Assembly (NCBI GenBank): GCA_965199715.1
Contig: OZ241322.1
Coordinates: 2,272,001-2,336,000 of the forward strand
Source: Vicinamibacteria bacterium
GTDB lineage: Bacteria; Acidobacteriota; Vicinamibacteria; Marinacidobacterales; Marinacidobacteraceae
Length of the DNA: 64,000 nt
Reading direction: 5' to 3'
The notes beneath the pieces are model-generated. The model searched no databases, was not told the DNA's origin, and saw only the letters and a program-made list of their open reading frames with translations. Every line of letters starts with the position of its first letter. The first letter of the stretch is position 1. This document shows positions 1 through 64,000 of this stretch, in pieces. The translations under genes were made by a program, and so were the position numbers.

Positions 1-224
1 TGGTCACCCGGCAGGCGTTCAACGGCGCCGGGGACACCCGCACCCCGACGTGGATCGACGTCGTGTGCTTCTGGCTGTTCGAAATCCCGCTCGCGTGGCA
101 GCTCTCGCGCACGGGCCTCGGGGTCGAGGGGGTGTTCTGGGCCGTCGCAATCGCGTACTCGCTCTCGGCGGCGGTCAGCGTGACGATCTTCCGGCGGGGG
201 CGGTGGAAGCTGGAGAAGGTCTGA
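1..224 (+). CDS. MATE-family efflux transporter, C-terminal part (5' end outside window)
   Basis: Frame from nt 3 reads VTRQAFNGAGDTRTPTWIDVVCFWLFEIPLAW...GVFWAVAIAYS...FRRGRWKLEKV*. The GAGDT-P and RRGRWK tail are typical of MATE proteins. TGA at 222-224. Confidence 0.8.
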   Translation, partial: VTRQAFNGAGDTRTPTWIDVVCFWLFEIPLAWQLSRTGLGVEGVFWAVAIAYSLSAAVSVTIFRRGRWKLEKV

Positions 225-2241
225 GCCGGCTGAGTCCGATCAGGAACGAGTGGATCTCGGCGATCTCCTCGAGGCCCCGGTAGCGCCCCGAGCGCCCGCC
301 GTGGCCGGCGTCCATGGATGTCCGCAGCAGGATGAGCCGGCCCGTCGCGGCGTTCTTCTCCCGGAGGCGCTGGACCCACTTGGTCGGCTCCCAGAACTGG
401 ACCTGCGAGTCGTGGAGGCCGCTCGTCGCCAGCACGTGCGGCAGCGGCGCCTCGGGGACGTTCTCGTAGGGCGCGTAGCCGCGCATCACGTCGAAGAAGC
501 GCCGTTCGCTTGGGTTCCCCCACTCGTCGTACTCGCCGGTGGTGAGCGGGATGTCGGGATCCAGCATCGAGTTCACCACGTCCACGAACGGCACCATCGC
601 GACCACCCCGTGGAAGAGGTCGGGGGCCATGTTCAGCGCCGCTCCCACGAGGAGCCCCCCGGCGCTGCCCCCCATGGCGTACACCCGCTCCGGATCGCAC
701 TTCCCGCCGTCGCGGAGCCGCTCGGCGCACGCGATGAAGTCGTGGAAGGTGTTGGACTTCCTGAGCAAGCGGCCCTCGTCGTACCAGCGCCGCCCGAGCT
801 CCTGGCCGCCCCGGACGTGGGCGGTCGCGACCGTGAAGCCGCGGTCCACGAGCGAGGGCCGGGTGAGCGAGAAGACGGGGTCCATCGAGATGCCGTAGGC
901 CCCGTAGCCGTACAGCAGGAGCGGGCGATCCGGCCCCGGCGGAAAGTCGCGGTGGTGGACCAGCGAGATCGGGATGCGCGCGCCGTCCCGGCCGCGGGCC
1001 GTCAGCCGGGCGAGCCGGTAGGAACGGGAGCGGAACGTCGGAACGCGCTCCTTCTGGAGCGCGCGGCGGAGGCCGGTCGCGAGATCCACCGCGAACGTCG
1101 TCGTCGGGGTCTTCGGGTTGCTCACCGTGACCCGGATCTCCCGACTCCCGGAGTCGGGATTCGACTCCTCGTCGAGCGCCCGCACCGCGCCCGGCAGCGC
1201 GACCCGGCGGGACGTTCCGCTCTCCCACTCGACGAGGCGCAGCTCCTGCCGCCCGGCCTCCCGCTCGAAGAGCGCGAGGTGCGAATCGAACAACTGGAAC
1301 CCCTCAAGCTGGACTCCCGGCGCGGCCGGCGCGACCTCCGTCCAATCCTGCGGGCGATCCTCGGGCGCGGCGACCAGCCGGAAGTCGGGAGCGTCCCGAT
1401 TCGTGCGGATGTAGAACCGACCCCGGAAGTGGTCCAGCGCGAACTCGTGTCCGTCCTCCCGGGGAAGGACGAGGCTCGGCTGGGCCTCGGGGTTCGCCGC
1501 CGGGACGGCCCACGTTTCGGCGCGCTCGGTCTGCTGGCAGTGGATGAGGAGAAGTTCCCGCGACCGGCTCTCGAACACCGATATCCAGAAGGCCTCGTCG
1601 GCCTCCTCGTACACGGTCGCGTCGGCTTCGACCGGCGTTCCCAGCCGGTGGCGGCGGATCCGGTGCCAGCGCAGCGTCTCCGTGTGGACCTCGGTATAGA
1701 GGAGCGTCCGCCCGTCGGCCGACCACACGAAGTTGGGGGCCGCCCCCGGAATCCGGTCCGGGAGTTCGTCGCCGGTCTCCGGGTCACGGAAGCGAATCTC
1801 ATAGATGCGTCGCCCGACGGTATCGACGGCGTAGGCGAGCCGGTCGTGGCGCGGAGTCATCTCCACCGCCCCGATCCGGAAGTAGCCGTGCCCGGCGAGG
1901 ACGTTTCCGTCGAGCAGGGTCGTCTCGGGACCGGACGGCCGCCGGCGCATGAAGACCGGGTACTCCTCGCCCCGCCGGTAGCGCCAGCGGTAGAGGAACC
2001 CGCCGTCGGCGACCGGCGGCGAGGACTGGTTCGGGGCGACTCGCGCCTTCATTTCGGCGAGAACCCGGTCGCGTTCGGCGGCGAACGGGGCGAGCGAGCG
2101 TTCGGTCCAGTCGTTCTCGGCCCGGAGCAGCGCGAGGACTTCGGGATCGTCCCGATCGCGGATCCACGCCCACGGATCGGAACGGGGCACGCCGTGTTCG
2201 CGATGGACGTGCTCGCGCCGGGCGGCCTTCGGGGCTTCCAT
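175..2241 (-). CDS. ptrB: Oligopeptidase B (S9A prolyl oligopeptidase family)
   Basis: HGVPRSDPWAWIRD N-terminus, YGYGAYG, HVRGGQELG, catalytic GGSAGG, HDSQVQFWEP and AGHGG. Start at ATG 2241 (MEAPKAARREH). Confidence 0.92.
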   Translation of the reverse strand: MEAPKAARREHVHREHGVPRSDPWAWIRDRDDPEVLALLRAENDWTERSLAPFAAERDRVLAEMKARVAPNQSSPPVADGGFLYRWRYRRGEEYPVFMRRRPSGPETTLLDGNVLAGHGYFRIGAVEMTPRHDRLAYAVDTVGRRIYEIRFRDPETGDELPDRIPGAAPNFVWSADGRTLLYTEVHTETLRWHRIRRHRLGTPVEADATVYEEADEAFWISVFESRSRELLLIHCQQTERAETWAVPAANPEAQPSLVLPREDGHEFALDHFRGRFYIRTNRDAPDFRLVAAPEDRPQDWTEVAPAAPGVQLEGFQLFDSHLALFEREAGRQELRLVEWESGTSRRVALPGAVRALDEESNPDSGSREIRVTVSNPKTPTTTFAVDLATGLRRALQKERVPTFRSRSYRLARLTARGRDGARIPISLVHHRDFPPGPDRPLLLYGYGAYGISMDPVFSLTRPSLVDRGFTVATAHVRGGQELGRRWYDEGRLLRKSNTFHDFIACAERLRDGGKCDPERVYAMGGSAGGLLVGAALNMAPDLFHGVVAMVPFVDVVNSMLDPDIPLTTGEYDEWGNPSERRFFDVMRGYAPYENVPEAPLPHVLATSGLHDSQVQFWEPTKWVQRLREKNAATGRLILLRTSMDAGHGGRSGRYRGLEEIAEIHSFLIGLSRLRPSPASTAPAGRSSR

Positions 2242-2268
2242 GACGGCTCGGAGTCTAGAGGCGGGGCC

Positions 2269-2274
2269 TATAGT
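2269..2274 (+). promoter_or_regulatory. Putative -10 element (TATAGT) for a leaderless addB-like transcript
   Basis: TATAGT lies 6 nt before the GTG at 2281, with no Shine-Dalgarno in between. Confidence 0.5.
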
Positions 2275-2280
2275 GAAGGC

Positions 2281-5200
2281 GTGGCAGCACGGTTCGTGAG
2301 CGCGCCCCGGGCGTCCCGCCGCATCGCCGCTGCGACCGAGTTCCTGCTGGGCCTCCCGCCGCGGGAACCGTTTCTCGTCGTGGCGCACACCCGCGCCGCC
2401 GCCGACGCGCTCGCGATGGACGTTCTGGAGCGTCGGGGGAGCGGCGCCGCGCTCTTCGGGGCGACCCGCTTCGCCTTCCTCTCGCTTGCCCACGAGCTCG
2501 CCGGCCCGGCGCTCGCGCGAGCCGGGCTGCGTCTACTCGCCCCGGCGGCCGCGCAGACGCTGGTCGTCCGGCTCGTCCATCGGTTTCGCGCCGAGGGGCG
2601 GCTCGGGCGTTTCGAGCCGGTCGCGGAAGGACCGGGCCTCGCCCGCCGCCTCGGGAGCACGTTCCGGGAGCTGCGCCTCGCCGGGATCGCGCCGGACCGG
2701 ATCTCCGCCGCGGATCCGGCGCTCGGAGCGCTGTACCGCGCCTATGCGGAGGCGCTTCAGGACGCCGGCCTCGCCGACCGCGCCCGGGTGCTGGAGATCG
2801 CCGCCGAGGCCGTCCGGCAGCGGCTCCCGGTCGTCTTTCTTGACGTGCCGCTGCCGAATCCGGCCAGTCGCCGGTTTGCCGGGGCGCTCGTCCACGCCGC
2901 TCCCGAGGCCCTGATCGTCGCTCCCGACGAAGATTCCGGAGCCGAACGCGCCGCGACGGACATCGGAATCCGCCAGGTCGCCGCCCCCGAAGAGGAGCCC
3001 GCGGCGGCGGACGCCGTCGATGCGGCCCAGCGGCATCTCTTTCGGAGCAGCCGCCCGAATCGCGATGTTTCCCGGGAGGGGCTTTTCGTCGTGGACGCTC
3101 CGGGGGTGCTCGCGGAGGCGATCGAAGTCGCGAGCGCGCTCCTCGCCGAAGCCCGCCGGGGCGTGAGCTTCGACCGCATGGCGGTATTGCTCTCCAGACC
3201 GCGGGAGCAGGCCCCGGCGTTCCGGGAGGCGCTGTCCCGCGCCGGGATTCCCGCGTTCTTCGAGTCGGGAGCTCGCTGGCCCCACCCGGCGGGACGCGCC
3301 TTCCTGATGTTGCTCGACTGCGCGCTCGAACGGCTTCCCGCGAACCGGGTCGCGGACTACCTCGCGATGGGCGAGACGCCGTCCGGTGAGGCGGGCTTCG
3401 CCGCGCCGCGGTACTGGGAGCGGCGCATCCGCAGCTCCGACGTGGTGGGCGGGCTCGACCGCTGGGAGCGCCGGTTCCGGGAACTGCGGGCGCGTCTCAG
3501 CGAGGACGGCGAGGACGACGCCGGGCCGGGCAGCCGGGAGGTCAAGCGGCTTGCCGAGGAAGTGCGCGGTCTCTCGGAGGTGATCCTCCCCATCCTGCGA
3601 TCGCTGGACGCGCTTCCCGAACGCGCCTCCCAGCGGGAGTGGCTGGATCGTCTCCGGGGTCTGGCCCGACTCGGATTGCGCCACCCGGAGGGAGTCCTCG
3701 CCTGTCTCGCCGAGGCGGGAGCCGCCGATGGGGCCGGCGAGCTCACGCTGCCGGAAGTGCGCGATGGACTCGCGCCGCGCCTGCGGGAGGTCGTGGTCCG
3801 CGCCCCCCGCAGCCGGTCCGGGCGGGCGTGGGTCGGTCCGATCGAGGCCGCCCGCGGCCACTCCTTCGCGTTCGTGGCGCTGCCGGGCCTCTCCGAGCGG
3901 GCCTTTCCGCAGATCGTCCGCGAGGACCCGATCCTGCCCGATCGCCGGCGCTCGGCACTGTCCCCGGATCTGCCGTTACGCTCGGACCGCAGCGATGCGG
4001 AACGGCTCCGCCTGCGGCTCGCGGTCGGCGCGTCGAGCGGACGGCTGCTGCTCAGCTTTCCCTCGCTCAACCCGGCGGAAGGAAGACGGCAGGTTCCTTC
4101 GTACTATCTGGCCGAGACCTTCCGGGCCGGCTTCGGGAGAGTGCCGACCCTCGCCGAAATCCGGAAAGCGGCGGCGCGGGAGCAGCGGGTGATCCGGGGA
4201 ATCCGCGCCCCGCGGGAGCCAGCGCTCGCGATCGACCGCCGCGAGTTCGATCTCGCCCGGGTGGCGGAGGCGCTGGGGCAGGGGGCCGGCGAGCCGCGTC
4301 CAGGGACCGCGGCCTACCTGCTCGGTGAGTCCTCGCTGGCCCGTTCGCTGCGGCAGGAGTACATGCGGCAGGCGCGGAAGTGGCAGTCTCCGGACGGGTT
4401 CCTGAATCCCGGCAAGAACGCGCAGACGGCGCTCCAGCGCTATCGGCCGCACGAGCGCTCGTACTCGCCGACCGGGCTCGAGGGGTATTCCTCCTGCCCG
4501 TACTCGTTCTTCCTCCGCAACGTCGCGGGCCTCACGGCGCGCAGGCATCCGGTTCCGGCCATGCCGCTCGACTCGCTGACCCGGGGAAGCCTCCTCCACG
4601 AGGTGTTCGCTCGGCTCGGGGCCAGGCTGCCCGACCTCGGAACCCGGCCCCGGATCGAGTTGCGGACCGTCTTCAGGGAAGTGGAGGCCATCTTCCGGGA
4701 GGTGGAGCGGGAGTACCGGGAGCGGCTCTCGCCCCCGGTGCGCCGGATCTGGGACGACGAGATGGACGGACTGCTTGGCGATCTCCGCGGATTCCTCGAC
4801 CGTCACCTCGAGAGCGGGCGGGTGTTCCTCGCGAACGAGCGGGCGTTCGGCATGACTCCCGGCAAGGCCAACGATCCGTCGAGCACGGCCGAGACTCCGG
4901 TGTTTGAAGGCGTGATCCGGGTCCATGGCTCGATTGACGCGGTGGAGCGACGGAAAGACGGGAGCATTCAGGTCACCGACTACAAGACCGGTCGCGCCGG
5001 CGACGCCGTGGGCGCGGACGCCGTGCTCCTTGGCGGTCAGACGCTCCAGCCGGTGCTCTACGCCCGGGCGTGGGAGGCGCTCGACGGCGAGCCGGTCGCG
5101 TCCTCCCGCCTCTACTACGCGACGCTGCGGGGGGCGTTTCAGGAGACCGCCGTGAACACGGGCGCTCCCGAATCCCGCGAAGTCTTCCGGGAGTTCGTCG

Positions 5201-5391
5201 CCGCGCTCGACGCGGCGATTTCCGAGGGGCAGTTCGCCGCGCTTCCGCGTCGGGACCGGTTCCTCGCCTGCGACTGGTGCGACTTCCGGGCGATCTGCGG
5301 CCCGCGCCCGGCGAGCCACGAGCACGTGAAGCCGAGCGCGGCGGAGTCGGGCCGACTCGCGGCGCTCGCAACCATCCGGGCGCTCCCATGA
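2281..5391 (+). CDS. addB: AddB/RexB-like subunit: inactive helicase domain plus PD-(D/E)XK nuclease with Fe-S staple
   Basis: SYSPTGLEGYSSCPYSFF, GSLLHEVF, HGSIDAVE, TDYKTG, LQPVLY and CDWCDFRAIC (4 Cys in total). GTG start at 2281; stop overlaps the next ATG (ATGA). Confidence 0.82.
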   Translation: MAARFVSAPRASRRIAAATEFLLGLPPREPFLVVAHTRAAADALAMDVLERRGSGAALFGATRFAFLSLAHELAGPALARAGLRLLAPAAAQTLVVRLVHRFRAEGRLGRFEPVAEGPGLARRLGSTFRELRLAGIAPDRISAADPALGALYRAYAEALQDAGLADRARVLEIAAEAVRQRLPVVFLDVPLPNPASRRFAGALVHAAPEALIVAPDEDSGAERAATDIGIRQVAAPEEEPAAADAVDAAQRHLFRSSRPNRDVSREGLFVVDAPGVLAEAIEVASALLAEARRGVSFDRMAVLLSRPREQAPAFREALSRAGIPAFFESGARWPHPAGRAFLMLLDCALERLPANRVADYLAMGETPSGEAGFAAPRYWERRIRSSDVVGGLDRWERRFRELRARLSEDGEDDAGPGSREVKRLAEEVRGLSEVILPILRSLDALPERASQREWLDRLRGLARLGLRHPEGVLACLAEAGAADGAGELTLPEVRDGLAPRLREVVVRAPRSRSGRAWVGPIEAARGHSFAFVALPGLSERAFPQIVREDPILPDRRRSALSPDLPLRSDRSDAERLRLRLAVGASSGRLLLSFPSLNPAEGRRQVPSYYLAETFRAGFGRVPTLAEIRKAAAREQRVIRGIRAPREPALAIDRREFDLARVAEALGQGAGEPRPGTAAYLLGESSLARSLRQEYMRQARKWQSPDGFLNPGKNAQTALQRYRPHERSYSPTGLEGYSSCPYSFFLRNVAGLTARRHPVPAMPLDSLTRGSLLHEVFARLGARLPDLGTRPRIELRTVFREVEAIFREVEREYRERLSPPVRRIWDDEMDGLLGDLRGFLDRHLESGRVFLANERAFGMTPGKANDPSSTAETPVFEGVIRVHGSIDAVERRKDGSIQVTDYKTGRAGDAVGADAVLLGGQTLQPVLYARAWEALDGEPVASSRLYYATLRGAFQETAVNTGAPESREVFREFVAALDAAISEGQFAALPRRDRFLACDWCDFRAICGPRPASHEHVKPSAAESGRLAALATIRALP

Positions 5392-8300
5392 CTTCCGGCG
5401 CACTCGTGGACGACGCGGCCCGAGCGCGGATCCGCCGGGAACACGACACGACGTTCATCGTCGAGGCGGCGGCGGGCACCGGCAAGACCACGGTCCTCAC
5501 CTATCGCGTCGTGGAAATGGTCGCCGTGGGGGCGGCCCACATGCGCGAGATCGCCGCCATCACGTTCACCGAGAAGGCGGCGGGCGAACTGCGCCTGCGG
5601 GTGCGGCAGGGCATCGAGGACCGCATCGACGGGGCCGCCCCGGACGAACGGCGGCGGCTTGAGAAAGCGCTCCATCACCTTGAGGAAGCGGTCATCGGCA
5701 CGATCCACGCGTTCGCGGGCGGGATTCTCCGGGAGCGCCCGATCGAGGCCGGGGTGGATCCCGACTTCGAGATCCTGTCCCAAGCCGATCAAGCGCTGCT
5801 CTTCGGGCGGGTCTTCGACGAGTTCGCTCGCGAGGCCCTGGAGGTTCCGGGTCCGGGGATCGCCCGCCTGCTCCGTCGCAGCCGCAATCCCCGCCAGAGC
5901 CCCCTCGACGTGCTCCGTGAAGCCGGGCGCAAGCTGCTGGACTACCGGCAGTACGACGCCCCGTGGACTCTTGGCAAGTGGGATGCGGCGGCGGCGACCG
6001 AGGAACTCCTTGGCCCGGACCCGCCCGAGATCGTGCGGCCGGGCGCGGAGGCGCCGACCCGTGGTCCGACGCTCTTCGAGATCGAGCGCCTGTACGGGGC
6101 GTTTCCGCCCGACCCTCCGGGCGGAAAACCGAACTGGCTGCGGTATTCCATGCAGGAGGCGGCGGCGCTCGCCCGGGAGATTCGGGCACGGCGCGCCACC
6201 GGCGACACCGACCCCGAGTGGTTGGAGCAGGCGCTGGCCGCGTTGAAGGTCGCTTCCTACCACGGCGCGTGCCCGGCCGGACTCCCCGGCGCGAAGGACT
6301 GGAGGGAGAGCTTTCGGGTGGCGCTCGAACAGTACAAGAAGCACAGCAACGCGGGCCTCGCGGCGTTGCTTCGGGAGGATCTGCGCGGGCTGGTGGCGCA
6401 GTACCAGCAGGCCAAGCAGAAGGCGGGAAAGCTCGATTTCGACGACCTGCTGCTCCGCACTCAGCGGCTCCTCGTTCAGAACGCCGAAGTGCGCAACGAG
6501 TTGCGGGACCGGTATCGCCACATCCTGCTGGACGAGTATCAGGACACCGATCCGCTCCAGACCGACATCGCCCGGATCCTCACCTCCGAGGATCCGCCGG
6601 ACGGGGACCAGGAGAGCGCGCAGCTCATTCCGGGGCGGCTCTTTCTGGTCGGCGATCCCAAACAGTCCATCTACCGCTTCCGCCGCGCCGACATCGGCCA
6701 CTACCTGCAGGTCAAGGAGACCCTGCTGGAACAGGGCGCGGAGGAGCTGCAGCTCACGACGAACTTCCGCTCGGTGCCGGGAGTCTGCGAGCTCGTGAAC
6801 AACACGATGGAGCCGCTGTTTACGGGGACCCCAGTCGAGCTCGACCGGTACGACGAGATCCCCGAGATCACTCAGGACCTGAAGGGAACGCAGGCTCCGT
6901 GGGCCCCGCTCCACCCCGACCGGAAGCCGATGGGAGACCATCCGGGGATCGCGGGCATTGAGGTGGAGTCGGCGCGTTACGTCCGTCAGCTCAAGGGCGA
7001 GCCGAAAGCGGTTGCCCGCTTCGTCGCGCAACTGCTCGCCGAGGGGTTTCCGGTTTCGGACGGGGACGGGAAGCGCCCGGTGCGGCCGGACGACATATGC
7101 CTCCTGTTCCGCCGGTTTCGGGTGTGGGGCAAGCTGAACGCGCAGCGATGGGCGGATGCGCTTCGGGAGCTGCAGATCCCGCACTCGCTCGCCGCCGTGG
7201 AGAGCTACGTGGCGAGTCCGGAGATTTCCTTCCTCCGCGCCGCGCTTACCGCGGTCGAGTTCCCGGACGACGAGGTGGCCGTGTACGCGACCCTGCGCGG
7301 CCCTCTCTTCGGGATCCCGGACGAGGACTTGTTCTTGTACCGGGAGCGCCGCCGGGGGGAACCGAACCTCCGGCCGGGGTGGGCGGCGCGGGCGGAGCGT
7401 CCCGAGGGGATGCCGGCGATCGAGCGGGAGATTCTGGCCGCGCTGCAGTTTCTGGACCGGCTGCATCGGCAGCGCAACCACCGTCCCATCACGCTCACGA
7501 TTCAGGATCTCCTCGGCGAGCACCGCGCCGAGAGCGGCTTCGCGTTCTGGCGATCCTCGGATCAGGTGTTCGCCAACCTGCGGCGGCTCGCCGAATCGGC
7601 CCGAGCGTTCGAGGCGGGGGGCGGGCTCTCCTTCCGCGAGTTCGTGGAGCGGCTGACCGCCGAGGCGGAAACCCCGGACCCGGCCGCCGCGCACACCATC
7701 GACGACGAAATCGGCGGCGTTCGCATGATGACGGTGCATGCCGCGAAGGGCCTTGAGTTCCCGGTCGTGATCCTCTGCGACGGATCGTTCGCCAGGAACG
7801 CGCGGGGCTCTCGCGTCGTGAGGCCGGAGGAAAACCTCCACGCCTGCGATCTCGGGAGCGGACTGGTTCCGTGGGAGCTCATCCATCATCAGGCGACCGA
7901 GATCGCGGAGGAGCTGGCCGAGTACGACCGGCTCCTCTACGTGGCCATGACCCGCGCCCGGGATCTGCTCGCCGCGCCGGCGTCGCCGTTCGGGTATCCG
8001 AAGGCGAGTTTCCTTTCCCCGGTGGCGGAACGGCTCGGCGCCTTGCTTCTTGACGCGCCGCCCGCTTCCGCGCCGCGCCCCGCGCCTGTGGGCAGAGCCG
8101 ATCTCTGGAATCTGCTCAACACGAAGGACGACGCCGAAGCCGCCGCCGAGGGCCGCGCCCGAGAGGCGGAGTTCGTCAAGGAATCCGAGCGGACGCTGGA
8201 GGACGGTCGCACGCCGCGGCGGCTCATCGCCCGTGCGGGCAGGCTCGGCGACGCCGGACTCGAAGCGGGGCCGGTGGAGATCGAGGCGATCGCCCGGGAG

Positions 8301-8834
8301 CCGGACCGCCCCAAGGGAGAGGCGTTCGGGATCCTCGTCCATCGGATTCTGGAGACGGTCCCGCTGGACGCCGCCCCGGAAGCGGTCATGGAAGCGGCGG
8401 CGCGGGCGGCCGTGGAGCTGGGTGCTGCCGAGGCGCTCGTGGGACCCGCCGGACGCGCCGCCGCCGCCGCGCTTCAGAGCCCGCTGATGCGGGCCGCCCG
8501 CGCCGCCCCGGTCCTCCACCGCGAACTCCCGCTCCTCCATCAGGAGGAATCGGTGCGCCTCCCCGAGAGCGAGACCTCCGAGGCGGACTCCGAGCTTGAG
8601 CGTGCTTCCGAGCCCGAGGAGAGCGAGGGAGACGGGCCGGTCGTCGTGGACGGAGTCGCAGATTTGGTGTTTCAGGAGGAACCGGGCGGGCCGTGGACGG
8701 TCGTGGACTTCAAGACCAGCGATCCCGCTATTACGCAGCAGGGCGACGCCTATCGAGTTCAGGTGACGCTCTACGCCCGGGCCGTGGAACGGGCCACGGG
8801 CGAGCCGGCGCGGGCGGTGCTGCTGTTCGTGTAG
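5388..8834 (+). CDS. addA: AddA/RexA-like UvrD-family helicase-nuclease
   Basis: EAAAGTGKT, ITFTEKAAGEL, TIHAF, LLDEYQDTD, VGDPKQSIYRFR, TNFRS, MTVHAAKGLEFP, LLYVAMTRARD; C-terminal GVADLV..VVDFKT..QVTLY nuclease. Confidence 0.88.
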   Translation: MTSGALVDDAARARIRREHDTTFIVEAAAGTGKTTVLTYRVVEMVAVGAAHMREIAAITFTEKAAGELRLRVRQGIEDRIDGAAPDERRRLEKALHHLEEAVIGTIHAFAGGILRERPIEAGVDPDFEILSQADQALLFGRVFDEFAREALEVPGPGIARLLRRSRNPRQSPLDVLREAGRKLLDYRQYDAPWTLGKWDAAAATEELLGPDPPEIVRPGAEAPTRGPTLFEIERLYGAFPPDPPGGKPNWLRYSMQEAAALAREIRARRATGDTDPEWLEQALAALKVASYHGACPAGLPGAKDWRESFRVALEQYKKHSNAGLAALLREDLRGLVAQYQQAKQKAGKLDFDDLLLRTQRLLVQNAEVRNELRDRYRHILLDEYQDTDPLQTDIARILTSEDPPDGDQESAQLIPGRLFLVGDPKQSIYRFRRADIGHYLQVKETLLEQGAEELQLTTNFRSVPGVCELVNNTMEPLFTGTPVELDRYDEIPEITQDLKGTQAPWAPLHPDRKPMGDHPGIAGIEVESARYVRQLKGEPKAVARFVAQLLAEGFPVSDGDGKRPVRPDDICLLFRRFRVWGKLNAQRWADALRELQIPHSLAAVESYVASPEISFLRAALTAVEFPDDEVAVYATLRGPLFGIPDEDLFLYRERRRGEPNLRPGWAARAERPEGMPAIEREILAALQFLDRLHRQRNHRPITLTIQDLLGEHRAESGFAFWRSSDQVFANLRRLAESARAFEAGGGLSFREFVERLTAEAETPDPAAAHTIDDEIGGVRMMTVHAAKGLEFPVVILCDGSFARNARGSRVVRPEENLHACDLGSGLVPWELIHHQATEIAEELAEYDRLLYVAMTRARDLLAAPASPFGYPKASFLSPVAERLGALLLDAPPASAPRPAPVGRADLWNLLNTKDDAEAAAEGRAREAEFVKESERTLEDGRTPRRLIARAGRLGDAGLEAGPVEIEAIAREPDRPKGEAFGILVHRILETVPLDAAPEAVMEAAARAAVELGAAEALVGPAGRAAAAALQSPLMRAARAAPVLHRELPLLHQEESVRLPESETSEADSELERASEPEESEGDGPVVVDGVADLVFQEEPGGPWTVVDFKTSDPAITQQGDAYRVQVTLYARAVERATGEPARAVLLFV

Positions 8835-8938
8835 CCGCGATACCCTGCCGGCTTGCCCAAAGCAGGATTTGACCGGAAGGCCTCGCGCACCCGTCGCGCT
8901 GGCCTCGGGCTCCTCGCCTGAGCGCCCGGGCATCGCGC

Positions 8939-9348
8939 CCGGCGGACTTTCGGGCGGCGCACGTCCGTCATTGGGAGGACGCTGAGTTGCTCCGCGACCA
9001 CCACCGCTGGGGAACGCGGACCAGTTGTACGGCTTCAGCGCGGAGTGCGGGCTGAAGGCGATAATGCGGTCCATGGGGATGGCCGTGGACGAATCGGGAG
9101 CGCCGACGGCGGGGGCGCACCGCGTCCACATCCAGAAGCTCTGGCCGGTGTTCGTGTAGCTGCTTCAGCTCTCGGGCGACCAGCGGCTCAGGATGGTGCT
9201 CCCCGTGGGTGAGCCGTTCTCCGATTGGTCGCATCATGACCGCTACGCTGCGGGGAGCCACTGCGGACCGGCTTGCGTCGCGGCGCACCGCAACGCCGCC
9301 GATCGCATCCGCACCATGGTGCGCGAGGCAACAGGAAGGAAGGCTTGA
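8939..9348 (+). pseudogene. Disrupted small HEPN-like gene upstream of the ParA-type ATPase
   Basis: Reads PADFRAAHVRHWEDAELLRDHHRW, then a 1-nt loss at ~9011, then NADQLYGFSAECGLKAIM..HRVHIQKLWPVFV, an in-frame TAG at 9157-9159, then ..PFSDWSHHDRY..TGA 9346-9348 overlapping the next ATG. The YG-x-AECGLKA and DW-x-RY patterns recall HEPN-like partners of these ATPases. Confidence 0.6.
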
Positions 9349-10592
9349 TGACCCCGGACTTCATCTCCTTTGATGAGACTTGGAGCCGCGTGCGAGCGAT
9401 CCTGTCCGAGGCCGATCTCCCACAGCGCGCCCGCCCCGTGTACCTCGTCCGTGACGCGCACGGGCGCATCCGGATCTCGGCGCCGCTGGCGTTGGAGGAC
9501 GACGGCCCGTGCAACGAGGCGCTGGATGCGTTGGCGGACCGGCTGGATCGGAGTCTCGGGCCGCATTCGGACGGGGCTCGGGGCAGCGTCCTGTATCTTG
9601 ACGATCAGTACCTGAACCTCCTCACCGGGACCCGACGCGAACTGCCGGAACTGCCCGGAGTATTCGCCGAGGAGCGCCTCTTCGTCGGCGAGCATTGGTG
9701 GGCGGTCAACGGCGCGAAGGAGTCCGGCGCCCGACGGTTCACGCTGTATTCGGTCAAGGGCGGCCTCGGATGCAGTACGACGGCCGCAGCCCTCTCCCGC
9801 CATCTGGCCGCGCAGGGCGAACGGGTGCTGGTCATGGATCTCGACCTTGAGTCGCCGGGCCTTGCCGCGGTGCTGGAGCCGGAGCGCCGACCGCGCTTCG
9901 GCGTGACCGACTGGTTCGTCGAGAACCTCGTGGGGCAGGGCGATCACGTGGCGGAGCGGATGCTCGGCTCCCCGGCGTGGGCCGATGCGCTCGGGGGCGA
10001 AGTACGCATCGCGCCGGCCGACGGCGCGACCCCGGGGGAATACCTCGCCAAGGTCGGCCGCGTCTATATGGAGCGTCTCGACTCGCTTTGGCCGGACCGA
10101 CTCGCGGGTCTCGTGGAACGTCTGGAGGCTCAGCTTCAGCCCACGACCGTGCTGATCGAGAGCCGCAGCCGCTTCCACGACATCGCCGCCGCGACCCTCA
10201 CCGATCTCGGGGCGGAAGTCCTGCTGTTCGCGACGGATGCCGAGAGTGTGTGGGCCGATTACGAAATCCTCTTCAAGCACTGGAAGGACAAGGGCTTGGC
10301 CGATGCGATCCGGGATCGGCTGACCTTCGTCTCGGCGCTTACGCCGGAACGCGACCGGGAGGCGTGCCGAAGCCGGTTCCGCTCGCGGACGGCGGAACTG
10401 ATGCGCACGCTCTACGGCGATTCCGGTGCGTTCCCCGAGCCGCTTGAAATCGGCTGGCATCCCGGGCTCGCGGCCGGGGCCTCGCTGCGGACTCTGGACG
10501 CTGAGGCTGTGGCGTCGGCGTACGGGAATTTCTGGAGGCCGCTTGCGGAGCGCCTGCCGCGAGGCGAGTTTGCCGGGGCTCAGGCTCCCTGA
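9348..10592 (+). CDS. ParA/MinD-like 'KGGVGR-motif variant' ATPase with degenerate Walker A
   Basis: N-terminal LVRDAHGRIRI domain, YSVKGGLGCSTTAAAL, VLVMDLDLESPGL, GVTDWFVE, YLAKVGR, LIESRSRFHDIAA. Confidence 0.75.
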   Translation: MTPDFISFDETWSRVRAILSEADLPQRARPVYLVRDAHGRIRISAPLALEDDGPCNEALDALADRLDRSLGPHSDGARGSVLYLDDQYLNLLTGTRRELPELPGVFAEERLFVGEHWWAVNGAKESGARRFTLYSVKGGLGCSTTAAALSRHLAAQGERVLVMDLDLESPGLAAVLEPERRPRFGVTDWFVENLVGQGDHVAERMLGSPAWADALGGEVRIAPADGATPGEYLAKVGRVYMERLDSLWPDRLAGLVERLEAQLQPTTVLIESRSRFHDIAAATLTDLGAEVLLFATDAESVWADYEILFKHWKDKGLADAIRDRLTFVSALTPERDREACRSRFRSRTAELMRTLYGDSGAFPEPLEIGWHPGLAAGASLRTLDAEAVASAYGNFWRPLAERLPRGEFAGAQAP

Positions 10593-10622
10593 ATGGACGC
10601 GCTAGCTCTGCTCATGGCGAAG

Positions 10623-11123
10623 TCAGGTGTCGTCTGGAGTCGGCGCAGACTCTGAGCGCACCTCGTCAAGCAGCGACTGCGCGAGCTCCAGCGTGCGGTC
10701 CAGCGGCGTGGTCTGAAGGTCGCCCGAGAGCTGCTTGAGCACGACTGGACACCCGGCGGCCGCCAAGCGATTGGCGACGTCCACGATTCGCTTGGGATCG
10801 CCGGTTTCAGGGCTGTCATGACCCAGGCGCGCCACTGAGACGACGGCGAGAAGGGAGCCGAGGTCTTCATCCATAATCTGTGACGTGTAGATGAACAACT
10901 TTCCCCACCGTGAGACCGGGCCCTGACGCGGCTCGAGCCCTCGCGCTAGGGCGGTTGCAACACTGAAGGCCCAGAAATCCACCTTCCTCCGAAAGGGGCG
11001 CTGTTCGACTCTCTCACGCTCCCCTGAGTGCATGCCCACGTAGCCGTTGACTGCGTCCTCGTGCTCTCGCGGCAGCATGAGCGACAGTCCTTGGGCGCGA
11101 AACAGATCTCGAAATTCACTCAC
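10623..11123 (-). CDS. Small Dnd-associated protein (dnd_assoc_4-like)
   Basis: PFRRKVDFWAFSVATAL and KRIVDVANRLAAAGCPVVLKQL resemble the pattern of DNA phosphorothioation-associated protein 4. It lies directly downstream of the DndD-like ATPase, with GAGGAG before the GTG. Confidence 0.55.
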   Translation of the reverse strand: MSEFRDLFRAQGLSLMLPREHEDAVNGYVGMHSGERERVEQRPFRRKVDFWAFSVATALARGLEPRQGPVSRWGKLFIYTSQIMDEDLGSLLAVVSVARLGHDSPETGDPKRIVDVANRLAAAGCPVVLKQLSGDLQTTPLDRTLELAQSLLDEVRSESAPTPDDT

Positions 11124-11135
11124 AGCGGACTCTCC

Positions 11136-13358
11136 TCAGCGCGGCTGCCAGGCCGGGTTCGCCGCCTGCCCGGCACGCTCGCACACCTTGCAGTACTGCC
11201 TTGGACCGCAAGGACACAGGAGCGACACCTTGCGGGCATCGGTCAGGTTGACCACATCTCCCCCGTGGTCCGTGTGTTGCCACTGCGCTGTCAGCGTGTA
11301 TGTGGCTCCGGCGTAGCGTGAAATCAGGTCGACTTCACTTTGGGCTTCCAAGTCGGACCCCGTGAGCAACAGAATGGGCTGGTTAGCCGTCTCGGCAGTG
11401 ATGCGCACCGTGTTGGTCCGGACGGCACCGGACATGAAGTTCAGCATCGAGTCCGCGACCAGGGGCGCGAGAGTCCGGCTGACCTTACACAGGGCCAGCA
11501 CGAACGAGAGCGCGAGAATCCTCCTTGACGCGCCATTGATCTCCGTGGGCGGCATCGATCGGCCTCGGCTGTTGAGCGCGAAGATCTCGTAGTCGCCCTC
11601 ACTCTGCTCCAACCGCGTGAGTCCAACCTGCTCGATCATGTGCATCTTGGCCTTGGGGCGGTCGTCCTCCATGCCGTCGTCGTCCATCACATTGGCGGCC
11701 ATGCGCAGAAACAACCGGTTCATTTCCTTCCCCAGCTCGGCTACCTGATCATCCCGAATGCGTGCTTGGGCATTGCGAATGATCTGGGCGAGGAGCGACG
11801 CCGTTTCCTCCTGCCGCTGCAGGTCACGAGCCTGCGTCTGGCCTCTTTGGGATCGACGGATCACGCCCTCAAGCCTTCCAATCTCCTGGCGCTGCCGGTC
11901 AGCGTTCTCCCTGTCACGGATCAGATCGCGCTCCAAGTTCTCCGATCGGGTCTCCAGCATCTCGATCTGTCCACGCACGGCCTCGATTCCCTGATCCTTG
12001 ATCGTCGAGAGCTTGCTCTCGATGTCTCGCATGGACTGGACGAGGCCGCCGAGTTCATCGTCACGTGCGCTGATCGTGGTTTCGAGGTCTTCCCGGCGCC
12101 GCATCCAGGAATCGCCGTCTCGGTGGGAGTGCAGCGCCCGTGCGGCCTGCAGAACTTGGGTCAGGTAGTCGGCGCGGTCCACCTGAACGCGGGAATCGGC
12201 CAAGACACGCCGAATCTTGTCTCGATGTTCCCCTTGTGCGGTCAAGTCTTGACCGCAAACACACGTGCCCTGATCGAGCAGGCCCTCGACGAACGCAAGA
12301 TGGCGGACTGGAATCGTGCCGTCGTCGTACAGTGGCTGCAGGCAATGGCAGACGTGTGCGATCTCTCGGGAAGCCAGCGCGGCCAGCAGTTCGACGGAGC
12401 CGATCGTGTTGGAGAGGGCTACCGCCGCCTCCCGTCGGTCCGCACGTGCTCGGAGTATGCGTTCCTCGTGCTCCTTTTTCCGGGCGAGAAGCTCGTCGTG
12501 GGCCCCGAGTCGGCTGATGCGGGCCTCGAGTTGGCCCCGCTGCTGCGCCAGATCATCGTCGATGTCGGTCTTCTCCTTTCTGTTCCGCTCCACTCGCTCC
12601 TCCAGCGCCTTGTTCGCCTGTCGGAGGCCATCCAATTCGTCCTGCTTGGCGTCCAGATCGTGGTCTCGCGCCGCCTTGGTCGCTTGCCGGCCCAGATCAT
12701 GTTCGATGGACCGAATTCGTCCTGCGGCTTCCTCGAATACCTCGAGGCCCAAGAGTGAGCGTACGGCGTAGGACGTCTTGGCGATGACGTCTTGTCGCCG
12801 GAGGCTCTTGTTCTCGCTTCCACCCACGAAATCGGCGGCCTCGTCCGCATCCATCACGAAGAAATCGCGCAGCTCCCAAGGCAACAGCTCCCGAATCATG
12901 GAATCGACGCCGTGTTCGTACGGCATCCAGCCGTCTTCCTCCTTTACGAGGAGCTGCGTCGATTCGTTGACCCGGTGGTAGTCCGGGTCTCCCGTCTCGG
13001 TGCCGCTTCGGGCCAGTGTCGTGACGGATCGGTGCAATTCGTATTCGGTCGTCGCCGGACCAGACTCGGGATGGTGGCGGGTCGAACCATCGGTCTCGAA
13101 GAGAATGGAGACACGGGTCTCGACTCCTGCGGCGTCCGGCTCCCACGATGCTGGGTGGAGGGAGAACTCGGCCGGGTTGCCGGGCAACCCCCTCTCTCCG
13201 TACATCCCCCATCGGATCGCTCGCAGCAGAGTGGTCTTTCCGGATCCGTTCTCCGCCCGTACCACCGTAAGGGGTTTGTTCCGGTCAGTGGACGGGAACA
13301 GTCTGAGGCGATCGAAGCACACGAAGTTCGTGATTTCGATTCGACGAATCAGCAGCAT
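11136..13358 (-). CDS. DndD-like SMC/Rad50-type coiled-coil ABC ATPase with CxC zinc hook
   Basis: IEITNFVCF, Walker A AENGSGKTTLL, FFVMDAD (Q-loop region), long coiled coils with central CVCGQ, signature INGASRRILALSF, Walker B LVADS, Cys-rich tail CPC..YCKVC. Confidence 0.8.
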   Translation of the reverse strand: MLLIRRIEITNFVCFDRLRLFPSTDRNKPLTVVRAENGSGKTTLLRAIRWGMYGERGLPGNPAEFSLHPASWEPDAAGVETRVSILFETDGSTRHHPESGPATTEYELHRSVTTLARSGTETGDPDYHRVNESTQLLVKEEDGWMPYEHGVDSMIRELLPWELRDFFVMDADEAADFVGGSENKSLRRQDVIAKTSYAVRSLLGLEVFEEAAGRIRSIEHDLGRQATKAARDHDLDAKQDELDGLRQANKALEERVERNRKEKTDIDDDLAQQRGQLEARISRLGAHDELLARKKEHEERILRARADRREAAVALSNTIGSVELLAALASREIAHVCHCLQPLYDDGTIPVRHLAFVEGLLDQGTCVCGQDLTAQGEHRDKIRRVLADSRVQVDRADYLTQVLQAARALHSHRDGDSWMRRREDLETTISARDDELGGLVQSMRDIESKLSTIKDQGIEAVRGQIEMLETRSENLERDLIRDRENADRQRQEIGRLEGVIRRSQRGQTQARDLQRQEETASLLAQIIRNAQARIRDDQVAELGKEMNRLFLRMAANVMDDDGMEDDRPKAKMHMIEQVGLTRLEQSEGDYEIFALNSRGRSMPPTEINGASRRILALSFVLALCKVSRTLAPLVADSMLNFMSGAVRTNTVRITAETANQPILLLTGSDLEAQSEVDLISRYAGATYTLTAQWQHTDHGGDVVNLTDARKVSLLCPCGPRQYCKVCERAGQAANPAWQPR

Positions 13359-13579
13359 CAGGAACTCTCCGGTGGGTGGGGCCGCTTCACAGCGCTCTCG
13401 ATCAGGGATCGAATTTCCTGGCGAATTCTCGGATGGGCCTTGATCCGATGCTGGTCCTCAAGATCAACGATTTCCATGACGAGCTTTACGACGTCCTCCG
13501 GGTCAAGTTTGTACGAGGGGGCGAGCCGACTCGCCTCTCTTCGGATCTCCGCAAGGAGTCGCTCAAAGTTGCTTACCAT
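13358..13579 (-). CDS. Small helical protein between helicase and CxC ATPase (73 aa)
   Basis: MVSNFERLLAEIRREASRLAPSYKLDPEDVVKLVMEIVDLEDQHRIKAHPRIRQEIRSLIES. Start overlaps the helicase stop; stop overlaps the ATPase ATG (TGATG). Confidence 0.72.
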   Translation of the reverse strand: MVSNFERLLAEIRREASRLAPSYKLDPEDVVKLVMEIVDLEDQHRIKAHPRIRQEIRSLIESAVKRPHPPESS

Positions 13580-15777
13580 GGCCTTCCCTTCGGCGTGGTC
13601 GTGGCCACCCAGTGCTCGTGAGGGCCGCTGAGGAGTGGGGGCCGTGCGCCTCCGAGTGGCCAGTAGGCTTGTGTGAGGCGCTCCAGATCGGCGGCGACCC
13701 CGTTCGGCCCCGCAAGGTTCTCGGCGTACCGTCCGAAGGCTTGGGCTCGGCTCAGTTCGGTTCGGACGATTCCCGCCACGGAGGGGTTTCCGTCGCTTCG
13801 AACCACGGACACCGGCGGCAGCCCGAGGAAATCGTGGACGATCGCTCTCGGCTTCGACGGGTGCATGCGCAGGACCCGGCCTCGCCGCTGTACCCACTCT
13901 CGCTCGACGGTTGACGATGCGACGATGAACGCCTCTCGGACGCTTGGGATATCGACCCCCTCGTCAAGTACGCGCTTGGCGAGAAGCACTTGGATTGCCC
14001 CCTCGGTGAACGAGTCAAGCACCCTCGCCAAGAGTCGAGGCTTCGCTGTCGTGTCCTGCGTGACTTGTGACCACCGAACACCGAGTTCGGTCAACACGCG
14101 CCCGATGTCTGTGAACTGGCTGGGTCGTTTCGCCGAGGCGTAGATGAGCGTGTGCTCAAGTTCGCTCGGCTCCCGGCGCAGCAATACAACCCGCAGCAAA
14201 TCGATCTTCGTTTGCGCGGTCTCGACGATGCGCCGGCGTGCGATGAGGAGCCGTCGCACGGCCTCATCTCCATCGTCGGACGCCATCGCTGCGCCGATGC
14301 GCTGGCTCAGGCGCTCGAACTCCTCAAGCTCGTCTCCGCCCAGAGTACAGGCGTGCACGTAGTACCGGTAAGGCACCAGGCAGAACCCAATCGCTCGGTC
14401 CAAGCCGAACTCGTACGCTGTTTTTCCGAAGAAATCGAAGATGGCCTCGGTCCCGTCGGGGTCGTATTGCCGCTCCGGCGTGGCGGACAGCGCAAGGCGC
14501 CTCTGGAAGAACTCCGGCTTGTTCTGGACGAACGAGTCCGCTCCAAGCGTGTGCGCCTCATCGCCGATGAGCATCGTCTCGACCGGTTCAGGCGCCGACC
14601 GGAGCTTCTGCTCCACCGTCCTCTGGAATCGCGCCGAGCAGAGCAGCCTGTTCGTCGCGACAACTACATGAGTTCCACCTCGCCGGAGGCTCCGGAAGAG
14701 TTGTGTGAGCTGCCTGTCAACGTCGCCGAGGCTCGGCGCGATCGCCTTCATGCCGAACTTCTTCACCTCGTCGCGCCACTGCAACACGAGCGGAACCGAA
14801 GGAGCCGAGATCACGACCAAGAATGCTTGGTGGTTCTTGAGGCGATCCTGGCAGCGGGCGGCGCAGATCAGCGCAGTGAGCGTCTTTCCCGCTCCAGTGG
14901 CCATCGCGATCACGCCGGTCTCGGGAGCTTCACCGCCTTCCCAAGCCTCTACCGCCTCCCCTTGATGAGCATACGGACCCGTCCTCCACTCAAGACCTGA
15001 CGGGATGCGCAGCCGGCGGACCGGGAGTGGCGCTGGTGCGGGAAGGGGATTCGGGGGCCGAATGAGGCGCTCGTAGTCGGCTGGTCTCGGGGCGGTTTCC
15101 GGCGCTGCCCGGATGATGTCCTCGCGCAGGGCGTCCGGTAGGTCCAGAACCCGGTGGATGCCGGCGCTCTCACCTTTCGTCCAGTCGCTCAGCGTCTTCA
15201 GGCCGGTGTGCACCCGTGCGGCGCTGTCAGCCACCCAAGAGACGTCCACGTCAAGGTGCTCGACGCCAGCAGCGACGCCTCGGCCCGTCGCGTTGCCGGA
15301 GCCTCGAGCCAGTACCTGATTGGTGCCGTCGTCAAACAGCCAAAGCTTCGGGTGGTAGTTGGACTCCGGTGTCGGGACGGCGATTCGCAGGCGAAGGCGA
15401 TTCGTGGCGATCATCCAGGAGAGGCAGTCCAGCGCGTGACGTGCGAGGCCGCCGCTCGTGGGTCGGCCGCGCAGGAAGACGTGGCCCACCAGCTCAGCCG
15501 CCTGCGTGTCGCTCATCTGCACTCCGCGCTCGATCGCCGAACGCTCGTCGGGGAACAGCGCCGGAGCGACGGTGAACTCCAACGGCTTGGCGTTCTCTCG
15601 GTTGAGGTAGAGGGCGAGGCCCGGCGCCAGTTGCCCGATCCAACCAGCCGTGAACCATCCGAATGCGCCCTTGACCGATGTCGCGGCGCGGAACCCGGGA
15701 ATGAGCACTTGAGCGGCCACGGGCTCGTCCGGGAGCCTGTAGAGCCTTGGCTCCAGTGTGCGCTCGTCCGAGAGCAT
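13573..15777 (-). CDS. HKD/PLD-nuclease fused to SF2 DEAH helicase (Dnd-associated restriction-enzyme type)
   Basis: GWFT motif, YHPKLWLFDD..RGSGNAT (PLD-like), MATGAGKT, IGDEAH, LSATPER, LDEGVDIP, QRRGRVLR. ATG at 15777 lies 2 nt after the upstream stop. Confidence 0.85.
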   Translation of the reverse strand: MLSDERTLEPRLYRLPDEPVAAQVLIPGFRAATSVKGAFGWFTAGWIGQLAPGLALYLNRENAKPLEFTVAPALFPDERSAIERGVQMSDTQAAELVGHVFLRGRPTSGGLARHALDCLSWMIATNRLRLRIAVPTPESNYHPKLWLFDDGTNQVLARGSGNATGRGVAAGVEHLDVDVSWVADSAARVHTGLKTLSDWTKGESAGIHRVLDLPDALREDIIRAAPETAPRPADYERLIRPPNPLPAPAPLPVRRLRIPSGLEWRTGPYAHQGEAVEAWEGGEAPETGVIAMATGAGKTLTALICAARCQDRLKNHQAFLVVISAPSVPLVLQWRDEVKKFGMKAIAPSLGDVDRQLTQLFRSLRRGGTHVVVATNRLLCSARFQRTVEQKLRSAPEPVETMLIGDEAHTLGADSFVQNKPEFFQRRLALSATPERQYDPDGTEAIFDFFGKTAYEFGLDRAIGFCLVPYRYYVHACTLGGDELEEFERLSQRIGAAMASDDGDEAVRRLLIARRRIVETAQTKIDLLRVVLLRREPSELEHTLIYASAKRPSQFTDIGRVLTELGVRWSQVTQDTTAKPRLLARVLDSFTEGAIQVLLAKRVLDEGVDIPSVREAFIVASSTVEREWVQRRGRVLRMHPSKPRAIVHDFLGLPPVSVVRSDGNPSVAGIVRTELSRAQAFGRYAENLAGPNGVAADLERLTQAYWPLGGARPPLLSGPHEHWVATTTPKGRPW

Positions 15778-15779
15778 CG

Positions 15780-17729
15780 CTAGGACGGTCGGCGCCGGCG
15801 GAGCATGCGCTGCAAGAGGGCGTCCGCATCGCCCACCTGATTCGCTTCCGTCGATGCGTCGCCGGAGCTCAGTTTCGCGGAACCGGGGCCGAGGATTGTC
15901 ACTCTGGCCCGGTCGCCCGGTTGAAGGCCGAGGCGCCGCAACGGCCCTGAGACGTAGCCGAGCGTTGCGCCGGTCGGGGAAGCCAGCTTCCATCGCAACG
16001 ACATTTCCCGACAGCCAATGGGACTCTCCAACGAGACCGCCACGCCGGAATCGGGCTCGCATCCGAGCGCCTTGGCGATCTCCCCGGGAACCCCGGTCAC
16101 GCTGTGGCCCTCGAAGTAGCGGCCATCCACGACGAAGCTCCAGTAGGGTGCGCCCTCGTCGTCATGTCCGTGCACTACGTCGTCCAACGGCCTTAGCTGG
16201 ACGGAGGAGGCGCTGGCCAGACTGATCATCCCGTCACGCACCGAGAAGCGAGCAGTCTTCATGTATGCCTCAACGCTCGTGGCCTGAACGCCGAATTTGG
16301 CGGGAATCTCCGCCAGTAGCCTCTTGGTCGTCGTGACGCCTCCGTCCTCGTCGATTCGCTGGATGATCTCGCCGACGATGCCGTCGTATTCATCGTCGAT
16401 CCACTCCTTGAGTCCCCAACGTTCCTTGTCGGCTCGCACGACGCTCGGAACGCTGGAGAGCGTGGCACCGACTCGAAGGGGATCAGCGATCCCGGAAGCG
16501 GCGGCGATTTCGGCCTTCGTGGCGGGTCTTCCGATGGAGATCAGAGCTGCTTTGGCCCGTGCTTTGGCTGTATCCCGACGCGCTAGCAGCCCACGGATAC
16601 GGTGCAGTCGATTGTGTCGGAGCAGCCAGTCCCAGAATCGCTCTCGGTAGTCCTCCGGGACATGCTGCATCAGAGCAGCCTCGACGATAAGGCCCACATC
16701 GTCTGCGAGCTCACCAACGCCATTCTGGAACTCCGAGAGGAACTGCCGACCGCGCTCATCAACGAAGACACCGGCTTCCAGCGAGTACCGCATGGCGTCC
16801 AGCAACGCGCTTTGGAATAGGCGGGTAGTGATCTGGTCTTCATCCGGCGAGATGTCGTCGAGGACTCGCCGCATGTCATTCTCAGACAAGATGGGATCGA
16901 GTTGGTCGTGGATCGTCGAGGCGACGACCCCCATCTCCGCACCAAGAGCGACACGAAGTTTCCGATGGATCTTTGCTTCCAACTGGCGAACGCGCTCCCG
17001 GGTCACGCCGAGTCGCTCGCCGAGCGCCTCCAGCGTGTCGCGCTTCTCACCGAGAAGTCGCCCCTCCAGAATCAGGCGATTCCGCTCGTCGAGCGCTTCC
17101 ACCGTACGGCCCAGCCGCCGGATGATGAGTACCGGGAGGCTGGGAGTCCCGGCAGCGAGGTCACGAACCTCAACCTCTTGGAGAGCCGCTTTGACTTCCA
17201 TCCGATCCGCCAGCACAACAAGTTCGGAGCACAGCGCCTCAAGGAGCGTCTGGGGGCCGCGCAGGTCGGCCGCAGTGGCGAGAAGCGTGCTGAGCGTGGG
17301 TGCGATCTCGCCCCAGCGTTGAGCGCTCTTCGGCAGCGCCTCTACTCGATCGGCTGACGTCACGGCGGCCTGAACGTCTTCCATCGCCTGCATGCGATCG
17401 GTCAGGAACGTCTCGAGCGCAGACAGGAGATCCCGGAGTGATGTCCATCCGAAACCCCTCATCCGCAGCAGCTCCTGCACCGTGAGTGCGCCGTCGCCCT
17501 GCGCAAATTCCTTCTGCCGACAGCAGTTGGCCGTTCGCACCTTCAGGACGAGCCAGCGCACAGTCGATCGCTCGAGGCCGGGGGGCCAAGCGATGGCGTG
17601 GAGTTCGGTCCGGGTGCCCTTGCGAACTGTGCGCAGCGCTGCGGAAATGGCTTGCAGATGGAGCCGTGCGGCCTCGGCTGAAGGGACCACTGTTCCCAGC
17701 GACCCGTCAGGCCGCGACATTCGGCTCAT
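15780..17729 (-). CDS. Multi-HTH DNA-binding protein: RNAP alpha-CTD-like HhH, sigma70 region-4-like HTH, winged helices
   Basis: LTVQELLRMRGFGWTSLRDL (alphaCTD-like), LDERNRLILEGRLLGEKRDTLEALGERLGVTRERVRQLEAK (sigma4), ATKAEIAAAS..RWGLKEW. No sigma region 2. Start at 17729 or 17720. Confidence 0.72.
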   Translation of the reverse strand: MSRMSRPDGSLGTVVPSAEAARLHLQAISAALRTVRKGTRTELHAIAWPPGLERSTVRWLVLKVRTANCCRQKEFAQGDGALTVQELLRMRGFGWTSLRDLLSALETFLTDRMQAMEDVQAAVTSADRVEALPKSAQRWGEIAPTLSTLLATAADLRGPQTLLEALCSELVVLADRMEVKAALQEVEVRDLAAGTPSLPVLIIRRLGRTVEALDERNRLILEGRLLGEKRDTLEALGERLGVTRERVRQLEAKIHRKLRVALGAEMGVVASTIHDQLDPILSENDMRRVLDDISPDEDQITTRLFQSALLDAMRYSLEAGVFVDERGRQFLSEFQNGVGELADDVGLIVEAALMQHVPEDYRERFWDWLLRHNRLHRIRGLLARRDTAKARAKAALISIGRPATKAEIAAASGIADPLRVGATLSSVPSVVRADKERWGLKEWIDDEYDGIVGEIIQRIDEDGGVTTTKRLLAEIPAKFGVQATSVEAYMKTARFSVRDGMISLASASSVQLRPLDDVVHGHDDEGAPYWSFVVDGRYFEGHSVTGVPGEIAKALGCEPDSGVAVSLESPIGCREMSLRWKLASPTGATLGYVSGPLRRLGLQPGDRARVTILGPGSAKLSSGDASTEANQVGDADALLQRMLRRRRPS

Positions 17730-19224
17730 CACCCGGCGGGTGCGTCGCAGCACTGCGGATCAATCGGTGTCCCCTCAGAGAGAGACCCTTTTCCTGAAGT
17801 CGCCGGATCCATCCATCGCGAGTGCCGATTCGAGGTGTGTCGCTGTAGAGGCCCTTCGACTCCTCGATCCGGGTCAGACGGGCGAACTTCGGGCGCAACG
17901 GATGCTCGGGCAGAACGAACGCTTCCTTCCGGTGGAGAATCGGGGGGTTCCGGGACGCTGCGTAACTTCTTTCCCGTACATTGAAGCTCTGGAGGTGCAC
18001 CGTCAGGGAATCGCGGAGGGCCGGGTGAGGATCGGACTCGAAGTCCGGGTATGAGAGGTAGGACACCAAGGGTTCGTCGACGTGAAGCTTGACCACGTTG
18101 GCTCCGGCTACATGGCCGATGTACCTTCTGGCGCAGCCTTCGTAGAGCCTGAGCGCGAGGGGGAGCCCCTCCAGCGCACTCTTGTGGACGTAGATGGCGG
18201 TCGGCATGCGCTTCCCGACCGAGGACTGTCGGGCTGCCCTCGCAATCCGAGTCGGATCTCCGATGGCCAGGAGCGCCCGGTCCGCCTCCTCGCACGCTCG
18301 CCGATATGTGGAGAACAGGCTTCTGAGGTCCCGCTGTAGGACGGTAGGCAGACGGCCCATGGGGACCCGCCCGTCAAAGCGGCTCAGCGCGAGGAAGAGC
18401 AACAATTCCTGAGTTCTCGCAGCGATGATGAGTCTCCACTGGCGGCGGTCGTGCGTGCGCTCAATGAGTCGAAATGCTCGGCGCACGCTCCCGAAGCGCT
18501 CGGCGATCCGTTGAGGGTCACTCAGCTCATCTTCCCGTGGGGCGCGAGCGTGGCGGTGGAAGAAGGCGATCAGGGGCTCCAAGAGCTCCCGGTGTTCCAG
18601 AACGATCGACACGGCGGTCGTGCGGCTCCGAACCGTGGTCCCCTCGAATCGGCGCGCCAGGAAGGCTGCCCGGTCGGTGCTGTCCCGGAAGACGTAGAAG
18701 ACCCCCGGCGCTGCGGCGACGGCACGTTTGCCGAGCACGGCTTCGACCCAGTCCGCCAGCTCGCGCTGCTCGTAGAATTTCTGGAAGGTTCCGATTGACG
18801 TGACGCACCCATCCGCATGATGTCCGGTTGGGACAAGCCCCGTGGACTGCGAGGCGAGACGCGCCGAAACGATGAGTGCCTTTCGGGCGAAAGACCACGC
18901 CTTGCGAAGGCACTCCGCCCTCTCTATTGGATCCTCGATGACGTTCACGACGTATCCGAGGTTCACAATCTGGGCGGGCGCGCGGGAGTCAGGGCCTTGA
19001 TGCGCCGGGTCCCACCCCCAGCTCTTGATGCCCCGACGGCGCAAATTTCGGACATCGTCACCGAGTCCGCAGCCGTAGTCGAACACACTCGTTGACGGTG
19101 TGATGAGTCCGTCCGACAAGGCAGCGGCGACCGGCCGGGAAAGGTCCAGGCGAGCGATGGCGGTGCGACGGCGATTTCGGCTGAGCGCCGCCGCGCCATC
19201 CCGACACTCTGCGTAGCGCTTCAG
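17707..19224 (-). CDS. DNA phosphorothioation-associated putative methyltransferase
   Basis: RTAIARLDLSRPV, VFDYGCGLGDDV, WGWDP, VNLGYVVNVIEDPIER, TFQKFYEQREL, VSYLSYPDFESDPHPAL, NPPILHRKE: the hallmark pattern of this family (TIGR04096 from memory). Start uncertain (CTG ~19224). Confidence 0.85.
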   Translation of the reverse strand: MKRYAECRDGAAALSRNRRRTAIARLDLSRPVAAALSDGLITPSTSVFDYGCGLGDDVRNLRRRGIKSWGWDPAHQGPDSRAPAQIVNLGYVVNVIEDPIERAECLRKAWSFARKALIVSARLASQSTGLVPTGHHADGCVTSIGTFQKFYEQRELADWVEAVLGKRAVAAAPGVFYVFRDSTDRAAFLARRFEGTTVRSRTTAVSIVLEHRELLEPLIAFFHRHARAPREDELSDPQRIAERFGSVRRAFRLIERTHDRRQWRLIIAARTQELLLFLALSRFDGRVPMGRLPTVLQRDLRSLFSTYRRACEEADRALLAIGDPTRIARAARQSSVGKRMPTAIYVHKSALEGLPLALRLYEGCARRYIGHVAGANVVKLHVDEPLVSYLSYPDFESDPHPALRDSLTVHLQSFNVRERSYAASRNPPILHRKEAFVLPEHPLRPKFARLTRIEESKGLYSDTPRIGTRDGWIRRLQEKGLSLRGHRLIRSAATHPPGDEPNVAA

Positions 19225-20102
19225 GAGGCCCTCTCTACGGCGTCTTCCATGATTTGGTCCAGATCGTCGTCGCGCAGGACACCCAATTCGAGAGCGCCCT
19301 GCAGCGCCGTCGTCCTTCTGCACAGGCGGCGAAGACCCTTGGAGGAACGCAGTTTCGTTTTCTCCGTCTTGTCTAGGAAACAGGCCAAGGCGCGCAGGAA
19401 GGAACCGCGGATGTTGTCGGACCCAAAGGTTGAGTTGCGGAACACGATCCGGTCCACGAACTTCTCCCAATAGTCCTGACTGAGGCGCACGACGGCGCGA
19501 ATCCGTGCGGCGCACTCTTCATCGCCACGACTCGCTTGCGCAACGATGCGCTCGCGCCACCACGCCCTTGCGAAAGGACAGTCCACGAAAACCGACCGAT
19601 TGCCGCGCACCTCGGGCAGCCCCCCCAAGCGTCGGAGGACAGTACGCACACACGAATCCATCAACTTGGGTGCCTGTTGGGATGAGTCGGCCAACGCGGC
19701 GTCGATGCGCTCGGCGCCGCCGGAGAGATTCCCGCCATTGCACGCCAAGTAGGCGGACTCGATCCGCCCCTCCCGGATGTGAGTCAGCGTGAGATTGGCC
19801 CAGAAAGCAGACCTTGAAGCGGCGGCCGGGGTCAGCGCGGACCACATCAAGAACAGTGCGTGCTCGGTGTCACTCGGTGGGTCCTTGTACTCGTTCTCTG
19901 TCAATGGATCCGCCGCTACTGCCGCGCGAGTGGCGCCCATCCGGGGGATCTCGGTGAAATAATCCAAGAACTTCGTCGACTCGCACGCAGCCTCCAAGAA
20001 TTCTCGCTGGGCATCCGATCCCTTCTCTCGGAGGAGTGTTCTCCGGGTCTTCGTGTAGACGGCGTCATCCAAGACCTCGAAGTCCGCCCCAGAGCCGCTC
20101 AT
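19221..20102 (-). CDS. Uncharacterised helical protein, DUF6339-like
   Basis: LTPAAASRSAFWANLTLTH and DCPFARAWW resemble the LTP-x-A-x-W-x-LTH / RLWW pattern of DUF6339. ATGA overlap with the upstream gene. Confidence 0.55.
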   Translation of the reverse strand: MSGSGADFEVLDDAVYTKTRRTLLREKGSDAQREFLEAACESTKFLDYFTEIPRMGATRAAVAADPLTENEYKDPPSDTEHALFLMWSALTPAAASRSAFWANLTLTHIREGRIESAYLACNGGNLSGGAERIDAALADSSQQAPKLMDSCVRTVLRRLGGLPEVRGNRSVFVDCPFARAWWRERIVAQASRGDEECAARIRAVVRLSQDYWEKFVDRIVFRNSTFGSDNIRGSFLRALACFLDKTEKTKLRSSKGLRRLCRRTTALQGALELGVLRDDDLDQIMEDAVERAS

Positions 20103-20974
20103 GCGCTCGCTGCGCCGTCGACTTCTGTCGTGGGCTCACTGGGAACGACCAGGGGAGTCAACTCCGTTGCGACCTTTTCTGGACGGAATCCCGAGTCACT
20201 CCAGTGCCCGAGCTTCTTCTGGCTCAGTTGATCCGCCAGCGATCGGAGGGCCGAGTGCGACTTCCATCCCATCTCTCCATCGTCATCGGCGAAGTCTCGC
20301 TGCAGCCGTGCCAGACAGGCGGTCACAATGTGGGTCAGCGTGTTGTGACGCTCGATGGCGTCGCGGCGGAAGCGCAGGAACTTGTGCATGTCGCGATCAA
20401 CCTTGACGCGAAAGCGGAACGGTTCCGTGTCCACGTCCACTTCTACATGTCCCTTCGGAGCCTCGTCATTGGTCTTCAGATGGATCAGGTGGAAGACTGA
20501 GGTCTGAAGTTGGAACACGTTGCCGACGGCAAGGCGGGACCCAGGCCTGAGCATGATGGTCCGCTTGTCCCAGATCTGATGTACGTCATGACTCGCCGCG
20601 CTGAGACTGACCGATTGATGTCGCCTACAGACGATAAGCGGCGTGAAGAGTGGTGGTTCGGCGAGCTCCGCGTCCTTCCAAGCTACGTCGTGCTGAGGAG
20701 AATCGGACACGTGTATCTTGCGGTAACCGGACGAGGGCGCTGACACGATGCATGCGAACCGAACGGAGCCTGTCTTCACAAGGTTGCCGATCAGGCCCGC
20801 GTGTTGAGTGCGGTGGGTAATTCGAAAGGACGTTCGATCCTCGCCGGCCTCGAAATCCAGCCAGTAGCGTCCGAGGGGAAACGAGGGGTTTCCCGGCTCC
20901 AGAATAGGGTGGTCGTGCGAGCGCACCGCGTTAGTGAACTGAGGTTCGACGACCGTGATTTGCGTGATCGCCAT
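20099..20974 (-). CDS. Uncharacterised beta-rich protein (HPIL N-terminal motif)
   Basis: 291-aa ORF inside the operon. The N-terminal SHDHPILEP resembles the (Y/F)PHPVL start of proteins I recall following GHKL-like genes. Confidence 0.65.
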   Translation of the reverse strand: MAITQITVVEPQFTNAVRSHDHPILEPGNPSFPLGRYWLDFEAGEDRTSFRITHRTQHAGLIGNLVKTGSVRFACIVSAPSSGYRKIHVSDSPQHDVAWKDAELAEPPLFTPLIVCRRHQSVSLSAASHDVHQIWDKRTIMLRPGSRLAVGNVFQLQTSVFHLIHLKTNDEAPKGHVEVDVDTEPFRFRVKVDRDMHKFLRFRRDAIERHNTLTHIVTACLARLQRDFADDDGEMGWKSHSALRSLADQLSQKKLGHWSDSGFRPEKVATELTPLVVPSEPTTEVDGAASA

Positions 20975-20991
20975 CGCTACCGTTCCGAGTC

Positions 20992-22962
20992 TTAGTCGCT
21001 GGTGGATTCTGCAGTGTCCGACGGTGCGCTCTGGAACAGCTGAACCCGGAGCGATGCCCCGGCCATGCCAGCGAAGTCGCCGGCAAGGCCGTAGTCCACA
21101 TTGACGACCTTGACTTCGCCCGCACGCAGTTGGCCGATGCGGATTCCCGTCACGACTGCGCCCGTCTTCACCAAGGCGCTCTGTGTGGCCTCTTTGCCGT
21201 CGATTTGAACATTGTCCAATTCGAGCGGTGTGTACTCGTCTTGGCCGGGTCGTAGGCAGGTCGCGTCGAGCGCCTCGTCCACAACGAGGCGGAGCTCGGC
21301 GTCATTGAAATCCTTGATTGACTCGACGTGGATCGAGCGTCGCGACGATCCGAGGGGGCACGACACGACTCGAAAACATTCCGGGAGCGACGGTCTCCGG
21401 CGTTGGTCGGGATTCCGGGGAGGCGAGGATCGACTCTTGCTGGCTGTTGCTCCACTGGGTTCACCGGTCCCACGGGGGACGGGGACTTCAAACGGACGCT
21501 GTCGGTTCGGGTTCTGAGCGATCACGCTGGGGCTACCCCAGAAGTTGCTACGCGTCTTGCCACCGGTGCCTGTACCGTCCTCAGAGTCGATAGAGAGGAA
21601 GTCGTCGGCTGCGAACGCGTCTGTGCGGATTTCCTGTGTGTTGTCGCGAATCCAATCCTTGATCTCGTGAAACGCAGCGCGGCAGGCCCTGCGGTTGAGA
21701 GGAGGAAGGCGCTTGATGTGGATTGCGTCGTGCAGCGGTCCCTCCGCCAGTCGAACGAATTCGTGAAGGTCGTCGCCAGGCACGGAGTCAAGGCAGAGGA
21801 CTGCGTGGAAGGGGACCCGGTCACCGAAGTAGCTCGTAATGCCCGGGAGTCCTGAGGTGATCCACATCCCGTTCCGGCAAATGTCAATGCGTGTTCGTCC
21901 GCTTGGCCGTTCCAACAGATGGATTTCAACGTCGCCGCTGCTCGTCTTGATCGTGTCAATCGATCCGCCTCGGTGCGCTTCGTTGGCTTCGAATGCGTCA
22001 CGACCGTTCAGAAAAGCTCGCCGCTGAACGGTACTGGCGTTGCGCCGCAGAATCTCGAGCAGATTGGACTTGTCCAGAGTGCTGGAGCCGAATTCAGGGC
22101 TCGGACGCGCATCCTCGACCGTCACGATGAGATCGCCTCGAGCAATCGCAACGAAAAAATTGGCGGCGGCAGCGGCGGACACGACGCGATCAAGATCGTC
22201 ACTTCCCTTGTGCAGGAAGTGGTTGAAACCGGGGATGGTGACCGCACTCCCGTGGTCCCACGAACTGCGAATTTCCGTGAGTATGTCCTTGAAGAAATGA
22301 GGTATGTCGCGGCCAGTGGCAAAGTGGTAGGGCCGACCACCACTTCCGAATCCCTTTACTAAAAAACCGTCACCCGATCGAAGCGTGCCGCCACGGTTGA
22401 AGTGGGATGCGAGGACGGCGTGGCCGCACGCAATCCTCCGACCGCTGGACGTGACGCCGGCATACAGCAGATAACGAAGATTGGAAGCCGGGATCGCCGT
22501 TGTATGGCCGTTCCCGTAGGTGCCGGTTGCGCCCGTCCCTTTGACGCTTACGCCGTCACTGAGAAGTGCCGTGAGTCGTTTCCTGTCGAGGCCGACGCCG
22601 TTGTCGAGAACCGTGAGTACCTCGATCTCATCGCGAGCGAGCTCCTCCTTCATGCGGGCCACAACAAGCTGGGCCTGCTGCGCCAGATCGCCGCCAACCC
22701 TCCGCTGCGTTGCGACCGCGTGCCTGAGTGCCTCCTTGTACGAGGCCATTCCCGGGATCTGCGTCCGCTCGATGCGCGACAACCGAAACAGCACGTGGGC
22801 AGGAGTGCGGTCGGCCTCTCTGGCCGCATCCATGGCGTTCTGGATCAGTTCTCGAACGATCGCCGCTGGACGCAGGTCGTCGAAAGCGGCGATGCCCGCG
22901 GCAGTGAAACCGGAGATACCGTCACTCCGCCCGAATCGCAGATCCGGCGCTCCGTGCGGCAT
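20992..22962 (-). CDS. GHKL (MutL/Hsp90/MORC-type) ATPase domain protein
   Basis: N-box IVRELIQNAMDA, G1 VLDNGVGL, G2 SVKGTGATGTYGNG; middle region RNGMWIT..AEGPLHD; low-complexity linker then a beta-rich C-terminus. Confidence 0.75.
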   Translation of the reverse strand: MPHGAPDLRFGRSDGISGFTAAGIAAFDDLRPAAIVRELIQNAMDAAREADRTPAHVLFRLSRIERTQIPGMASYKEALRHAVATQRRVGGDLAQQAQLVVARMKEELARDEIEVLTVLDNGVGLDRKRLTALLSDGVSVKGTGATGTYGNGHTTAIPASNLRYLLYAGVTSSGRRIACGHAVLASHFNRGGTLRSGDGFLVKGFGSGGRPYHFATGRDIPHFFKDILTEIRSSWDHGSAVTIPGFNHFLHKGSDDLDRVVSAAAAANFFVAIARGDLIVTVEDARPSPEFGSSTLDKSNLLEILRRNASTVQRRAFLNGRDAFEANEAHRGGSIDTIKTSSGDVEIHLLERPSGRTRIDICRNGMWITSGLPGITSYFGDRVPFHAVLCLDSVPGDDLHEFVRLAEGPLHDAIHIKRLPPLNRRACRAAFHEIKDWIRDNTQEIRTDAFAADDFLSIDSEDGTGTGGKTRSNFWGSPSVIAQNPNRQRPFEVPVPRGTGEPSGATASKSRSSPPRNPDQRRRPSLPECFRVVSCPLGSSRRSIHVESIKDFNDAELRLVVDEALDATCLRPGQDEYTPLELDNVQIDGKEATQSALVKTGAVVTGIRIGQLRAGEVKVVNVDYGLAGDFAGMAGASLRVQLFQSAPSDTAESTSD

Positions 22963-22968
22963 GTCGGT

Positions 22969-24120
22969 TCAGGCGGCTAGAGCGGGTGCCACGGCGGCTG
23001 CGAGGGCCGCGACCGCCTCGCTGACGTCCTCGTCCGTCGTGAAACGTCCGAGACCGATGCGGACGCCGGTCGAGGCTGCAGCCCGGTCAAGACCCAGCGC
23101 GAGCAACACGCGGGATGGCTCGAAGGTCGCCGATGCGCACGCTGATCCCGACGAGATGGCGATCCGTTCGGACACGGCGCGGATGACCTCGTCGGCATTC
23201 AGCCCCGGGAAGCCGACGTTCAGGTTTCCGGCTACGCGCTCACGCTCGTGGCCGAACAGTCGCAGGTCTGGTCTAACCGCACGGAGTTCGTTGTAGAGGC
23301 GTTTCGTCAGCGACGCGATCCGGGCCCGATCTTCCTCCTGCCGCACTAGGGCCACCTCGCACGCCCTTCCGAATCCGGCGATCAGGGCTGTGGGCACGGT
23401 GCCGCCCCGGCGGCTCCGTTCCTGGGAGCCGCCGGTGATGACCGGTCGGAGTTCGACCCCCGAGCGCACGTACAGGGCCCCCACCCCCTTGGGTCCGTAA
23501 ACCTTGTGGCTCGAGATGCTGAGGAGATCCACGCCCCACTCATCGACATCAATGGTCAGCCGACCGGCCGCCTGTGTCGCATCCGTGTGGAAGAGCGCGC
23601 CGCAGGCATGACAGAGCTCGGCGATCTCCGGGATCGGCTGCAGGACTCCGATTTCGTTGTTCACGGCCATCACCGAGACGATCAGCGTGCGCTCGTCCAG
23701 AACTGACTCAAGGCGCCCAAGATCAGCAAGCCCGTCCTTCCCGACGGGGAGAATCGCAATCTCATGGCCGTCGCTACCCAGATCCCGCACGGTCTCAAGG
23801 ACCGCCGCGTGCTCGGTGGCCAGCGTCACAATGCGATTTCGGCCACCGTTGCGTTTTCGGTTGGCGACGCCACGCAGCGCGAGGTTGCAGCTCTCCGTCG
23901 CCCCGGACGTGAACACGATCTCATCGTCGTCGGCGTTCAGAAGGCTTGCGACCTGCGCCCTGCCGAGTCGGACCGCCTGGGATGCGTTCCAGCCGAACCG
24001 ATGGCCGTGCGAATGCGGATTGCCGAACTCCTCTGCGAGGTAGGGGCACATCGCCTCCCGAACTTCAGGATCCATCGGAGTCGTCGCCTGGTAGTCCAGA
24101 TAGACGGGCCTGTGACTCAT
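22969..24120 (-). CDS. Group I cysteine desulfurase (DndA/IscS-like)
   Basis: YLDYQATTP, FGNPHS, FTSGATES, EHAAV, DATQ, PLP-lysine SSHKVYGPKGVG, catalytic SSGSACAS. ATG at 24120 overlaps the upstream stop (ATGA). Confidence 0.93.
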   Translation of the reverse strand: MSHRPVYLDYQATTPMDPEVREAMCPYLAEEFGNPHSHGHRFGWNASQAVRLGRAQVASLLNADDDEIVFTSGATESCNLALRGVANRKRNGGRNRIVTLATEHAAVLETVRDLGSDGHEIAILPVGKDGLADLGRLESVLDERTLIVSVMAVNNEIGVLQPIPEIAELCHACGALFHTDATQAAGRLTIDVDEWGVDLLSISSHKVYGPKGVGALYVRSGVELRPVITGGSQERSRRGGTVPTALIAGFGRACEVALVRQEEDRARIASLTKRLYNELRAVRPDLRLFGHERERVAGNLNVGFPGLNADEVIRAVSERIAISSGSACASATFEPSRVLLALGLDRAAASTGVRIGLGRFTTDEDVSEAVAALAAAVAPALAA

Positions 24121-25607
24121 TCGGTGCAGTCGCAGGGGAGCATCGTCTCGGCGAGTGCGCCCAGCTCGCGGCCGTTGGCCACGTCGTCGTAGGAAAAGTC
24201 GTTGTTGCCGAAGAATCCGATGTGCTTCACCTTGCTTCGCGTAGCTCGCTTCTCTGCCTCGAGATCGCGCCCGTACTTCGCCTCCATTCGCTTCCACCAC
24301 GCCAAGTCACACGGCGTGCCCGAAAATGCACCGTTCCCACCTGCTCCGTTGGTCATGTGGGCGTGAACGGTCCTCAGATTCACCGCGCCCTTGAGGAAGC
24401 AGTACACGCAGTTGGACAGGCCAGAGTCATGTGGCAGCTTCAGATCCCACGTTTGGCCCTCCCAGAAGCGATTCACGTCCTCCCTGGCGACCGCCATGTC
24501 GGCGAGCGGCATATAGATGTGCTCGCCCTCATAGCCTGAAGCGGAGTCGTTGCGGCTGCTCACTCGCTGCACCCGGTGCGGCTCATCGTGGCGCAGGCCG
24601 ATGAACGCTACGTACTGGGCGCCGCCTTTGCCGAACCGAGCCTTGCCGCCGAAGGTCTTGCCCTTGAGATGTTCGTTCTCGAACGGCGTCCAATCGGGCC
24701 AGTAGTCCTCGAATCGTTGCTCAGGTCGAAAGTGAGGCCTCTCCCAAGCGAACCGACGCTTCTCAAGGAAGATTTCCCTGGGCACGCCGCCCTGGTTCTT
24801 CAGGTGCCGCCGGTAGGCCGCGTCCGGGTTCATGCGTGGCCTGCGTCCAAAGTGACCCATGCGCGGAATTCCGGGCTTCCCGGAGAACCAATCCCGAAGA
24901 AAGGCGCGAGTCACTTCCAGCTTGAGGTGTCGCGTGCAGATTCGCTGGAACTGATTCGGGACGTAGCCTGACCACGACAGTAGTTCCTCAAACACCTCGC
25001 CTTGCCAGTGGAACCCATTCGGGTTGGACGCCGACCGGGGGTTCTCGTTCACAAGGCGGTAAGTCGGAAGACGTGTCCATTCCCCCTGCCGGGCGTCCTC
25101 GTAGGTTTGGAATTCGATCTGAAAGAACGGGATTCCGTAGCGGTGCGCGGCGCGGATGCAGTCCCCTACGAACTCGTAAGTGCCCGGGTGCTCCGCGGCC
25201 GTGTTGTTGAAGACGATCACGTCGCCCCGGTCCTGCCGCAGGAGTCCGTTGTGGAGAAGCGTGAAGAGAAGCATCCCGCTGGAACGGCCGCCGGAAAACT
25301 TCACGACGTGCGGCAGCGAGCTGTGCTTTCTGGACCGGTACCGGAAGAGATGCGCACGGTTCGGGTCGTGCGTGGCAGGGGAGCGGGCGATCCTCGTTGA
25401 GGGCGACAGCGACGGGATGCCGCAAACCTCAAAGCTCGGGGCCGATTGTGGGCCCGGTCGGGTGGCAGCCGGTTCGCTGGTCACCGGCGGCTGCGCCGAG
25501 GTGATCGGAAGCTCCCATGCCGTGTTCGCACCGATGACGGTTGAACCCTGAGAGCCGTCCGAACGTCGGCTCGCCTGCGACGCGGTGACCATGCCCAATT
25601 GTGGCAT
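24117..25607 (-). CDS. PAPS-reductase / adenine-nucleotide alpha-hydrolase family protein, phage NinC-like subtype
   Basis: PP-loop VVKFSGGRSSGM, FNNTAAEHPGTYEFV, RICTRHLK, FIGLRHDEPHRV, YMPL, SNCVYCFLKG, C-terminal PCDC. The first ~85 aa are low-complexity, so the start is uncertain. Confidence 0.8.
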   Translation of the reverse strand: MPQLGMVTASQASRRSDGSQGSTVIGANTAWELPITSAQPPVTSEPAATRPGPQSAPSFEVCGIPSLSPSTRIARSPATHDPNRAHLFRYRSRKHSSLPHVVKFSGGRSSGMLLFTLLHNGLLRQDRGDVIVFNNTAAEHPGTYEFVGDCIRAAHRYGIPFFQIEFQTYEDARQGEWTRLPTYRLVNENPRSASNPNGFHWQGEVFEELLSWSGYVPNQFQRICTRHLKLEVTRAFLRDWFSGKPGIPRMGHFGRRPRMNPDAAYRRHLKNQGGVPREIFLEKRRFAWERPHFRPEQRFEDYWPDWTPFENEHLKGKTFGGKARFGKGGAQYVAFIGLRHDEPHRVQRVSSRNDSASGYEGEHIYMPLADMAVAREDVNRFWEGQTWDLKLPHDSGLSNCVYCFLKGAVNLRTVHAHMTNGAGGNGAFSGTPCDLAWWKRMEAKYGRDLEAEKRATRSKVKHIGFFGNNDFSYDDVANGRELGALAETMLPCDCTE

Positions 25608-25652
25608 GTGCGGGTGTCAGAATGAGTCACAGCCGTCTCTCTGAATCAGCCC

Positions 25653-28055
25653 CTACGGCGCCGGTTCCAGCATCAGCCGGTGCTCGGTCACCGATTCCAC
25701 GCGCCCCCGGGTGTACGCCAGCGGGAAGTACTGGTTGCGCACCCAGAGGTCGAACAGGTCGCGGTAGTGGGGGTTCATCGGATCGCCTGACTGGCCGGGG
25801 GTCGAGGTCGCGATCGAGTTGTCCCAGTCGGACGGGTCGAGGATGACGCGGAAGCTGCCGCCGGAGCGCTGGTTGTCGCCGCCGCCGGTGTTGTTCACGG
25901 TGGACTCGTAGCCGCCCCGGGGGTAGGGGCCGACCTCGAGCAACTGCCGGGTCTCCTCGTCCACCGCGTCCGCCATGTAGTGCGTGATGTGGACGTGCTT
26001 CATGTTTTCCTGCCCGTAGCGCCAGTTCGCCATGTCGGTTCCGAGCCGCTCCTCGACGTCCTGGACGCCGTCGGCGAGCGCCTTGACCAGCAGCGCGTCC
26101 CGGGCGTTGATGGGATCGTTCCCGAACCGGCCGTCGGGGGCCATCAGGTGGTCGAGCATCCGCTTCTTGTTCACCCGAGAGACGTAATCCCGCGCCGCTT
26201 CCGGGATGTACAGCTCGCCGACCGCTTCCGACACGCGCCGCTCGAAGTGCAGGTAGATCGTGGCCGCGACCGAATCCATTCCCATCACGAAGTCCCAATC
26301 CTTGAGCAGCGTCAGCGCCGGGCTCTCGGGCGGCTCGGCGAGCAGCAGCAGCGGCACGAGGTTGCGCGCCACGACGCTGAGCTCGTCGTGCTGGTAGGCC
26401 ATCATGTCCTGGACGGTCATGCGCCGCCCGTCGCGCATCAGCTCGTCCACCCGCAGGCCCCGCATCTCGTCGCCCCACGTGAAGTGGAGCGCCTCGGGGT
26501 GCGGATAGTCCGACTGGACCGCCGGCGCCATCAGGTTGTTCGCGGTGCCCCAGAAGCCTTTCTCCGGGTTCTTCACCGAGGGCAGCGCCTTGATCGGGAG
26601 CAGGCCCGACCACTCGTAGCGCCCGTCGCCGGGAACCGGCACGAGGCCGCTCCAGTTCGCGTTGCGGATCGGCGACACGCCCACCGCCTGGTAGCCGATG
26701 TTGCCCTTGACGTCGCCCCAGATCATGTTCTCGGCCGGGATGCCGCTGTAGGCGCACGCCTCGACGAACTCCTCCCAGGTGCGCGCCTGGTCCATGCGCA
26801 GGCTGGCGAGATAGGGAGAGTTGCCGATCTCGAGCCAGGCGGCGTTGAGCGCGTACGCCTTGTGGTTCTCGCCGTCCTCGTGGAGCACCGGCCCGTGGCG
26901 GGTGTACTTGAGCGTCGCGACGTGGTCGGCCTGTCCCTTCACCCGGATCGTTTCCGTCCGGATCGTCATCGCTTCCCACTCGCCGAGGTAGCGGTACTCG
27001 TGGGGGTTCTCCGGGTTCGTGTCATAGACCATCAGGTCCTCGTTGTCCTGCCCGAAGACGGTCAGGCCCCACCCGCCGTATTCGTTGTGCCCGATGGAGA
27101 GGCCGGGCAGCACCGGCTCGCCGCCCCCGATCACGTTCCATCCCGGCCCCTTGATGTGGACGAAGTACCGGAGCGACGGCGCCACGATGGTGCGATGCGG
27201 GTCGTTGACGATCAGCGGGAGTCCGGTCCAGGTGCGTTCGCCGCCGACGACCCAGTTGTTGCTGCCGATGTGCTCGCCGAGATCCACGAGCCGCAGCTCG
27301 GAGGGGAACTCCTCGAGCAGCGCCAGCCGCTCGGCGTCCCGGTTGCGGTACTCGGCGGCGATCTGGTCCGGGCTGAAGGTGACCGGTCCCCGGAAGGCCC
27401 GGTAGACGTCGAGGATCTCGGGCTTCAGCAGCGAGCCGTCGATCGCCGGATCCAGCGCGAGCTGCGGCGTCCCCGGCCGATACCAGTCCACGCCCATCAT
27501 CGCCTCGGGGCCGACCGCCGCCACCGCCATCCCGATGTTGAGCTCGCTCGTGACGTTCGAGAGCAGCCCCTGATGCCGGGAGATGACGTCCTTTTCGGTC
27601 CACGGTTCGGGAAGGATCCCGAGCAGCCGGAACTCCAGCGGCAGCGAGTCCGGATCCTGCCGCGCCCGCTCCACGGCGGCGTTGATCCCCCGCACGAACG
27701 CCGGGATGATCTTGTCGCCCCTCTCGTGGTACCAGCGCATCTCCTCGCCCATGTCCTTGCGGAACTGGTGGAGCCTCGTCCCGATGTCGCGCTGGAGCTC
27801 GCCCGGGCCGAGGATCTCGGCGACCGTGCCCGTGGCCTGCCGGCGCCACATCTCGAACTGGAAGAGCCGGTTCTCCGCCGCTCGGTAGCCCTGCGCGAAG
27901 AAGAGGTCGTCCTCGGTCTCCGCGTAGATGTGGTCCACTCCCCAGCGATCCACGAGCACCTCCACCGCCCGCTCCAGCCCGGCGACGGCGCGGGTCTCGT
28001 CCTGGGCGAGCCCCGGAGCGGCGAGAAGGATCAGCGCGGCGAGGAATCGGGTCAT
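25653..28055 (-). CDS. Penicillin acylase family (Ntn-hydrolase), secreted
   Basis: Signal peptide, VDRWGVDHIYA, FAQGY, autocleavage GSNNWVV, NDPH, TRHGPV, TANN, PGQSGDP. Confidence 0.92.
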   Translation of the reverse strand: MTRFLAALILLAAPGLAQDETRAVAGLERAVEVLVDRWGVDHIYAETEDDLFFAQGYRAAENRLFQFEMWRRQATGTVAEILGPGELQRDIGTRLHQFRKDMGEEMRWYHERGDKIIPAFVRGINAAVERARQDPDSLPLEFRLLGILPEPWTEKDVISRHQGLLSNVTSELNIGMAVAAVGPEAMMGVDWYRPGTPQLALDPAIDGSLLKPEILDVYRAFRGPVTFSPDQIAAEYRNRDAERLALLEEFPSELRLVDLGEHIGSNNWVVGGERTWTGLPLIVNDPHRTIVAPSLRYFVHIKGPGWNVIGGGEPVLPGLSIGHNEYGGWGLTVFGQDNEDLMVYDTNPENPHEYRYLGEWEAMTIRTETIRVKGQADHVATLKYTRHGPVLHEDGENHKAYALNAAWLEIGNSPYLASLRMDQARTWEEFVEACAYSGIPAENMIWGDVKGNIGYQAVGVSPIRNANWSGLVPVPGDGRYEWSGLLPIKALPSVKNPEKGFWGTANNLMAPAVQSDYPHPEALHFTWGDEMRGLRVDELMRDGRRMTVQDMMAYQHDELSVVARNLVPLLLLAEPPESPALTLLKDWDFVMGMDSVAATIYLHFERRVSEAVGELYIPEAARDYVSRVNKKRMLDHLMAPDGRFGNDPINARDALLVKALADGVQDVEERLGTDMANWRYGQENMKHVHITHYMADAVDEETRQLLEVGPYPRGGYESTVNNTGGGDNQRSGGSFRVILDPSDWDNSIATSTPGQSGDPMNPHYRDLFDLWVRNQYFPLAYTRGRVESVTEHRLMLEPAP

Positions 28056-28105
28056 GGGACGCTCCTTCGGGGACTCGATCATACCGGCTGATAATTTCCA
28101 CGCCG

Positions 28106-29293
28106 ATGAACCGGCTCCCTTCGCTCGGGACCCTCATGCTGGCCGGGATGCTGGCCGGCGGAGCCGCCGGGCTTCTCGTCGGCGAGGCCGCGACCTCGGT
28201 CCATTTCCTGGGCGACGCGTTCATCCGCCTCCTGATGCTGGCGGCGATCCCGCTGGTGTTCTGCAACATCGCGCTGGCGATCGCCGCCGCCCGGCCCGCC
28301 GGCGGCCTCGGCCGCCTCGCGCTCGGGATCCTCGCCTTCTTCGGCCTCACCTCGTTCGCCGCGCACCTAGTCTCGTTCGCGTCGCTCGGGCTGATCCGCC
28401 CCGGCGACGGGTTTCCGGGGTACGCCGCCGACTCCGCGCCCGCGGTTCCCGCCGCGGCCGAATTCCTTTCGGCGCTCGTGCCCGGCAACGCGGTCGGCGT
28501 GTTCGCGAACGGGCAGGTGACCGCGATCCTTGTCCTCGGCCTGATGCTCGGCGCGGCGACCCGCGCGCTCGAGGACGAGCACCGCGACCGCGTCGTCGCC
28601 TTCCTGCGGACCGGGGCGGAGCTCTTCCGCAAGCTCGCCACCGGGGTCATGTGGTACGGCCCGATCGGCGTCGCCGCGCTGTCGGCTTCGTCGCTCGGCG
28701 AGTACGGGCAAGCCGTCTTCGGGCCGCTCGGCCTCTACATCGTCGCGATCTGGACGGCCGAACTCGGGATGCTCGGCGGGTATCTCCTGATCCTGCGGGT
28801 CTTCTCGAACGCCTCGCCGATCCGGTTCCTGCGCCAGACCGCGACCGTCTGGACGACGACGATCTCGACCTGCTCCAGCCTCGCGAGCCTGGGAGCCTCG
28901 TTCCAGGCCGCCACCCGCATGCGCCTGCCGGCGCCGGTCACCTCGTTCACGCTTCCGCTCGGCGCCCAGCTCAACAAGGACGGAAGCTCGATCCTCCTGG
29001 CCGGGATCGTCCTGTTCACGGCGCAGGCGTCCGGGGTCTCGCTGGACCTGCCGCAACTCGCGCTCGTGACCGCCATCGGCGTGCTGCTGTCGGCCTCGGC
29101 GCCGGGGATCCCGAACGGCGGCGTCGTGAACCAGCTTCTGCTGCTGCAGGTGGTCGGCCTGCCGCTCGACGTCGCGGTGCTCGTGGCCGGCGTGTACCGA
29201 CTCGTCGATATGCCCACGACGACCCTGAACATCGTCGGGGACCTCGTCGGCTCCACCGTGATGGCTTCGCGCGAACGTGCCGGAATCGGTTGA
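28106..29293 (+). CDS. Dicarboxylate/amino acid:cation symporter (DAACS)
   Basis: GDAFIRLLML, TCSSLASL, LPLGAQLNKDGS, DMPTTTLNIVGD; multiple TM segments. Confidence 0.9.
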   Translation: MNRLPSLGTLMLAGMLAGGAAGLLVGEAATSVHFLGDAFIRLLMLAAIPLVFCNIALAIAAARPAGGLGRLALGILAFFGLTSFAAHLVSFASLGLIRPGDGFPGYAADSAPAVPAAAEFLSALVPGNAVGVFANGQVTAILVLGLMLGAATRALEDEHRDRVVAFLRTGAELFRKLATGVMWYGPIGVAALSASSLGEYGQAVFGPLGLYIVAIWTAELGMLGGYLLILRVFSNASPIRFLRQTATVWTTTISTCSSLASLGASFQAATRMRLPAPVTSFTLPLGAQLNKDGSSILLAGIVLFTAQASGVSLDLPQLALVTAIGVLLSASAPGIPNGGVVNQLLLLQVVGLPLDVAVLVAGVYRLVDMPTTTLNIVGDLVGSTVMASRERAGIG

Positions 29294-30467
29294 GCGCGCC
29301 CGGGCGCTGTTCCCGGGGGCCGCGCGGCGGCCGTACCTGAACGTCGCGGTCCGCAGCCTGCTCGCCGCTCCGGTGCGCGCCGCGGTGGACCGGTTCCTCG
29401 ACGCCGCGGCGTACGGCGGGCCGGACAAGCCGGGACTCTTCGCCGTCGTCGAGCGCGGGCGCGCCGCGTTCGCCGACTGGATCGGCGCCGGGGCGGACGA
29501 GGTGGCGTGGACCCGCAACGTGACCGACGGGCTGAACCTCTTTCTCGGGTCGCTCGAGTGGGCGCCGGGCGACGAGGTCGTCCTCTGCCCCGATCTGGAG
29601 CACCCCGCGAACGTGCTTCCGTGGCGGAACCTCGCGGCGCGCCGCGGGGTCCGCCTTCGGGAGATTCCCGCGGACGGCGGGCGCATGCCGGTCGAGCGGA
29701 TGGCCGACGCGGTGGGGCCGCGGACGCGAGTGATCGCCGCGGCGACGATCTCGTTCAGCCCGGGTTTCGTGACCGACCTCGCCCCGCTCAAGGAGGCGCG
29801 CCGGGGCCGCGACGCGCTGCTCGTGATGGACGCGGCGCAGTCGGTGGGAGCGCTGCGGACCGACGTGGACGAGCTCGGGGCCGACGCGCTCGCGGTCGCG
29901 ACCCAGAAGGCGCTCGCCGGCTTCTACGGCGCGGGATTCCTCTACGTGCGCCGTGAGGTCGCCGAGTCGGTCGCGCCGCCCGCGCTCGGGCGCTTCGGCG
30001 TCCAAGCCGAGGGCGGCGAGACGGCCGTGCCCGAGAACGGGCTTCCGTACGCCGCCGGGGCGCGGCGGTTCGATCTCGGAAACTACAACTTCATCGGAGC
30101 GATCGCCGCGGACGCCGCGCTCGCCCTGCTGGCCCGATTCGGGGCCGGGGCCATCGAGAGCCGCGTCCGCGGCCTCGCGCTGGACCTCGCGGAGGGCTTG
30201 CTCGAACTCGGGCTCCCGGTGGCCGGGGGCCCGCCCGGCGACCATCTCGGACACCTCGTGTGCGTCGGGCCTGCGGGCGAGGGCTCCCTCGACGGGGCGG
30301 ACGATCCGCTCGTTCGGGAGTTCGCCCGGCGGCTCGAGGCGGCGGACGTCGCGTGCTCGATCCGTCGGGGGGTGGTCCGGTTCTCGCCGCACCTGTACAA
30401 CGACGCGGGGGACGTCGGGCGGGCGCTCGAGGTCGCGTCCGGGCTCGTCCGGCGGAGCTCGAAGTAA
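29277..30467 (+). CDS. Class V PLP aminotransferase family protein
   Basis: YLNVA, NVTDGLN, EHPAN, DAAQSVG, ATQKAL (PLP Lys), RFSPHLYN. Confidence 0.85.
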   Translation: MPESVERARALFPGAARRPYLNVAVRSLLAAPVRAAVDRFLDAAAYGGPDKPGLFAVVERGRAAFADWIGAGADEVAWTRNVTDGLNLFLGSLEWAPGDEVVLCPDLEHPANVLPWRNLAARRGVRLREIPADGGRMPVERMADAVGPRTRVIAAATISFSPGFVTDLAPLKEARRGRDALLVMDAAQSVGALRTDVDELGADALAVATQKALAGFYGAGFLYVRREVAESVAPPALGRFGVQAEGGETAVPENGLPYAAGARRFDLGNYNFIGAIAADAALALLARFGAGAIESRVRGLALDLAEGLLELGLPVAGGPPGDHLGHLVCVGPAGEGSLDGADDPLVREFARRLEAADVACSIRRGVVRFSPHLYNDAGDVGRALEVASGLVRRSSK

Positions 30468-30876
30468 GTCGCGAACGAAGTTTGGGCGGAGCGGGTTCCG
30501 GTACTATCCGCAATGCGTCCACTATTGACGCACTCGCCTGCGTCCGCGCGGCGCGCCGACCCGCCGTAAGGGCGTCAGGAGGTCACCGCATTGCGAGCAG
30601 CGCGCACGGTCGGATCGCGGACCGGCCCGTCGTGGAAACGTCCCTCCAACTGGTGGAACGAGCCCGCCGATCCGTACCACAGCCGCGCGGCGTCGCGAGT
30701 CTCGAGCCGGTCCCGGAGTCGCTGGCCGATCTGGGATCTGCTGATGCGGGGGTTGCGCATCCGCCGCTTCCGCTGGTTCGTCGAGAAGTCGCCGCGCCGG
30801 CACGCGCGCCCGAAGCCCGGGGCGCGGTACGAGCGGTACGTCGCGGCCCACTCCGGGCAGGAGGAGTGACCGCGGG

Positions 30877-31907
30877 TCAGGCGGCGTAGCCGCGAAGGTC
30901 GGCCTCGACCTCGGCGAGGGGGCGGTCCAGCAGTTGGGCGGCCCGGATCGGCGCGATCAGATCCTCCCCGACGGCGCGCCAGACGAGCCGCTCGAACCGC
31001 TGCGGTCGTTCCTCCCGGGCGAGGCGATCGTCCAAGCCGATCGGCTCGGCCTGCTCGACGGGCCACGGGCGGGCGTAGGTGCGGAAGGCGCGGTCCACCG
31101 CGGCCCGCGAGGGGACGCCGACCTGCCCCAGGCAGACCAGCAGGGCCGCCGCGGGGACCCCGCAGAGCCGCTTCAGGCGCATGAGTTCGGGGACACCGAA
31201 TCCGGTGCGGCGCGGACCGACGTCCCGCCGCTGGCGCCCCCCGGGCGTCAGGAAGGCCGCGGGGAATCGGTCCGCCGCCTGCCCGGACGCGGTCTCGAGC
31301 GCGCGGCGTCCGAGCTCGCGGGCGAGGTGGAACCGTTTCCGTTCGACGCCGCTGCGACCGGAGACCAGCGCCAGCGGAACCACCCGGCAGGAGTCCGAGA
31401 GTCGGGCCTCCCCGGTTAGCGCGTGGACGTTGTCCGGCAGGTGCGCCTCGATCACCCTCACGTCGCGATCCTCGAGAAGGCGCGTCATGCTCGGAATCGG
31501 GCGATTCCCGAGCGTGCCGCAGCCGGTCCGCGACCTCTTCGATGGAGCCGCCGCCGGCGAGCCGTTCGGCCAAGCGCGGAAACGGATCGCCGGGGTCCGG
31601 GATCTCCAGGATCGCTTCGATCGCCAGATGCGCCTCGAGCCGTTCGGTGGCGACCGTTTCCACGCGCGCCCGATCCCGAACCGAAGCGCGCGAGCGGAAT
31701 TCAATCCCCTCCAGCGCGGTGACCCAGGTTCCCATCAGGAAGTCGAGCGAGACGTCGAGCGCACGTCCGAGGCTGACGAGCACGGCCGCGGAAGGGAGCA
31801 TCTTCCCGTTCTCGTACCGGCTGAGGGTCTTGGCGCTCACCGGCGGCGAGATTGCGAAGCGAGAGGCCCGCTTTCTTCCGCGCCAGCTTCAACCGTTGGT
31901 CGAACAC
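30877..31907 (-). pseudogene. Frameshifted XRE-HTH + ImmA/IrrE metallopeptidase gene
   Basis: Three frames join: VFDQRLKLARKKAGLSLRNLA / VSAKTLSRYENGKMLPS..IEEVADRLR / LGNRPIPSMTRLLE..ERKRFHLARELGR..ADRFPAAFLTP..RFERLVWRA. The HELGH motif has decayed to RELGR. Confidence 0.82.
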
Positions 31908-32065
31908 TCCCCGAGCCTCTTCGGAGGCGGCCAACTCAGCTCGTGAGCCCCGAGGCGGGCGCGAGGGGCCCCGTGCGACGCCGGAGCCTTTCCGATACCG
32001 TATCGCTCCGCAATCCAACCGGCGCCCGGCGTCTCCGGGGCCGTCGTCCGAAGGAGGACATCCCA

Positions 32066-32560
32066 ATGCGCACCGTCTCGCTCGCCCTCGTCGGGCTCGT
32101 CGTCACGGCGGCCGCCGTCGCCCACCCGCACTTCAACAAGACCGTCTCCACCACCGTGGGCGAAGTCGAGGTCTCGGTCCGCTACAACTCGGCGGACGCC
32201 AACATGGAGCGCGTCGCCGCCGTCGAGGCGGGCACGTTCGTCGCTCCGCGCAACCCGCGGCTGATGCTCTCCGCCGGCGTGATGTCGGGCGACATGTCGA
32301 TCGGCGCCGGCGAGTACGTCATCGGCGTCATCAGGGGCGACGACGGAAGCTGGACCATGGCGCTGCACGAGGGCATGATCGACCGCGAGATGGGCCCGGA
32401 CATGAGCAAGGTCATGAAGCTGGACTCCCGCTACTCCGAGGGCATGGGCACCGCCGACCACATGCTCATCGACATCACCGCGGGCTCCGGCGATTTCGCC
32501 GGCAAACCGGTGCTCACGATCCACTTCGGCAACATGCACCTGCAGGGGGCGATCGGCTGA
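32066..32560 (+). CDS. Secreted protein, DUF2911-like
   Basis: AAGGAGG SD, signal peptide, VSVRY..IGAGEY..LTIHFG pattern. Confidence 0.6.
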   Translation: MRTVSLALVGLVVTAAAVAHPHFNKTVSTTVGEVEVSVRYNSADANMERVAAVEAGTFVAPRNPRLMLSAGVMSGDMSIGAGEYVIGVIRGDDGSWTMALHEGMIDREMGPDMSKVMKLDSRYSEGMGTADHMLIDITAGSGDFAGKPVLTIHFGNMHLQGAIG

Positions 32561-32576
32561 CGACCGCCTGAACCGA

Positions 32577-32605
32577 CCGGCGCCGGGGCCGCTCCCCGGC
32601 GCCGG
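32577..32605 (+). terminator. GC-rich stem-loop after the DUF2911-like gene
   Basis: Perfect 12-bp inverted repeat CCGGCGCCGGGG-ccgct-CCCCGGCGCCGG, 16 nt after the stop. No U-tract. Confidence 0.55.
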
Positions 32606-32676
32606 CCTCCAGTCAGCCCTGAACTTGCTGACTGACTTGCGTCGGTCGTTGGGTCGGCCCTTCGTAGCGCACGCCC

Positions 32677-34335
32677 ATGGCGAAAATGATCCCGGAGTCG
32701 CTGGTCGCCGGAACGCCGGGTTCCGAGCGACGGCTGTACGAGAGCTTCCGCAACGAGCTTCCGGATGCCTGGACCGTGATTCACGGGCAGCGCTTCTTGC
32801 TTCCGGAACGGGGAGCGCGGAGCCAGGAGGGGGAACTCGATTTTCTGATCCTCGATCCCGAGCGCGGCGGGCTCGGGCTGGAGGTCAAGGGGGGTCGGGT
32901 CAAGCGGGGCGTCAAGGGGTGGTCGTCCGTAGATCGCCGCGGCCAGGAACACGCCATCAAGGACCCCGGCAAGCAGGCGCAGAATGCGATCCACGCGCTC
33001 CGACGTTATCTGGAGTCATCTCCCCTTTTCGGCGGCGAGGGGCATTCGTGCTCCTTCATATGGGGCGTCGCGCTTCCTGACGTCAGTTGCGATGGAGACC
33101 TCGGTTCCGACCTCCCCCGCGAGGCCATTCTCGACAGCTTCGACCTGTCGCAGCCGTGGGCGGCGCTTGAGCGGATGTTCCGCGCCCGAGGCCTGAAGCG
33201 CGGCCCCAAGCTCGCGCGCAAGGGCATGACTGCGCTTCGGCGCGCCTTCTTCATGCGGCACCCGTCCCCCGCGCGGCTCGCGCTCTTCGTTCACGAGGGC
33301 AACCGGGAGCTGAGGCGCCTGACTGAGGAACAGCGGGAGAAGATGGACTTCATCGAGGGGGAGCGGCGGGCGATGATCGACGGCTCGGCGGGGACGGGGA
33401 AGACCGTGCTCGCCGCCGAAACGGCGCGGCGGCGCGCGGCGGCGGGGGATCGCGTCCTGCTCCTTTGCTACAACCGCCCGCTGGCTCGATACCTCAGGGA
33501 GCACGCGAACGGTTACGCCGCCGAGACCTTTCACCGGTTCTGCAGTCGCATGGCGGAGCGGGCCGACATTCCGTTCGTCCCGGACGGATCCGCCGAGTTC
33601 TGGGATGAGGAGGCGCCGACGATCCTCATGGACGCGCTCGGCGCGTCGCCCGATGAGCGGTACGACTCGATCGTCGTGGATGAGGGACAGGACTTCCGGC
33701 CGGACTGGTGGGAGTGCCTCGAGTTCGCGCTGCGTGACGACGACAGTCGGCTGTGCGCCTTCCGCGACCCGAACCAGATCCTGTCCCCTCGGGGACTCCC
33801 GACGGATCGCCCGGCCGCCGCGCCCGGCGTGGCGTCACCCGTATTTCCCCGGCACGCGTATCCGCTCCGCACGAACTGCCGGAACACCGAAGCGATCGCC
33901 CGGTACGCCGAGCGGTTCCTCGAAAGGGAACCGATCCTGAAGCTGGGCGCTCCGCCGGGGCGCCCGGTCCGGTCGGTGAAATGCGGCGACAATCGCGGCT
34001 TGATCACGAGGATCGGCGCCCAACTGGAACGGCTCGTGGACGAGGAGGGGCTGGATCTGAACGAGATCGGCGTGATCTCGACTCGGGCCATCCAGGATTT
34101 TCCGTTTGAGGGAAATCGGAAGGCCGCGCGCTTCAGTCTCCTCCCCTGCGACGATCCGCGGGTCGGAAGCGAGCGCTGCGTCGCGTTCGACACGGTGAAG
34201 CGCTGGAAAGGACTGGAGCGGGAAGTCCTGCTGTTCCTCGACTTCGGCGCGGCGGGCGATCCGGTCACCCCGCGCGAGCGTTACGTGGCCGCGTCCCGGG
34301 CCAAGCTCGTGCTGATCGAATTCCGCGTCGGCTGA
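32677..34335 (+). CDS. NERD nuclease domain + SF1 helicase
   Basis: SERRLY, GELDFLIL..GLEVKGG, DPGKQA (NERD); GSAGTGKT, LCYNRPL, VDEGQDF, DPNQ, NCRNT, KGLE, YVAASRA. Confidence 0.85.
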   Translation: MAKMIPESLVAGTPGSERRLYESFRNELPDAWTVIHGQRFLLPERGARSQEGELDFLILDPERGGLGLEVKGGRVKRGVKGWSSVDRRGQEHAIKDPGKQAQNAIHALRRYLESSPLFGGEGHSCSFIWGVALPDVSCDGDLGSDLPREAILDSFDLSQPWAALERMFRARGLKRGPKLARKGMTALRRAFFMRHPSPARLALFVHEGNRELRRLTEEQREKMDFIEGERRAMIDGSAGTGKTVLAAETARRRAAAGDRVLLLCYNRPLARYLREHANGYAAETFHRFCSRMAERADIPFVPDGSAEFWDEEAPTILMDALGASPDERYDSIVVDEGQDFRPDWWECLEFALRDDDSRLCAFRDPNQILSPRGLPTDRPAAAPGVASPVFPRHAYPLRTNCRNTEAIARYAERFLEREPILKLGAPPGRPVRSVKCGDNRGLITRIGAQLERLVDEEGLDLNEIGVISTRAIQDFPFEGNRKAARFSLLPCDDPRVGSERCVAFDTVKRWKGLEREVLLFLDFGAAGDPVTPRERYVAASRAKLVLIEFRVG

Positions 34336-34338
34336 GCG

Positions 34339-35175
34339 CTACCGGCGTTCGGCCGCGAGCGCCTCCTCGTACAGCCGCTCGTAGCGCCGGACCGCCTCCT
34401 CGAACCCCTCCGGGTCCACGAAGCGTTCCGGGTCGTGGGGGTCGCCCGGCTGGAACTTGTCGTGGAGGCCGTACTGGGAGGCGTGGGCCGCGACCCAGAC
34501 GTCCACCTCCATGGCCTTCTGACGGCGGAACGTCTTCTCGTAGTCGTCGGCGATGCCCGGATAGGTTGCGTCGATCCGCAGTCCGGTTCCCGGGTTGATG
34601 GAGCCGAGGTTGGCGAGCGCCACCCGGTACTCGCGCCCGCCGTCGCTCGTCGTCATCAGGTAGGTCGAGCTCCCGACCGTGTGGCCGGGGGTCTCCACGA
34701 CGGTGAGCCGGATCGCGCCGAGCCGGACGACCTCGCCGTCCTTCAGGATGCGGTCCACCGGCACGGCCCGGAATCCGAGCTCGCCGCCGAACAGCGGGTC
34801 CTCGAGGCCGCCGGACTCGAGGAGCGGCGCGTCTCCCGCAGTCGCCCACATCTCGGCCCCGGCGATCTCCCGGATCTCGGCGAGCGCGGCGGCGTGGTCC
34901 CAGTGCGCTTGCATGGTGAGCAGGACGCGTACGTCCTCCAGCCGGAACCCGAGCGACTCGACGTTCGCCCGGATCATGGCCGTGGAATCCTCGAGGCCCG
35001 AGTTCACGAGGACGTGCCCCTCGTCCGAGACGATGAGGAAGCACCCGAGGTCCCACGTGCCCACCGAGTAGAGGTCGCCGACGATCCGGTGGCCGGGGAA
35101 CGGGCGCGACCACTCCTCGGGCTGGGCGCCGGCGGAACCGACGATCAGAAGGCTGAGGACGAGGAGGCGTTTCAT
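34339..35175 (-). CDS. Subclass B3 metallo-beta-lactamase, B3-Q variant
   Basis: Signal peptide, PFPGHRIVGDLYSVGT, MQAHWDH, TPGHTVGS, YPGIADDY, VWVAAHASQY. Confidence 0.85.
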   Translation of the reverse strand: MKRLLVLSLLIVGSAGAQPEEWSRPFPGHRIVGDLYSVGTWDLGCFLIVSDEGHVLVNSGLEDSTAMIRANVESLGFRLEDVRVLLTMQAHWDHAAALAEIREIAGAEMWATAGDAPLLESGGLEDPLFGGELGFRAVPVDRILKDGEVVRLGAIRLTVVETPGHTVGSSTYLMTTSDGGREYRVALANLGSINPGTGLRIDATYPGIADDYEKTFRRQKAMEVDVWVAAHASQYGLHDKFQPGDPHDPERFVDPEGFEEAVRRYERLYEEALAAERR

Positions 35176-35196
35176 GCGCCGGCGGTATCGCGCCCC

Positions 35197-36251
<1,055 letters not shown>

Positions 36252-36255
<4 letters not shown>

Positions 36256-38258
36256 GGCGCCGGATCCGGGCCGCCGGTGATGCGGCGCAGCAGGTCGGCC
36301 GCCTCGGCGGCGAAGGGATCCTCCGCGGGCACCGACTCGAGGTGCTCGAGCGCGTCCTCCATCCGGCTCTGGCTGAGCCGGGTCACCGCCATGAAGAAGT
36401 GGATGCCCGGCTGCGCCGGATCGAGCCGGAAGCTCTGCTCGAACGCGCGGGCGGCGGCGACCGTGTTTCCGTCCAGCACGTGGAGCCGGCCGAGGTTGAG
36501 CTGCTGAGACGCGTCGTCGGCGAAGAACGCGCCCCGGACCGCGTGCCGCCGCTTCGCCGCTTCGAACGTCTCCCCGGCCTCGCCGTCCAGCCTCCGCACG
36601 CCGAGGTTCAGGAGCGAGATCGCCGCGTTCATGCGGACCGCGCGGGTCTCGTCGGCGACCCGCTCCACGAGCGCGTCCTGGATTCCGGCGGCGTCGGCGC
36701 GGCGCACCTCGCCCAGCTTGAGCGCGGCCACCGCCCGCACCAGCGGATGCTCGTCGTCGGCGGCCCGTAGCAGGGCGCCGACCGCGTCCTCCTGCGTCTC
36801 CGGATCGCCGATGTAGCGGGCGAGGTGGCCGGTCGAGTTGGCGCGGTTCAGCGGCCCCTCGCCCTCGTCCGCCGACATGTCGAGCAGCGCGTCGAGCGCG
36901 TCGCGCGAGAGCGTCCGCGCCCCCGAGTACGCCATCGCCCGCCGCTCGATCCGGCGGCGGCGCGGGGTGTCCCCCCACCGCTCGTCCATCCGCTCCTTCG
37001 CCCACGCCGGCGTCTCGGTCGTATGGCACAGGTTGCAGGCGTTCGGGACGCCGTGCTGGATCGTGTTCTCGGGGGACGGCACCGAGATGCTGTGGTCGCG
37101 CATCGTCGCCCGGATACTCGTCACCGAGCGCGGCATGTGGCACTCGACGCAGCGAGTTCCGCTAGAGCCCTCCGGATGGAACGAGTGCGCCGCCGCGTCC
37201 GCCGCGATGGGCTCGTGGCAGCCGGCGCAGATCGCGTCGTTCTCGGGCCGGAGCTGCGGGCTGCTCTCGATCTCCGGGCGGTGCGGCGAGGTGTGGCAGC
37301 CGGTGCAGGTCGCCCCGCCGGCGACGAAGCACTCGCTTTGCCACAGCCCGAGCGCGTTCGTGGAGAAGCGCCGCGTCTTGCCGTCCACGTGCCAGGTCGG
37401 GTCGCTGCTGTCCTCCTGGCTGTACTCGAGCAGCGGAAAGAAGAAGTCGTAGTAGTCCTCGCCGGCGGCGAACCCGAAGGCGAGCTGGTCGCGGAACGAG
37501 TGGCACTGGGCGCAGACCATGCTGTTCCGCTTCGGATCGAGCTCGGTCTGGACCACGATCCACGAGTTGGGATCGTCGGCGTAGGCGGCCGGGTTCGCGT
37601 ACCTGTCCACGTGGCGGCTGCCGGGCCCGTGGCACCGCTCGCAGGTAGTTCCGAAGTCCAGCCAGTCGGTCTCGTACGCGCCCTCCGCCGGGCGGAACCC
37701 CTTGACCTGGTCGCTCACGTGGCAGCCGAAGCAGTTCTTGTTCCAGAGCTGGACCGGCACCGTGCCGGCCTCCTCCCGCTGGTCCGGCGCCGCGATCTCG
37801 AGGTTGTGGAACCACTCCTCCCGGAGCACGTCCCAGCTCGGCGGCAGCACGACGACGCGACCGTCCTCGAGCGTGGTCAGGTAGTGCTGGATGCGGCGGT
37901 TGCCGAGCGTGTAGTCCACGCGGCGCTCGACCGGGGTTCCGGTGAGGAAGGACTCGGTGATGAAGAAGCTGGTCCCCTCCCGGCGGAAGCCGTACTCCTG
38001 GCTCCGCAGCCGCACCGCGCCCGCGCCGAAGTCGCCCCGGACCGCCTGGGGAACCGCCGGCTGGACCATCTTCGAGTGGCGCGACGAGGACCACACCTGG
38101 TGCGCGGACTCGTGGCAGGTCTGGCAGCGGGCGGCGCCGACCATCATCGCCGGCTGTTCGGCGAGCGGCGGGACCTGCTGGCCTCCGGGAGCGCCGCGCG
38201 CGTCCAGCCCGATGACGGCGAGCGCCGCGCCGACCGCGAGAAGCAGCCAGCGGTTCAC
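36252..38258 (-). CDS. Octaheme c-type cytochrome with C-terminal HEAT and TPR repeats
   Basis: Eight CxxCH motifs (CQTCH, CFGCH, CERCH, CAQCH, CTGCH, CAGCH, CVECH, CNLCH), signal peptide, DEHPLVRAVAA HEAT repeat. Confidence 0.88.
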
Positions 38259-39888
38259 CGTCCCGGCTCCTCGATCGCGATCCGCCCGCCCTCGGGCGGC
38301 GGGACGAACTCGGATTCGCCGCCGCCCGGCCAGCGCACCCGCACGAGCGAGGCGGTTCCGTCTTCGCCCAGCCCGAGCAGCGCCGGGAGCTGGTTCTGGG
38401 AGGCGTATCCGGTGGCGCTCTTCACGATGCGGGTCTCGTCGCGGGCGGCCCCGCCGCTTTCGACCGTGACCGTGATCTTCGCACCGATGGCGTCGCGATT
38501 CGACCCGCGCCCGGCGAGGCGCACCTCGAGGAAGCGCCTGCCGTTTCCGGCGTCGTTGCGGAACAGGCGCGCCGGCCCGCCGTTCGCGCTCACCGCCAGG
38601 TCGGGATCGCCGTCGCCGTCGACGTCTCCGAAGGCCGCGCCCCGGGCGACCATCGGGCGGGCGAGGTCGGGGGAGTCGCCCGTCGTCTCCTCGAACCCGC
38701 CCGCGCCGTCGTTGCGGAACAGGTGCGGCGGCTGGCGCCACGTCACCCGCTGCTGCACCCGGGCGATGTCGTTCTCCACGTGCCCGTTGGCGAGGAAGAC
38801 GTCTTCCCGCCCGTCGAGGTCGTAGTCGAAGAAGAAGGCGCCGAACGCGAGCGTGAGCAGGCTGTTCCGCCCGATCTCGGACACCGGCGCCTGGTCGATG
38901 AAGAAGCCCACGCCCTCGTTGCGGTACAGCGAGACCATCTCGTTCGAGAAGTTGCCGATGACGATGTCGGCGAGGCCGTCCCCGTCGTAGTCCGACGCGT
39001 CGATCCCCATCGCGCCCGGGCGGCGCCGTTCTCGCCGAACGCGATCCCGGCGAGCACTCCCGAGTCCTCGAAGCGGCCGTCGCCGAGGTTCCGGTAGAGG
39101 TAGTTGGGCTGGGTGTCGTTCGCCACCGCGAGGTCGAGCCAGCCGTCGTCCTCGAGATCCAGCACCGCGACCCCGAGGCCCTTGCCCGAGGGGTTGAGGA
39201 GGCCGGACCCGGCGGTCGCGTCGGCGAAGCGCCCGCCCTCGTTCCGGTACAGGACCGCGCTCGCCCCGTCGTAGGACTCGGGAGTGCAGTAGCTCTTGTT
39301 GGACCCGTCGAGAGCGCAGAAGATGTCGTCCTCGATCGACCACTGCACGTAGTTCACGACGAAGAGGTCGAGGTCGCCGTCCCGGTCGGGGTCGAACCAG
39401 GTGGCGCCCGCCGAGAATCCGGGGTGGGCCACGTCGCCCGCTTCGGGGGCCGGCGCGAAGACCCCGTCGCCCCGGTTGGCGAGGAGCCGGTTCTCGCCGA
39501 GCGCCGCCAGATACACGTCCTGGTCCCCGTCGGCGTCGTAGTCGGCGATGGCGACCCCGATTCCGTAGAGCGGCTCGTCGAGGCCGGAGCCCCCGGTCGC
39601 GTCCTCGAACCGCCCGTCGCCGAGGTTGCGGTAGAGCGCGGCGACCGGTTCCGGAGCCTCGCGCCGTCCCGGCCAGCGGCGGCTGTTCACGAACAGCAGA
39701 TCCTGGTCGCCGTCGCCGTCCATGTCGAAGAACGCGACGCCGCTGCCCATCGTCTCGGGGAGGTACTTCTCGCCGAACGCGCCGTTCTCGTGGACGAAGT
39801 CGATCCCCGCCTCCTGGGTGATCTCGACGAAGTCCTGCGCGCTCGCGGCCCCGGCGAGGAGCGCGAGCAGCGCCGCGCGGCGGATCAC
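38255..39888 (-). CDS. CRTAC1-family FG-GAP + ASPIC/UnbV protein with a single frameshift (~39019)
   Basis: GTG 39888 VIRRAALL..ETMGSGVAFFDMDGDGDQDL..IAFGENGAAR, then a frame change to GAMGIDASDYDGDG..SNRDAIGAKI..GYASQN..VRWPGG. One G is missing from a G-run. Confidence 0.82.
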
Positions 39889-42578
39889 GGCTCGCTTTCC
39901 GGACGATCGAGGCCGCTCCGGTGCTCGTGGATCGGGAGCCGCTCGTTGTTGTCGTCGGGATTCCGGCGCCGGTACTCGCCGCCGGTGGCGTCGGCCGACT
40001 CGTCGGCCTTGAAGCGGAGATAGAGCTCCTGATGGCGCGCCGTGGCCTCCGCGTCGCCGAGTCCCCTGGACGCGAGCATCAGGTTGTAGTGGGCCTCCAG
40101 ATCCTCGGGGTCGATGCGCAGCGTGTCCTCGAGCACTCGGACCGCGTCCGCGTATTCGCGCTTCAGGAAGAGCAGGCGCCCGATCTGGTTGTTCACCACC
40201 CGGTCGCCCGGATGCGCTCCGGCGATCTCCCGAAGATCCGCGAGCGCCTCGTCGTAGCGCCCGAGCGCCTTCAGCGCCATGGCGCGGAAGAAGAGCGCCC
40301 GGGGCAGGCCGGGGGCGAGCGCGAGCGCCCGGTCCGTCGCTTCGAGCGCTCCCTCGGGGTCGCCCTCCCGCACCCGGACCCGAGCGAGGTTCACCGGGCC
40401 GTCGGCCCAGTCTGGATCGAGCTCGACCACCCGCTCGAACGCGGCCTCGGCGCCCCGGAGGTCGCCTTGCAGGAACAGGCCGATCCCGTAGTCGTTGAAC
40501 CGGAGCGCGGTCTCGGCGAGCGCGGGGCGGGGGGCCGGGGCGCCGCCCACCGGGAGTTCGACTTCGGCTTCCGCCATGGTCACGATCGGAAGCGCGGGGG
40601 CCTGGCGGTCGGGGGCGAGCGTCCACGTGCGGTCGTCGAACCCGGGCCCGACCTCGCCGTCGTCCAGCGCCTCGCCCCGGAACACCCATTGGGTGTGCCA
40701 CCACGCGAACTTCCGGTAGTGGAGCTTCGCGGCGAGCCGGATCGGCCCGGTCGCGTCCTCGGGGATCCGGATCCGGTAGCGGATCGCGTGCGCCGCGCCG
40801 GGCGGGATCGGGTTCACGTACAGCGTGCTGCGCGCCGCCCAGGCGTTGCGCTTGTTGATCGGGTTCCCGCGGGCGTCGAGCATGAGCGACCGGAAGAAGT
40901 GCGCCGACGGCTCCACGGGCCCGTCCTCGCCGTCGGTGAACCCGCTCCAGAAGAACGGCTCGCCGTCCCCGTCCGTCGCGGTGAACTCGACCCACACGTC
41001 GTGGGCGTCCACCGTGCCGCTCGGGAAGAAGTGCCCGACGTTCCGCGTCCGAACCACCACGTCCACCCGGACCGACTCCCCCGGCTCGAGCGCCGGGCGC
41101 TCGAGGTCGAGCGGCGCGGCGAGCTCGCCCTCGGGGCCGGCCGGGGCGTAGCGGGCCGGCGCCGCCATCGCCTCCTCGCCCACCGCGAAGGTGGAGGCGA
41201 GCGCGAGCGGATCCGCCGCCGCGCGGCGCTCGGCCGCCGTCTCCTCGCCCCGGGAGAGGGCGAAGACGTCAACCGTGACCTGGCCGGCGCGGAGGAAGTC
41301 GCGCACGGCCTGAAGCTGCTCGTCGCGCCCGAAATGCACCGGCAGCGCCGTGTTCGCCGTGGCGAAGCGGTGCGAGCGGACGAGGCCGTCGATCGCGGCC
41401 GGGTCGTCGCCGGGGACCGCCGGCATGTGGCAGTCGGCGCACGTGCGCGACTCCTCGGGGTAGTAGAACGAGCGCGCCCCGTGGCCCGACACGCCGCTGG
41501 CCTGCCAGTTGTCGTAGCTGTTGAACCCGCGCAGCCAGCGGTAGTGGTTCACCGGCTCGTCGAGGTGCACCTTGTGGCAGGACGAGCAGAAGGCCGAGCT
41601 GTCGCCCTCGTGGATGGGCTTCAGGAACGCCTGCCGGTGCGGCTCGGGGTCGAGGTGGATCACGAGGTCGTGGAGCGTCCGCAGCAGCGGATCGTCCGAC
41701 GCCGCGAGGTCGTTCATCTCGGGGTACTCGATCACGAACCCGGCGTTCCCCATCGTGTCCTTGACCGAGGTGATCGCGTGGCAGGAGACGCAGCCGAGGC
41801 CGGCGCTCGCCTCGGGCAGGTCCACGATCTCCTCGAGCGGCCGGTCCATCTGGCCGGAGAAGAGGACCGCGTGGTCGTGGCACCCGGCGCACCACTTGGT
41901 GGGCGTGACCCCTACCACGCTCTGCATGTACTCGATGGAGCGGCGATACCACGGGTTGTTGAACGAGGCGAACCGGTGCGCCGAGTCGCGCCACTGGTCC
42001 GTGACGTCGGCGTGGCAGCGCCCGCACTTGTCGCTGCCCATGAAGAAGTCGGCCGGGATGAGGTCGCCGTCCGCCGTCTCCGCCGCCGAGGGGAAGAACG
42101 GCCCGTCAGCGCCGCCCATGGCCTCGTCCGCCATGGTCGCCGGCGCGAATCCGGCGTTGAGCGCCGGTCCGGTCTCGGAGGCCAGGTCGCGCAGGACGCC
42201 CCCGACCGGAATCGCGACCGCGACCACGAGCGGTGCGAGCAGCGTCCGGCGGACTGCGAGCAGCGCCGCGAACGCGCCGACCGCGACGAGATGCGCGGCC
42301 AGCAGCGCCGGGTTCGCCCCGGTGACGAGGAGCGCGAGCCCGGTCAGGGCGCCGAGCGCCCCGAGGCCGAGGAAGGCGGGCCGCAGCGGATCGTCCCGCA
42401 GGGCGGCGCGGATCCGGCGGCGGTCGAAGACGAGGAACTTGAGCGCCGCGATCCCGAGCAGCGGATGCAGCAGGATCTGCGCGGCGTGGACGAGGCTCGC
42501 TTCCCGCGCCGCGATCAGGTAGCCCGAGTTGACGAGCAGCAGGGCGGCGGTCGCGGCCGTCAGCCGCGTCCACGTCAT
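39885..42578 (-). CDS. Membrane-anchored pentaheme cytochrome c with C-terminal TPRs
   Basis: N-terminal TM helices; CGRCH, CAGCH, CVSCH, CSSCH, CADCH; GHFFPSGT; TPRs (NDYGIGLFLQGD..HYNLML). Confidence 0.87.
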   Translation of the reverse strand: MTWTRLTAATAALLLVNSGYLIAAREASLVHAAQILLHPLLGIAALKFLVFDRRRIRAALRDDPLRPAFLGLGALGALTGLALLVTGANPALLAAHLVAVGAFAALLAVRRTLLAPLVVAVAIPVGGVLRDLASETGPALNAGFAPATMADEAMGGADGPFFPSAAETADGDLIPADFFMGSDKCGRCHADVTDQWRDSAHRFASFNNPWYRRSIEYMQSVVGVTPTKWCAGCHDHAVLFSGQMDRPLEEIVDLPEASAGLGCVSCHAITSVKDTMGNAGFVIEYPEMNDLAASDDPLLRTLHDLVIHLDPEPHRQAFLKPIHEGDSSAFCSSCHKVHLDEPVNHYRWLRGFNSYDNWQASGVSGHGARSFYYPEESRTCADCHMPAVPGDDPAAIDGLVRSHRFATANTALPVHFGRDEQLQAVRDFLRAGQVTVDVFALSRGEETAAERRAAADPLALASTFAVGEEAMAAPARYAPAGPEGELAAPLDLERPALEPGESVRVDVVVRTRNVGHFFPSGTVDAHDVWVEFTATDGDGEPFFWSGFTDGEDGPVEPSAHFFRSLMLDARGNPINKRNAWAARSTLYVNPIPPGAAHAIRYRIRIPEDATGPIRLAAKLHYRKFAWWHTQWVFRGEALDDGEVGPGFDDRTWTLAPDRQAPALPIVTMAEAEVELPVGGAPAPRPALAETALRFNDYGIGLFLQGDLRGAEAAFERVVELDPDWADGPVNLARVRVREGDPEGALEATDRALALAPGLPRALFFRAMALKALGRYDEALADLREIAGAHPGDRVVNNQIGRLLFLKREYADAVRVLEDTLRIDPEDLEAHYNLMLASRGLGDAEATARHQELYLRFKADESADATGGEYRRRNPDDNNERLPIHEHRSGLDRPESEP

Positions 42579-43255
42579 TCGGACGATGCGGTTTCGACCC
42601 CGGCTTCCCGGAGCGCCCGCCGGGCGGTCCTCGTGATGAGCACGGCGGCGAGGATGAAGGCGACGAGCCCGGCCACGCGAATCGCGGTCTCGAGCCCGCC
42701 CGTCCGCCCGGAGACGGCGTCGGCCACGCCGCTCGCGATGTACACGTAGAGCATCGTGCCGGGCAGGATGCCGACCGCCGACGCGATCAGGTACCCGAGG
42801 AACGAGACGCCGGTGAGCCCGTAGGCGTAGTTCTGGAACGAGAAGGGGAAGACCGGGGTCAGCCGGGTGAGGAGCACGATCTTCCAGCCCTCCTTCGCGA
42901 CCGCCCGGTCGATTGCGGCGAAGGACGGGCGGCCCTCGAGCCACGCCGAGACCCGTTCGCGCGCGAACCGGCGGGCCACGAGGAACGCGAGGCCGAGGCC
43001 GACCGTGGCGCCGCTCCAGACGCTGAACGTCCCGAGGGTGAATCCGAAAGCGGCCCCGCCGATGAGGGTCAGCGCCGAGCCGGGGATCATGAGCACCGTC
43101 GCGACCGCGTAGATCGCGGCGAAGACGACGAGCCCGGCGGGGCCGAGCCCCTCGGCCCAGCGGGCCGCGGCGGCGAACCACTCGCCCGCCGGGAGATAGA
43201 CCACGATCGCGACGACCGCGGCGAGGACCGCGCCGATCTTGAGGTAGCGGCTCAT
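42575..43255 (-). CDS. TVP38/TMEM64 (DedA/VTT) membrane protein
   Basis: IPGSALTLIGGAAFG, RLTPVFPFSFQNYAYGLT, GILPGT. Confidence 0.9.
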   Translation of the reverse strand: MSRYLKIGAVLAAVVAIVVYLPAGEWFAAAARWAEGLGPAGLVVFAAIYAVATVLMIPGSALTLIGGAAFGFTLGTFSVWSGATVGLGLAFLVARRFARERVSAWLEGRPSFAAIDRAVAKEGWKIVLLTRLTPVFPFSFQNYAYGLTGVSFLGYLIASAVGILPGTMLYVYIASGVADAVSGRTGGLETAIRVAGLVAFILAAVLITRTARRALREAGVETASSE

Positions 43256-44712
43256 CGCCGCCTCCGGTAGAGCCACTCGAAGATCGCCTTCGCCCGGGGA
43301 GTCAGTCGGGTCCGGTTGTAGGCGTCGCCGACCCGCTGGGACGCCTGCGCCCACGTCGGATAGGCGTGGATCGTGCCCGAGAGCGAGCCGAGCCCGCCGC
43401 CCTGCTTCGCCACCGACATGATCTGGTGGAGGATCTCGCCGGCGCGCGACGCGACCACGGTCGCGCCGAGGATGCGGTCCTTCCCCTTCGCGGTGACCAC
43501 CTTCACGAACCCGCGGGTCGCGCTCTCGGTGATCGCCCGGTCGAGGTCGTCGCAGGGATGGCGGTGGACGTCGACCGGCGTCCCCTCCTTCTCCGCGTCC
43601 TCCGCGCGCAGGCCGAAGTGCGCGACTTCCGGATCCACGTAGGTGACCCACGGGACGTGCGTGTAGTCCGCCTTCGCTCTCGGGATCGGCGACGGGAGCA
43701 GGATGTTCCGCACCACGATCCGCGCCTGGTGGTCCGCGGTGTGGGTGAAGCGGAAGGGGCCGGCCACGTCGCCGCAGGCGTAGATGTGCTTCACGTTGGT
43801 CCGCAGGCTCGCGTCCACCGGCACCCCGCGCCGCTCGTCGTAGGTGACTCCGGCGTTTTCGAGGCCGAGGCCGGCGACCCCCGGAACGCGCCCGGTGGCG
43901 ACGAGGAGTCGGTCGCCGGTGACCTTCCGGACTCCGCCCTTCGTCTCCATCTCGGCGGTGATCGTCCCGTTCGCGTGCGTGAACCGTTTCACCTTGCAGC
44001 CGAACACGAGCTCGATCCCCTCCTCCTCGAAGACCTCCCGCGTCACCTGCGAGGCGTCGCGGTCGTCGCGCGGCAGCAGCCGGTCCATGTCGGTGAGGAC
44101 GCTCACCCGGACGCCGAGCCGGCGCATCACCTGGCTCATCTCGCAGCCGATGGGGCCGCCGCCGAGCACGAGGAGCGACTCGGGCGGGCCGTCCTGCTCG
44201 TCGAAGAAGTTCTCGTTGGTGAAGAACGGGCCGTCCTTGATCCCCGCGATGTCGGGCACCCACGCCGAGGACCCGGTGGCGATCACGAAGTGCGCGCCGC
44301 TGAGGCGCGTCCCGTCGTCCAGCTCGACCTCGTTCGGACTCGTGAACCGGGCGCGGGCCTCGAACACGTCCACCCCCAATCCCTCGAACCGCTCCACCGA
44401 GTCGTTCGGGGCGATCATCGCCCGGCGCTCGCGCATGTGCTCGAAGACCCGGTCGAAGCGGAAGCTGGGCTCGCTCGCGTCGAGGCCGTACTTCTCGGCG
44501 TGGCGGATCTGCTGGATCAGCTTGGAGGTGGAGACGAGCGCCTTCGAGGGCACGCACCCGGTGTTCAGGCAGTCGCCGCCCATCCGATGCGCCTCGATGA
44601 GCGCGACCCGGCCCCCGAGGCCCGCGGTTCCGGCGGCGGTGACGAGCCCGGCGGTTCCGGCGCCGATGATGACGGCGTTGTACCGCCCTTCGCCCTTCTG
44701 CACTCTCGTCAC
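43252..44712 (-). CDS. Pyridine nucleotide-disulfide oxidoreductase (MerA/LpdA-like, no C-terminal CC pair)
   Basis: GAGTAG, GGDCLNTGCVPSK, GGGPIGCE, ACGDV, HAYPT. Confidence 0.88.
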   Translation of the reverse strand: MTRVQKGEGRYNAVIIGAGTAGLVTAAGTAGLGGRVALIEAHRMGGDCLNTGCVPSKALVSTSKLIQQIRHAEKYGLDASEPSFRFDRVFEHMRERRAMIAPNDSVERFEGLGVDVFEARARFTSPNEVELDDGTRLSGAHFVIATGSSAWVPDIAGIKDGPFFTNENFFDEQDGPPESLLVLGGGPIGCEMSQVMRRLGVRVSVLTDMDRLLPRDDRDASQVTREVFEEEGIELVFGCKVKRFTHANGTITAEMETKGGVRKVTGDRLLVATGRVPGVAGLGLENAGVTYDERRGVPVDASLRTNVKHIYACGDVAGPFRFTHTADHQARIVVRNILLPSPIPRAKADYTHVPWVTYVDPEVAHFGLRAEDAEKEGTPVDVHRHPCDDLDRAITESATRGFVKVVTAKGKDRILGATVVASRAGEILHQIMSVAKQGGGLGSLSGTIHAYPTWAQASQRVGDAYNRTRLTPRAKAIFEWLYRRRR

Positions 44713-44783
44713 CTCGTTCGGCTGGGAACCATGGCCGCGTTTTCGCCGGCAAGGATGCTAACCGACCGACATACCATCGGAAG

Positions 44784-45464
44784 GTGATTCTCGGCATCGA
44801 CGAGGCCGGCCGCGGGCCCGTCCTCGGCCCGCTGGTCGTGGCGGCGGTGCTGCTCGACCCGCGCCGCGCCGGGGCGCTGACCCGGCTCGGGGTGCGCGAC
44901 TCGAAGCATTTCGGCGCGCGCGGTCCGGCGGTCGGGCGGCGCGGGCTGCTCGCCGATCACGTGGAGCGCCTCGCCGAGTGGGTGGGCGTGCGGGTCTATC
45001 CGGCGGAGGAGGTGGACCGCCGGGCGTTCTCGGGCGAGCTGAACGTGCTGGAGCGCGAGGCCGCCCGCTCGCTGCTCGCCGACGTTCCCCGACGCCGGCG
45101 GATCAAGCGGATCCTCGCCGACGGGGAGCGGGTCTTCGGAAGCCTCGCCGCGGAGATCCCGCGGATGGAGGCGCTCGACCACGCCGAATCCCGTCACGTG
45201 GCGGTCGCCGCGGCGAGCATCGTGGCGAAGGTCCGGCGCGACCGGCTGTTCGCGGCCCTCGCCGACCGCATCCGCCGGGACTATCGGGAGTGGTGCGGGG
45301 AGGATCTCGGCTCGATCCGGGGCGGCGGCTACGTGAACGCGGCGACCGAGGCGCTGCTGCGGCGCTTCCACGAGCGGACCGGCTCCCTTCCGCCCGGAAC
45401 CCGGCACTCGTGGAGCTGGGAGGTGATCCAGGAGCTCAGCCCCCGGCGGTCGCTGTTCCGCTGA
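44784..45464 (+). CDS. rnhB: Ribonuclease HII
   Basis: GIDEAGRGPVLGPLVV, VRDSK, LADG, VAAASIVAKVRRD, GY. Confidence 0.9.
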   Translation: MILGIDEAGRGPVLGPLVVAAVLLDPRRAGALTRLGVRDSKHFGARGPAVGRRGLLADHVERLAEWVGVRVYPAEEVDRRAFSGELNVLEREAARSLLADVPRRRRIKRILADGERVFGSLAAEIPRMEALDHAESRHVAVAAASIVAKVRRDRLFAALADRIRRDYREWCGEDLGSIRGGGYVNAATEALLRRFHERTGSLPPGTRHSWSWEVIQELSPRRSLFR

Positions 45465-46080
45465 CGAGCCGATCGGCCACGGCCCGGGCGTGGCGGCGGG
45501 CCGCCGGCTCGAGGCGCCGGTTGTACAGCAGCGCCGCGGGGTGGTAGAGCGAGGCGAACTCGCGGCCCGGATGGTCGGGGAGCCGGAAGAAGCGGCCCAC
45601 GACCTCGCGCATCGGGGCGCGGGCGCGCTCCGGGGCGAAGTGGCGCAGCGCGGTGCTCCCGAGCAGGACGACGAGACGCGCCGGCGAGAAGCGCAACTGG
45701 GCGTCGAGGAAGGGACGGCAGGCGGCGGCTTCGTCCCGGCGCGGTGCCCGGTTGCCGGGCGGACGGCACTTGACCACGTTCACGACGAGGAGATCGCGCT
45801 CCGTATCCAGCCCCACCGATGCGAACAGCGCGTCGAGCGTCGCGCCGGCGCGCCCCGAGAACGCGCGCCCGGTCCGATCCTCGGTCGCGCCCGGAGCCTC
45901 ACCCACGGCGAGGAGCCGGGCGGCCGGGTCGCCCCGATCCACGACGATGTGGTTCCGGCCGTCGGCGAGCCCGCAGGCACGGCAGCCGCTGTTGCGGAGT
46001 CGGTCGCGAAACGCGGAGTAGTCGGGCGCCTCGAGGGTGGGGCGGCGCGTCGGAATCCCGGCGGGCACGGAGGAGATCAT
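45436..46080 (-). CDS. Uracil-DNA glycosylase family 4 (Fe-S)
   Basis: CRACGL, VGEAPGATED, NVVKCRPPGNRAP, CRPFL, LYHPAALL. Start uncertain. Confidence 0.88.
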   Translation of the reverse strand: MISSVPAGIPTRRPTLEAPDYSAFRDRLRNSGCRACGLADGRNHIVVDRGDPAARLLAVGEAPGATEDRTGRAFSGRAGATLDALFASVGLDTERDLLVVNVVKCRPPGNRAPRRDEAAACRPFLDAQLRFSPARLVVLLGSTALRHFAPERARAPMREVVGRFFRLPDHPGREFASLYHPAALLYNRRLEPAARRHARAVADRLVSGTATAGG

Positions 46081-46324
46081 GCGCGAACCGATCCGCCCGG
46101 GCGAGACGCTGCGCGAGGATCTCGAGGCGCTCGGCATGAGCGCGTCGGAGCTTGCGCGCCGGATCGGGGCGCCGAGGGAGCGGATCGCCGGGATTCTGTC
46201 GGGCCGGCGCGGGATCTCCGAAGGCACGGCAGTGCGGCTGGCGCGGTTCTTCGGAACCTCCGCGGAGTTCTGGGGCAACCTTCAGGCTCTCTGCGAGTCG
46301 CGCCGAGCCAAGACGACCCAGTGA
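46079..46324 (+). CDS. higA: HigA-family antitoxin (XRE HTH), orphan
   Basis: GGAGGAG SD; PIRPGETLREDLEALGMSASELARRIG..ISEGTAVRLARFFGTSAEFWGNLQ. Confidence 0.8.
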   Translation: MREPIRPGETLREDLEALGMSASELARRIGAPRERIAGILSGRRGISEGTAVRLARFFGTSAEFWGNLQALCESRRAKTTQ

Positions 46325-46426
46325 CCCGACCGGAGGGCCGGGAACGTGCGGATGGCGCACCCGCTGTTCGAGGTCGTCCCCGGCGGGATCGCGCAGTGGG
46401 AGCGCGTCCCGCCCGAGGCCCACGAT

Positions 46427-46735
46427 TCAGCTGGCCGCGGCCCAGCGTCGGCTGCGAACCCGCGCCAGCTTCAGTTGGAGGCACTCCTGCCCCCCATCGC
46501 CCTTCACGCTGTTGCAGCGTCCGCAGAGCAACTGGAGGTTGTCCGGATGGTCCGTGCCGCCGACTGCCTTGGCGATGATGCGGTCCACGGTCAGGTTCTG
46601 AACGTTGAAGTGCTCCACGCATCCGCGGCAGTGCCCGGCCTGCTCTCCGTAGAACGCCTTCCGGTGCGTCCCGGGAGCGGGGACTTTGCCAAGGTCCGTG
46701 CGCTGCGGGAGGTCCGTTCGGGGACGTGACGTCAC
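46427..46735 (-). pseudogene. Isolated HNH endonuclease domain with degenerate active site
   Basis: RTDLPQRTDLG..YGEQAGHCRGC..LTVDRII..GGTDHPDNLQLLCGRCNSVKG. The catalytic DH reads DR. Confidence 0.65.
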
Positions 46736-48285
46736 CCCCGGTGTTCGCCGAAGACCTCCCGCAGCGCGCCGGCGATCTCGCCGACGGTGGCTTGGGCCGT
46801 GACCGCGGTCAGGATCGGCGGCATCAGGTTCGCGCTCGTCGTGGCGACGCGGCGCACCTCGGCGAGCGCGGCCTCGGCCTTCGGCTGATCCCGCTCGGCG
46901 CGCACGCGCCGGACCCGCTCCGCCTGCGCCGGCTCCATCGCCGGATCCAGCGCGAACGGCTCGACCGAGGCCCCGGCCTCGTCCTTCCGGAAGCGGTTCA
47001 CGCCCACGACGACCTCGCGTTCGGCCTCCATCTCGCGCTGGTAGGCGAACGCCGCGTCCTGGATCCGGGCCGCCATGTAGCCGGACTCGACCGCCGCCGC
47101 CGCGCCGCCGAGGCGATCCACCTCCGCGATCCATTCGACCGCCTCGGCCTCCACTTGGTCGGTGAGCGTCTCGACGGCCCACGAGCCGCCGAGCGGATCG
47201 GAAGTCGCGGCCACGCCGCTCTCGAACGCGATCACCTGCTGGGTGCGCAGCGCCAGTTCGGCGGTCTCCGGGGTCGGCAGCCCGAGCGCCTCGTCGAGCG
47301 CGTTCGTGTGGAGCGACTGGGCGCCGCCGAGGACTGCCGCGAGCGCCTCGAGCGTCGTGCGCACCACGTTCACCTGCGGCTCGAGCGCGGTGAGGGTGGA
47401 GCCGGCGGTCTGGGCGTGGAAGCGCAGCATGCGCGCCCGCTCGCTGCGCGCCCCGAGTCGCTCGACGAGCAGCCGGTCCCACAGCCTGCGAGCGGCGCGG
47501 AACTTGGCGACCTCCTCGAGGAAGTCCCGGTGGGCGTTGAAGAAGAACGAGACCCGGCTGGCCACCGTGTCCACGTCCAGCCCGCGCTCGACGGCCGCCT
47601 CCAAGTAGGCGAGGCCGTTCGCGAGCGTGAAGGCGACCTCCTGCGCCCCGGTGCACCCGGCCTCGCGCATGTGGTAGCCGCTCACGCTCACCGGCTGGAA
47701 CCGCGGCAGTTCGCGGCGCGACCATTCGATGACGTCCGCGGCGAGCCGCATGGACGGCCCCGGCGGGTAGATCCAGGTTCCGCGAGCGGCGTACTCCTTC
47801 AGGATGTCGTTCTGGACGGTGCCGGCGATGCGGTCCGCCTCCACGCCCTGGCTTCGCGCCACGGCCACGTAGAGCGCGAGCAGGATCGCGGCCGTGGCGT
47901 TGATGGTCATCGACGTGGAGACCCGGTCGAGCGGAATGCCCGAAAACAGCGTCTCCATGTCGTCCAGCGAGTCGATCGCCACTCCGACCCGCCCGACCTC
48001 GCCCGCCGCCATCGGGTGGTCCGAGTCGTAACCGATCTGCGTCGGGAGGTCGAACGCCACCGAAAGCCCGGTCTGCCCCCGCTCGAGGAGGCGGCGGTAG
48101 CGCTCGTTGGACTCGGCGGCGGTCGCGTAGCCGGCGTACTGGCGCATGGTCCAGAGCCGCTCTCGATACCCCGACGCCCGGATCCCGCGGGTGAACGGAG
48201 GCTCGCCGGGGCGGCCGATCCGTTCGGGCGGCGCGCCTTCCGGTCCGTGCGTCGGAAGCAGCTCCCGCCGCGGACGGACGTTCAA
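46732..48285 (-). CDS. Methylmalonyl-CoA mutase family, catalytic (large) subunit without B12-binding domain
   Basis: [63 protein letters not shown] start overlaps the upstream stop. Confidence 0.9.
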
Positions 48286-48671
48286 CGTCCGGGGTCCCGC
48301 CGGGGAGCGCACAGGAACTCGCACCGGATCACCTGGTTCCCCCAGATCTCGGAGCGCCCCAGGTCGAGGGGGCACAATTCCACGAGCTCCTCCTCGAAGA
48401 ACAGCGGGCAGTCGTCGAAATTGATGTTCTCCACGCGGTCGGGCCGCCGGATGGACATCTCGAGCGCCCGGCGGGACGGCTCCCAGCCGCCCTCCTCGCC
48501 GAGTCGGACAAGCGTCCGCCGCAGCCGCTCCACCTCCACCCGGGCGGCCGGGAGCTCCAGCTCCTGGCGTTCGACCCGTCGGAGGATCTCCCGCGCCTCG
48601 CGCCGGAGCTCGGCGATGGGATCCCCCTGAAGGGCGAACAGCGCGACGAGGCCCGCGACCCGGAGGCTCAC
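48282..48671 (-). CDS. Small hypothetical exported protein with four C-terminal Cys
   Basis: GTG 48671 overlaps the upstream stop; hydrophobic N-terminus; DCPL..LCPL..RCEFLC. Confidence 0.55.
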
Positions 48672-49639
48672 CGGGCGGTTCCCCGGGCCGTCGCCTGCTG
48701 CGGTTGGCTCGACGGCGGCGCCGGGAGCGCGTCGGGCCCGAGCGTCTCCAGCAGCCAGGTCCGCAGCGGCACGTCCTCGGGCTGCGGCTGGTACCAGCCC
48801 ACTTCGGTGCGCCCGTCGCCGAGAAGCTGGCGGAGCACCGGGTCGCAGCGGTCGAGCAGCTCCCGGGGAAGCGCCCGGTAATCGAGGCCGCGCAGCCAGC
48901 GGAAGCTGTAGCCGAAGAACAGCGACTTGCGCACGGCGTCCGACGCGTTGCTGCCGTGCCGGTGCCAGACGCGGCGGTCGAACACCGTCACGTCGCCGGG
49001 CCGGGCGCGGATCCGCATCCGCCCGTCCCAGGCGGGATCGTCGGCTTCCGGCGGCGGCGCGTCCAGACCGTGGCTTCCCGGGATCAGCTCCATGCCGCCA
49101 CGGTCCGCCGCCCGGGTGTCGGTGAGCCAGAACGCGACCTTGACCGAGAGCCGGGGGGCCGGCCGCTCCAGCTCCAGCACCGGGCGGCCGCTGTCCTGGT
49201 GCCACACCGGCTCCCGGCACTGGACCCCGCCCCAACCCTCGGGCGGATACACGACGAGGTGCGAGATGTAGAGCTGGATGTTCCAGCCGAGGATGCTCCA
49301 GACGGTGGGCAGCGTGCCGGCGAAGTCCACGAGCTCGAGAAACGACGGGTCGAACCGGATCACCGAGAAGCGGGACATCATGTCCCCCGGCGCGAGCGCG
49401 AGCCGCTCCCGCTCGGCGGCGTCGAGCCGGTCCACCGCCTGGAGCGTCCGCTCCAGCATGTCGTCGGGGAGCGCTCCCGGCAGGTGCAGGAAGCCGTCGC
49501 GTTCGAAGCGCCGCATCGCTTCGGGCGAGGGCAGGCGAGCGGCGTGCTCCGCGCCCAGGCCGCCGAAGCGGCGATCGCCGAGGGGGAAACGGATCACCGA
49601 GTCCGCCGGCTCGACCGGCGGCGGTACGAGGCGTCCCAT
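48668..49639 (-). CDS. Phytanoyl-CoA dioxygenase family (Fe/2OG)
   Basis: [35 protein letters not shown]. Confidence 0.85.
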
Positions 49640-49698
49640 GTCCCTGCGTCAGCTCCCCCCGAAATCCTACCCGGACGCCGAATCGCTACCATGAAGCG

Positions 49699-50313
49699 GT
49701 GATCGTGCGCCGGTGGAGGCTTCTCGCGGCGTGGGGGGCGCTCCTGCTCCTTGGCGGCAGCGTCTATCTCGGGCCGTACTTCGCGGCGTGGCGCATCCGC
49801 GAGGCGGTCGGCAGCGGCGACGCCGAGGCGCTTCACGAGTGGGTGGACTTCGAGGCGGTGCGCGCCAACCTGAAGGGGGAGCTGCGGCGCACCATCGGAG
49901 CCAGTCGGCGCGCCCGCGAACGCGAGGCGCCCGAGGCGGAGTCCGGCGGCGACGAGTCTTCCGCGCCCGATCCCGCCAGCCGCCTGGCGGTCGCGGTGGG
50001 GGAGGCGATGATCGATCGCTTCGCCACGCCCGAAGGAGTGGACCGCGCGCTTCGGGGGGCCGAGGCGGCGACGACCGGCTGGAACTCCTTCCTGGATCTC
50101 GGCGGGGAGGACGGCGGAAGCCGGGCGGCGGTCAGCGCCGCATACGACGGCTGGAGCGACTTCCACGTGCGGCTTGGGGTGCGCAGCGACGAGTCGGCGC
50201 CGGACGACGAGGCCATCTGGGCGGACGTCCTTTTCGAGCGGCGCGGGATCTGGGCGTGGCGCGTGACCGGGGCGCGGGTGAGTCCGACCGCGATCCCGCT
50301 CCTCGTCAACTGA
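49699..50313 (+). CDS. DUF2939 domain protein
   Basis: N-terminal TM, GPYFAAWRIREAV..VDFEAVRANLK, FERRG..WRVT. Confidence 0.75.
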   Translation: MIVRRWRLLAAWGALLLLGGSVYLGPYFAAWRIREAVGSGDAEALHEWVDFEAVRANLKGELRRTIGASRRAREREAPEAESGGDESSAPDPASRLAVAVGEAMIDRFATPEGVDRALRGAEAATTGWNSFLDLGGEDGGSRAAVSAAYDGWSDFHVRLGVRSDESAPDDEAIWADVLFERRGIWAWRVTGARVSPTAIPLLVN

Positions 50314-51130
50314 CCGCCGCCCGCTCCTCGGCGGCGCGCCGGTCGGGGACTCCGGCGGTTCCGTCCGCTTCCACCGCGAGCGCGGCGGCCGCGGCGGCGA
50401 GGCGTCCGGCGGCCGCGAGCGGGCGCCCCTCCATGAGTCCGATCATGAGCGCCGTCCCGAAGACGTCGCCGGCTCCGGTGGGATCGCGCTCGACGGCCGG
50501 AACCGCCGGAATCCGCAGTTCCTCGCCGCCGGAGCGGAGCGTCGCGCCGCGCTTCCCGTCGGTGATCGCGACGGCGCCGGCGTCCAACGGGAACGCTTCG
50601 GAACGGCTGAGGACGACGAGATCGAGGCCGGCGAGGCGCGCCGGAAGCCCGGCAGGCCGCCGGAGCCGCACCCGGCCGTCCGGCCCGGCGACGCGTAGCA
50701 GCCCTTGCGGAAGCGCGCCGGCGAGCCCCCGCCGGGGACGGGGAAACGCCCACGCGCCGTCCAGCTCGGACGCAACCGGAGCGTAGAGGACGGAGCCACC
50801 CGGGGGCAGCGCGGCGAGCGCCTCCCGGATGCGCGCTTCGGGGATGGGGCTCGCGACCCCGAGCAGGCGTTGGCGGCGTTCGCCGTCCCGGTAGCGGTTC
50901 TCGAAGACGGTGCGCGTCGGCGAGGGAATCCGGATCTCCCGGCAGCCCTCGACCGCGAACGGGAAGTCCGGATCCGCCGCCGTCAGGATCCTCGTCCGCA
51001 CGCCGAACCGGGCCGCGAGGAGGCCGGCGTAGGCGGCGGCGCCGCCGAGCCGGGGGCCGGACGCGAGGCGATCCTCGGTGAGGTGGCCGACGACGAGCAG
51101 ATGGGGGGCGGGCAGGGCGCGCCCGACCAT
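50306..51130 (-). CDS. PfkB-family carbohydrate kinase
   Basis: GGAAAY, ITDGKRGA, DPTGAGDVF. Confidence 0.85.
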   Translation of the reverse strand: MVGRALPAPHLLVVGHLTEDRLASGPRLGGAAAYAGLLAARFGVRTRILTAADPDFPFAVEGCREIRIPSPTRTVFENRYRDGERRQRLLGVASPIPEARIREALAALPPGGSVLYAPVASELDGAWAFPRPRRGLAGALPQGLLRVAGPDGRVRLRRPAGLPARLAGLDLVVLSRSEAFPLDAGAVAITDGKRGATLRSGGEELRIPAVPAVERDPTGAGDVFGTALMIGLMEGRPLAAAGRLAAAAAALAVEADGTAGVPDRRAAEERAAVS

Positions 51131-51141
51131 AATGCCCGCCC

Positions 51142-51717
51142 ATGCTGGTCTGGACCTCGCTGATCGCCGGCCAGAAGCGGCGCGCCGCGATTTCCGCGCT
51201 CGGAGCGGTGATCCTCGCGCTGCTGGCGTTCCAGCTCGCCCGTTTCTACGACTGGACCGGCGTCTGGATCGCGGTCTTCGTCGCGGCGGCGCTGTTCGTG
51301 GTGCGGTCCGTGGGAGCCGCGGCGTGGTTTCTCGGCCGCCACCCGTACGCGCAGGTCGATCTCGGCTTCAGCGAGGCGGCCGTCCCCGGCGGCTTCGTGC
51401 GCTGCGCGGCCCGGATCGAGGCGCGCCGCCCGGCGGCGGTGCGCGAGCTGCGGTTCCGCCTCACCGCCGAGAGCCGGGGCGGAAACGCGCCCGAACGCGA
51501 ACTCGCCCGCGTCGAGGGCGCGCTCGACGTTCCCGAGCTGCCGCCGGGGCGCCGCTGGGAGGGACGCATCGACCTGCCGGTGCCCGAGGGCGCCCGGTAC
51601 TCGTACCGCTCGTTCGAGGGCCGGGTGGTCTGGGCGGTCGCGGCCCGGCTCGAGACCGAGGACTGGTCGCCGGTCGAGACCGCCATCGAAGTGCTGGTCG
51701 CGCCGCCGGCCGACTGA
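51142..51717 (+). CDS. Hypothetical membrane protein with C-terminal beta-sandwich
   Basis: Two TM helices; stop overlaps the next ATG (TGATG). Confidence 0.65.
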   Translation: MLVWTSLIAGQKRRAAISALGAVILALLAFQLARFYDWTGVWIAVFVAAALFVVRSVGAAAWFLGRHPYAQVDLGFSEAAVPGGFVRCAARIEARRPAAVRELRFRLTAESRGGNAPERELARVEGALDVPELPPGRRWEGRIDLPVPEGARYSYRSFEGRVVWAVAARLETEDWSPVETAIEVLVAPPAD

Positions 51718-52601
51718 TGCAACCGCGCTTCGCCTGGGCCGCGCTGGTCCGCAATCCGTTTGCGGGGACCGGCGGCGGCGACCCGGCGCGACTCCGCGAC
51801 GCGCTCGCCGAAGCCGGCGTGTCGCTCGTCGAGACGGTCACCCGGGGACCCGGGCACGCCGCCCGGATCGCCGGCGACTTCGCGAACGCCGGCGCCCCGC
51901 TCGTGATCGCCTGGGGCGGCGACGGAACCGTCACCGAGGTCGCCCGCGGCGTCGTGGGCACTCCGGCGGCGCTCGGGGTGATCCCCCGGGGGACCGTGAA
52001 CGTGCTGGCGCGGGAGACCGGGATCCCGTTCGACGTCGCGGCGGCGGCGCGGGTGTTGACCGGTGGCCGCGTGGTCGAATTCCGGCCCGGCGCGCTCCAC
52101 TCGACGACGGGGACGCACCTCTTCGTCGCGGTGGCGTCGATCGGCCTCGACGCCGAGACGGCGCGCCGGATGGCGGCTCGCGGACGCCGGGGAATCCCGC
52201 TCTGGATCGCCACCGGTCTTGGCGTGTTCCTGACGGCCCGGCTGCCTCGCCTCCACGTGACCGCAGGCGACCGGCGCGAGCGGGCGGCGTGGGTCGGGTG
52301 CGGCCGCCAGCCCCGATTCGTCCACTCGCTGCGGCTCTTCCCGGACGCCCGGCTCACCGGCGAGAAGCTCGGAATGACGCTGCTGCGCTCCTGGACTCGC
52401 TGGGGCTATCTCGGGGGCGCGCTCGCCGCCCGCCTCGGGGCGCTGCGGCGCTTTCCACCGGCCCTCAGCCTGCCGGTCGAGGAAGCGTGGATCGATTCCA
52501 AGGACGCGCCGGCGGCCTGCGAGGCGGACGGAAACCCCGCGGGGACGACCCCGGTCTGGGTCGGGGTGTGGCCGGAGCCGCTGCGGATCGTCCTGCCCGC
52601 C

Positions 52602-53200
<599 letters not shown>

Positions 53201-53204
<4 letters not shown>

Positions 53205-53734
53205 GCCTTGTACCTCGGGGCGACCCCGGGAGCGGCGCCCCGGGGGATGGACAGCGACCGCCACCGGTCCGCCTCCTCCCGCGCGAGCTGGACGATCTGG
53301 CCGGAGTGGTAGGCCAGATGGACCACCTGCCGCTGGATCGCCTCCATGACCGTGAAGGGTTCGGATCGGATGCGCACGGCGCGGTCGAGGTCCGGCCCTG
53401 AGAGGCCGTCCAGTTGGGCGAGCGCGAGCGCGAACGCCGCGTCCCACTCCCGGACGAGATCTTCCCGCGCGAGGTCCGGGCGCGGCTCGAACTCGCCCTC
53501 CCGGTCGCGGTCGGGCTTCTCTCCGTCGGACGTGAGGAAGTCGGTCCACCGGGAGCGCAGGTTGCCGGCGAGGTGGCGCATCAGGACGGCGATCGAGTTC
53601 GCGTCGGGGGACGCCCGCCGGTGGAGACCGGCCTCGCCCGGAACCTGCGCGATCGCGGCCTCGGCGAGTCCCTTCAGGCGGCGGAATTCGAAGCGGGCGC
53701 CCCGGAGGAACGCCTCGCCGGCGGGTTCGGTCAC
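53201..53734 (-). CDS. DUF1572 (DinB superfamily) protein
   Basis: [53 protein letters not shown]. Confidence 0.88.
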
Positions 53735-53794
53735 GGGCTCGGGAGGCGACGCGAATATACCGGAGGGTCAACGGGTTTGGGTACGATTCGCGCC

Positions 53795-54982
53795 ATGAAC
53801 GCGCGCTCGCTCTCCCGCCGCGGCTTTCTCGGCGCCGCCGGCGCGGGGGTCCTCGCTCCCGGCGCGGTCGGCGGCCAGGAGGCCGCGGTCGCCATCGCCG
53901 GGAAGACCGATCTCCGCGTCCTGAGCGAACGTCCGGTGAACGCCGAGACGTGGGTCACCGACCTCGATCCCGACCTCACGCCGAACGACCGGCACTTCGT
54001 CCGCAACAACGGCGGCGTTCCCGAACGGGCGCTGTCGGGGAGCCTCGAAGGCTGGTCGCTCACCATCGACGGCGAGGTCGAGAACCAACTGGAGCTCTCG
54101 TTCGACGACCTGACCACCGCGTTCGAGACGGTCACGCTTGCGCTCACGCTCGAATGCGCCGGCAACGGGCGGGCGGCGTTCCGTCCCGCCGCGTCGGGCA
54201 ACCAGTGGTGGCTCGGGGCGGTCGGCTGCGCCCGCTACGCCGGGGTGCGGCTGCGGGACGTGGTGCGCTCCGCCGGCCTCGCCCCGAGCGCGGTGTACGT
54301 CGCCTATTACGGCGAGGATCCGCCGCTCGGCGGCGGTCCCGGCGAGGCGCCGATCTCGCGCGGGATTCCGGTCTCGAAGGCGCTCGAGCCGACCACGCTC
54401 CTCGCGTGGGAGATGAACGGCGAGCCGCTGCCGCCGATCCACGGCTTTCCCCTGCGGCTCGTGGCCCCGGGCTATCCGGCCTCGGCGAGCGGCAAGTGGC
54501 TTCGCCGGCTCTGGGTCCGCGACCGGGTTCACGACGGCGCCAAGATGACCGGCTACTCCTACCGGGTGCCCCGCCAGCCGGTGGCGCCGGGAACCGAGGT
54601 GCCCGAGAGGGACATGCGGATCATCGAGGCGATGCCGGTGAAGTCCATCATCACGAACCCGGCTTCCGGGGCGCGGCGGTCGGTCGTGGGATCGCTGGAC
54701 CTGCGCGGGCACGCATGGTGCGGGGAAGGACCCGTCGCCGCGATGCACCTGAGCCGGGACTTCGGGGCCACCTGGGTCGAATGCGGCCTCGCGGAGCCCG
54801 AGAACCGCTTCGCCTGGCAGCGCTGGGAGGGCAGCCTCCGCTTCGACGTTCCCGGCCACTACGAGATCTGGGCGCGCGCCACCGACCACGCCGGGCGCAT
54901 GCAGCCCATGGTGACCCCCGGGTGGAACCCTCGGGGCTACCTCAACAATGCCATGCATCGCATCGGCGTCACGGTGATCTGA
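53795..54982 (+). CDS. Sulfite dehydrogenase/oxidase molybdopterin subunit (SorA/SoxC-like), Tat-exported
   Basis: SRRGFL Tat motif, [39 protein letters not shown]. Confidence 0.9.
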
Positions 54983-54984
54983 CC

Positions 54985-55347
54985 TTGGCTTTCCTCCGCC
55001 TCCTCCTTCCGCTTCTCGTCGTCTCCCCGGCGTTCGCTCAGACCGACAACCTCAAGGACGGCCCCAACGTGGACCTCGTCCGACAGGAGTGCCTCGCCTG
55101 CCACGAGGACAGCTACATCACTGCGTCCAACTTCGATCGGGCGACGTGGGACGAGATGCTCGACGTGATGGTGGGGATGGGGATGGCGCCGCTCGACGAC
55201 GCGAACCGGGAGCTCGTGCTGGACTACCTCGAGGCGGCGCAGGGGCCGGAAAGCGACGACGACGACGGGGAAGCGGATCCGGCGACTCCGTGGGCGGAGC
55301 CGCTCTACCGGCCGAACCCGCTCGACTGGACCGGGCCCCGGCGCTGA
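54985..55347 (+). CDS. Monoheme cytochrome c (SorB-like)
   Basis: Signal peptide, CLACH, W..M..M, LDYL; begins 2 nt after the SorA-like stop. Confidence 0.78.
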   Translation: MAFLRLLLPLLVVSPAFAQTDNLKDGPNVDLVRQECLACHEDSYITASNFDRATWDEMLDVMVGMGMAPLDDANRELVLDYLEAAQGPESDDDDGEADPATPWAEPLYRPNPLDWTGPRR

Positions 55348-55350
55348 GCG

Positions 55351-55812
55351 TCAGCGCAGCGCGATCTCGCTGAACGCCCTGCGCTCGATCGCGTCCCGAA
55401 TCTCGGCGGCGGTCGCGCCTTCCTCATGCATGTCCGCGGTCAGGAGGACCTCCTGGAGACAGATGGGTCAAGTGGCGGCGTGGTCGTCCACGAAGCAGTC
55501 GAGCAGACTCCCGTGCCCGTGCGACGCCGCGCAGGCGCACAGGCACGGCTGCTGGACCAGCACCTCGGGGATCTCGCGCGCGATCGCGTAGGCGCGCCGC
55601 ACGGCCGGGCTCCGGTAGGACCCCGGCGCCTTCGTGATCGGGAAGGGCTCGGCGTCCGCCGGCGAGGCGTGGAACGGGAACGCCGACGAAGCCGCCGCGA
55701 CCGGGTCCTGGCGCACCGTCTGGTCGGCGGTCACGGCGACGACCAGCACGGCCGCTCCGCCGAGGAGAAGCGCGATCGCGAGCCAGGGCAGGAAACGGGG
55801 GCGCTGCGGCAT
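55351..55812 (-). CDS. PCYCGC/CYCXC-family protein, probable selenoprotein (UGA at 55468-55470)
   Basis: QPCLCAC..HGSLLDCFVDDHAAT-TGA-PICLQEVLLTADMHEEGATAAEIRDAIE..; family-like sequence continues past the TGA to a stop at 55351. Confidence 0.8.
55441..55455 (-). promoter_or_regulatory. Candidate bacterial SECIS hairpin
   Basis: mRNA reads UGA CCCAUCUGUCUC CAGGAG-GUC-CUCCUG: a perfect 6-bp stem with a G-first apical loop ~18 nt after the UGA. Confidence 0.6.
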
Positions 55813-55832
55813 GGGCCTATCCTAGTCCGACG

Positions 55833-57845
55833 GTGTCCACGGTCTGGATCGTCCGGGCGGCGATCTTCCTCTCGGCGCTGCTCCTGTTCCAGATCCAGCC
55901 GATGGTCGCGAAGCGGCTGCTCGTCTGGTACGGCGGCGCCCCGATGGTCTGGGCGGCGTCGCTGTTCTTCTTCCAGGCGGCGCTGCTCCTCGGGTACGGC
56001 TGGGCGCACCTGATCGCGAGCCGCCTGCCGCGGCGCGCGCAAGTCGCGCTGCATGGGGCGCTGCTGCTCGCCGCGGTCGCCTTCCTTCCACCGCAGCCGG
56101 GGGCGGAGTGGATCCCCGAAGCCGGGTCGGCGCCGGCGCTGCGCATCCTCGCCACCTTCGTCGCGACCGTCGGTCCGCCGTTCGTCCTGCTGGCCGCGAC
56201 CACGCCGCTCGTCTCGCACTGGCTTGCCGGCGGGCCGGCGGGAAGCCGCGCGTTCCGGTGGTACGCCGTCTCGAACGCCGGGTCGCTCGCGGGGCTGCTG
56301 AGCCACCCGGCGCTCCTCGAGCCGCTCGTCGGCCTCGCGCGGCAGGAGCGGCTCTGGTCGGCGGGATTCCTCGCGGCGGCGGTCCTCGTGCCGGCGAGCG
56401 GCCTCCTGCTTCCCGGCGGTCGGAAGGCGGCGCGGTTCCGGATCGCCGCGGGGTTCGATCCGGGGACGCTGCTGCTCGCCGCGTTCGGATCCTTCTCGCT
56501 CGTCGCGGTGACGACCCACCTGACCCGCGACCTGGCCGCCGCGCCCTTTCTCTGGACGCTTCCGCTCGCGCTGTATCTGGGGTCCATGATCCTCGCGTTC
56601 TCGGTCGGGCCGCTCCCGGCCGCCTGGGCCCGGCCGCTGGTTCTGCTGAGCGCCGCCGCGTGCCTCCTCCTGCGGCTTCGCAACCTCGACGGCGCGCTCG
56701 ATCCGTGGGCGCTCGACGCCGCGGCGGGCGCGGCGTTCCTCTTCGCGGCCTGCTGGGTCGCCCACGGGATGGCGGCCGAGCGCCGGCCCGACCCGTCGCG
56801 GCTGACGGGCTTCTACCTGTCGCTGACCGCGGGCGGCGCCGCCGGCGGGCTCCTCGCCGCGCTCGCCGCGCCGGTCGTCTTCGCGAACGTGTTCGAGTAC
56901 CCGCTCGCGCTCGCCGCCGGGATCGCGCTCGCCTTCGCCGGAGCGCGGGCCGTCTGGGTCCGCCGGATCGCGGTCGCCGCGGCGGCGCTCGTCGCGTCGT
57001 TCCTGACGCTCGTCGAGCACCGGCGCCCGCTCCACTCCGAGCGGACGTTCTTCGGCGTGGTCCGCGTCTTCGAGGGCGCCCGCGAGACGAACGAGTGGCG
57101 GCGCGATCTCTGGCACGGGGGCATCGCCCACGGCTCCCAGTGGCTCGCGCCGGAGCGGCGGCGCGAACCCACCCTGTACTACTACCGGGGAACCGGGGTC
57201 GAGCTCGCGCTGAACCGCCACCCCAAGCGCGATCGGGGCGAGCCGCTGCGGGTCGGCGTCGTGGGGCTCGGAACCGGGACGCTCGCCGTCTGGGGGCGCG
57301 CCGGCGACGAGTTCCGCTTCCACGAGCTGGATCCGGCGGTGGAACGCGCGGCGCGGGAACACTTCACCTTCCTCGAGGACGCGCCGGCGCGCACGGAAGT
57401 CGCAGTCGGCGACGGGCGGCTCGGCCTCGAGGGGGAGGCGGCGCGGGGCGATCCCCCCTACGACGTGCTCGTCCTGGACGCCTTCGCCGGCGATGCGATC
57501 CCAACGCACCTCCTCACCGCCGAGGCGTTCGACGCGTACGCGGCGCGGCTGGACGAGGGCGGCGTCCTCGCGGTCCACGTCTCGAACCGGCACGTGGATC
57601 TGGCTCCGGTGGTGCGGGCGCAAGCGCTGCGGCTCGGCTGGGCGCCGCTGCTGATGGTCGCCGAAGGGGAGGCGGACAGCTTCCGCTACGAGGCGTCGTG
57701 GATCCTGCTGACCCGGAATCCCGACTTCCTCACCGATCCGGCGATCCTCGGCCGGGCGGGAATCTGGGTGGGGCCGTCGGCGAATCCCGAACCGCACCAC
57801 CTGTGGACCGACGACTGGTCGCACCTCCTCGGCGTCCTCCGCTGA
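55833..57845 (+). CDS. Fused MFS-like membrane domain / spermidine-synthase-like methyltransferase
   Basis: FQIQPMVAK, FFQAALLLGY, YAVSNAGSL, FFGVVRV, HGSQ, VGLGTGTLA, GDGR, LDAF, HVSNR, WTDD. Confidence 0.9.
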   Translation: MSTVWIVRAAIFLSALLLFQIQPMVAKRLLVWYGGAPMVWAASLFFFQAALLLGYGWAHLIASRLPRRAQVALHGALLLAAVAFLPPQPGAEWIPEAGSAPALRILATFVATVGPPFVLLAATTPLVSHWLAGGPAGSRAFRWYAVSNAGSLAGLLSHPALLEPLVGLARQERLWSAGFLAAAVLVPASGLLLPGGRKAARFRIAAGFDPGTLLLAAFGSFSLVAVTTHLTRDLAAAPFLWTLPLALYLGSMILAFSVGPLPAAWARPLVLLSAAACLLLRLRNLDGALDPWALDAAAGAAFLFAACWVAHGMAAERRPDPSRLTGFYLSLTAGGAAGGLLAALAAPVVFANVFEYPLALAAGIALAFAGARAVWVRRIAVAAAALVASFLTLVEHRRPLHSERTFFGVVRVFEGARETNEWRRDLWHGGIAHGSQWLAPERRREPTLYYYRGTGVELALNRHPKRDRGEPLRVGVVGLGTGTLAVWGRAGDEFRFHELDPAVERAAREHFTFLEDAPARTEVAVGDGRLGLEGEAARGDPPYDVLVLDAFAGDAIPTHLLTAEAFDAYAARLDEGGVLAVHVSNRHVDLAPVVRAQALRLGWAPLLMVAEGEADSFRYEASWILLTRNPDFLTDPAILGRAGIWVGPSANPEPHHLWTDDWSHLLGVLR

Positions 57846-57887
57846 CTCCGGGGTAAAATTGCCCAATTCGCTCGCGGAGGAACGCTC

Positions 57888-59930
57888 ATGCCGAACACTC
57901 GAACGCTTCGCACGGTCATCGCCGGGGCGCTTCTGGTCGCCTTCGCGGCCTCCGCCCCGGCGCAGAACCGCGACATGCCGGAAGGCGAGTGGCGCTACCA
58001 GAGCGGCGACGCCTGGGGCACCCGGTCCTCGCCGCTGACCGACGTCAACGCCGAGAACTTCGGCGATCTCGAGGTCGCCTGGCACTGGCGCGGCGACAAC
58101 TTCGGCCCGAAACCCAGCTACCTCTCGAAATCGACTCCGAGCTACATCGACGGGCTGCTCTACACGGTGGTCGGCTACCGGCGCAGCGTGGCCGCCATCG
58201 ATCCCGCGAGCGGCGAGACGGTGTGGACCTATTCGGAGCCGACGACCCGCCGCTGGGAGGAGTCGATGCGCTCCAGCTACGGCAAGGGCGTCGCCTACGC
58301 CGAGATCGACGGCCGCGTCGTGATCTTCCACGTCACGCCCGGCTTCTTCCTGCATGCGCTCGACGGCAAGACCGGCGAGCACCTCGAGGGGTGGGGCCAG
58401 CCGGTCGATATCGACGGATTCCCGAAGACCGGCGTGGTCGATCTGCTCGCCCACTTCGGCTACAACTACGACCCGTACGAGGGGCTGGCGCCCACGGTGG
58501 GGTACATCACGAACTCGTCGCCCGCGATCGTCGTGAACGGCACGATCGTCGTCGGCAACTCCGCCGCGCAGGGCTACCACCAGACCCGGATCGAGAACGT
58601 CCCCGGCGACATCCTCGCCATCGACGCCCGCACCGGAGACTTCAAGTGGAAGTTCAACGTCACGCCGCGATCGGAGGACGACTTCGCGGCGAGCACCTGG
58701 GAGAACGACGCTTGGAAGTGGACCGGCGACGTGTCCTCGTGGGCCCCGCTCTCCGCCGACCTCGAGCGCGACATCGTCTATATCCCGACGAACGCGCCGA
58801 CCATCGACTTCTACGGCGGGTTCCGCCCCGGCGACAACCTCTTCGGGACCAGCGTGATCGCGCTGAACGCCCAGACCGGCGAGCGCGTCTGGCACTTCCA
58901 GACGACCCATCACCCGATCTGGAACCACGACCTCCCGAACGTCCCGATCCTCGTGGACGTGGAAGTGAACGGCGCGCCCGTGCCCATGGCGATCCAGACC
59001 ACGAAGCAGGGCTACACCTTCGCGTTCAACCGGGAGACCGGCGAGCCGGTGTGGCCCATCGAGGAGACCCCGGTCCCGCAGTCCATCGTTCCAGGAGAGA
59101 AGCTCTCGCCGACCCAGCCGGTGCCCACGGTCCCCGCTCCGCTGGAGATGCTGGACCTCACTGAGGACAACCTCATCAACTACACCCCCGAGCTGCGCCA
59201 GAAGGCGATCGACATCGTGTCCGAATACACGGTCGGCGGCCCCTACATGCCCCCGATCCCCAAGGGCTACGACGAGAACAAGGGCTGGATCGCCTGCGGC
59301 GTCCACTCAGCGGTGAACATCACGCACCCGGCGGCGCTGGACCCCGGGACCGGCATCCTCTACCAGTCGTCCGGCCCCGCCTGCTCCGGTCGGATGGTCC
59401 AGCCGGGAGTGGACGCGGACGAGCCGACCCACAGTTGCACCTCCCCGAGCGGCGAGTGCACGACCATCGGGGAGACCGTCGCCGACTGGGTCAACTACCG
59501 CCCGATCGGCATCCCCGGCCCGGACGGGCTTCCGATCTACAAGCCGCCGTACAGCCGGGTCACCGCCATCGACATGAACACCGGTGAGCACCTCTGGTGG
59601 ATCCCGGTGGGCGAGCCCAACGACCGGATCAAGAACCATCCGGCGCTCGAGGGCGTGGACCTGTCCATGGTCGGCGGCCAGGGCCGCTCCATCCTCATGG
59701 TCTCCGGCGACCTGCTGCTCACCACCGAGGGCATGCGCGGACGGCCGGTGCTCCACGCGCACGACAAGCGCACCGGCGACCGGGTCGGCTCGGTCGATCT
59801 GCCGGCGCCGGGGATGTACGGGATGATGACCTTCCGCCACGAGGGGCGGCAGTACATCGTCGTGCAGGCCGGCCAGCAGGGCAGCGTGCCGGAGTCCTAC
59901 GTCGCGCTGGCGCTTCCCAGGAGCGACTGA
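57888..59930 (+). CDS. PQQ-dependent dehydrogenase (soluble quinoprotein glucose dehydrogenase-like)
   Basis: GGAGG SD, signal peptide, PQQ propeller repeats (IDPASGETVW, IDARTGDFKW, NAQTGERVWHFQ), HPIWNHDLP, SPTQP. Confidence 0.88.
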   Translation: MPNTRTLRTVIAGALLVAFAASAPAQNRDMPEGEWRYQSGDAWGTRSSPLTDVNAENFGDLEVAWHWRGDNFGPKPSYLSKSTPSYIDGLLYTVVGYRRSVAAIDPASGETVWTYSEPTTRRWEESMRSSYGKGVAYAEIDGRVVIFHVTPGFFLHALDGKTGEHLEGWGQPVDIDGFPKTGVVDLLAHFGYNYDPYEGLAPTVGYITNSSPAIVVNGTIVVGNSAAQGYHQTRIENVPGDILAIDARTGDFKWKFNVTPRSEDDFAASTWENDAWKWTGDVSSWAPLSADLERDIVYIPTNAPTIDFYGGFRPGDNLFGTSVIALNAQTGERVWHFQTTHHPIWNHDLPNVPILVDVEVNGAPVPMAIQTTKQGYTFAFNRETGEPVWPIEETPVPQSIVPGEKLSPTQPVPTVPAPLEMLDLTEDNLINYTPELRQKAIDIVSEYTVGGPYMPPIPKGYDENKGWIACGVHSAVNITHPAALDPGTGILYQSSGPACSGRMVQPGVDADEPTHSCTSPSGECTTIGETVADWVNYRPIGIPGPDGLPIYKPPYSRVTAIDMNTGEHLWWIPVGEPNDRIKNHPALEGVDLSMVGGQGRSILMVSGDLLLTTEGMRGRPVLHAHDKRTGDRVGSVDLPAPGMYGMMTFRHEGRQYIVVQAGQQGSVPESYVALALPRSD

Positions 59931-61000
59931 ACCGGGATCACGCGCGCGCCGTCGGAGGGGACAGCGTCGAGTAACGCCCCCTCCGGCGGCAGGCCGCGCG
60001 GCTCGTAGAAGCTCCGGACGAGCCGCTCCCGCACCCGTTCATGGGTCGCGGGTTCATTGAGGACGACGACCGATCCGCCGAAGCCGGCGCCGGTCAGCCG
60101 CGCCCCGAGCGCCCCGGCCTCGAGCGCCCGCGCCACGAGCTCGTCGAGGGCGGGCGAACTCACCTCGTAGTCGTCCCGGAGCGAGCGGTGGCCCGCGACG
60201 AGGATGCGCCCGAGCGCGCGGGCGTCCCCGGTCTCGAGCGCCCGAACCGCGGCGCGGGTGCGCGCGGCCTCGGACCGGACGTGGCGCAGGCGGCGGTCGA
60301 GCGGCGGCCGCAGGGACCCCGGAGGCCCGGCCAGAGCGTCCTTCGCCTCGCGCACCCGGAGGTCGAAGAGCGTCCCCACCGGGCCGCCCTTGTCCGCCTC
60401 CTCCCCGCTGTATGCGGCGAGGAAGCGGAACCCGGGCGGAATCGGGATCCGCCGCCACTCGTCGCCGTGGATCCACATGGCGCAGCCGGCCCGCGCGCCG
60501 AGCGAGACCGACTGGTCCATCGCGCCGCCGGCGATCGCGACTCCCTGCTCGGCGGCGGCGAGGCGAAGCGCGAGCTCGGGCTTCGGCGGACGCAGCCCGT
60601 TCGCCCGCAGCAGCGCGAGCGCCGACGCCACGACGAGCGCCGACGAGGACGAGAGCCCGGACGCCATGGGCAGGTCGGAGACCGCCATGCCGTCCGCGCC
60701 CCGAGCGCCGCCGACGGCCTGCGCCGCGGCTCCGACGTAGCGGCCCCAGCCCTCCGCCTCCCCGGGGAGCCGCAGTTCCGGAGACTCCCGCGATTCGTTC
60801 GCGAAGCGGACGAGGGAGTCACGCCGGCGCCGGAACGCGATCGCGATCCCGTGCGGAAGCGCGAACGGCAGCACCGGCAGCCCGCAGTAGTCCACGTGCT
60901 CGCCGATGACATTCACCCGGCCCGGCGCGAAGGCGACCCCGTCGGGCGCGGTTCCGAACCGCTCGCGGAACCGGCGGACCGCCTTCTCGGCCAGTTCCAT
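59897..61000 (-). CDS. galK: Galactokinase
   Basis: APGRVNVIGEHVDY, PMASGLSSSSA, MDQ, SLRDDYEVS, GARLTGAGFGG. Confidence 0.88.
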   Translation of the reverse strand: MELAEKAVRRFRERFGTAPDGVAFAPGRVNVIGEHVDYCGLPVLPFALPHGIAIAFRRRRDSLVRFANESRESPELRLPGEAEGWGRYVGAAAQAVGGARGADGMAVSDLPMASGLSSSSALVVASALALLRANGLRPPKPELALRLAAAEQGVAIAGGAMDQSVSLGARAGCAMWIHGDEWRRIPIPPGFRFLAAYSGEEADKGGPVGTLFDLRVREAKDALAGPPGSLRPPLDRRLRHVRSEAARTRAAVRALETGDARALGRILVAGHRSLRDDYEVSSPALDELVARALEAGALGARLTGAGFGGSVVVLNEPATHERVRERLVRSFYEPRGLPPEGALLDAVPSDGARVIPVQSLLGSASAT

Positions 61001-64000
61001 CAGGTTTCGAGGACGCCGCCCCGCACGGTCAGGGCGCGCGCCGCCGAGGTCGGGACGCGCGGTCCCGGAAACAGGATCCCGGACAGGTTCAGCGGGTCGG
61101 CCGCGGCGATCCGGACCGGAGGCGCGTCCCCGTTCGGCTTCCGGCGGAGCTCGCGCACCGCCCGGGGCAGGGCGAACTGCTCCCCGCCGAAGGCGGAGAC
61201 GAACCGCCCGCCGTGGATCTCGCCCCGCATCTCCAGCCGGCGGAGCGCGATCTGGAGCGAGCGCCAGCGCGTCTCGAGCCGCTCGCGCTTCACCAGGTCG
61301 CGGAACACGACGCCCCAGCGGTCGAGGAGGCGGCGCGCCAGATCCTCGTCCGACTGCTCCCGCTCGCCGGCCAGCAGCGCCCACCGACCGGCCCCGTATC
61401 GGGCGCGGGCGCGGCGATGGCGGCCGAGGCCGGTGCGGCGGCGCGGGTCCATGAGCGCCCGCAGGCCGTCGAAGCCGTCGGCGGTCACGAGGCCGGCGGC
61501 GACGAGTTCCCACAGCGCGTCCTCAAGCGCGGCCGGCAGCAGCCCGGAGTCCTCGGCCAGCTCGGCGAAGAACGACGCCCCGCGCTCCCGCAGGCGGTCC
61601 CGGACGGCCTCGGCGCGGGAACCGAGCGCCGGCGCGCCGGACCGGCGCCACTCGGGGAGGCTCGTCCTCGGCAGGATCGCGATCGGGGCGGCGCGGCTCG
61701 GGCGCGCCGGCGTTCCGTCGTCCGGATCCGGCGGCCGCAGCCGCCCCCAGACCACGGCGCCGGACAGGCAATGCCCGTCCAGCCAGTCGCGGCGGTAGCC
61801 GGTCACGCGCAGCGGCAGGACGTCCCGCTCCCACGCGGCGGCCGGCGCCTCGATCCCCTGGAGTTGCGCGAGCACCTCCAGCACTCCGCCGGGACCGAAG
61901 ACCCGCGCGTCGGGGACGGCCCGCTGCCAGCGGGTGAGGAAGTCCATGAACCGCGCCGCGCTCACCGGGGCGGACTCGCGCCGGAGATGCGCGAGCGTGA
62001 GGCGGTGGATACGCGCCAGCACCCGGCGGTGGCACCACTCCTCGGGGCCGTTCTCGGTCAAGGGGCCCCGGATCGCGAGCCCCTCCGCCTCGAGCGCCAG
62101 AAGGCCGGCCTCGATCTCGGCCTCGGGAAGGACGAAGGACGCCGCCAGCTCGGCGGCGCGCGCCGGTCCCGAGGAGTCGAGCGTCCCGCGCAGGAGCGCC
62201 GCGGCGAGGCCGGCGCGGCCCTCGGGGAGCGGCCTTCCGGATGCGTCGGGAAGCGTCCGGGAGAAGCGGCCTCCGGGCCACAGCGCCCGGGCGAGCGCCG
62301 CCCGCTCGGCGGCGACGAGGAAGCGCCGCCCGTCCGTTTCGAGGACGGCCGCGCGGTCCTGCGCCTCCAGCTCGGACGCCCACGGCCGCCAGTCGTCGCG
62401 ATCCGGGAGCGCGCCCCCGGTCAGAAGCGCGTCGTGGAGCTCCTCGGCGTTCCGGACGAGCGGCGCCGCTTCCTCGGCCGCCTGGCGGATGGCCTCGGGG
62501 GAGAGGCGCGCCTCCCGGTCCAGTTCGGCCGGGAGCGACCGGCTCATCCGCACCGCCCGCGAGCGCCGCTCCTCCAGCGGGGCCGGATCGAGGAAGGCGA
62601 ACGGGCTCGCGTTCAGGATCTCCGCCGCGAACGGGGAGGCTTCCGGGTTGTCGCGGGCGACGGCGCGGATCGCGCCGCTGCGGATCCCCTCCAGCACCTC
62701 GATCAGGCCGTCGAGGTCCATGAGCTCGTGGAGCCCGTCAGCGATCGTCTCATCGACCAGCGGGTGCTCCGGGATGCGCACCTCGCCGGCGAGGTTCTCG
62801 GCGCAGGCCGCCTGGTCCGGGAAGACCGCCGCGAGGACGTCGTCGGCCAGCACGCGCTGGATCGGCGGGGGCGTCCGCCGGCCGTTGCGCGTCCGCCGCA
62901 CCGTGAGCGCCCGGGTGGCGTTGTGGCGGAAGCGCACGTCGAAGAGCGGGTAGCCGAGCATCGCCTGGGTGAGCACGTCCTTGACGGTTCCCGGATGCAG
63001 GAAGCGGAACACCGACTCCAGCGGGAACGAGTGCAGGTCGGTGAGCGAGACGTTCACGCCGTCGTCGGTGGCCGCCGCTTGGAGCTCGAGGTTGAAGCTC
63101 CGGCAGAAGCGCTTCCGGAGCGCGAGCCCCCACGCCCGGTTCACGCGGATCCCGAAAGGGGCGTGGAGGACGAGCTGCATGCCCCCCGACTCGTCGAAGA
63201 AGCGCTCGGCGACGACCGTGGTCGCGCTCGGCGTCGCGCCGAGCGACGCCCGCCCGGCCGCGAGATACCGGATGGCCTGGTCGGCCCCCGATTCGTCGAG
63301 TCCGGCGTCCCGCAGCAGCGCCTCGGCCTCGGGGCGCGCGGCGCCGGCGAGTTCCTCGCGGAGCTCCGAGACGTGCCGCGAGAGCTCCCGGGTGCGGCCG
63401 GGCGCCTCGGCGATCCAGAACGGAATCGTCGGCGGGGCGCCGGCGGCGTCCTCGACGCGAACGTCGCCGCCCACGATCCGCCGGATGCGCCAGGCGTGGG
63501 TCCCGAGCTGGAACACCGCGCCGCGCGTGCTCTCGATGGCGAAGTCCTCGTGGACGCTCCCGACGACCCGGTCGTCGGGTTCGACCACGACCCGGTACTC
63601 GGCGGTCTCGGGGATGGCGCCGCCGTTCTGGATCGCGGCGAGCCGCGCGCCGCGCCGGGCGCGGACGGTCCCGTGCACCCGGTCGAGGTGGAGGAGCGCG
63701 CCCCGGCGGCCCCTGGCGGTGGAGACGCCCTCGGCCAGCATCTCGACCAGCGCGTCGAAGGCGGCGCGTTCGAGGCTCCGGTACGGGTCGGCGCTGCGGG
63801 CCAGCGCGAAGAGATCGTCAAGGCCCTCGGACCGCTCCGGGTTCGCCCCGAGCTCGGCGGCGAGCTGCTGGGCGAGCACGTCGAGCGGCGCGTCGGGGAT
63901 CCGGAGCCGGTCCAGATCCCCGGCCCGGATCGCCCGCACGGCGGCGGCGCACTGGATGAGTTCGTCCCGGGTGACCGGGAAGAGCCAGCCCTCGGACGCC
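61000..64000 (-). CDS. lhr: Lhr-family large SF2 helicase (5' part outside window)
   Basis: LDVLAQQL, GGAIPE, IPFW..EAPGR, ERFFDESGGMQLVLHAPFG..NRAWGLAL, IEAPAAAWE, GRFV..GEQFA, ADPLNL. Confidence 0.88.
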   Translation of the reverse strand, partial: ASEGWLFPVTRDELIQCAAAVRAIRAGDLDRLRIPDAPLDVLAQQLAAELGANPERSEGLDDLFALARSADPYRSLERAAFDALVEMLAEGVSTARGRRGALLHLDRVHGTVRARRGARLAAIQNGGAIPETAEYRVVVEPDDRVVGSVHEDFAIESTRGAVFQLGTHAWRIRRIVGGDVRVEDAAGAPPTIPFWIAEAPGRTRELSRHVSELREELAGAARPEAEALLRDAGLDESGADQAIRYLAAGRASLGATPSATTVVAERFFDESGGMQLVLHAPFGIRVNRAWGLALRKRFCRSFNLELQAAATDDGVNVSLTDLHSFPLESVFRFLHPGTVKDVLTQAMLGYPLFDVRFRHNATRALTVRRTRNGRRTPPPIQRVLADDVLAAVFPDQAACAENLAGEVRIPEHPLVDETIADGLHELMDLDGLIEVLEGIRSGAIRAVARDNPEASPFAAEILNASPFAFLDPAPLEERRSRAVRMSRSLPAELDREARLSPEAIRQAAEEAAPLVRNAEELHDALLTGGALPDRDDWRPWASELEAQDRAAVLETDGRRFLVAAERAALARALWPGGRFSRTLPDASGRPLPEGRAGLAAALLRGTLDSSGPARAAELAASFVLPEAEIEAGLLALEAEGLAIRGPLTENGPEEWCHRRVLARIHRLTLAHLRRESAPVSAARFMDFLTRWQRAVPDARVFGPGGVLEVLAQLQGIEAPAAAWERDVLPLRVTGYRRDWLDGHCLSGAVVWGRLRPPDPDDGTPARPSRAAPIAILPRTSLPEWRRSGAPALGSRAEAVRDRLRERGASFFAELAEDSGLLPAALEDALWELVAAGLVTADGFDGLRALMDPRRRTGLGRHRRARARYGAGRWALLAGEREQSDEDLARRLLDRWGVVFRDLVKRERLETRWRSLQIALRRLEMRGEIHGGRFVSAFGGEQFALPRAVRELRRKPNGDAPPVRIAAADPLNLSGILFPGPRVPTSAARALTVRGGVLET

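Follow-up and report, generated by a model that had tools for sequence, protein, structure and literature searches.

A NinC-like PP-loop enzyme paired with a cysteine desulfurase as a probable DNA sulfur-insertion module in a GHKL-based defence cassette

Two overlapping genes in the 64,000-nucleotide stretch of Vicinamibacteria DNA analysed here (the window) encode an enzyme of the PAPS-reductase fold, called X in the following, and a DndA/SspA-type cysteine desulfurase. We favour, with moderate confidence, the reading that the two proteins form an ATP-dependent module that inserts sulfur into DNA, probably as a phosphorothioate, and by which a GHKL-based defence system labels self. X most likely marks host DNA with sulfur because it takes the place that a DNA methylase has in related islands. 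The features of the island are collected in Table 1.

Table 1. Genes of the defence island, with coordinates in the window
Feature	Position	Strand	Remarks
X: NinC-like PP-loop / PAPS-reductase-fold enzyme	24117..25607	(-)	496-aa ORF; conserved core from ~residue 56
DndA/SspA-type PLP cysteine desulfurase	22969..24120	(-)	383 aa; ATGA overlap with X
GHKL (Bergerat-fold) ATPase, PDC-M33A-like	20992..22962	(-)	656 aa; PADLOC PDC-M33A 1.7e-34
PDC-M33B-like protein	20099..20974	(-)	291 aa; PADLOC PDC-M33B 2.8e-5
DUF6339 / PDC-M33C-position protein	19221..20102	(-)	293 aa; Pfam DUF6339 8.4e-7, above cut-off
TIGR04096 'DNA phosphorothioation-associated putative methyltransferase'	17707..19515	(-)	5.6e-167, 556 bits, cut-off 150
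657-aa protein, sigma-70 region-4 HTH, PbeB position	15780..17753	(-)	Pfam/NCBIfam
PbeA, SF2 helicase	13573..16062	(-)	PADLOC PbeA 3.7e-150; Pfam ResIII, DEAD, Helicase_C
PbeC, DndD-related CxC-type ABC ATPase	11136..13358	(-)	PADLOC PbeC 8.2e-40; name after PMC10853773
166-aa protein, PbeD (DndE-cognate) position	10623..11123	(-)	no family match (NCBIfam, Pfam, PADLOC)

Conserved motifs of X

The translation of the 496-codon reading frame confirms all the motifs that the sequence-only reading had named, i.e., FSGGRSSG (residues 104-111), NTAAEH (135-140), RICTRHLK (222-229), GLRHDE (337-342), SNCVYCFLKG (398-407), and the terminal CDC (492-494), the protein ending in LPCDCTE. The ATGA overlap is likewise present in the DNA (...tgcaccgaATGAgtcac...), where the stop codon of X (TGA, 24119-24117) shares bases with the start codon of the desulfurase (ATG, 24120-24118); overlaps of 1-4 nt between genes are common in X loci. 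We aligned 50 family members, with identity down to 35%, and found C224, C400, C403, C492, and C494 to be invariant, together with G128, D129, T136, E139, R339, D341, and E342, while S105, G107, R108, and S110 are at least 90% conserved; the motifs are therefore not a product of chance. The five invariant cysteines make up the RxCT, the NCxxC, and the C-terminal CxC, and they and the PP-loop correspond one to one with the motifs of DndC and of SspD, the C-terminal CxxC of SspD included. The homologues are ~445 aa long and align to X from ~residue 56, and residues 1-42 are disordered in the structure model; translation of X possibly starts either at the ATG at 25607 or at the in-frame GTG at 25484.

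Kinship, fold, and distribution of the X family

Profile comparison (hhalign) matched the X family to the 'NinC-like' protein of phage Mae-JY30 (99.9%, E 6e-33, 221 columns) and to lambda NinC (99.5%, E 4.8e-23), more weakly to SspD (98.7%, E 3e-16), and to DndC (92.6%, E 4e-7) over the N-terminal half only. PHROG 424 matches X at 1.1e-26, and the proposed kinship with NinC is thus borne out. In a quick tree search, in which long branches were flagged, the X clade (SH-aLRT 98) is sister to the phage NinC-like sequences, DndC forms a clade of its own (SH-aLRT 98), the SspD clade excludes X (SH-aLRT 99), and CysH is separate. X therefore lies outside the DndC and CysH clades, nesting in which the sequence-only reading had named as evidence against itself. 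The DndC model TIGR03183 (cut-off 290 bits), on which bona fide DndC proteins of the same phylum score 460-625 bits, gave no match to X at E<=0.01. Neither did Pfam PAPS_reduct (PF01507) at the same threshold, on which two distant family members reach 20-21 bits against a gathering cut-off of 22.5. The PADLOC SspD model (PDLC02782) matches residues 327-406 only (9e-8, 30 bits; true SspD proteins, 365-441 bits), and the PADLOC BrxP match is marginal (2.4e-3). Since X fails the curated TIGR03183 and PAPS_reduct models, any function is transferred to it across a long distance.

The structure model, proposed from the outset as a check, has a pLDDT of 88 and a pTM of 0.86 and adopts the PAPS-reductase fold. 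Its top structural matches are the PAPS/APS reductases 7rge, 6vpu, 2goy, 4bwv, and 7lhr (VIA-align; Z 10.2-10.7 over 181-192 residues, rmsd 3.6-4.1). The [4Fe-4S] thiolases NcsA (Z 9.1) and TtuA (Z 8.3) come next, and LarE (Z 8.6) and ThiI (Z 8.1) match as well. TtcA, TtuA, and NcsA are PP-loop tRNA thiolases. A Foldseek search of the PDB returned nothing at E<=0.001, the best of its weak rows having an E of 0.024, and PDB sequence searches with X alone or with a 21-sequence profile gave no relevant match; against predicted viral structures, Foldseek matched NinC-like models at E 1.8e-8.

Phage NinC shares with X the motifs SGGR(T/S)S, R/x-CT..LK, G(L/I)RxDE, and GNCxxC(F/I)xK, as well as two cysteines close to the C-terminus. 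However, X is ~150 residues longer, with an insert at ~residues 240-330 and an N-terminal hairpin, and its tail is CxC instead of the CxxxC of phage NinC-like proteins. The X gene is also located on the chromosome, in linkage with desulfurase and GHKL-cassette genes, whereas the phage NinC-like genes examined have no adjoining desulfurase.

X belongs to a large unannotated family whose nearest kin are the phage NinC-like proteins. The family counts 1029 proteins at E<=0.001 among the 8000 candidates scored and 1122 representatives at 50% identity; its members are unnamed or 'hypothetical' among the matches listed. No Pfam or NCBIfam model matches X, and no Pfam match is precomputed for the 120 relatives listed. 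NinC-like proteins matched in 48 phage records, and the relatives of X in phages sit among DNA-metabolism genes (the lambda nin region, or beside a primase). Viral contigs hold only distant relatives of 28-31% identity, so that the X family is not phage-borne in the viral collection with the patterns used. A plasmid search gave no match at 1e-10, and a search of genome contigs with the single X protein returned one locus; no fused form of at least 869 aa was found, which is weak evidence. Of the label 'phage NinC-type', then, the kinship stands and the phage-borne part does not: the gene is part of a defence island on the chromosome, and we rejected an origin from a phage or prophage.

The linked desulfurase

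The desulfurase belongs to the class-V aminotransferase fold family (Pfam Aminotran_5, 1.3e-82) and scores equally as SspA (3.5e-143) and DndA (6.3e-143) in PADLOC. In NCBIfam it matches the IscS (highest-scoring), NifS, and DndA models, all below the equivalog cut-offs. In 17 of 19 distinct loci, counted over lineages with at least 1.1 kb of DNA 3' of X, its gene immediately follows X; the adjacency, whose rarity had been put forward as a reason to abandon the sulfur reading, is not rare in this sample. Of the two lineages that lack it, one (L057) keeps the GHKL trio beside X, and the other (L010/L016/L019/L027) has neither the trio nor any other partner gene. In one genome (G484), a second X paralogue stands alone beside a topoisomerase gene and a KilA-N gene.

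A PAPS-reductase-like fold next to a desulfurase that scores highest on IscS models could also describe housekeeping, namely a CysH-type reductase of sulfate assimilation beside an IscS for Fe-S assembly. We consider this highly improbable and rejected it: X stands outside CysH in the tree, has no PAPS_reduct match, lacks the ECG(L/I)H tail of the two CysH sequences aligned, and is encoded in a defence-gene island of low GC content. In addition, X was not found in the three same-genus genomes searched, and among 400 other genomes from the phylum it turned up in one.

X and DndA in place of a C5 DNA methylase

Five genes form a conserved cassette that begins with X and continues with DndA, the GHKL ATPase, and the M33B-like and DUF6339/M33C-like genes. 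The M33A-like gene is adjacent to X in 20 of 21 lineages. The last three genes correspond in identical order to those of PDC-M33 (PADLOC, Pfam, hhalign), although the PADLOC matches are distant (1.7e-34, 2.8e-5). The two canonical PDC-M33 loci compared, both from the same phylum (G258 and G349), comprise a C5 methylase, M33A, M33B, M33C, and Vsr, and no X. Among the 12 window proteins scanned with Pfam, there is no PF00145 or Vsr; X and DndA hold the position of the C5 methylase. In addition, P0183 (3.9e-70), P0181, and P0165 join an X domain to a complete or partial C5 methylase domain (PF00145). This context strengthens the link of X to sulfur transfer onto nucleic acid that the sequence-only reading had drawn; the five-gene cassette and the C5-methylase position had escaped it. 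A comparable exchange is described for BREX type 4, in which the methylase PglX is replaced by the PAPS-reductase-type enzyme BrxP and phosphorothioate is made (PMC12914056), but the X locus has no BrxC, BrxZ, or BrxL and no DUF4007 fusion.

C5 methylases flip bases, and the fact that X replaces such an enzyme, and in some proteins is fused to one, would fit modification of a base as well as of the backbone. X and DndA might accordingly thiolate a DNA base, e.g., at the pyrimidine C2 oxygen, the flipped-out base being handed to X. The structural proximity of the base thiolases NcsA and TtuA points the same way, but the nearest folds are the PAPS/APS reductases rather than the TtcA/TtuA group, and the nearest sequence families after NinC are the backbone enzymes SspD and DndC. 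We know of no thiolated base that is a natural enzymatic modification of DNA. The pairing of CxC/Pbe systems with base methylases as well (PMC10853773, the portion available) is in favour of a base, but no thiolated base appears among the DNA modifications listed in the available portion of PMC12914056, and the sulfur-binding HNH, DndB, and TIGR04096 neighbours of X loci point to phosphorothioate. We regard base thiolation as unlikely. A broader version, in which the whole NinC-like family, lambda NinC included, consists of DNA sulfurtransferases and the X branch thiolates a base that is read by the GHKL complex, seems improbable to a similar degree.

X and DndA could instead act on tRNA, RNA, or a nucleotide, for instance making a thio-nucleotide signal or cofactor for the defence cassette, as PP-loop enzymes thiolate tRNAs and build cofactors (cf. 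LarE and ThiI), no DNA-binding domain was identified in X, and one lineage has X without partner genes. Such a target is very unlikely given the fusions to DNA C5 methylase domains, the replacement of a DNA methylase by X in a conserved operon, the DNA-metabolism setting of the phage relatives, and the DNA phosphorothioate readers among the neighbours.

The GHKL trio

The GHKL ATPase matches canonical M33A at 99.8% (hhalign), retains the invariant residues E38, N42, D120-N121-G122-x-G124, and G147/G150/G152, and shows weak PDB profile matches to Hsp90, MORC3, MutL, and TopoVI-B. The M33B-like protein is predicted to consist of β-sandwich domains and a helical C-terminus (best Z 7.5), and no enzyme fold was recognised in its structure comparison. 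The DUF6339 protein, the gene of which overlaps the M33B gene by 4 nt, has an arginine-rich conserved core. It is not matched by the PADLOC PDC-M33C model, while canonical M33C proteins match Pfam DUF6339 at 1e-39 to 1e-42. For these two proteins, PDB profile searches were uninformative, and the ESM Atlas returned only 'hypothetical protein' clusters or scores <0.9.

The trio may scan DNA for the modifier or may be the effector. If it scans or clamps DNA and chooses the sites of X, the five proteins would form one modification machine like DndACDE, and restriction would be left to variable neighbours (the PbeA module, DUF262, HNH); this differs from the preferred reading in the role of the trio alone. 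No nuclease fold or motif was recognised, arginines make up most of the invariant positions in DUF6339, and the trio stays beside X in L057, where the desulfurase is missing. Published phosphorothioate systems require an NTPase beside the PAPS-reductase enzyme (PMC12914056, in the portion available), and the DndD/DndE scanning core pairs with phosphorothioate genes or cytosine methylases (PMC10853773, likewise). On the other side, the C-terminal half of M33A (~residues 300-656) could hold an effector domain, several loci have no other restriction gene in the DNA retrieved (L008 and L015, save a DUF262 protein), and M33ABC is among the candidate defence systems in PADLOC. We take a single machine to be possible but somewhat doubtful, and retain the reading of X and DndA as the marking arm of a GHKL-based defence.

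The island and its phosphorothioate-associated neighbours

The region of the X gene is an accessory defence island, with a GC content of 0.61-0.66 in the 2-kb bins from 10001 to 26000 against 0.68-0.77 in the flanking bins. The window contains no tRNA and no convincing flanking direct repeats, hence no integration mechanism can be proposed. The TIGR04096 gene probably starts 3' of 19221, since the family match begins at residue 114, and PbeA probably starts near 15780, since its homologues align from ~residue 75. PbeA also matches TIGR04095 (3.2e-94, below the 600-bit cut-off), and in all related loci the gene of the 657-aa HTH protein immediately precedes PbeA on its upstream side. PbeC carries a CVC motif in its coiled-coil region and matches DndD (TIGR03185) at 8.8e-19, below the cut-off; the 166-aa gene is conserved beside PbeC in L009 and L021. 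In the published PbeABCD system, PbeA is an SF2 helicase with an HKD nuclease, accompanied by a CxC ABC ATPase, a DndE-like PbeD, and a PbeB (PMC10853773); PbeB is small and disordered there, whereas the window has the 657-aa HTH protein in that position.

Related X loci contain DndB (L006) and GmrSD_N/DUF262 proteins (L001, L008, L015, and L022). Three loci (L001, L006, and L017) encode HNH proteins whose sulfur-binding domain is of the ScoMcrA type (5zmm, E 5e-10), with H-K and F-P at the sulfur-pocket positions, the pocket residues being those given in PMC6224610. If such a nuclease stands next to a phosphorothioate writer, self-cleavage would have to be avoided in some way. A search of the rest of the 93%-complete genome found no DndC (TIGR03183) and no PAPS_reduct protein above the cut-off. 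The CxC/Pbe and DUF262 neighbours are not specific to phosphorothioate, because both also accompany methylation or modified bases (PMC10853773).

Proposed mechanism and comparison with known systems

In the mechanism that we propose, the desulfurase would take sulfur from cysteine as a persulfide, and X would bind ATP at its PP-loop (SGGRSS) and adenylate a DNA oxygen. Sulfur delivered via the invariant cysteines of X would then replace AMP on the DNA. Judging from their sequence, the RxCT and NCxxC probably ligate a [4Fe-4S] cluster like that of DndC and APS reductase, and the CxC tail at the C-terminus is the probable acceptor of the persulfide. All characterised DNA-acting PAPS-reductase relatives (DndC, SspD, BrxP, and TdpC) modify the backbone; by analogy, X most likely acts on a non-bridging oxygen there, and its product would be a phosphorothioate. 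X and DndA would thereby mark self in the cassette of M33A, M33B, and DUF6339/M33C, as the C5 cytosine methylase and Vsr would in canonical PDC-M33, and the window would add a PbeA/CxC-ABC/PbeD-type restriction module and the TIGR04096 protein. An adenylated intermediate has reportedly been described for TdpC of the Tdp system (An et al. 2025, Nat Chem Biol); the mechanism proposed for X would be of the same kind. TdpC is described as a single-enzyme phosphorothioate writer (PMC12914056).

The DndC/DndA pair resembles X and its partner in the PP-loop enzyme, the RxCT and CxxC cysteines, and the dedicated desulfurase, and the X island contains a DndD-related ATPase (PbeC) and a small gene in the PbeD position. 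The four DndC sequences compared carry GYSGGKDST, RFRWCT, and RFGCWVC, in agreement with the DndC motifs that the sequence-only reading had named; GYSGGKDS, RWCT, and GCWVC stand where X has FSGGRSS, RICT, and NCVYC. Unlike Dnd, X forms a separate clade and its core cassette lacks DndB, DndD, and DndE. SspD is the nearest characterised family, and both proteins end in a cysteine pair, but X has no SspB or SspC, and its partner ATPase is GHKL rather than P-loop.

Significance

Four phosphorothioate-writing systems are established, namely Dnd, Ssp, Tdp, and BREX type 4 (PMC12914056, as far as available). In the literature searched, the X family is undescribed, although the supplementary gene-neighbourhood tables of the cited papers might include it. 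The same searches found nothing on DUF6339, PDC-M33, TIGR04096, or dnd_rel_methyl, nothing joining PAPS reductase, cysteine desulfurase, and GHKL, no function for NinC, and nothing tying NinC to sulfur or PAPS reductase. If the preferred reading is true, X adds a writer that belongs to another clade of PAPS-reductase enzymes and has a GHKL partner instead of a P-loop ATPase, and it provides a clear example from nature in which a defence system trades methylation for sulfur marking. The base-thiolation reading, if true, would give the first enzymatic thio-base mark in DNA. To our knowledge, lambda NinC has been known for decades without an assigned role. The proposal offers a first concrete and testable function for NinC-like proteins, which are common in phages, and phages may use these proteins to mark their DNA with sulfur, or to alter it otherwise, against host defences.

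X and its partner desulfurase

All of the motifs quoted for X, the NinC-like PP-loop/PAPS-reductase-fold protein, in the sequence-only reading are present in the translated ORF, and X is joined to the neighboring DndA/SspA-type desulfurase gene by the ATGA overlap described there, in which the X stop is shared with the start of the desulfurase gene. The start of X is uncertain and may be either ATG 25607 or an alternative in-frame GTG at 25484; residues 1-42 are predicted to be disordered, the relatives of X have ~445 amino acids, and their alignment begins at about residue 56. The desulfurase obtains equal scores on the PADLOC SspA and DndA models (~1e-143); on the NCBIfam models for IscS, NifS, and DndA, it stays below the equivalog cut-off.

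Features of the window and of related loci (L-numbers; G, genome; C, contig)
Feature	Location	Coordinates	Strand	Description
X	window	24117-25607	-	ORF, 496 residues on translation
DndA	window	22969-24120	-	class-V PLP cysteine desulfurase
Penicillin amidase gene	window	25653-28082	-	Pfam 9.4e-188; 45 bp upstream of X
KGGVGR-motif AAA ATPase gene	window	9273-10592	+	NCBIfam 2.2e-41; PADLOC PDC-M28B 3.9e-100
GmrSD_N/DUF262 gene	L015	12499-14181		between desulfurase and M33A genes
DUF6339 gene	L059 (G397:C7)	14401-14487		apparent short remnant
X paralogue	L058 (G484:C11)	9248-10576	-	second copy, stand-alone
X-like match	L052 (G405:C133)	239-847		weak; 32% identity, E 3e-13; same-family genome
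Penicillin amidase gene	L065 (G258)	2191-5178		same class as the window

X belongs to a family beside phage NinC

Pfam gave no family for X at E<=0.01, and NCBIfam gave no meaningful score, the sole match being PRK13795.1-4 with a score of 15.5 bits (cut-off 1086). The PADLOC matches were only weak and partial (SspD, 9e-8; BrxP, 2.4e-3), and the phage "PAPS reductase" family PHROG 424 matched at 1e-26. A word-indexed search, in which 8000 candidates were scored, found 1029 relatives at E<=0.001, the best 120 of which share 56-71% identity with X and are unnamed or "hypothetical"; when the 50%-identity representatives were searched exhaustively, 1122 passed E<=0.001 and 138 passed E<=1e-30. In an alignment of 50 members with identities down to 35%, the PP-loop is near-invariant, and C224 (RxCT), C400 and C403 (NCxxC), and C492 and C494 (the C-terminal CxC) are invariant. 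The AlphaFold model of X is confident (pLDDT 88, pTM 0.86). Foldseek found nothing significant for it in the PDB; the exhaustive VIA-align comparison placed PAPS and APS reductases at the top (Z 10.2-10.7); other PP-loop enzymes came next, among them the [4Fe-4S] thiolases NcsA and TtuA. Predicted structures of phage PAPS reductases outrank every solved structure (E 1.8e-8).

We compared X with DndC and SspD genes (four of each) from same-phylum genomes, two CysH, lambda NinC (annotated as "phosphoadenosine phosphosulfate reductase"), and a "NinC-like" protein of the Microcystis phage Mae-JY30. The X profile matched the Mae-JY30 protein best (99.9%, E 6e-33, 221 columns), followed by lambda NinC (99.5%, E 4.8e-23, 97 columns), SspD (98.7%, E 3e-16, 175 columns), and DndC (92.6%, E 4e-7, N-terminal half only). 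By tblastn, X matched 48 of the 50,697 phage records with 25-34% identity, and several genes among the 30 matches listed are annotated as NinC, NinC-like, or PAPS reductase. In a 32-row maximum-likelihood tree, obtained by a quick search in which the program flagged long branches, all X-type rows form one clade (SH-aLRT 98), to which the NinC-like rows from phages stand as a sister grade (support 80-86). This clade lies outside the DndC (98), SspD (99), and CysH clades, so X is nested in neither DndC nor CysH. The profile comparison and the tree therefore sustain the earlier naming of X as NinC-type. Like X, the phage NinC-like proteins carry a cysteine pair at the C-terminal end. Compared with them, X contains a ~90-residue insert.

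A cassette of X, desulfurase, and GHKL trio

We gathered 28 related loci, placed ten island proteins on them by tblastn, and merged loci with X genes at least 98% identical, leaving 22 distinct lineages, the window included. Of the 19 lineages whose sequence extends at least 1.1 kb beyond the 3' end of X, 17 have a DndA-type gene immediately next to it on that side; the other two are L057, which keeps X and the trio without a desulfurase, and the L010/L016/L019/L027 group. The trio consists of genes for an M33A-like GHKL ATPase, an M33B-like protein, and a DUF6339/M33C-like protein; 20 of the 21 informative lineages have the M33A-like gene adjacent to X. The commonest order is X, DndA, M33A, M33B, and DUF6339; in four lineages (L021-L024) it is M33A, M33B, DUF6339, and X, with DndA next after X in L021 and L022 and the contig stopping at or just past X in L023 and L024. 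Consecutive cassette genes frequently overlap by a few bases.

The M33A-like protein shows a Bergerat-fold signature, with invariant E38, N42, and D120-N121-G122-x-G124 and a glycine-rich lid, and its PDB profile matches are weak and to GHKL proteins only. M33B is predicted (pLDDT 84) to comprise beta-sandwich domains and helices, with no enzyme-like structural match to the model (best Z 7.5). The DUF6339 protein has an arginine-rich conserved core.

Some loci depart from this arrangement. In L015, a GmrSD_N/DUF262 gene is situated within the cassette, and in L059, where the DUF6339 gene has apparently shrunk, a gene for a large phage-tail-like protein is close by. The L019/L027/L010/L016 group is one X lineage (50-57% identical) with no desulfurase or GHKL trio nearby and, downstream, a DEAD helicase of 1276 aa that contains a DUF559 (Vsr-like) domain. 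In genome G484, the X-trio cassette lacks a desulfurase, and there is also the stand-alone paralogue of L058, which groups with methylase-fused forms in the tree; its neighbors are type IA topoisomerase, KilA-N, DUF2857, and DUF7831 genes, and the surroundings look like a mobile element. The X-like match in L052 contains an in-frame TGA and may represent a disrupted or distant copy.

X and the desulfurase at the methylase position of PDC-M33

A search of 400 other same-phylum genomes with the M33A profile, from which weak matches may escape, found two further carriers of the PADLOC candidate defence system PDC-M33, G258 and G349, both without X. Their order is C5 DNA methylase, PDC-M33A, PDC-M33B, PDC-M33C (DUF6339), and Vsr. 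The window M33A is homologous to theirs (99.8%); the third gene shows weaker homology to the canonical M33C (84%) together with the common Pfam DUF6339. X and the desulfurase therefore sit at the position that the DNA methylase holds in the canonical candidate system. The same pattern is described for BREX type 4 in PMC12914056, where the PglX methylase is replaced by the PAPS-reductase protein BrxP and the product is a phosphorothioate. Independently, three members of the X family are fusions in which a complete or partial C5-methylase domain precedes that of X. Because of the methylase replacement and these fusions, it is possible that X and DndA thiolate a DNA base and not the backbone.

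A penicillin amidase gene lies beside X in the window and another beside the methylase-version M33 cassette of G258; this site may be a shared insertion hotspot.

The surrounding island

After the cassette, the window contains a TIGR04096 "phosphorothioation-associated methyltransferase" gene (556 bits), followed by genes for a 657-aa HTH protein, PbeA (3.7e-150), and PbeC and by a small gene. According to section 16 of PMC10853773, PbeA is an HKD nuclease-helicase, PbeC a CxC-type ABC ATPase that is sister to DndD, and PbeD a DndE cognate, and such Pbe systems are paired with phosphorothioate genes or cytosine methylases. The M33B and DUF6339 genes overlap by 4 nt (20099-20102), and the 657-aa gene ends at 15780, the probable PbeA start; these overlaps suggest that the genes from X to the one at the PbeD position are translationally coupled on a single long transcript.

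The PbeA module is beside the cassette in at least 7 of the 22 lineages, many contigs stopping too early to tell. The neighbors in other lineages are DUF262/GmrSD_N proteins (4), DndB (1), and HNH nucleases (3). The N-terminal domain of the HNH proteins matches the ScoMcrA sulfur-binding domain (5zmm, E 5e-10), and at the sulfur-pocket positions H116/R117 and Y164/P165, as given in PMC6224610, they have H-K and F-P.

The GC content of the island is below that of the bins on both sides. Searches for X found none in three same-genus genomes, one carrier among 400 other genomes of its phylum, and two among 400 others in the phylum of genome G421. Neither a DndC gene nor a PAPS_reduct gene above the cut-off was found in the source genome (93% complete). 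At the opposite end of the island, the KGGVGR-motif AAA ATPase is a second candidate defence gene.

Proposed role

No account of the cassette or of a NinC function was found in the papers searched. The sequence features and gene linkages of X are direct observations, and homology with DndC, SspD, and APS reductase suggests what it would act on and make, its putative Fe-S cluster, and the route by which sulfur would be relayed. In the best-supported reading, DNA would be activated with ATP, sulfur would then be inserted by X and DndA, most likely into the backbone, and the mark would serve the GHKL-based defence cassette, whose trio may be either a guide for the modifier or an effector.
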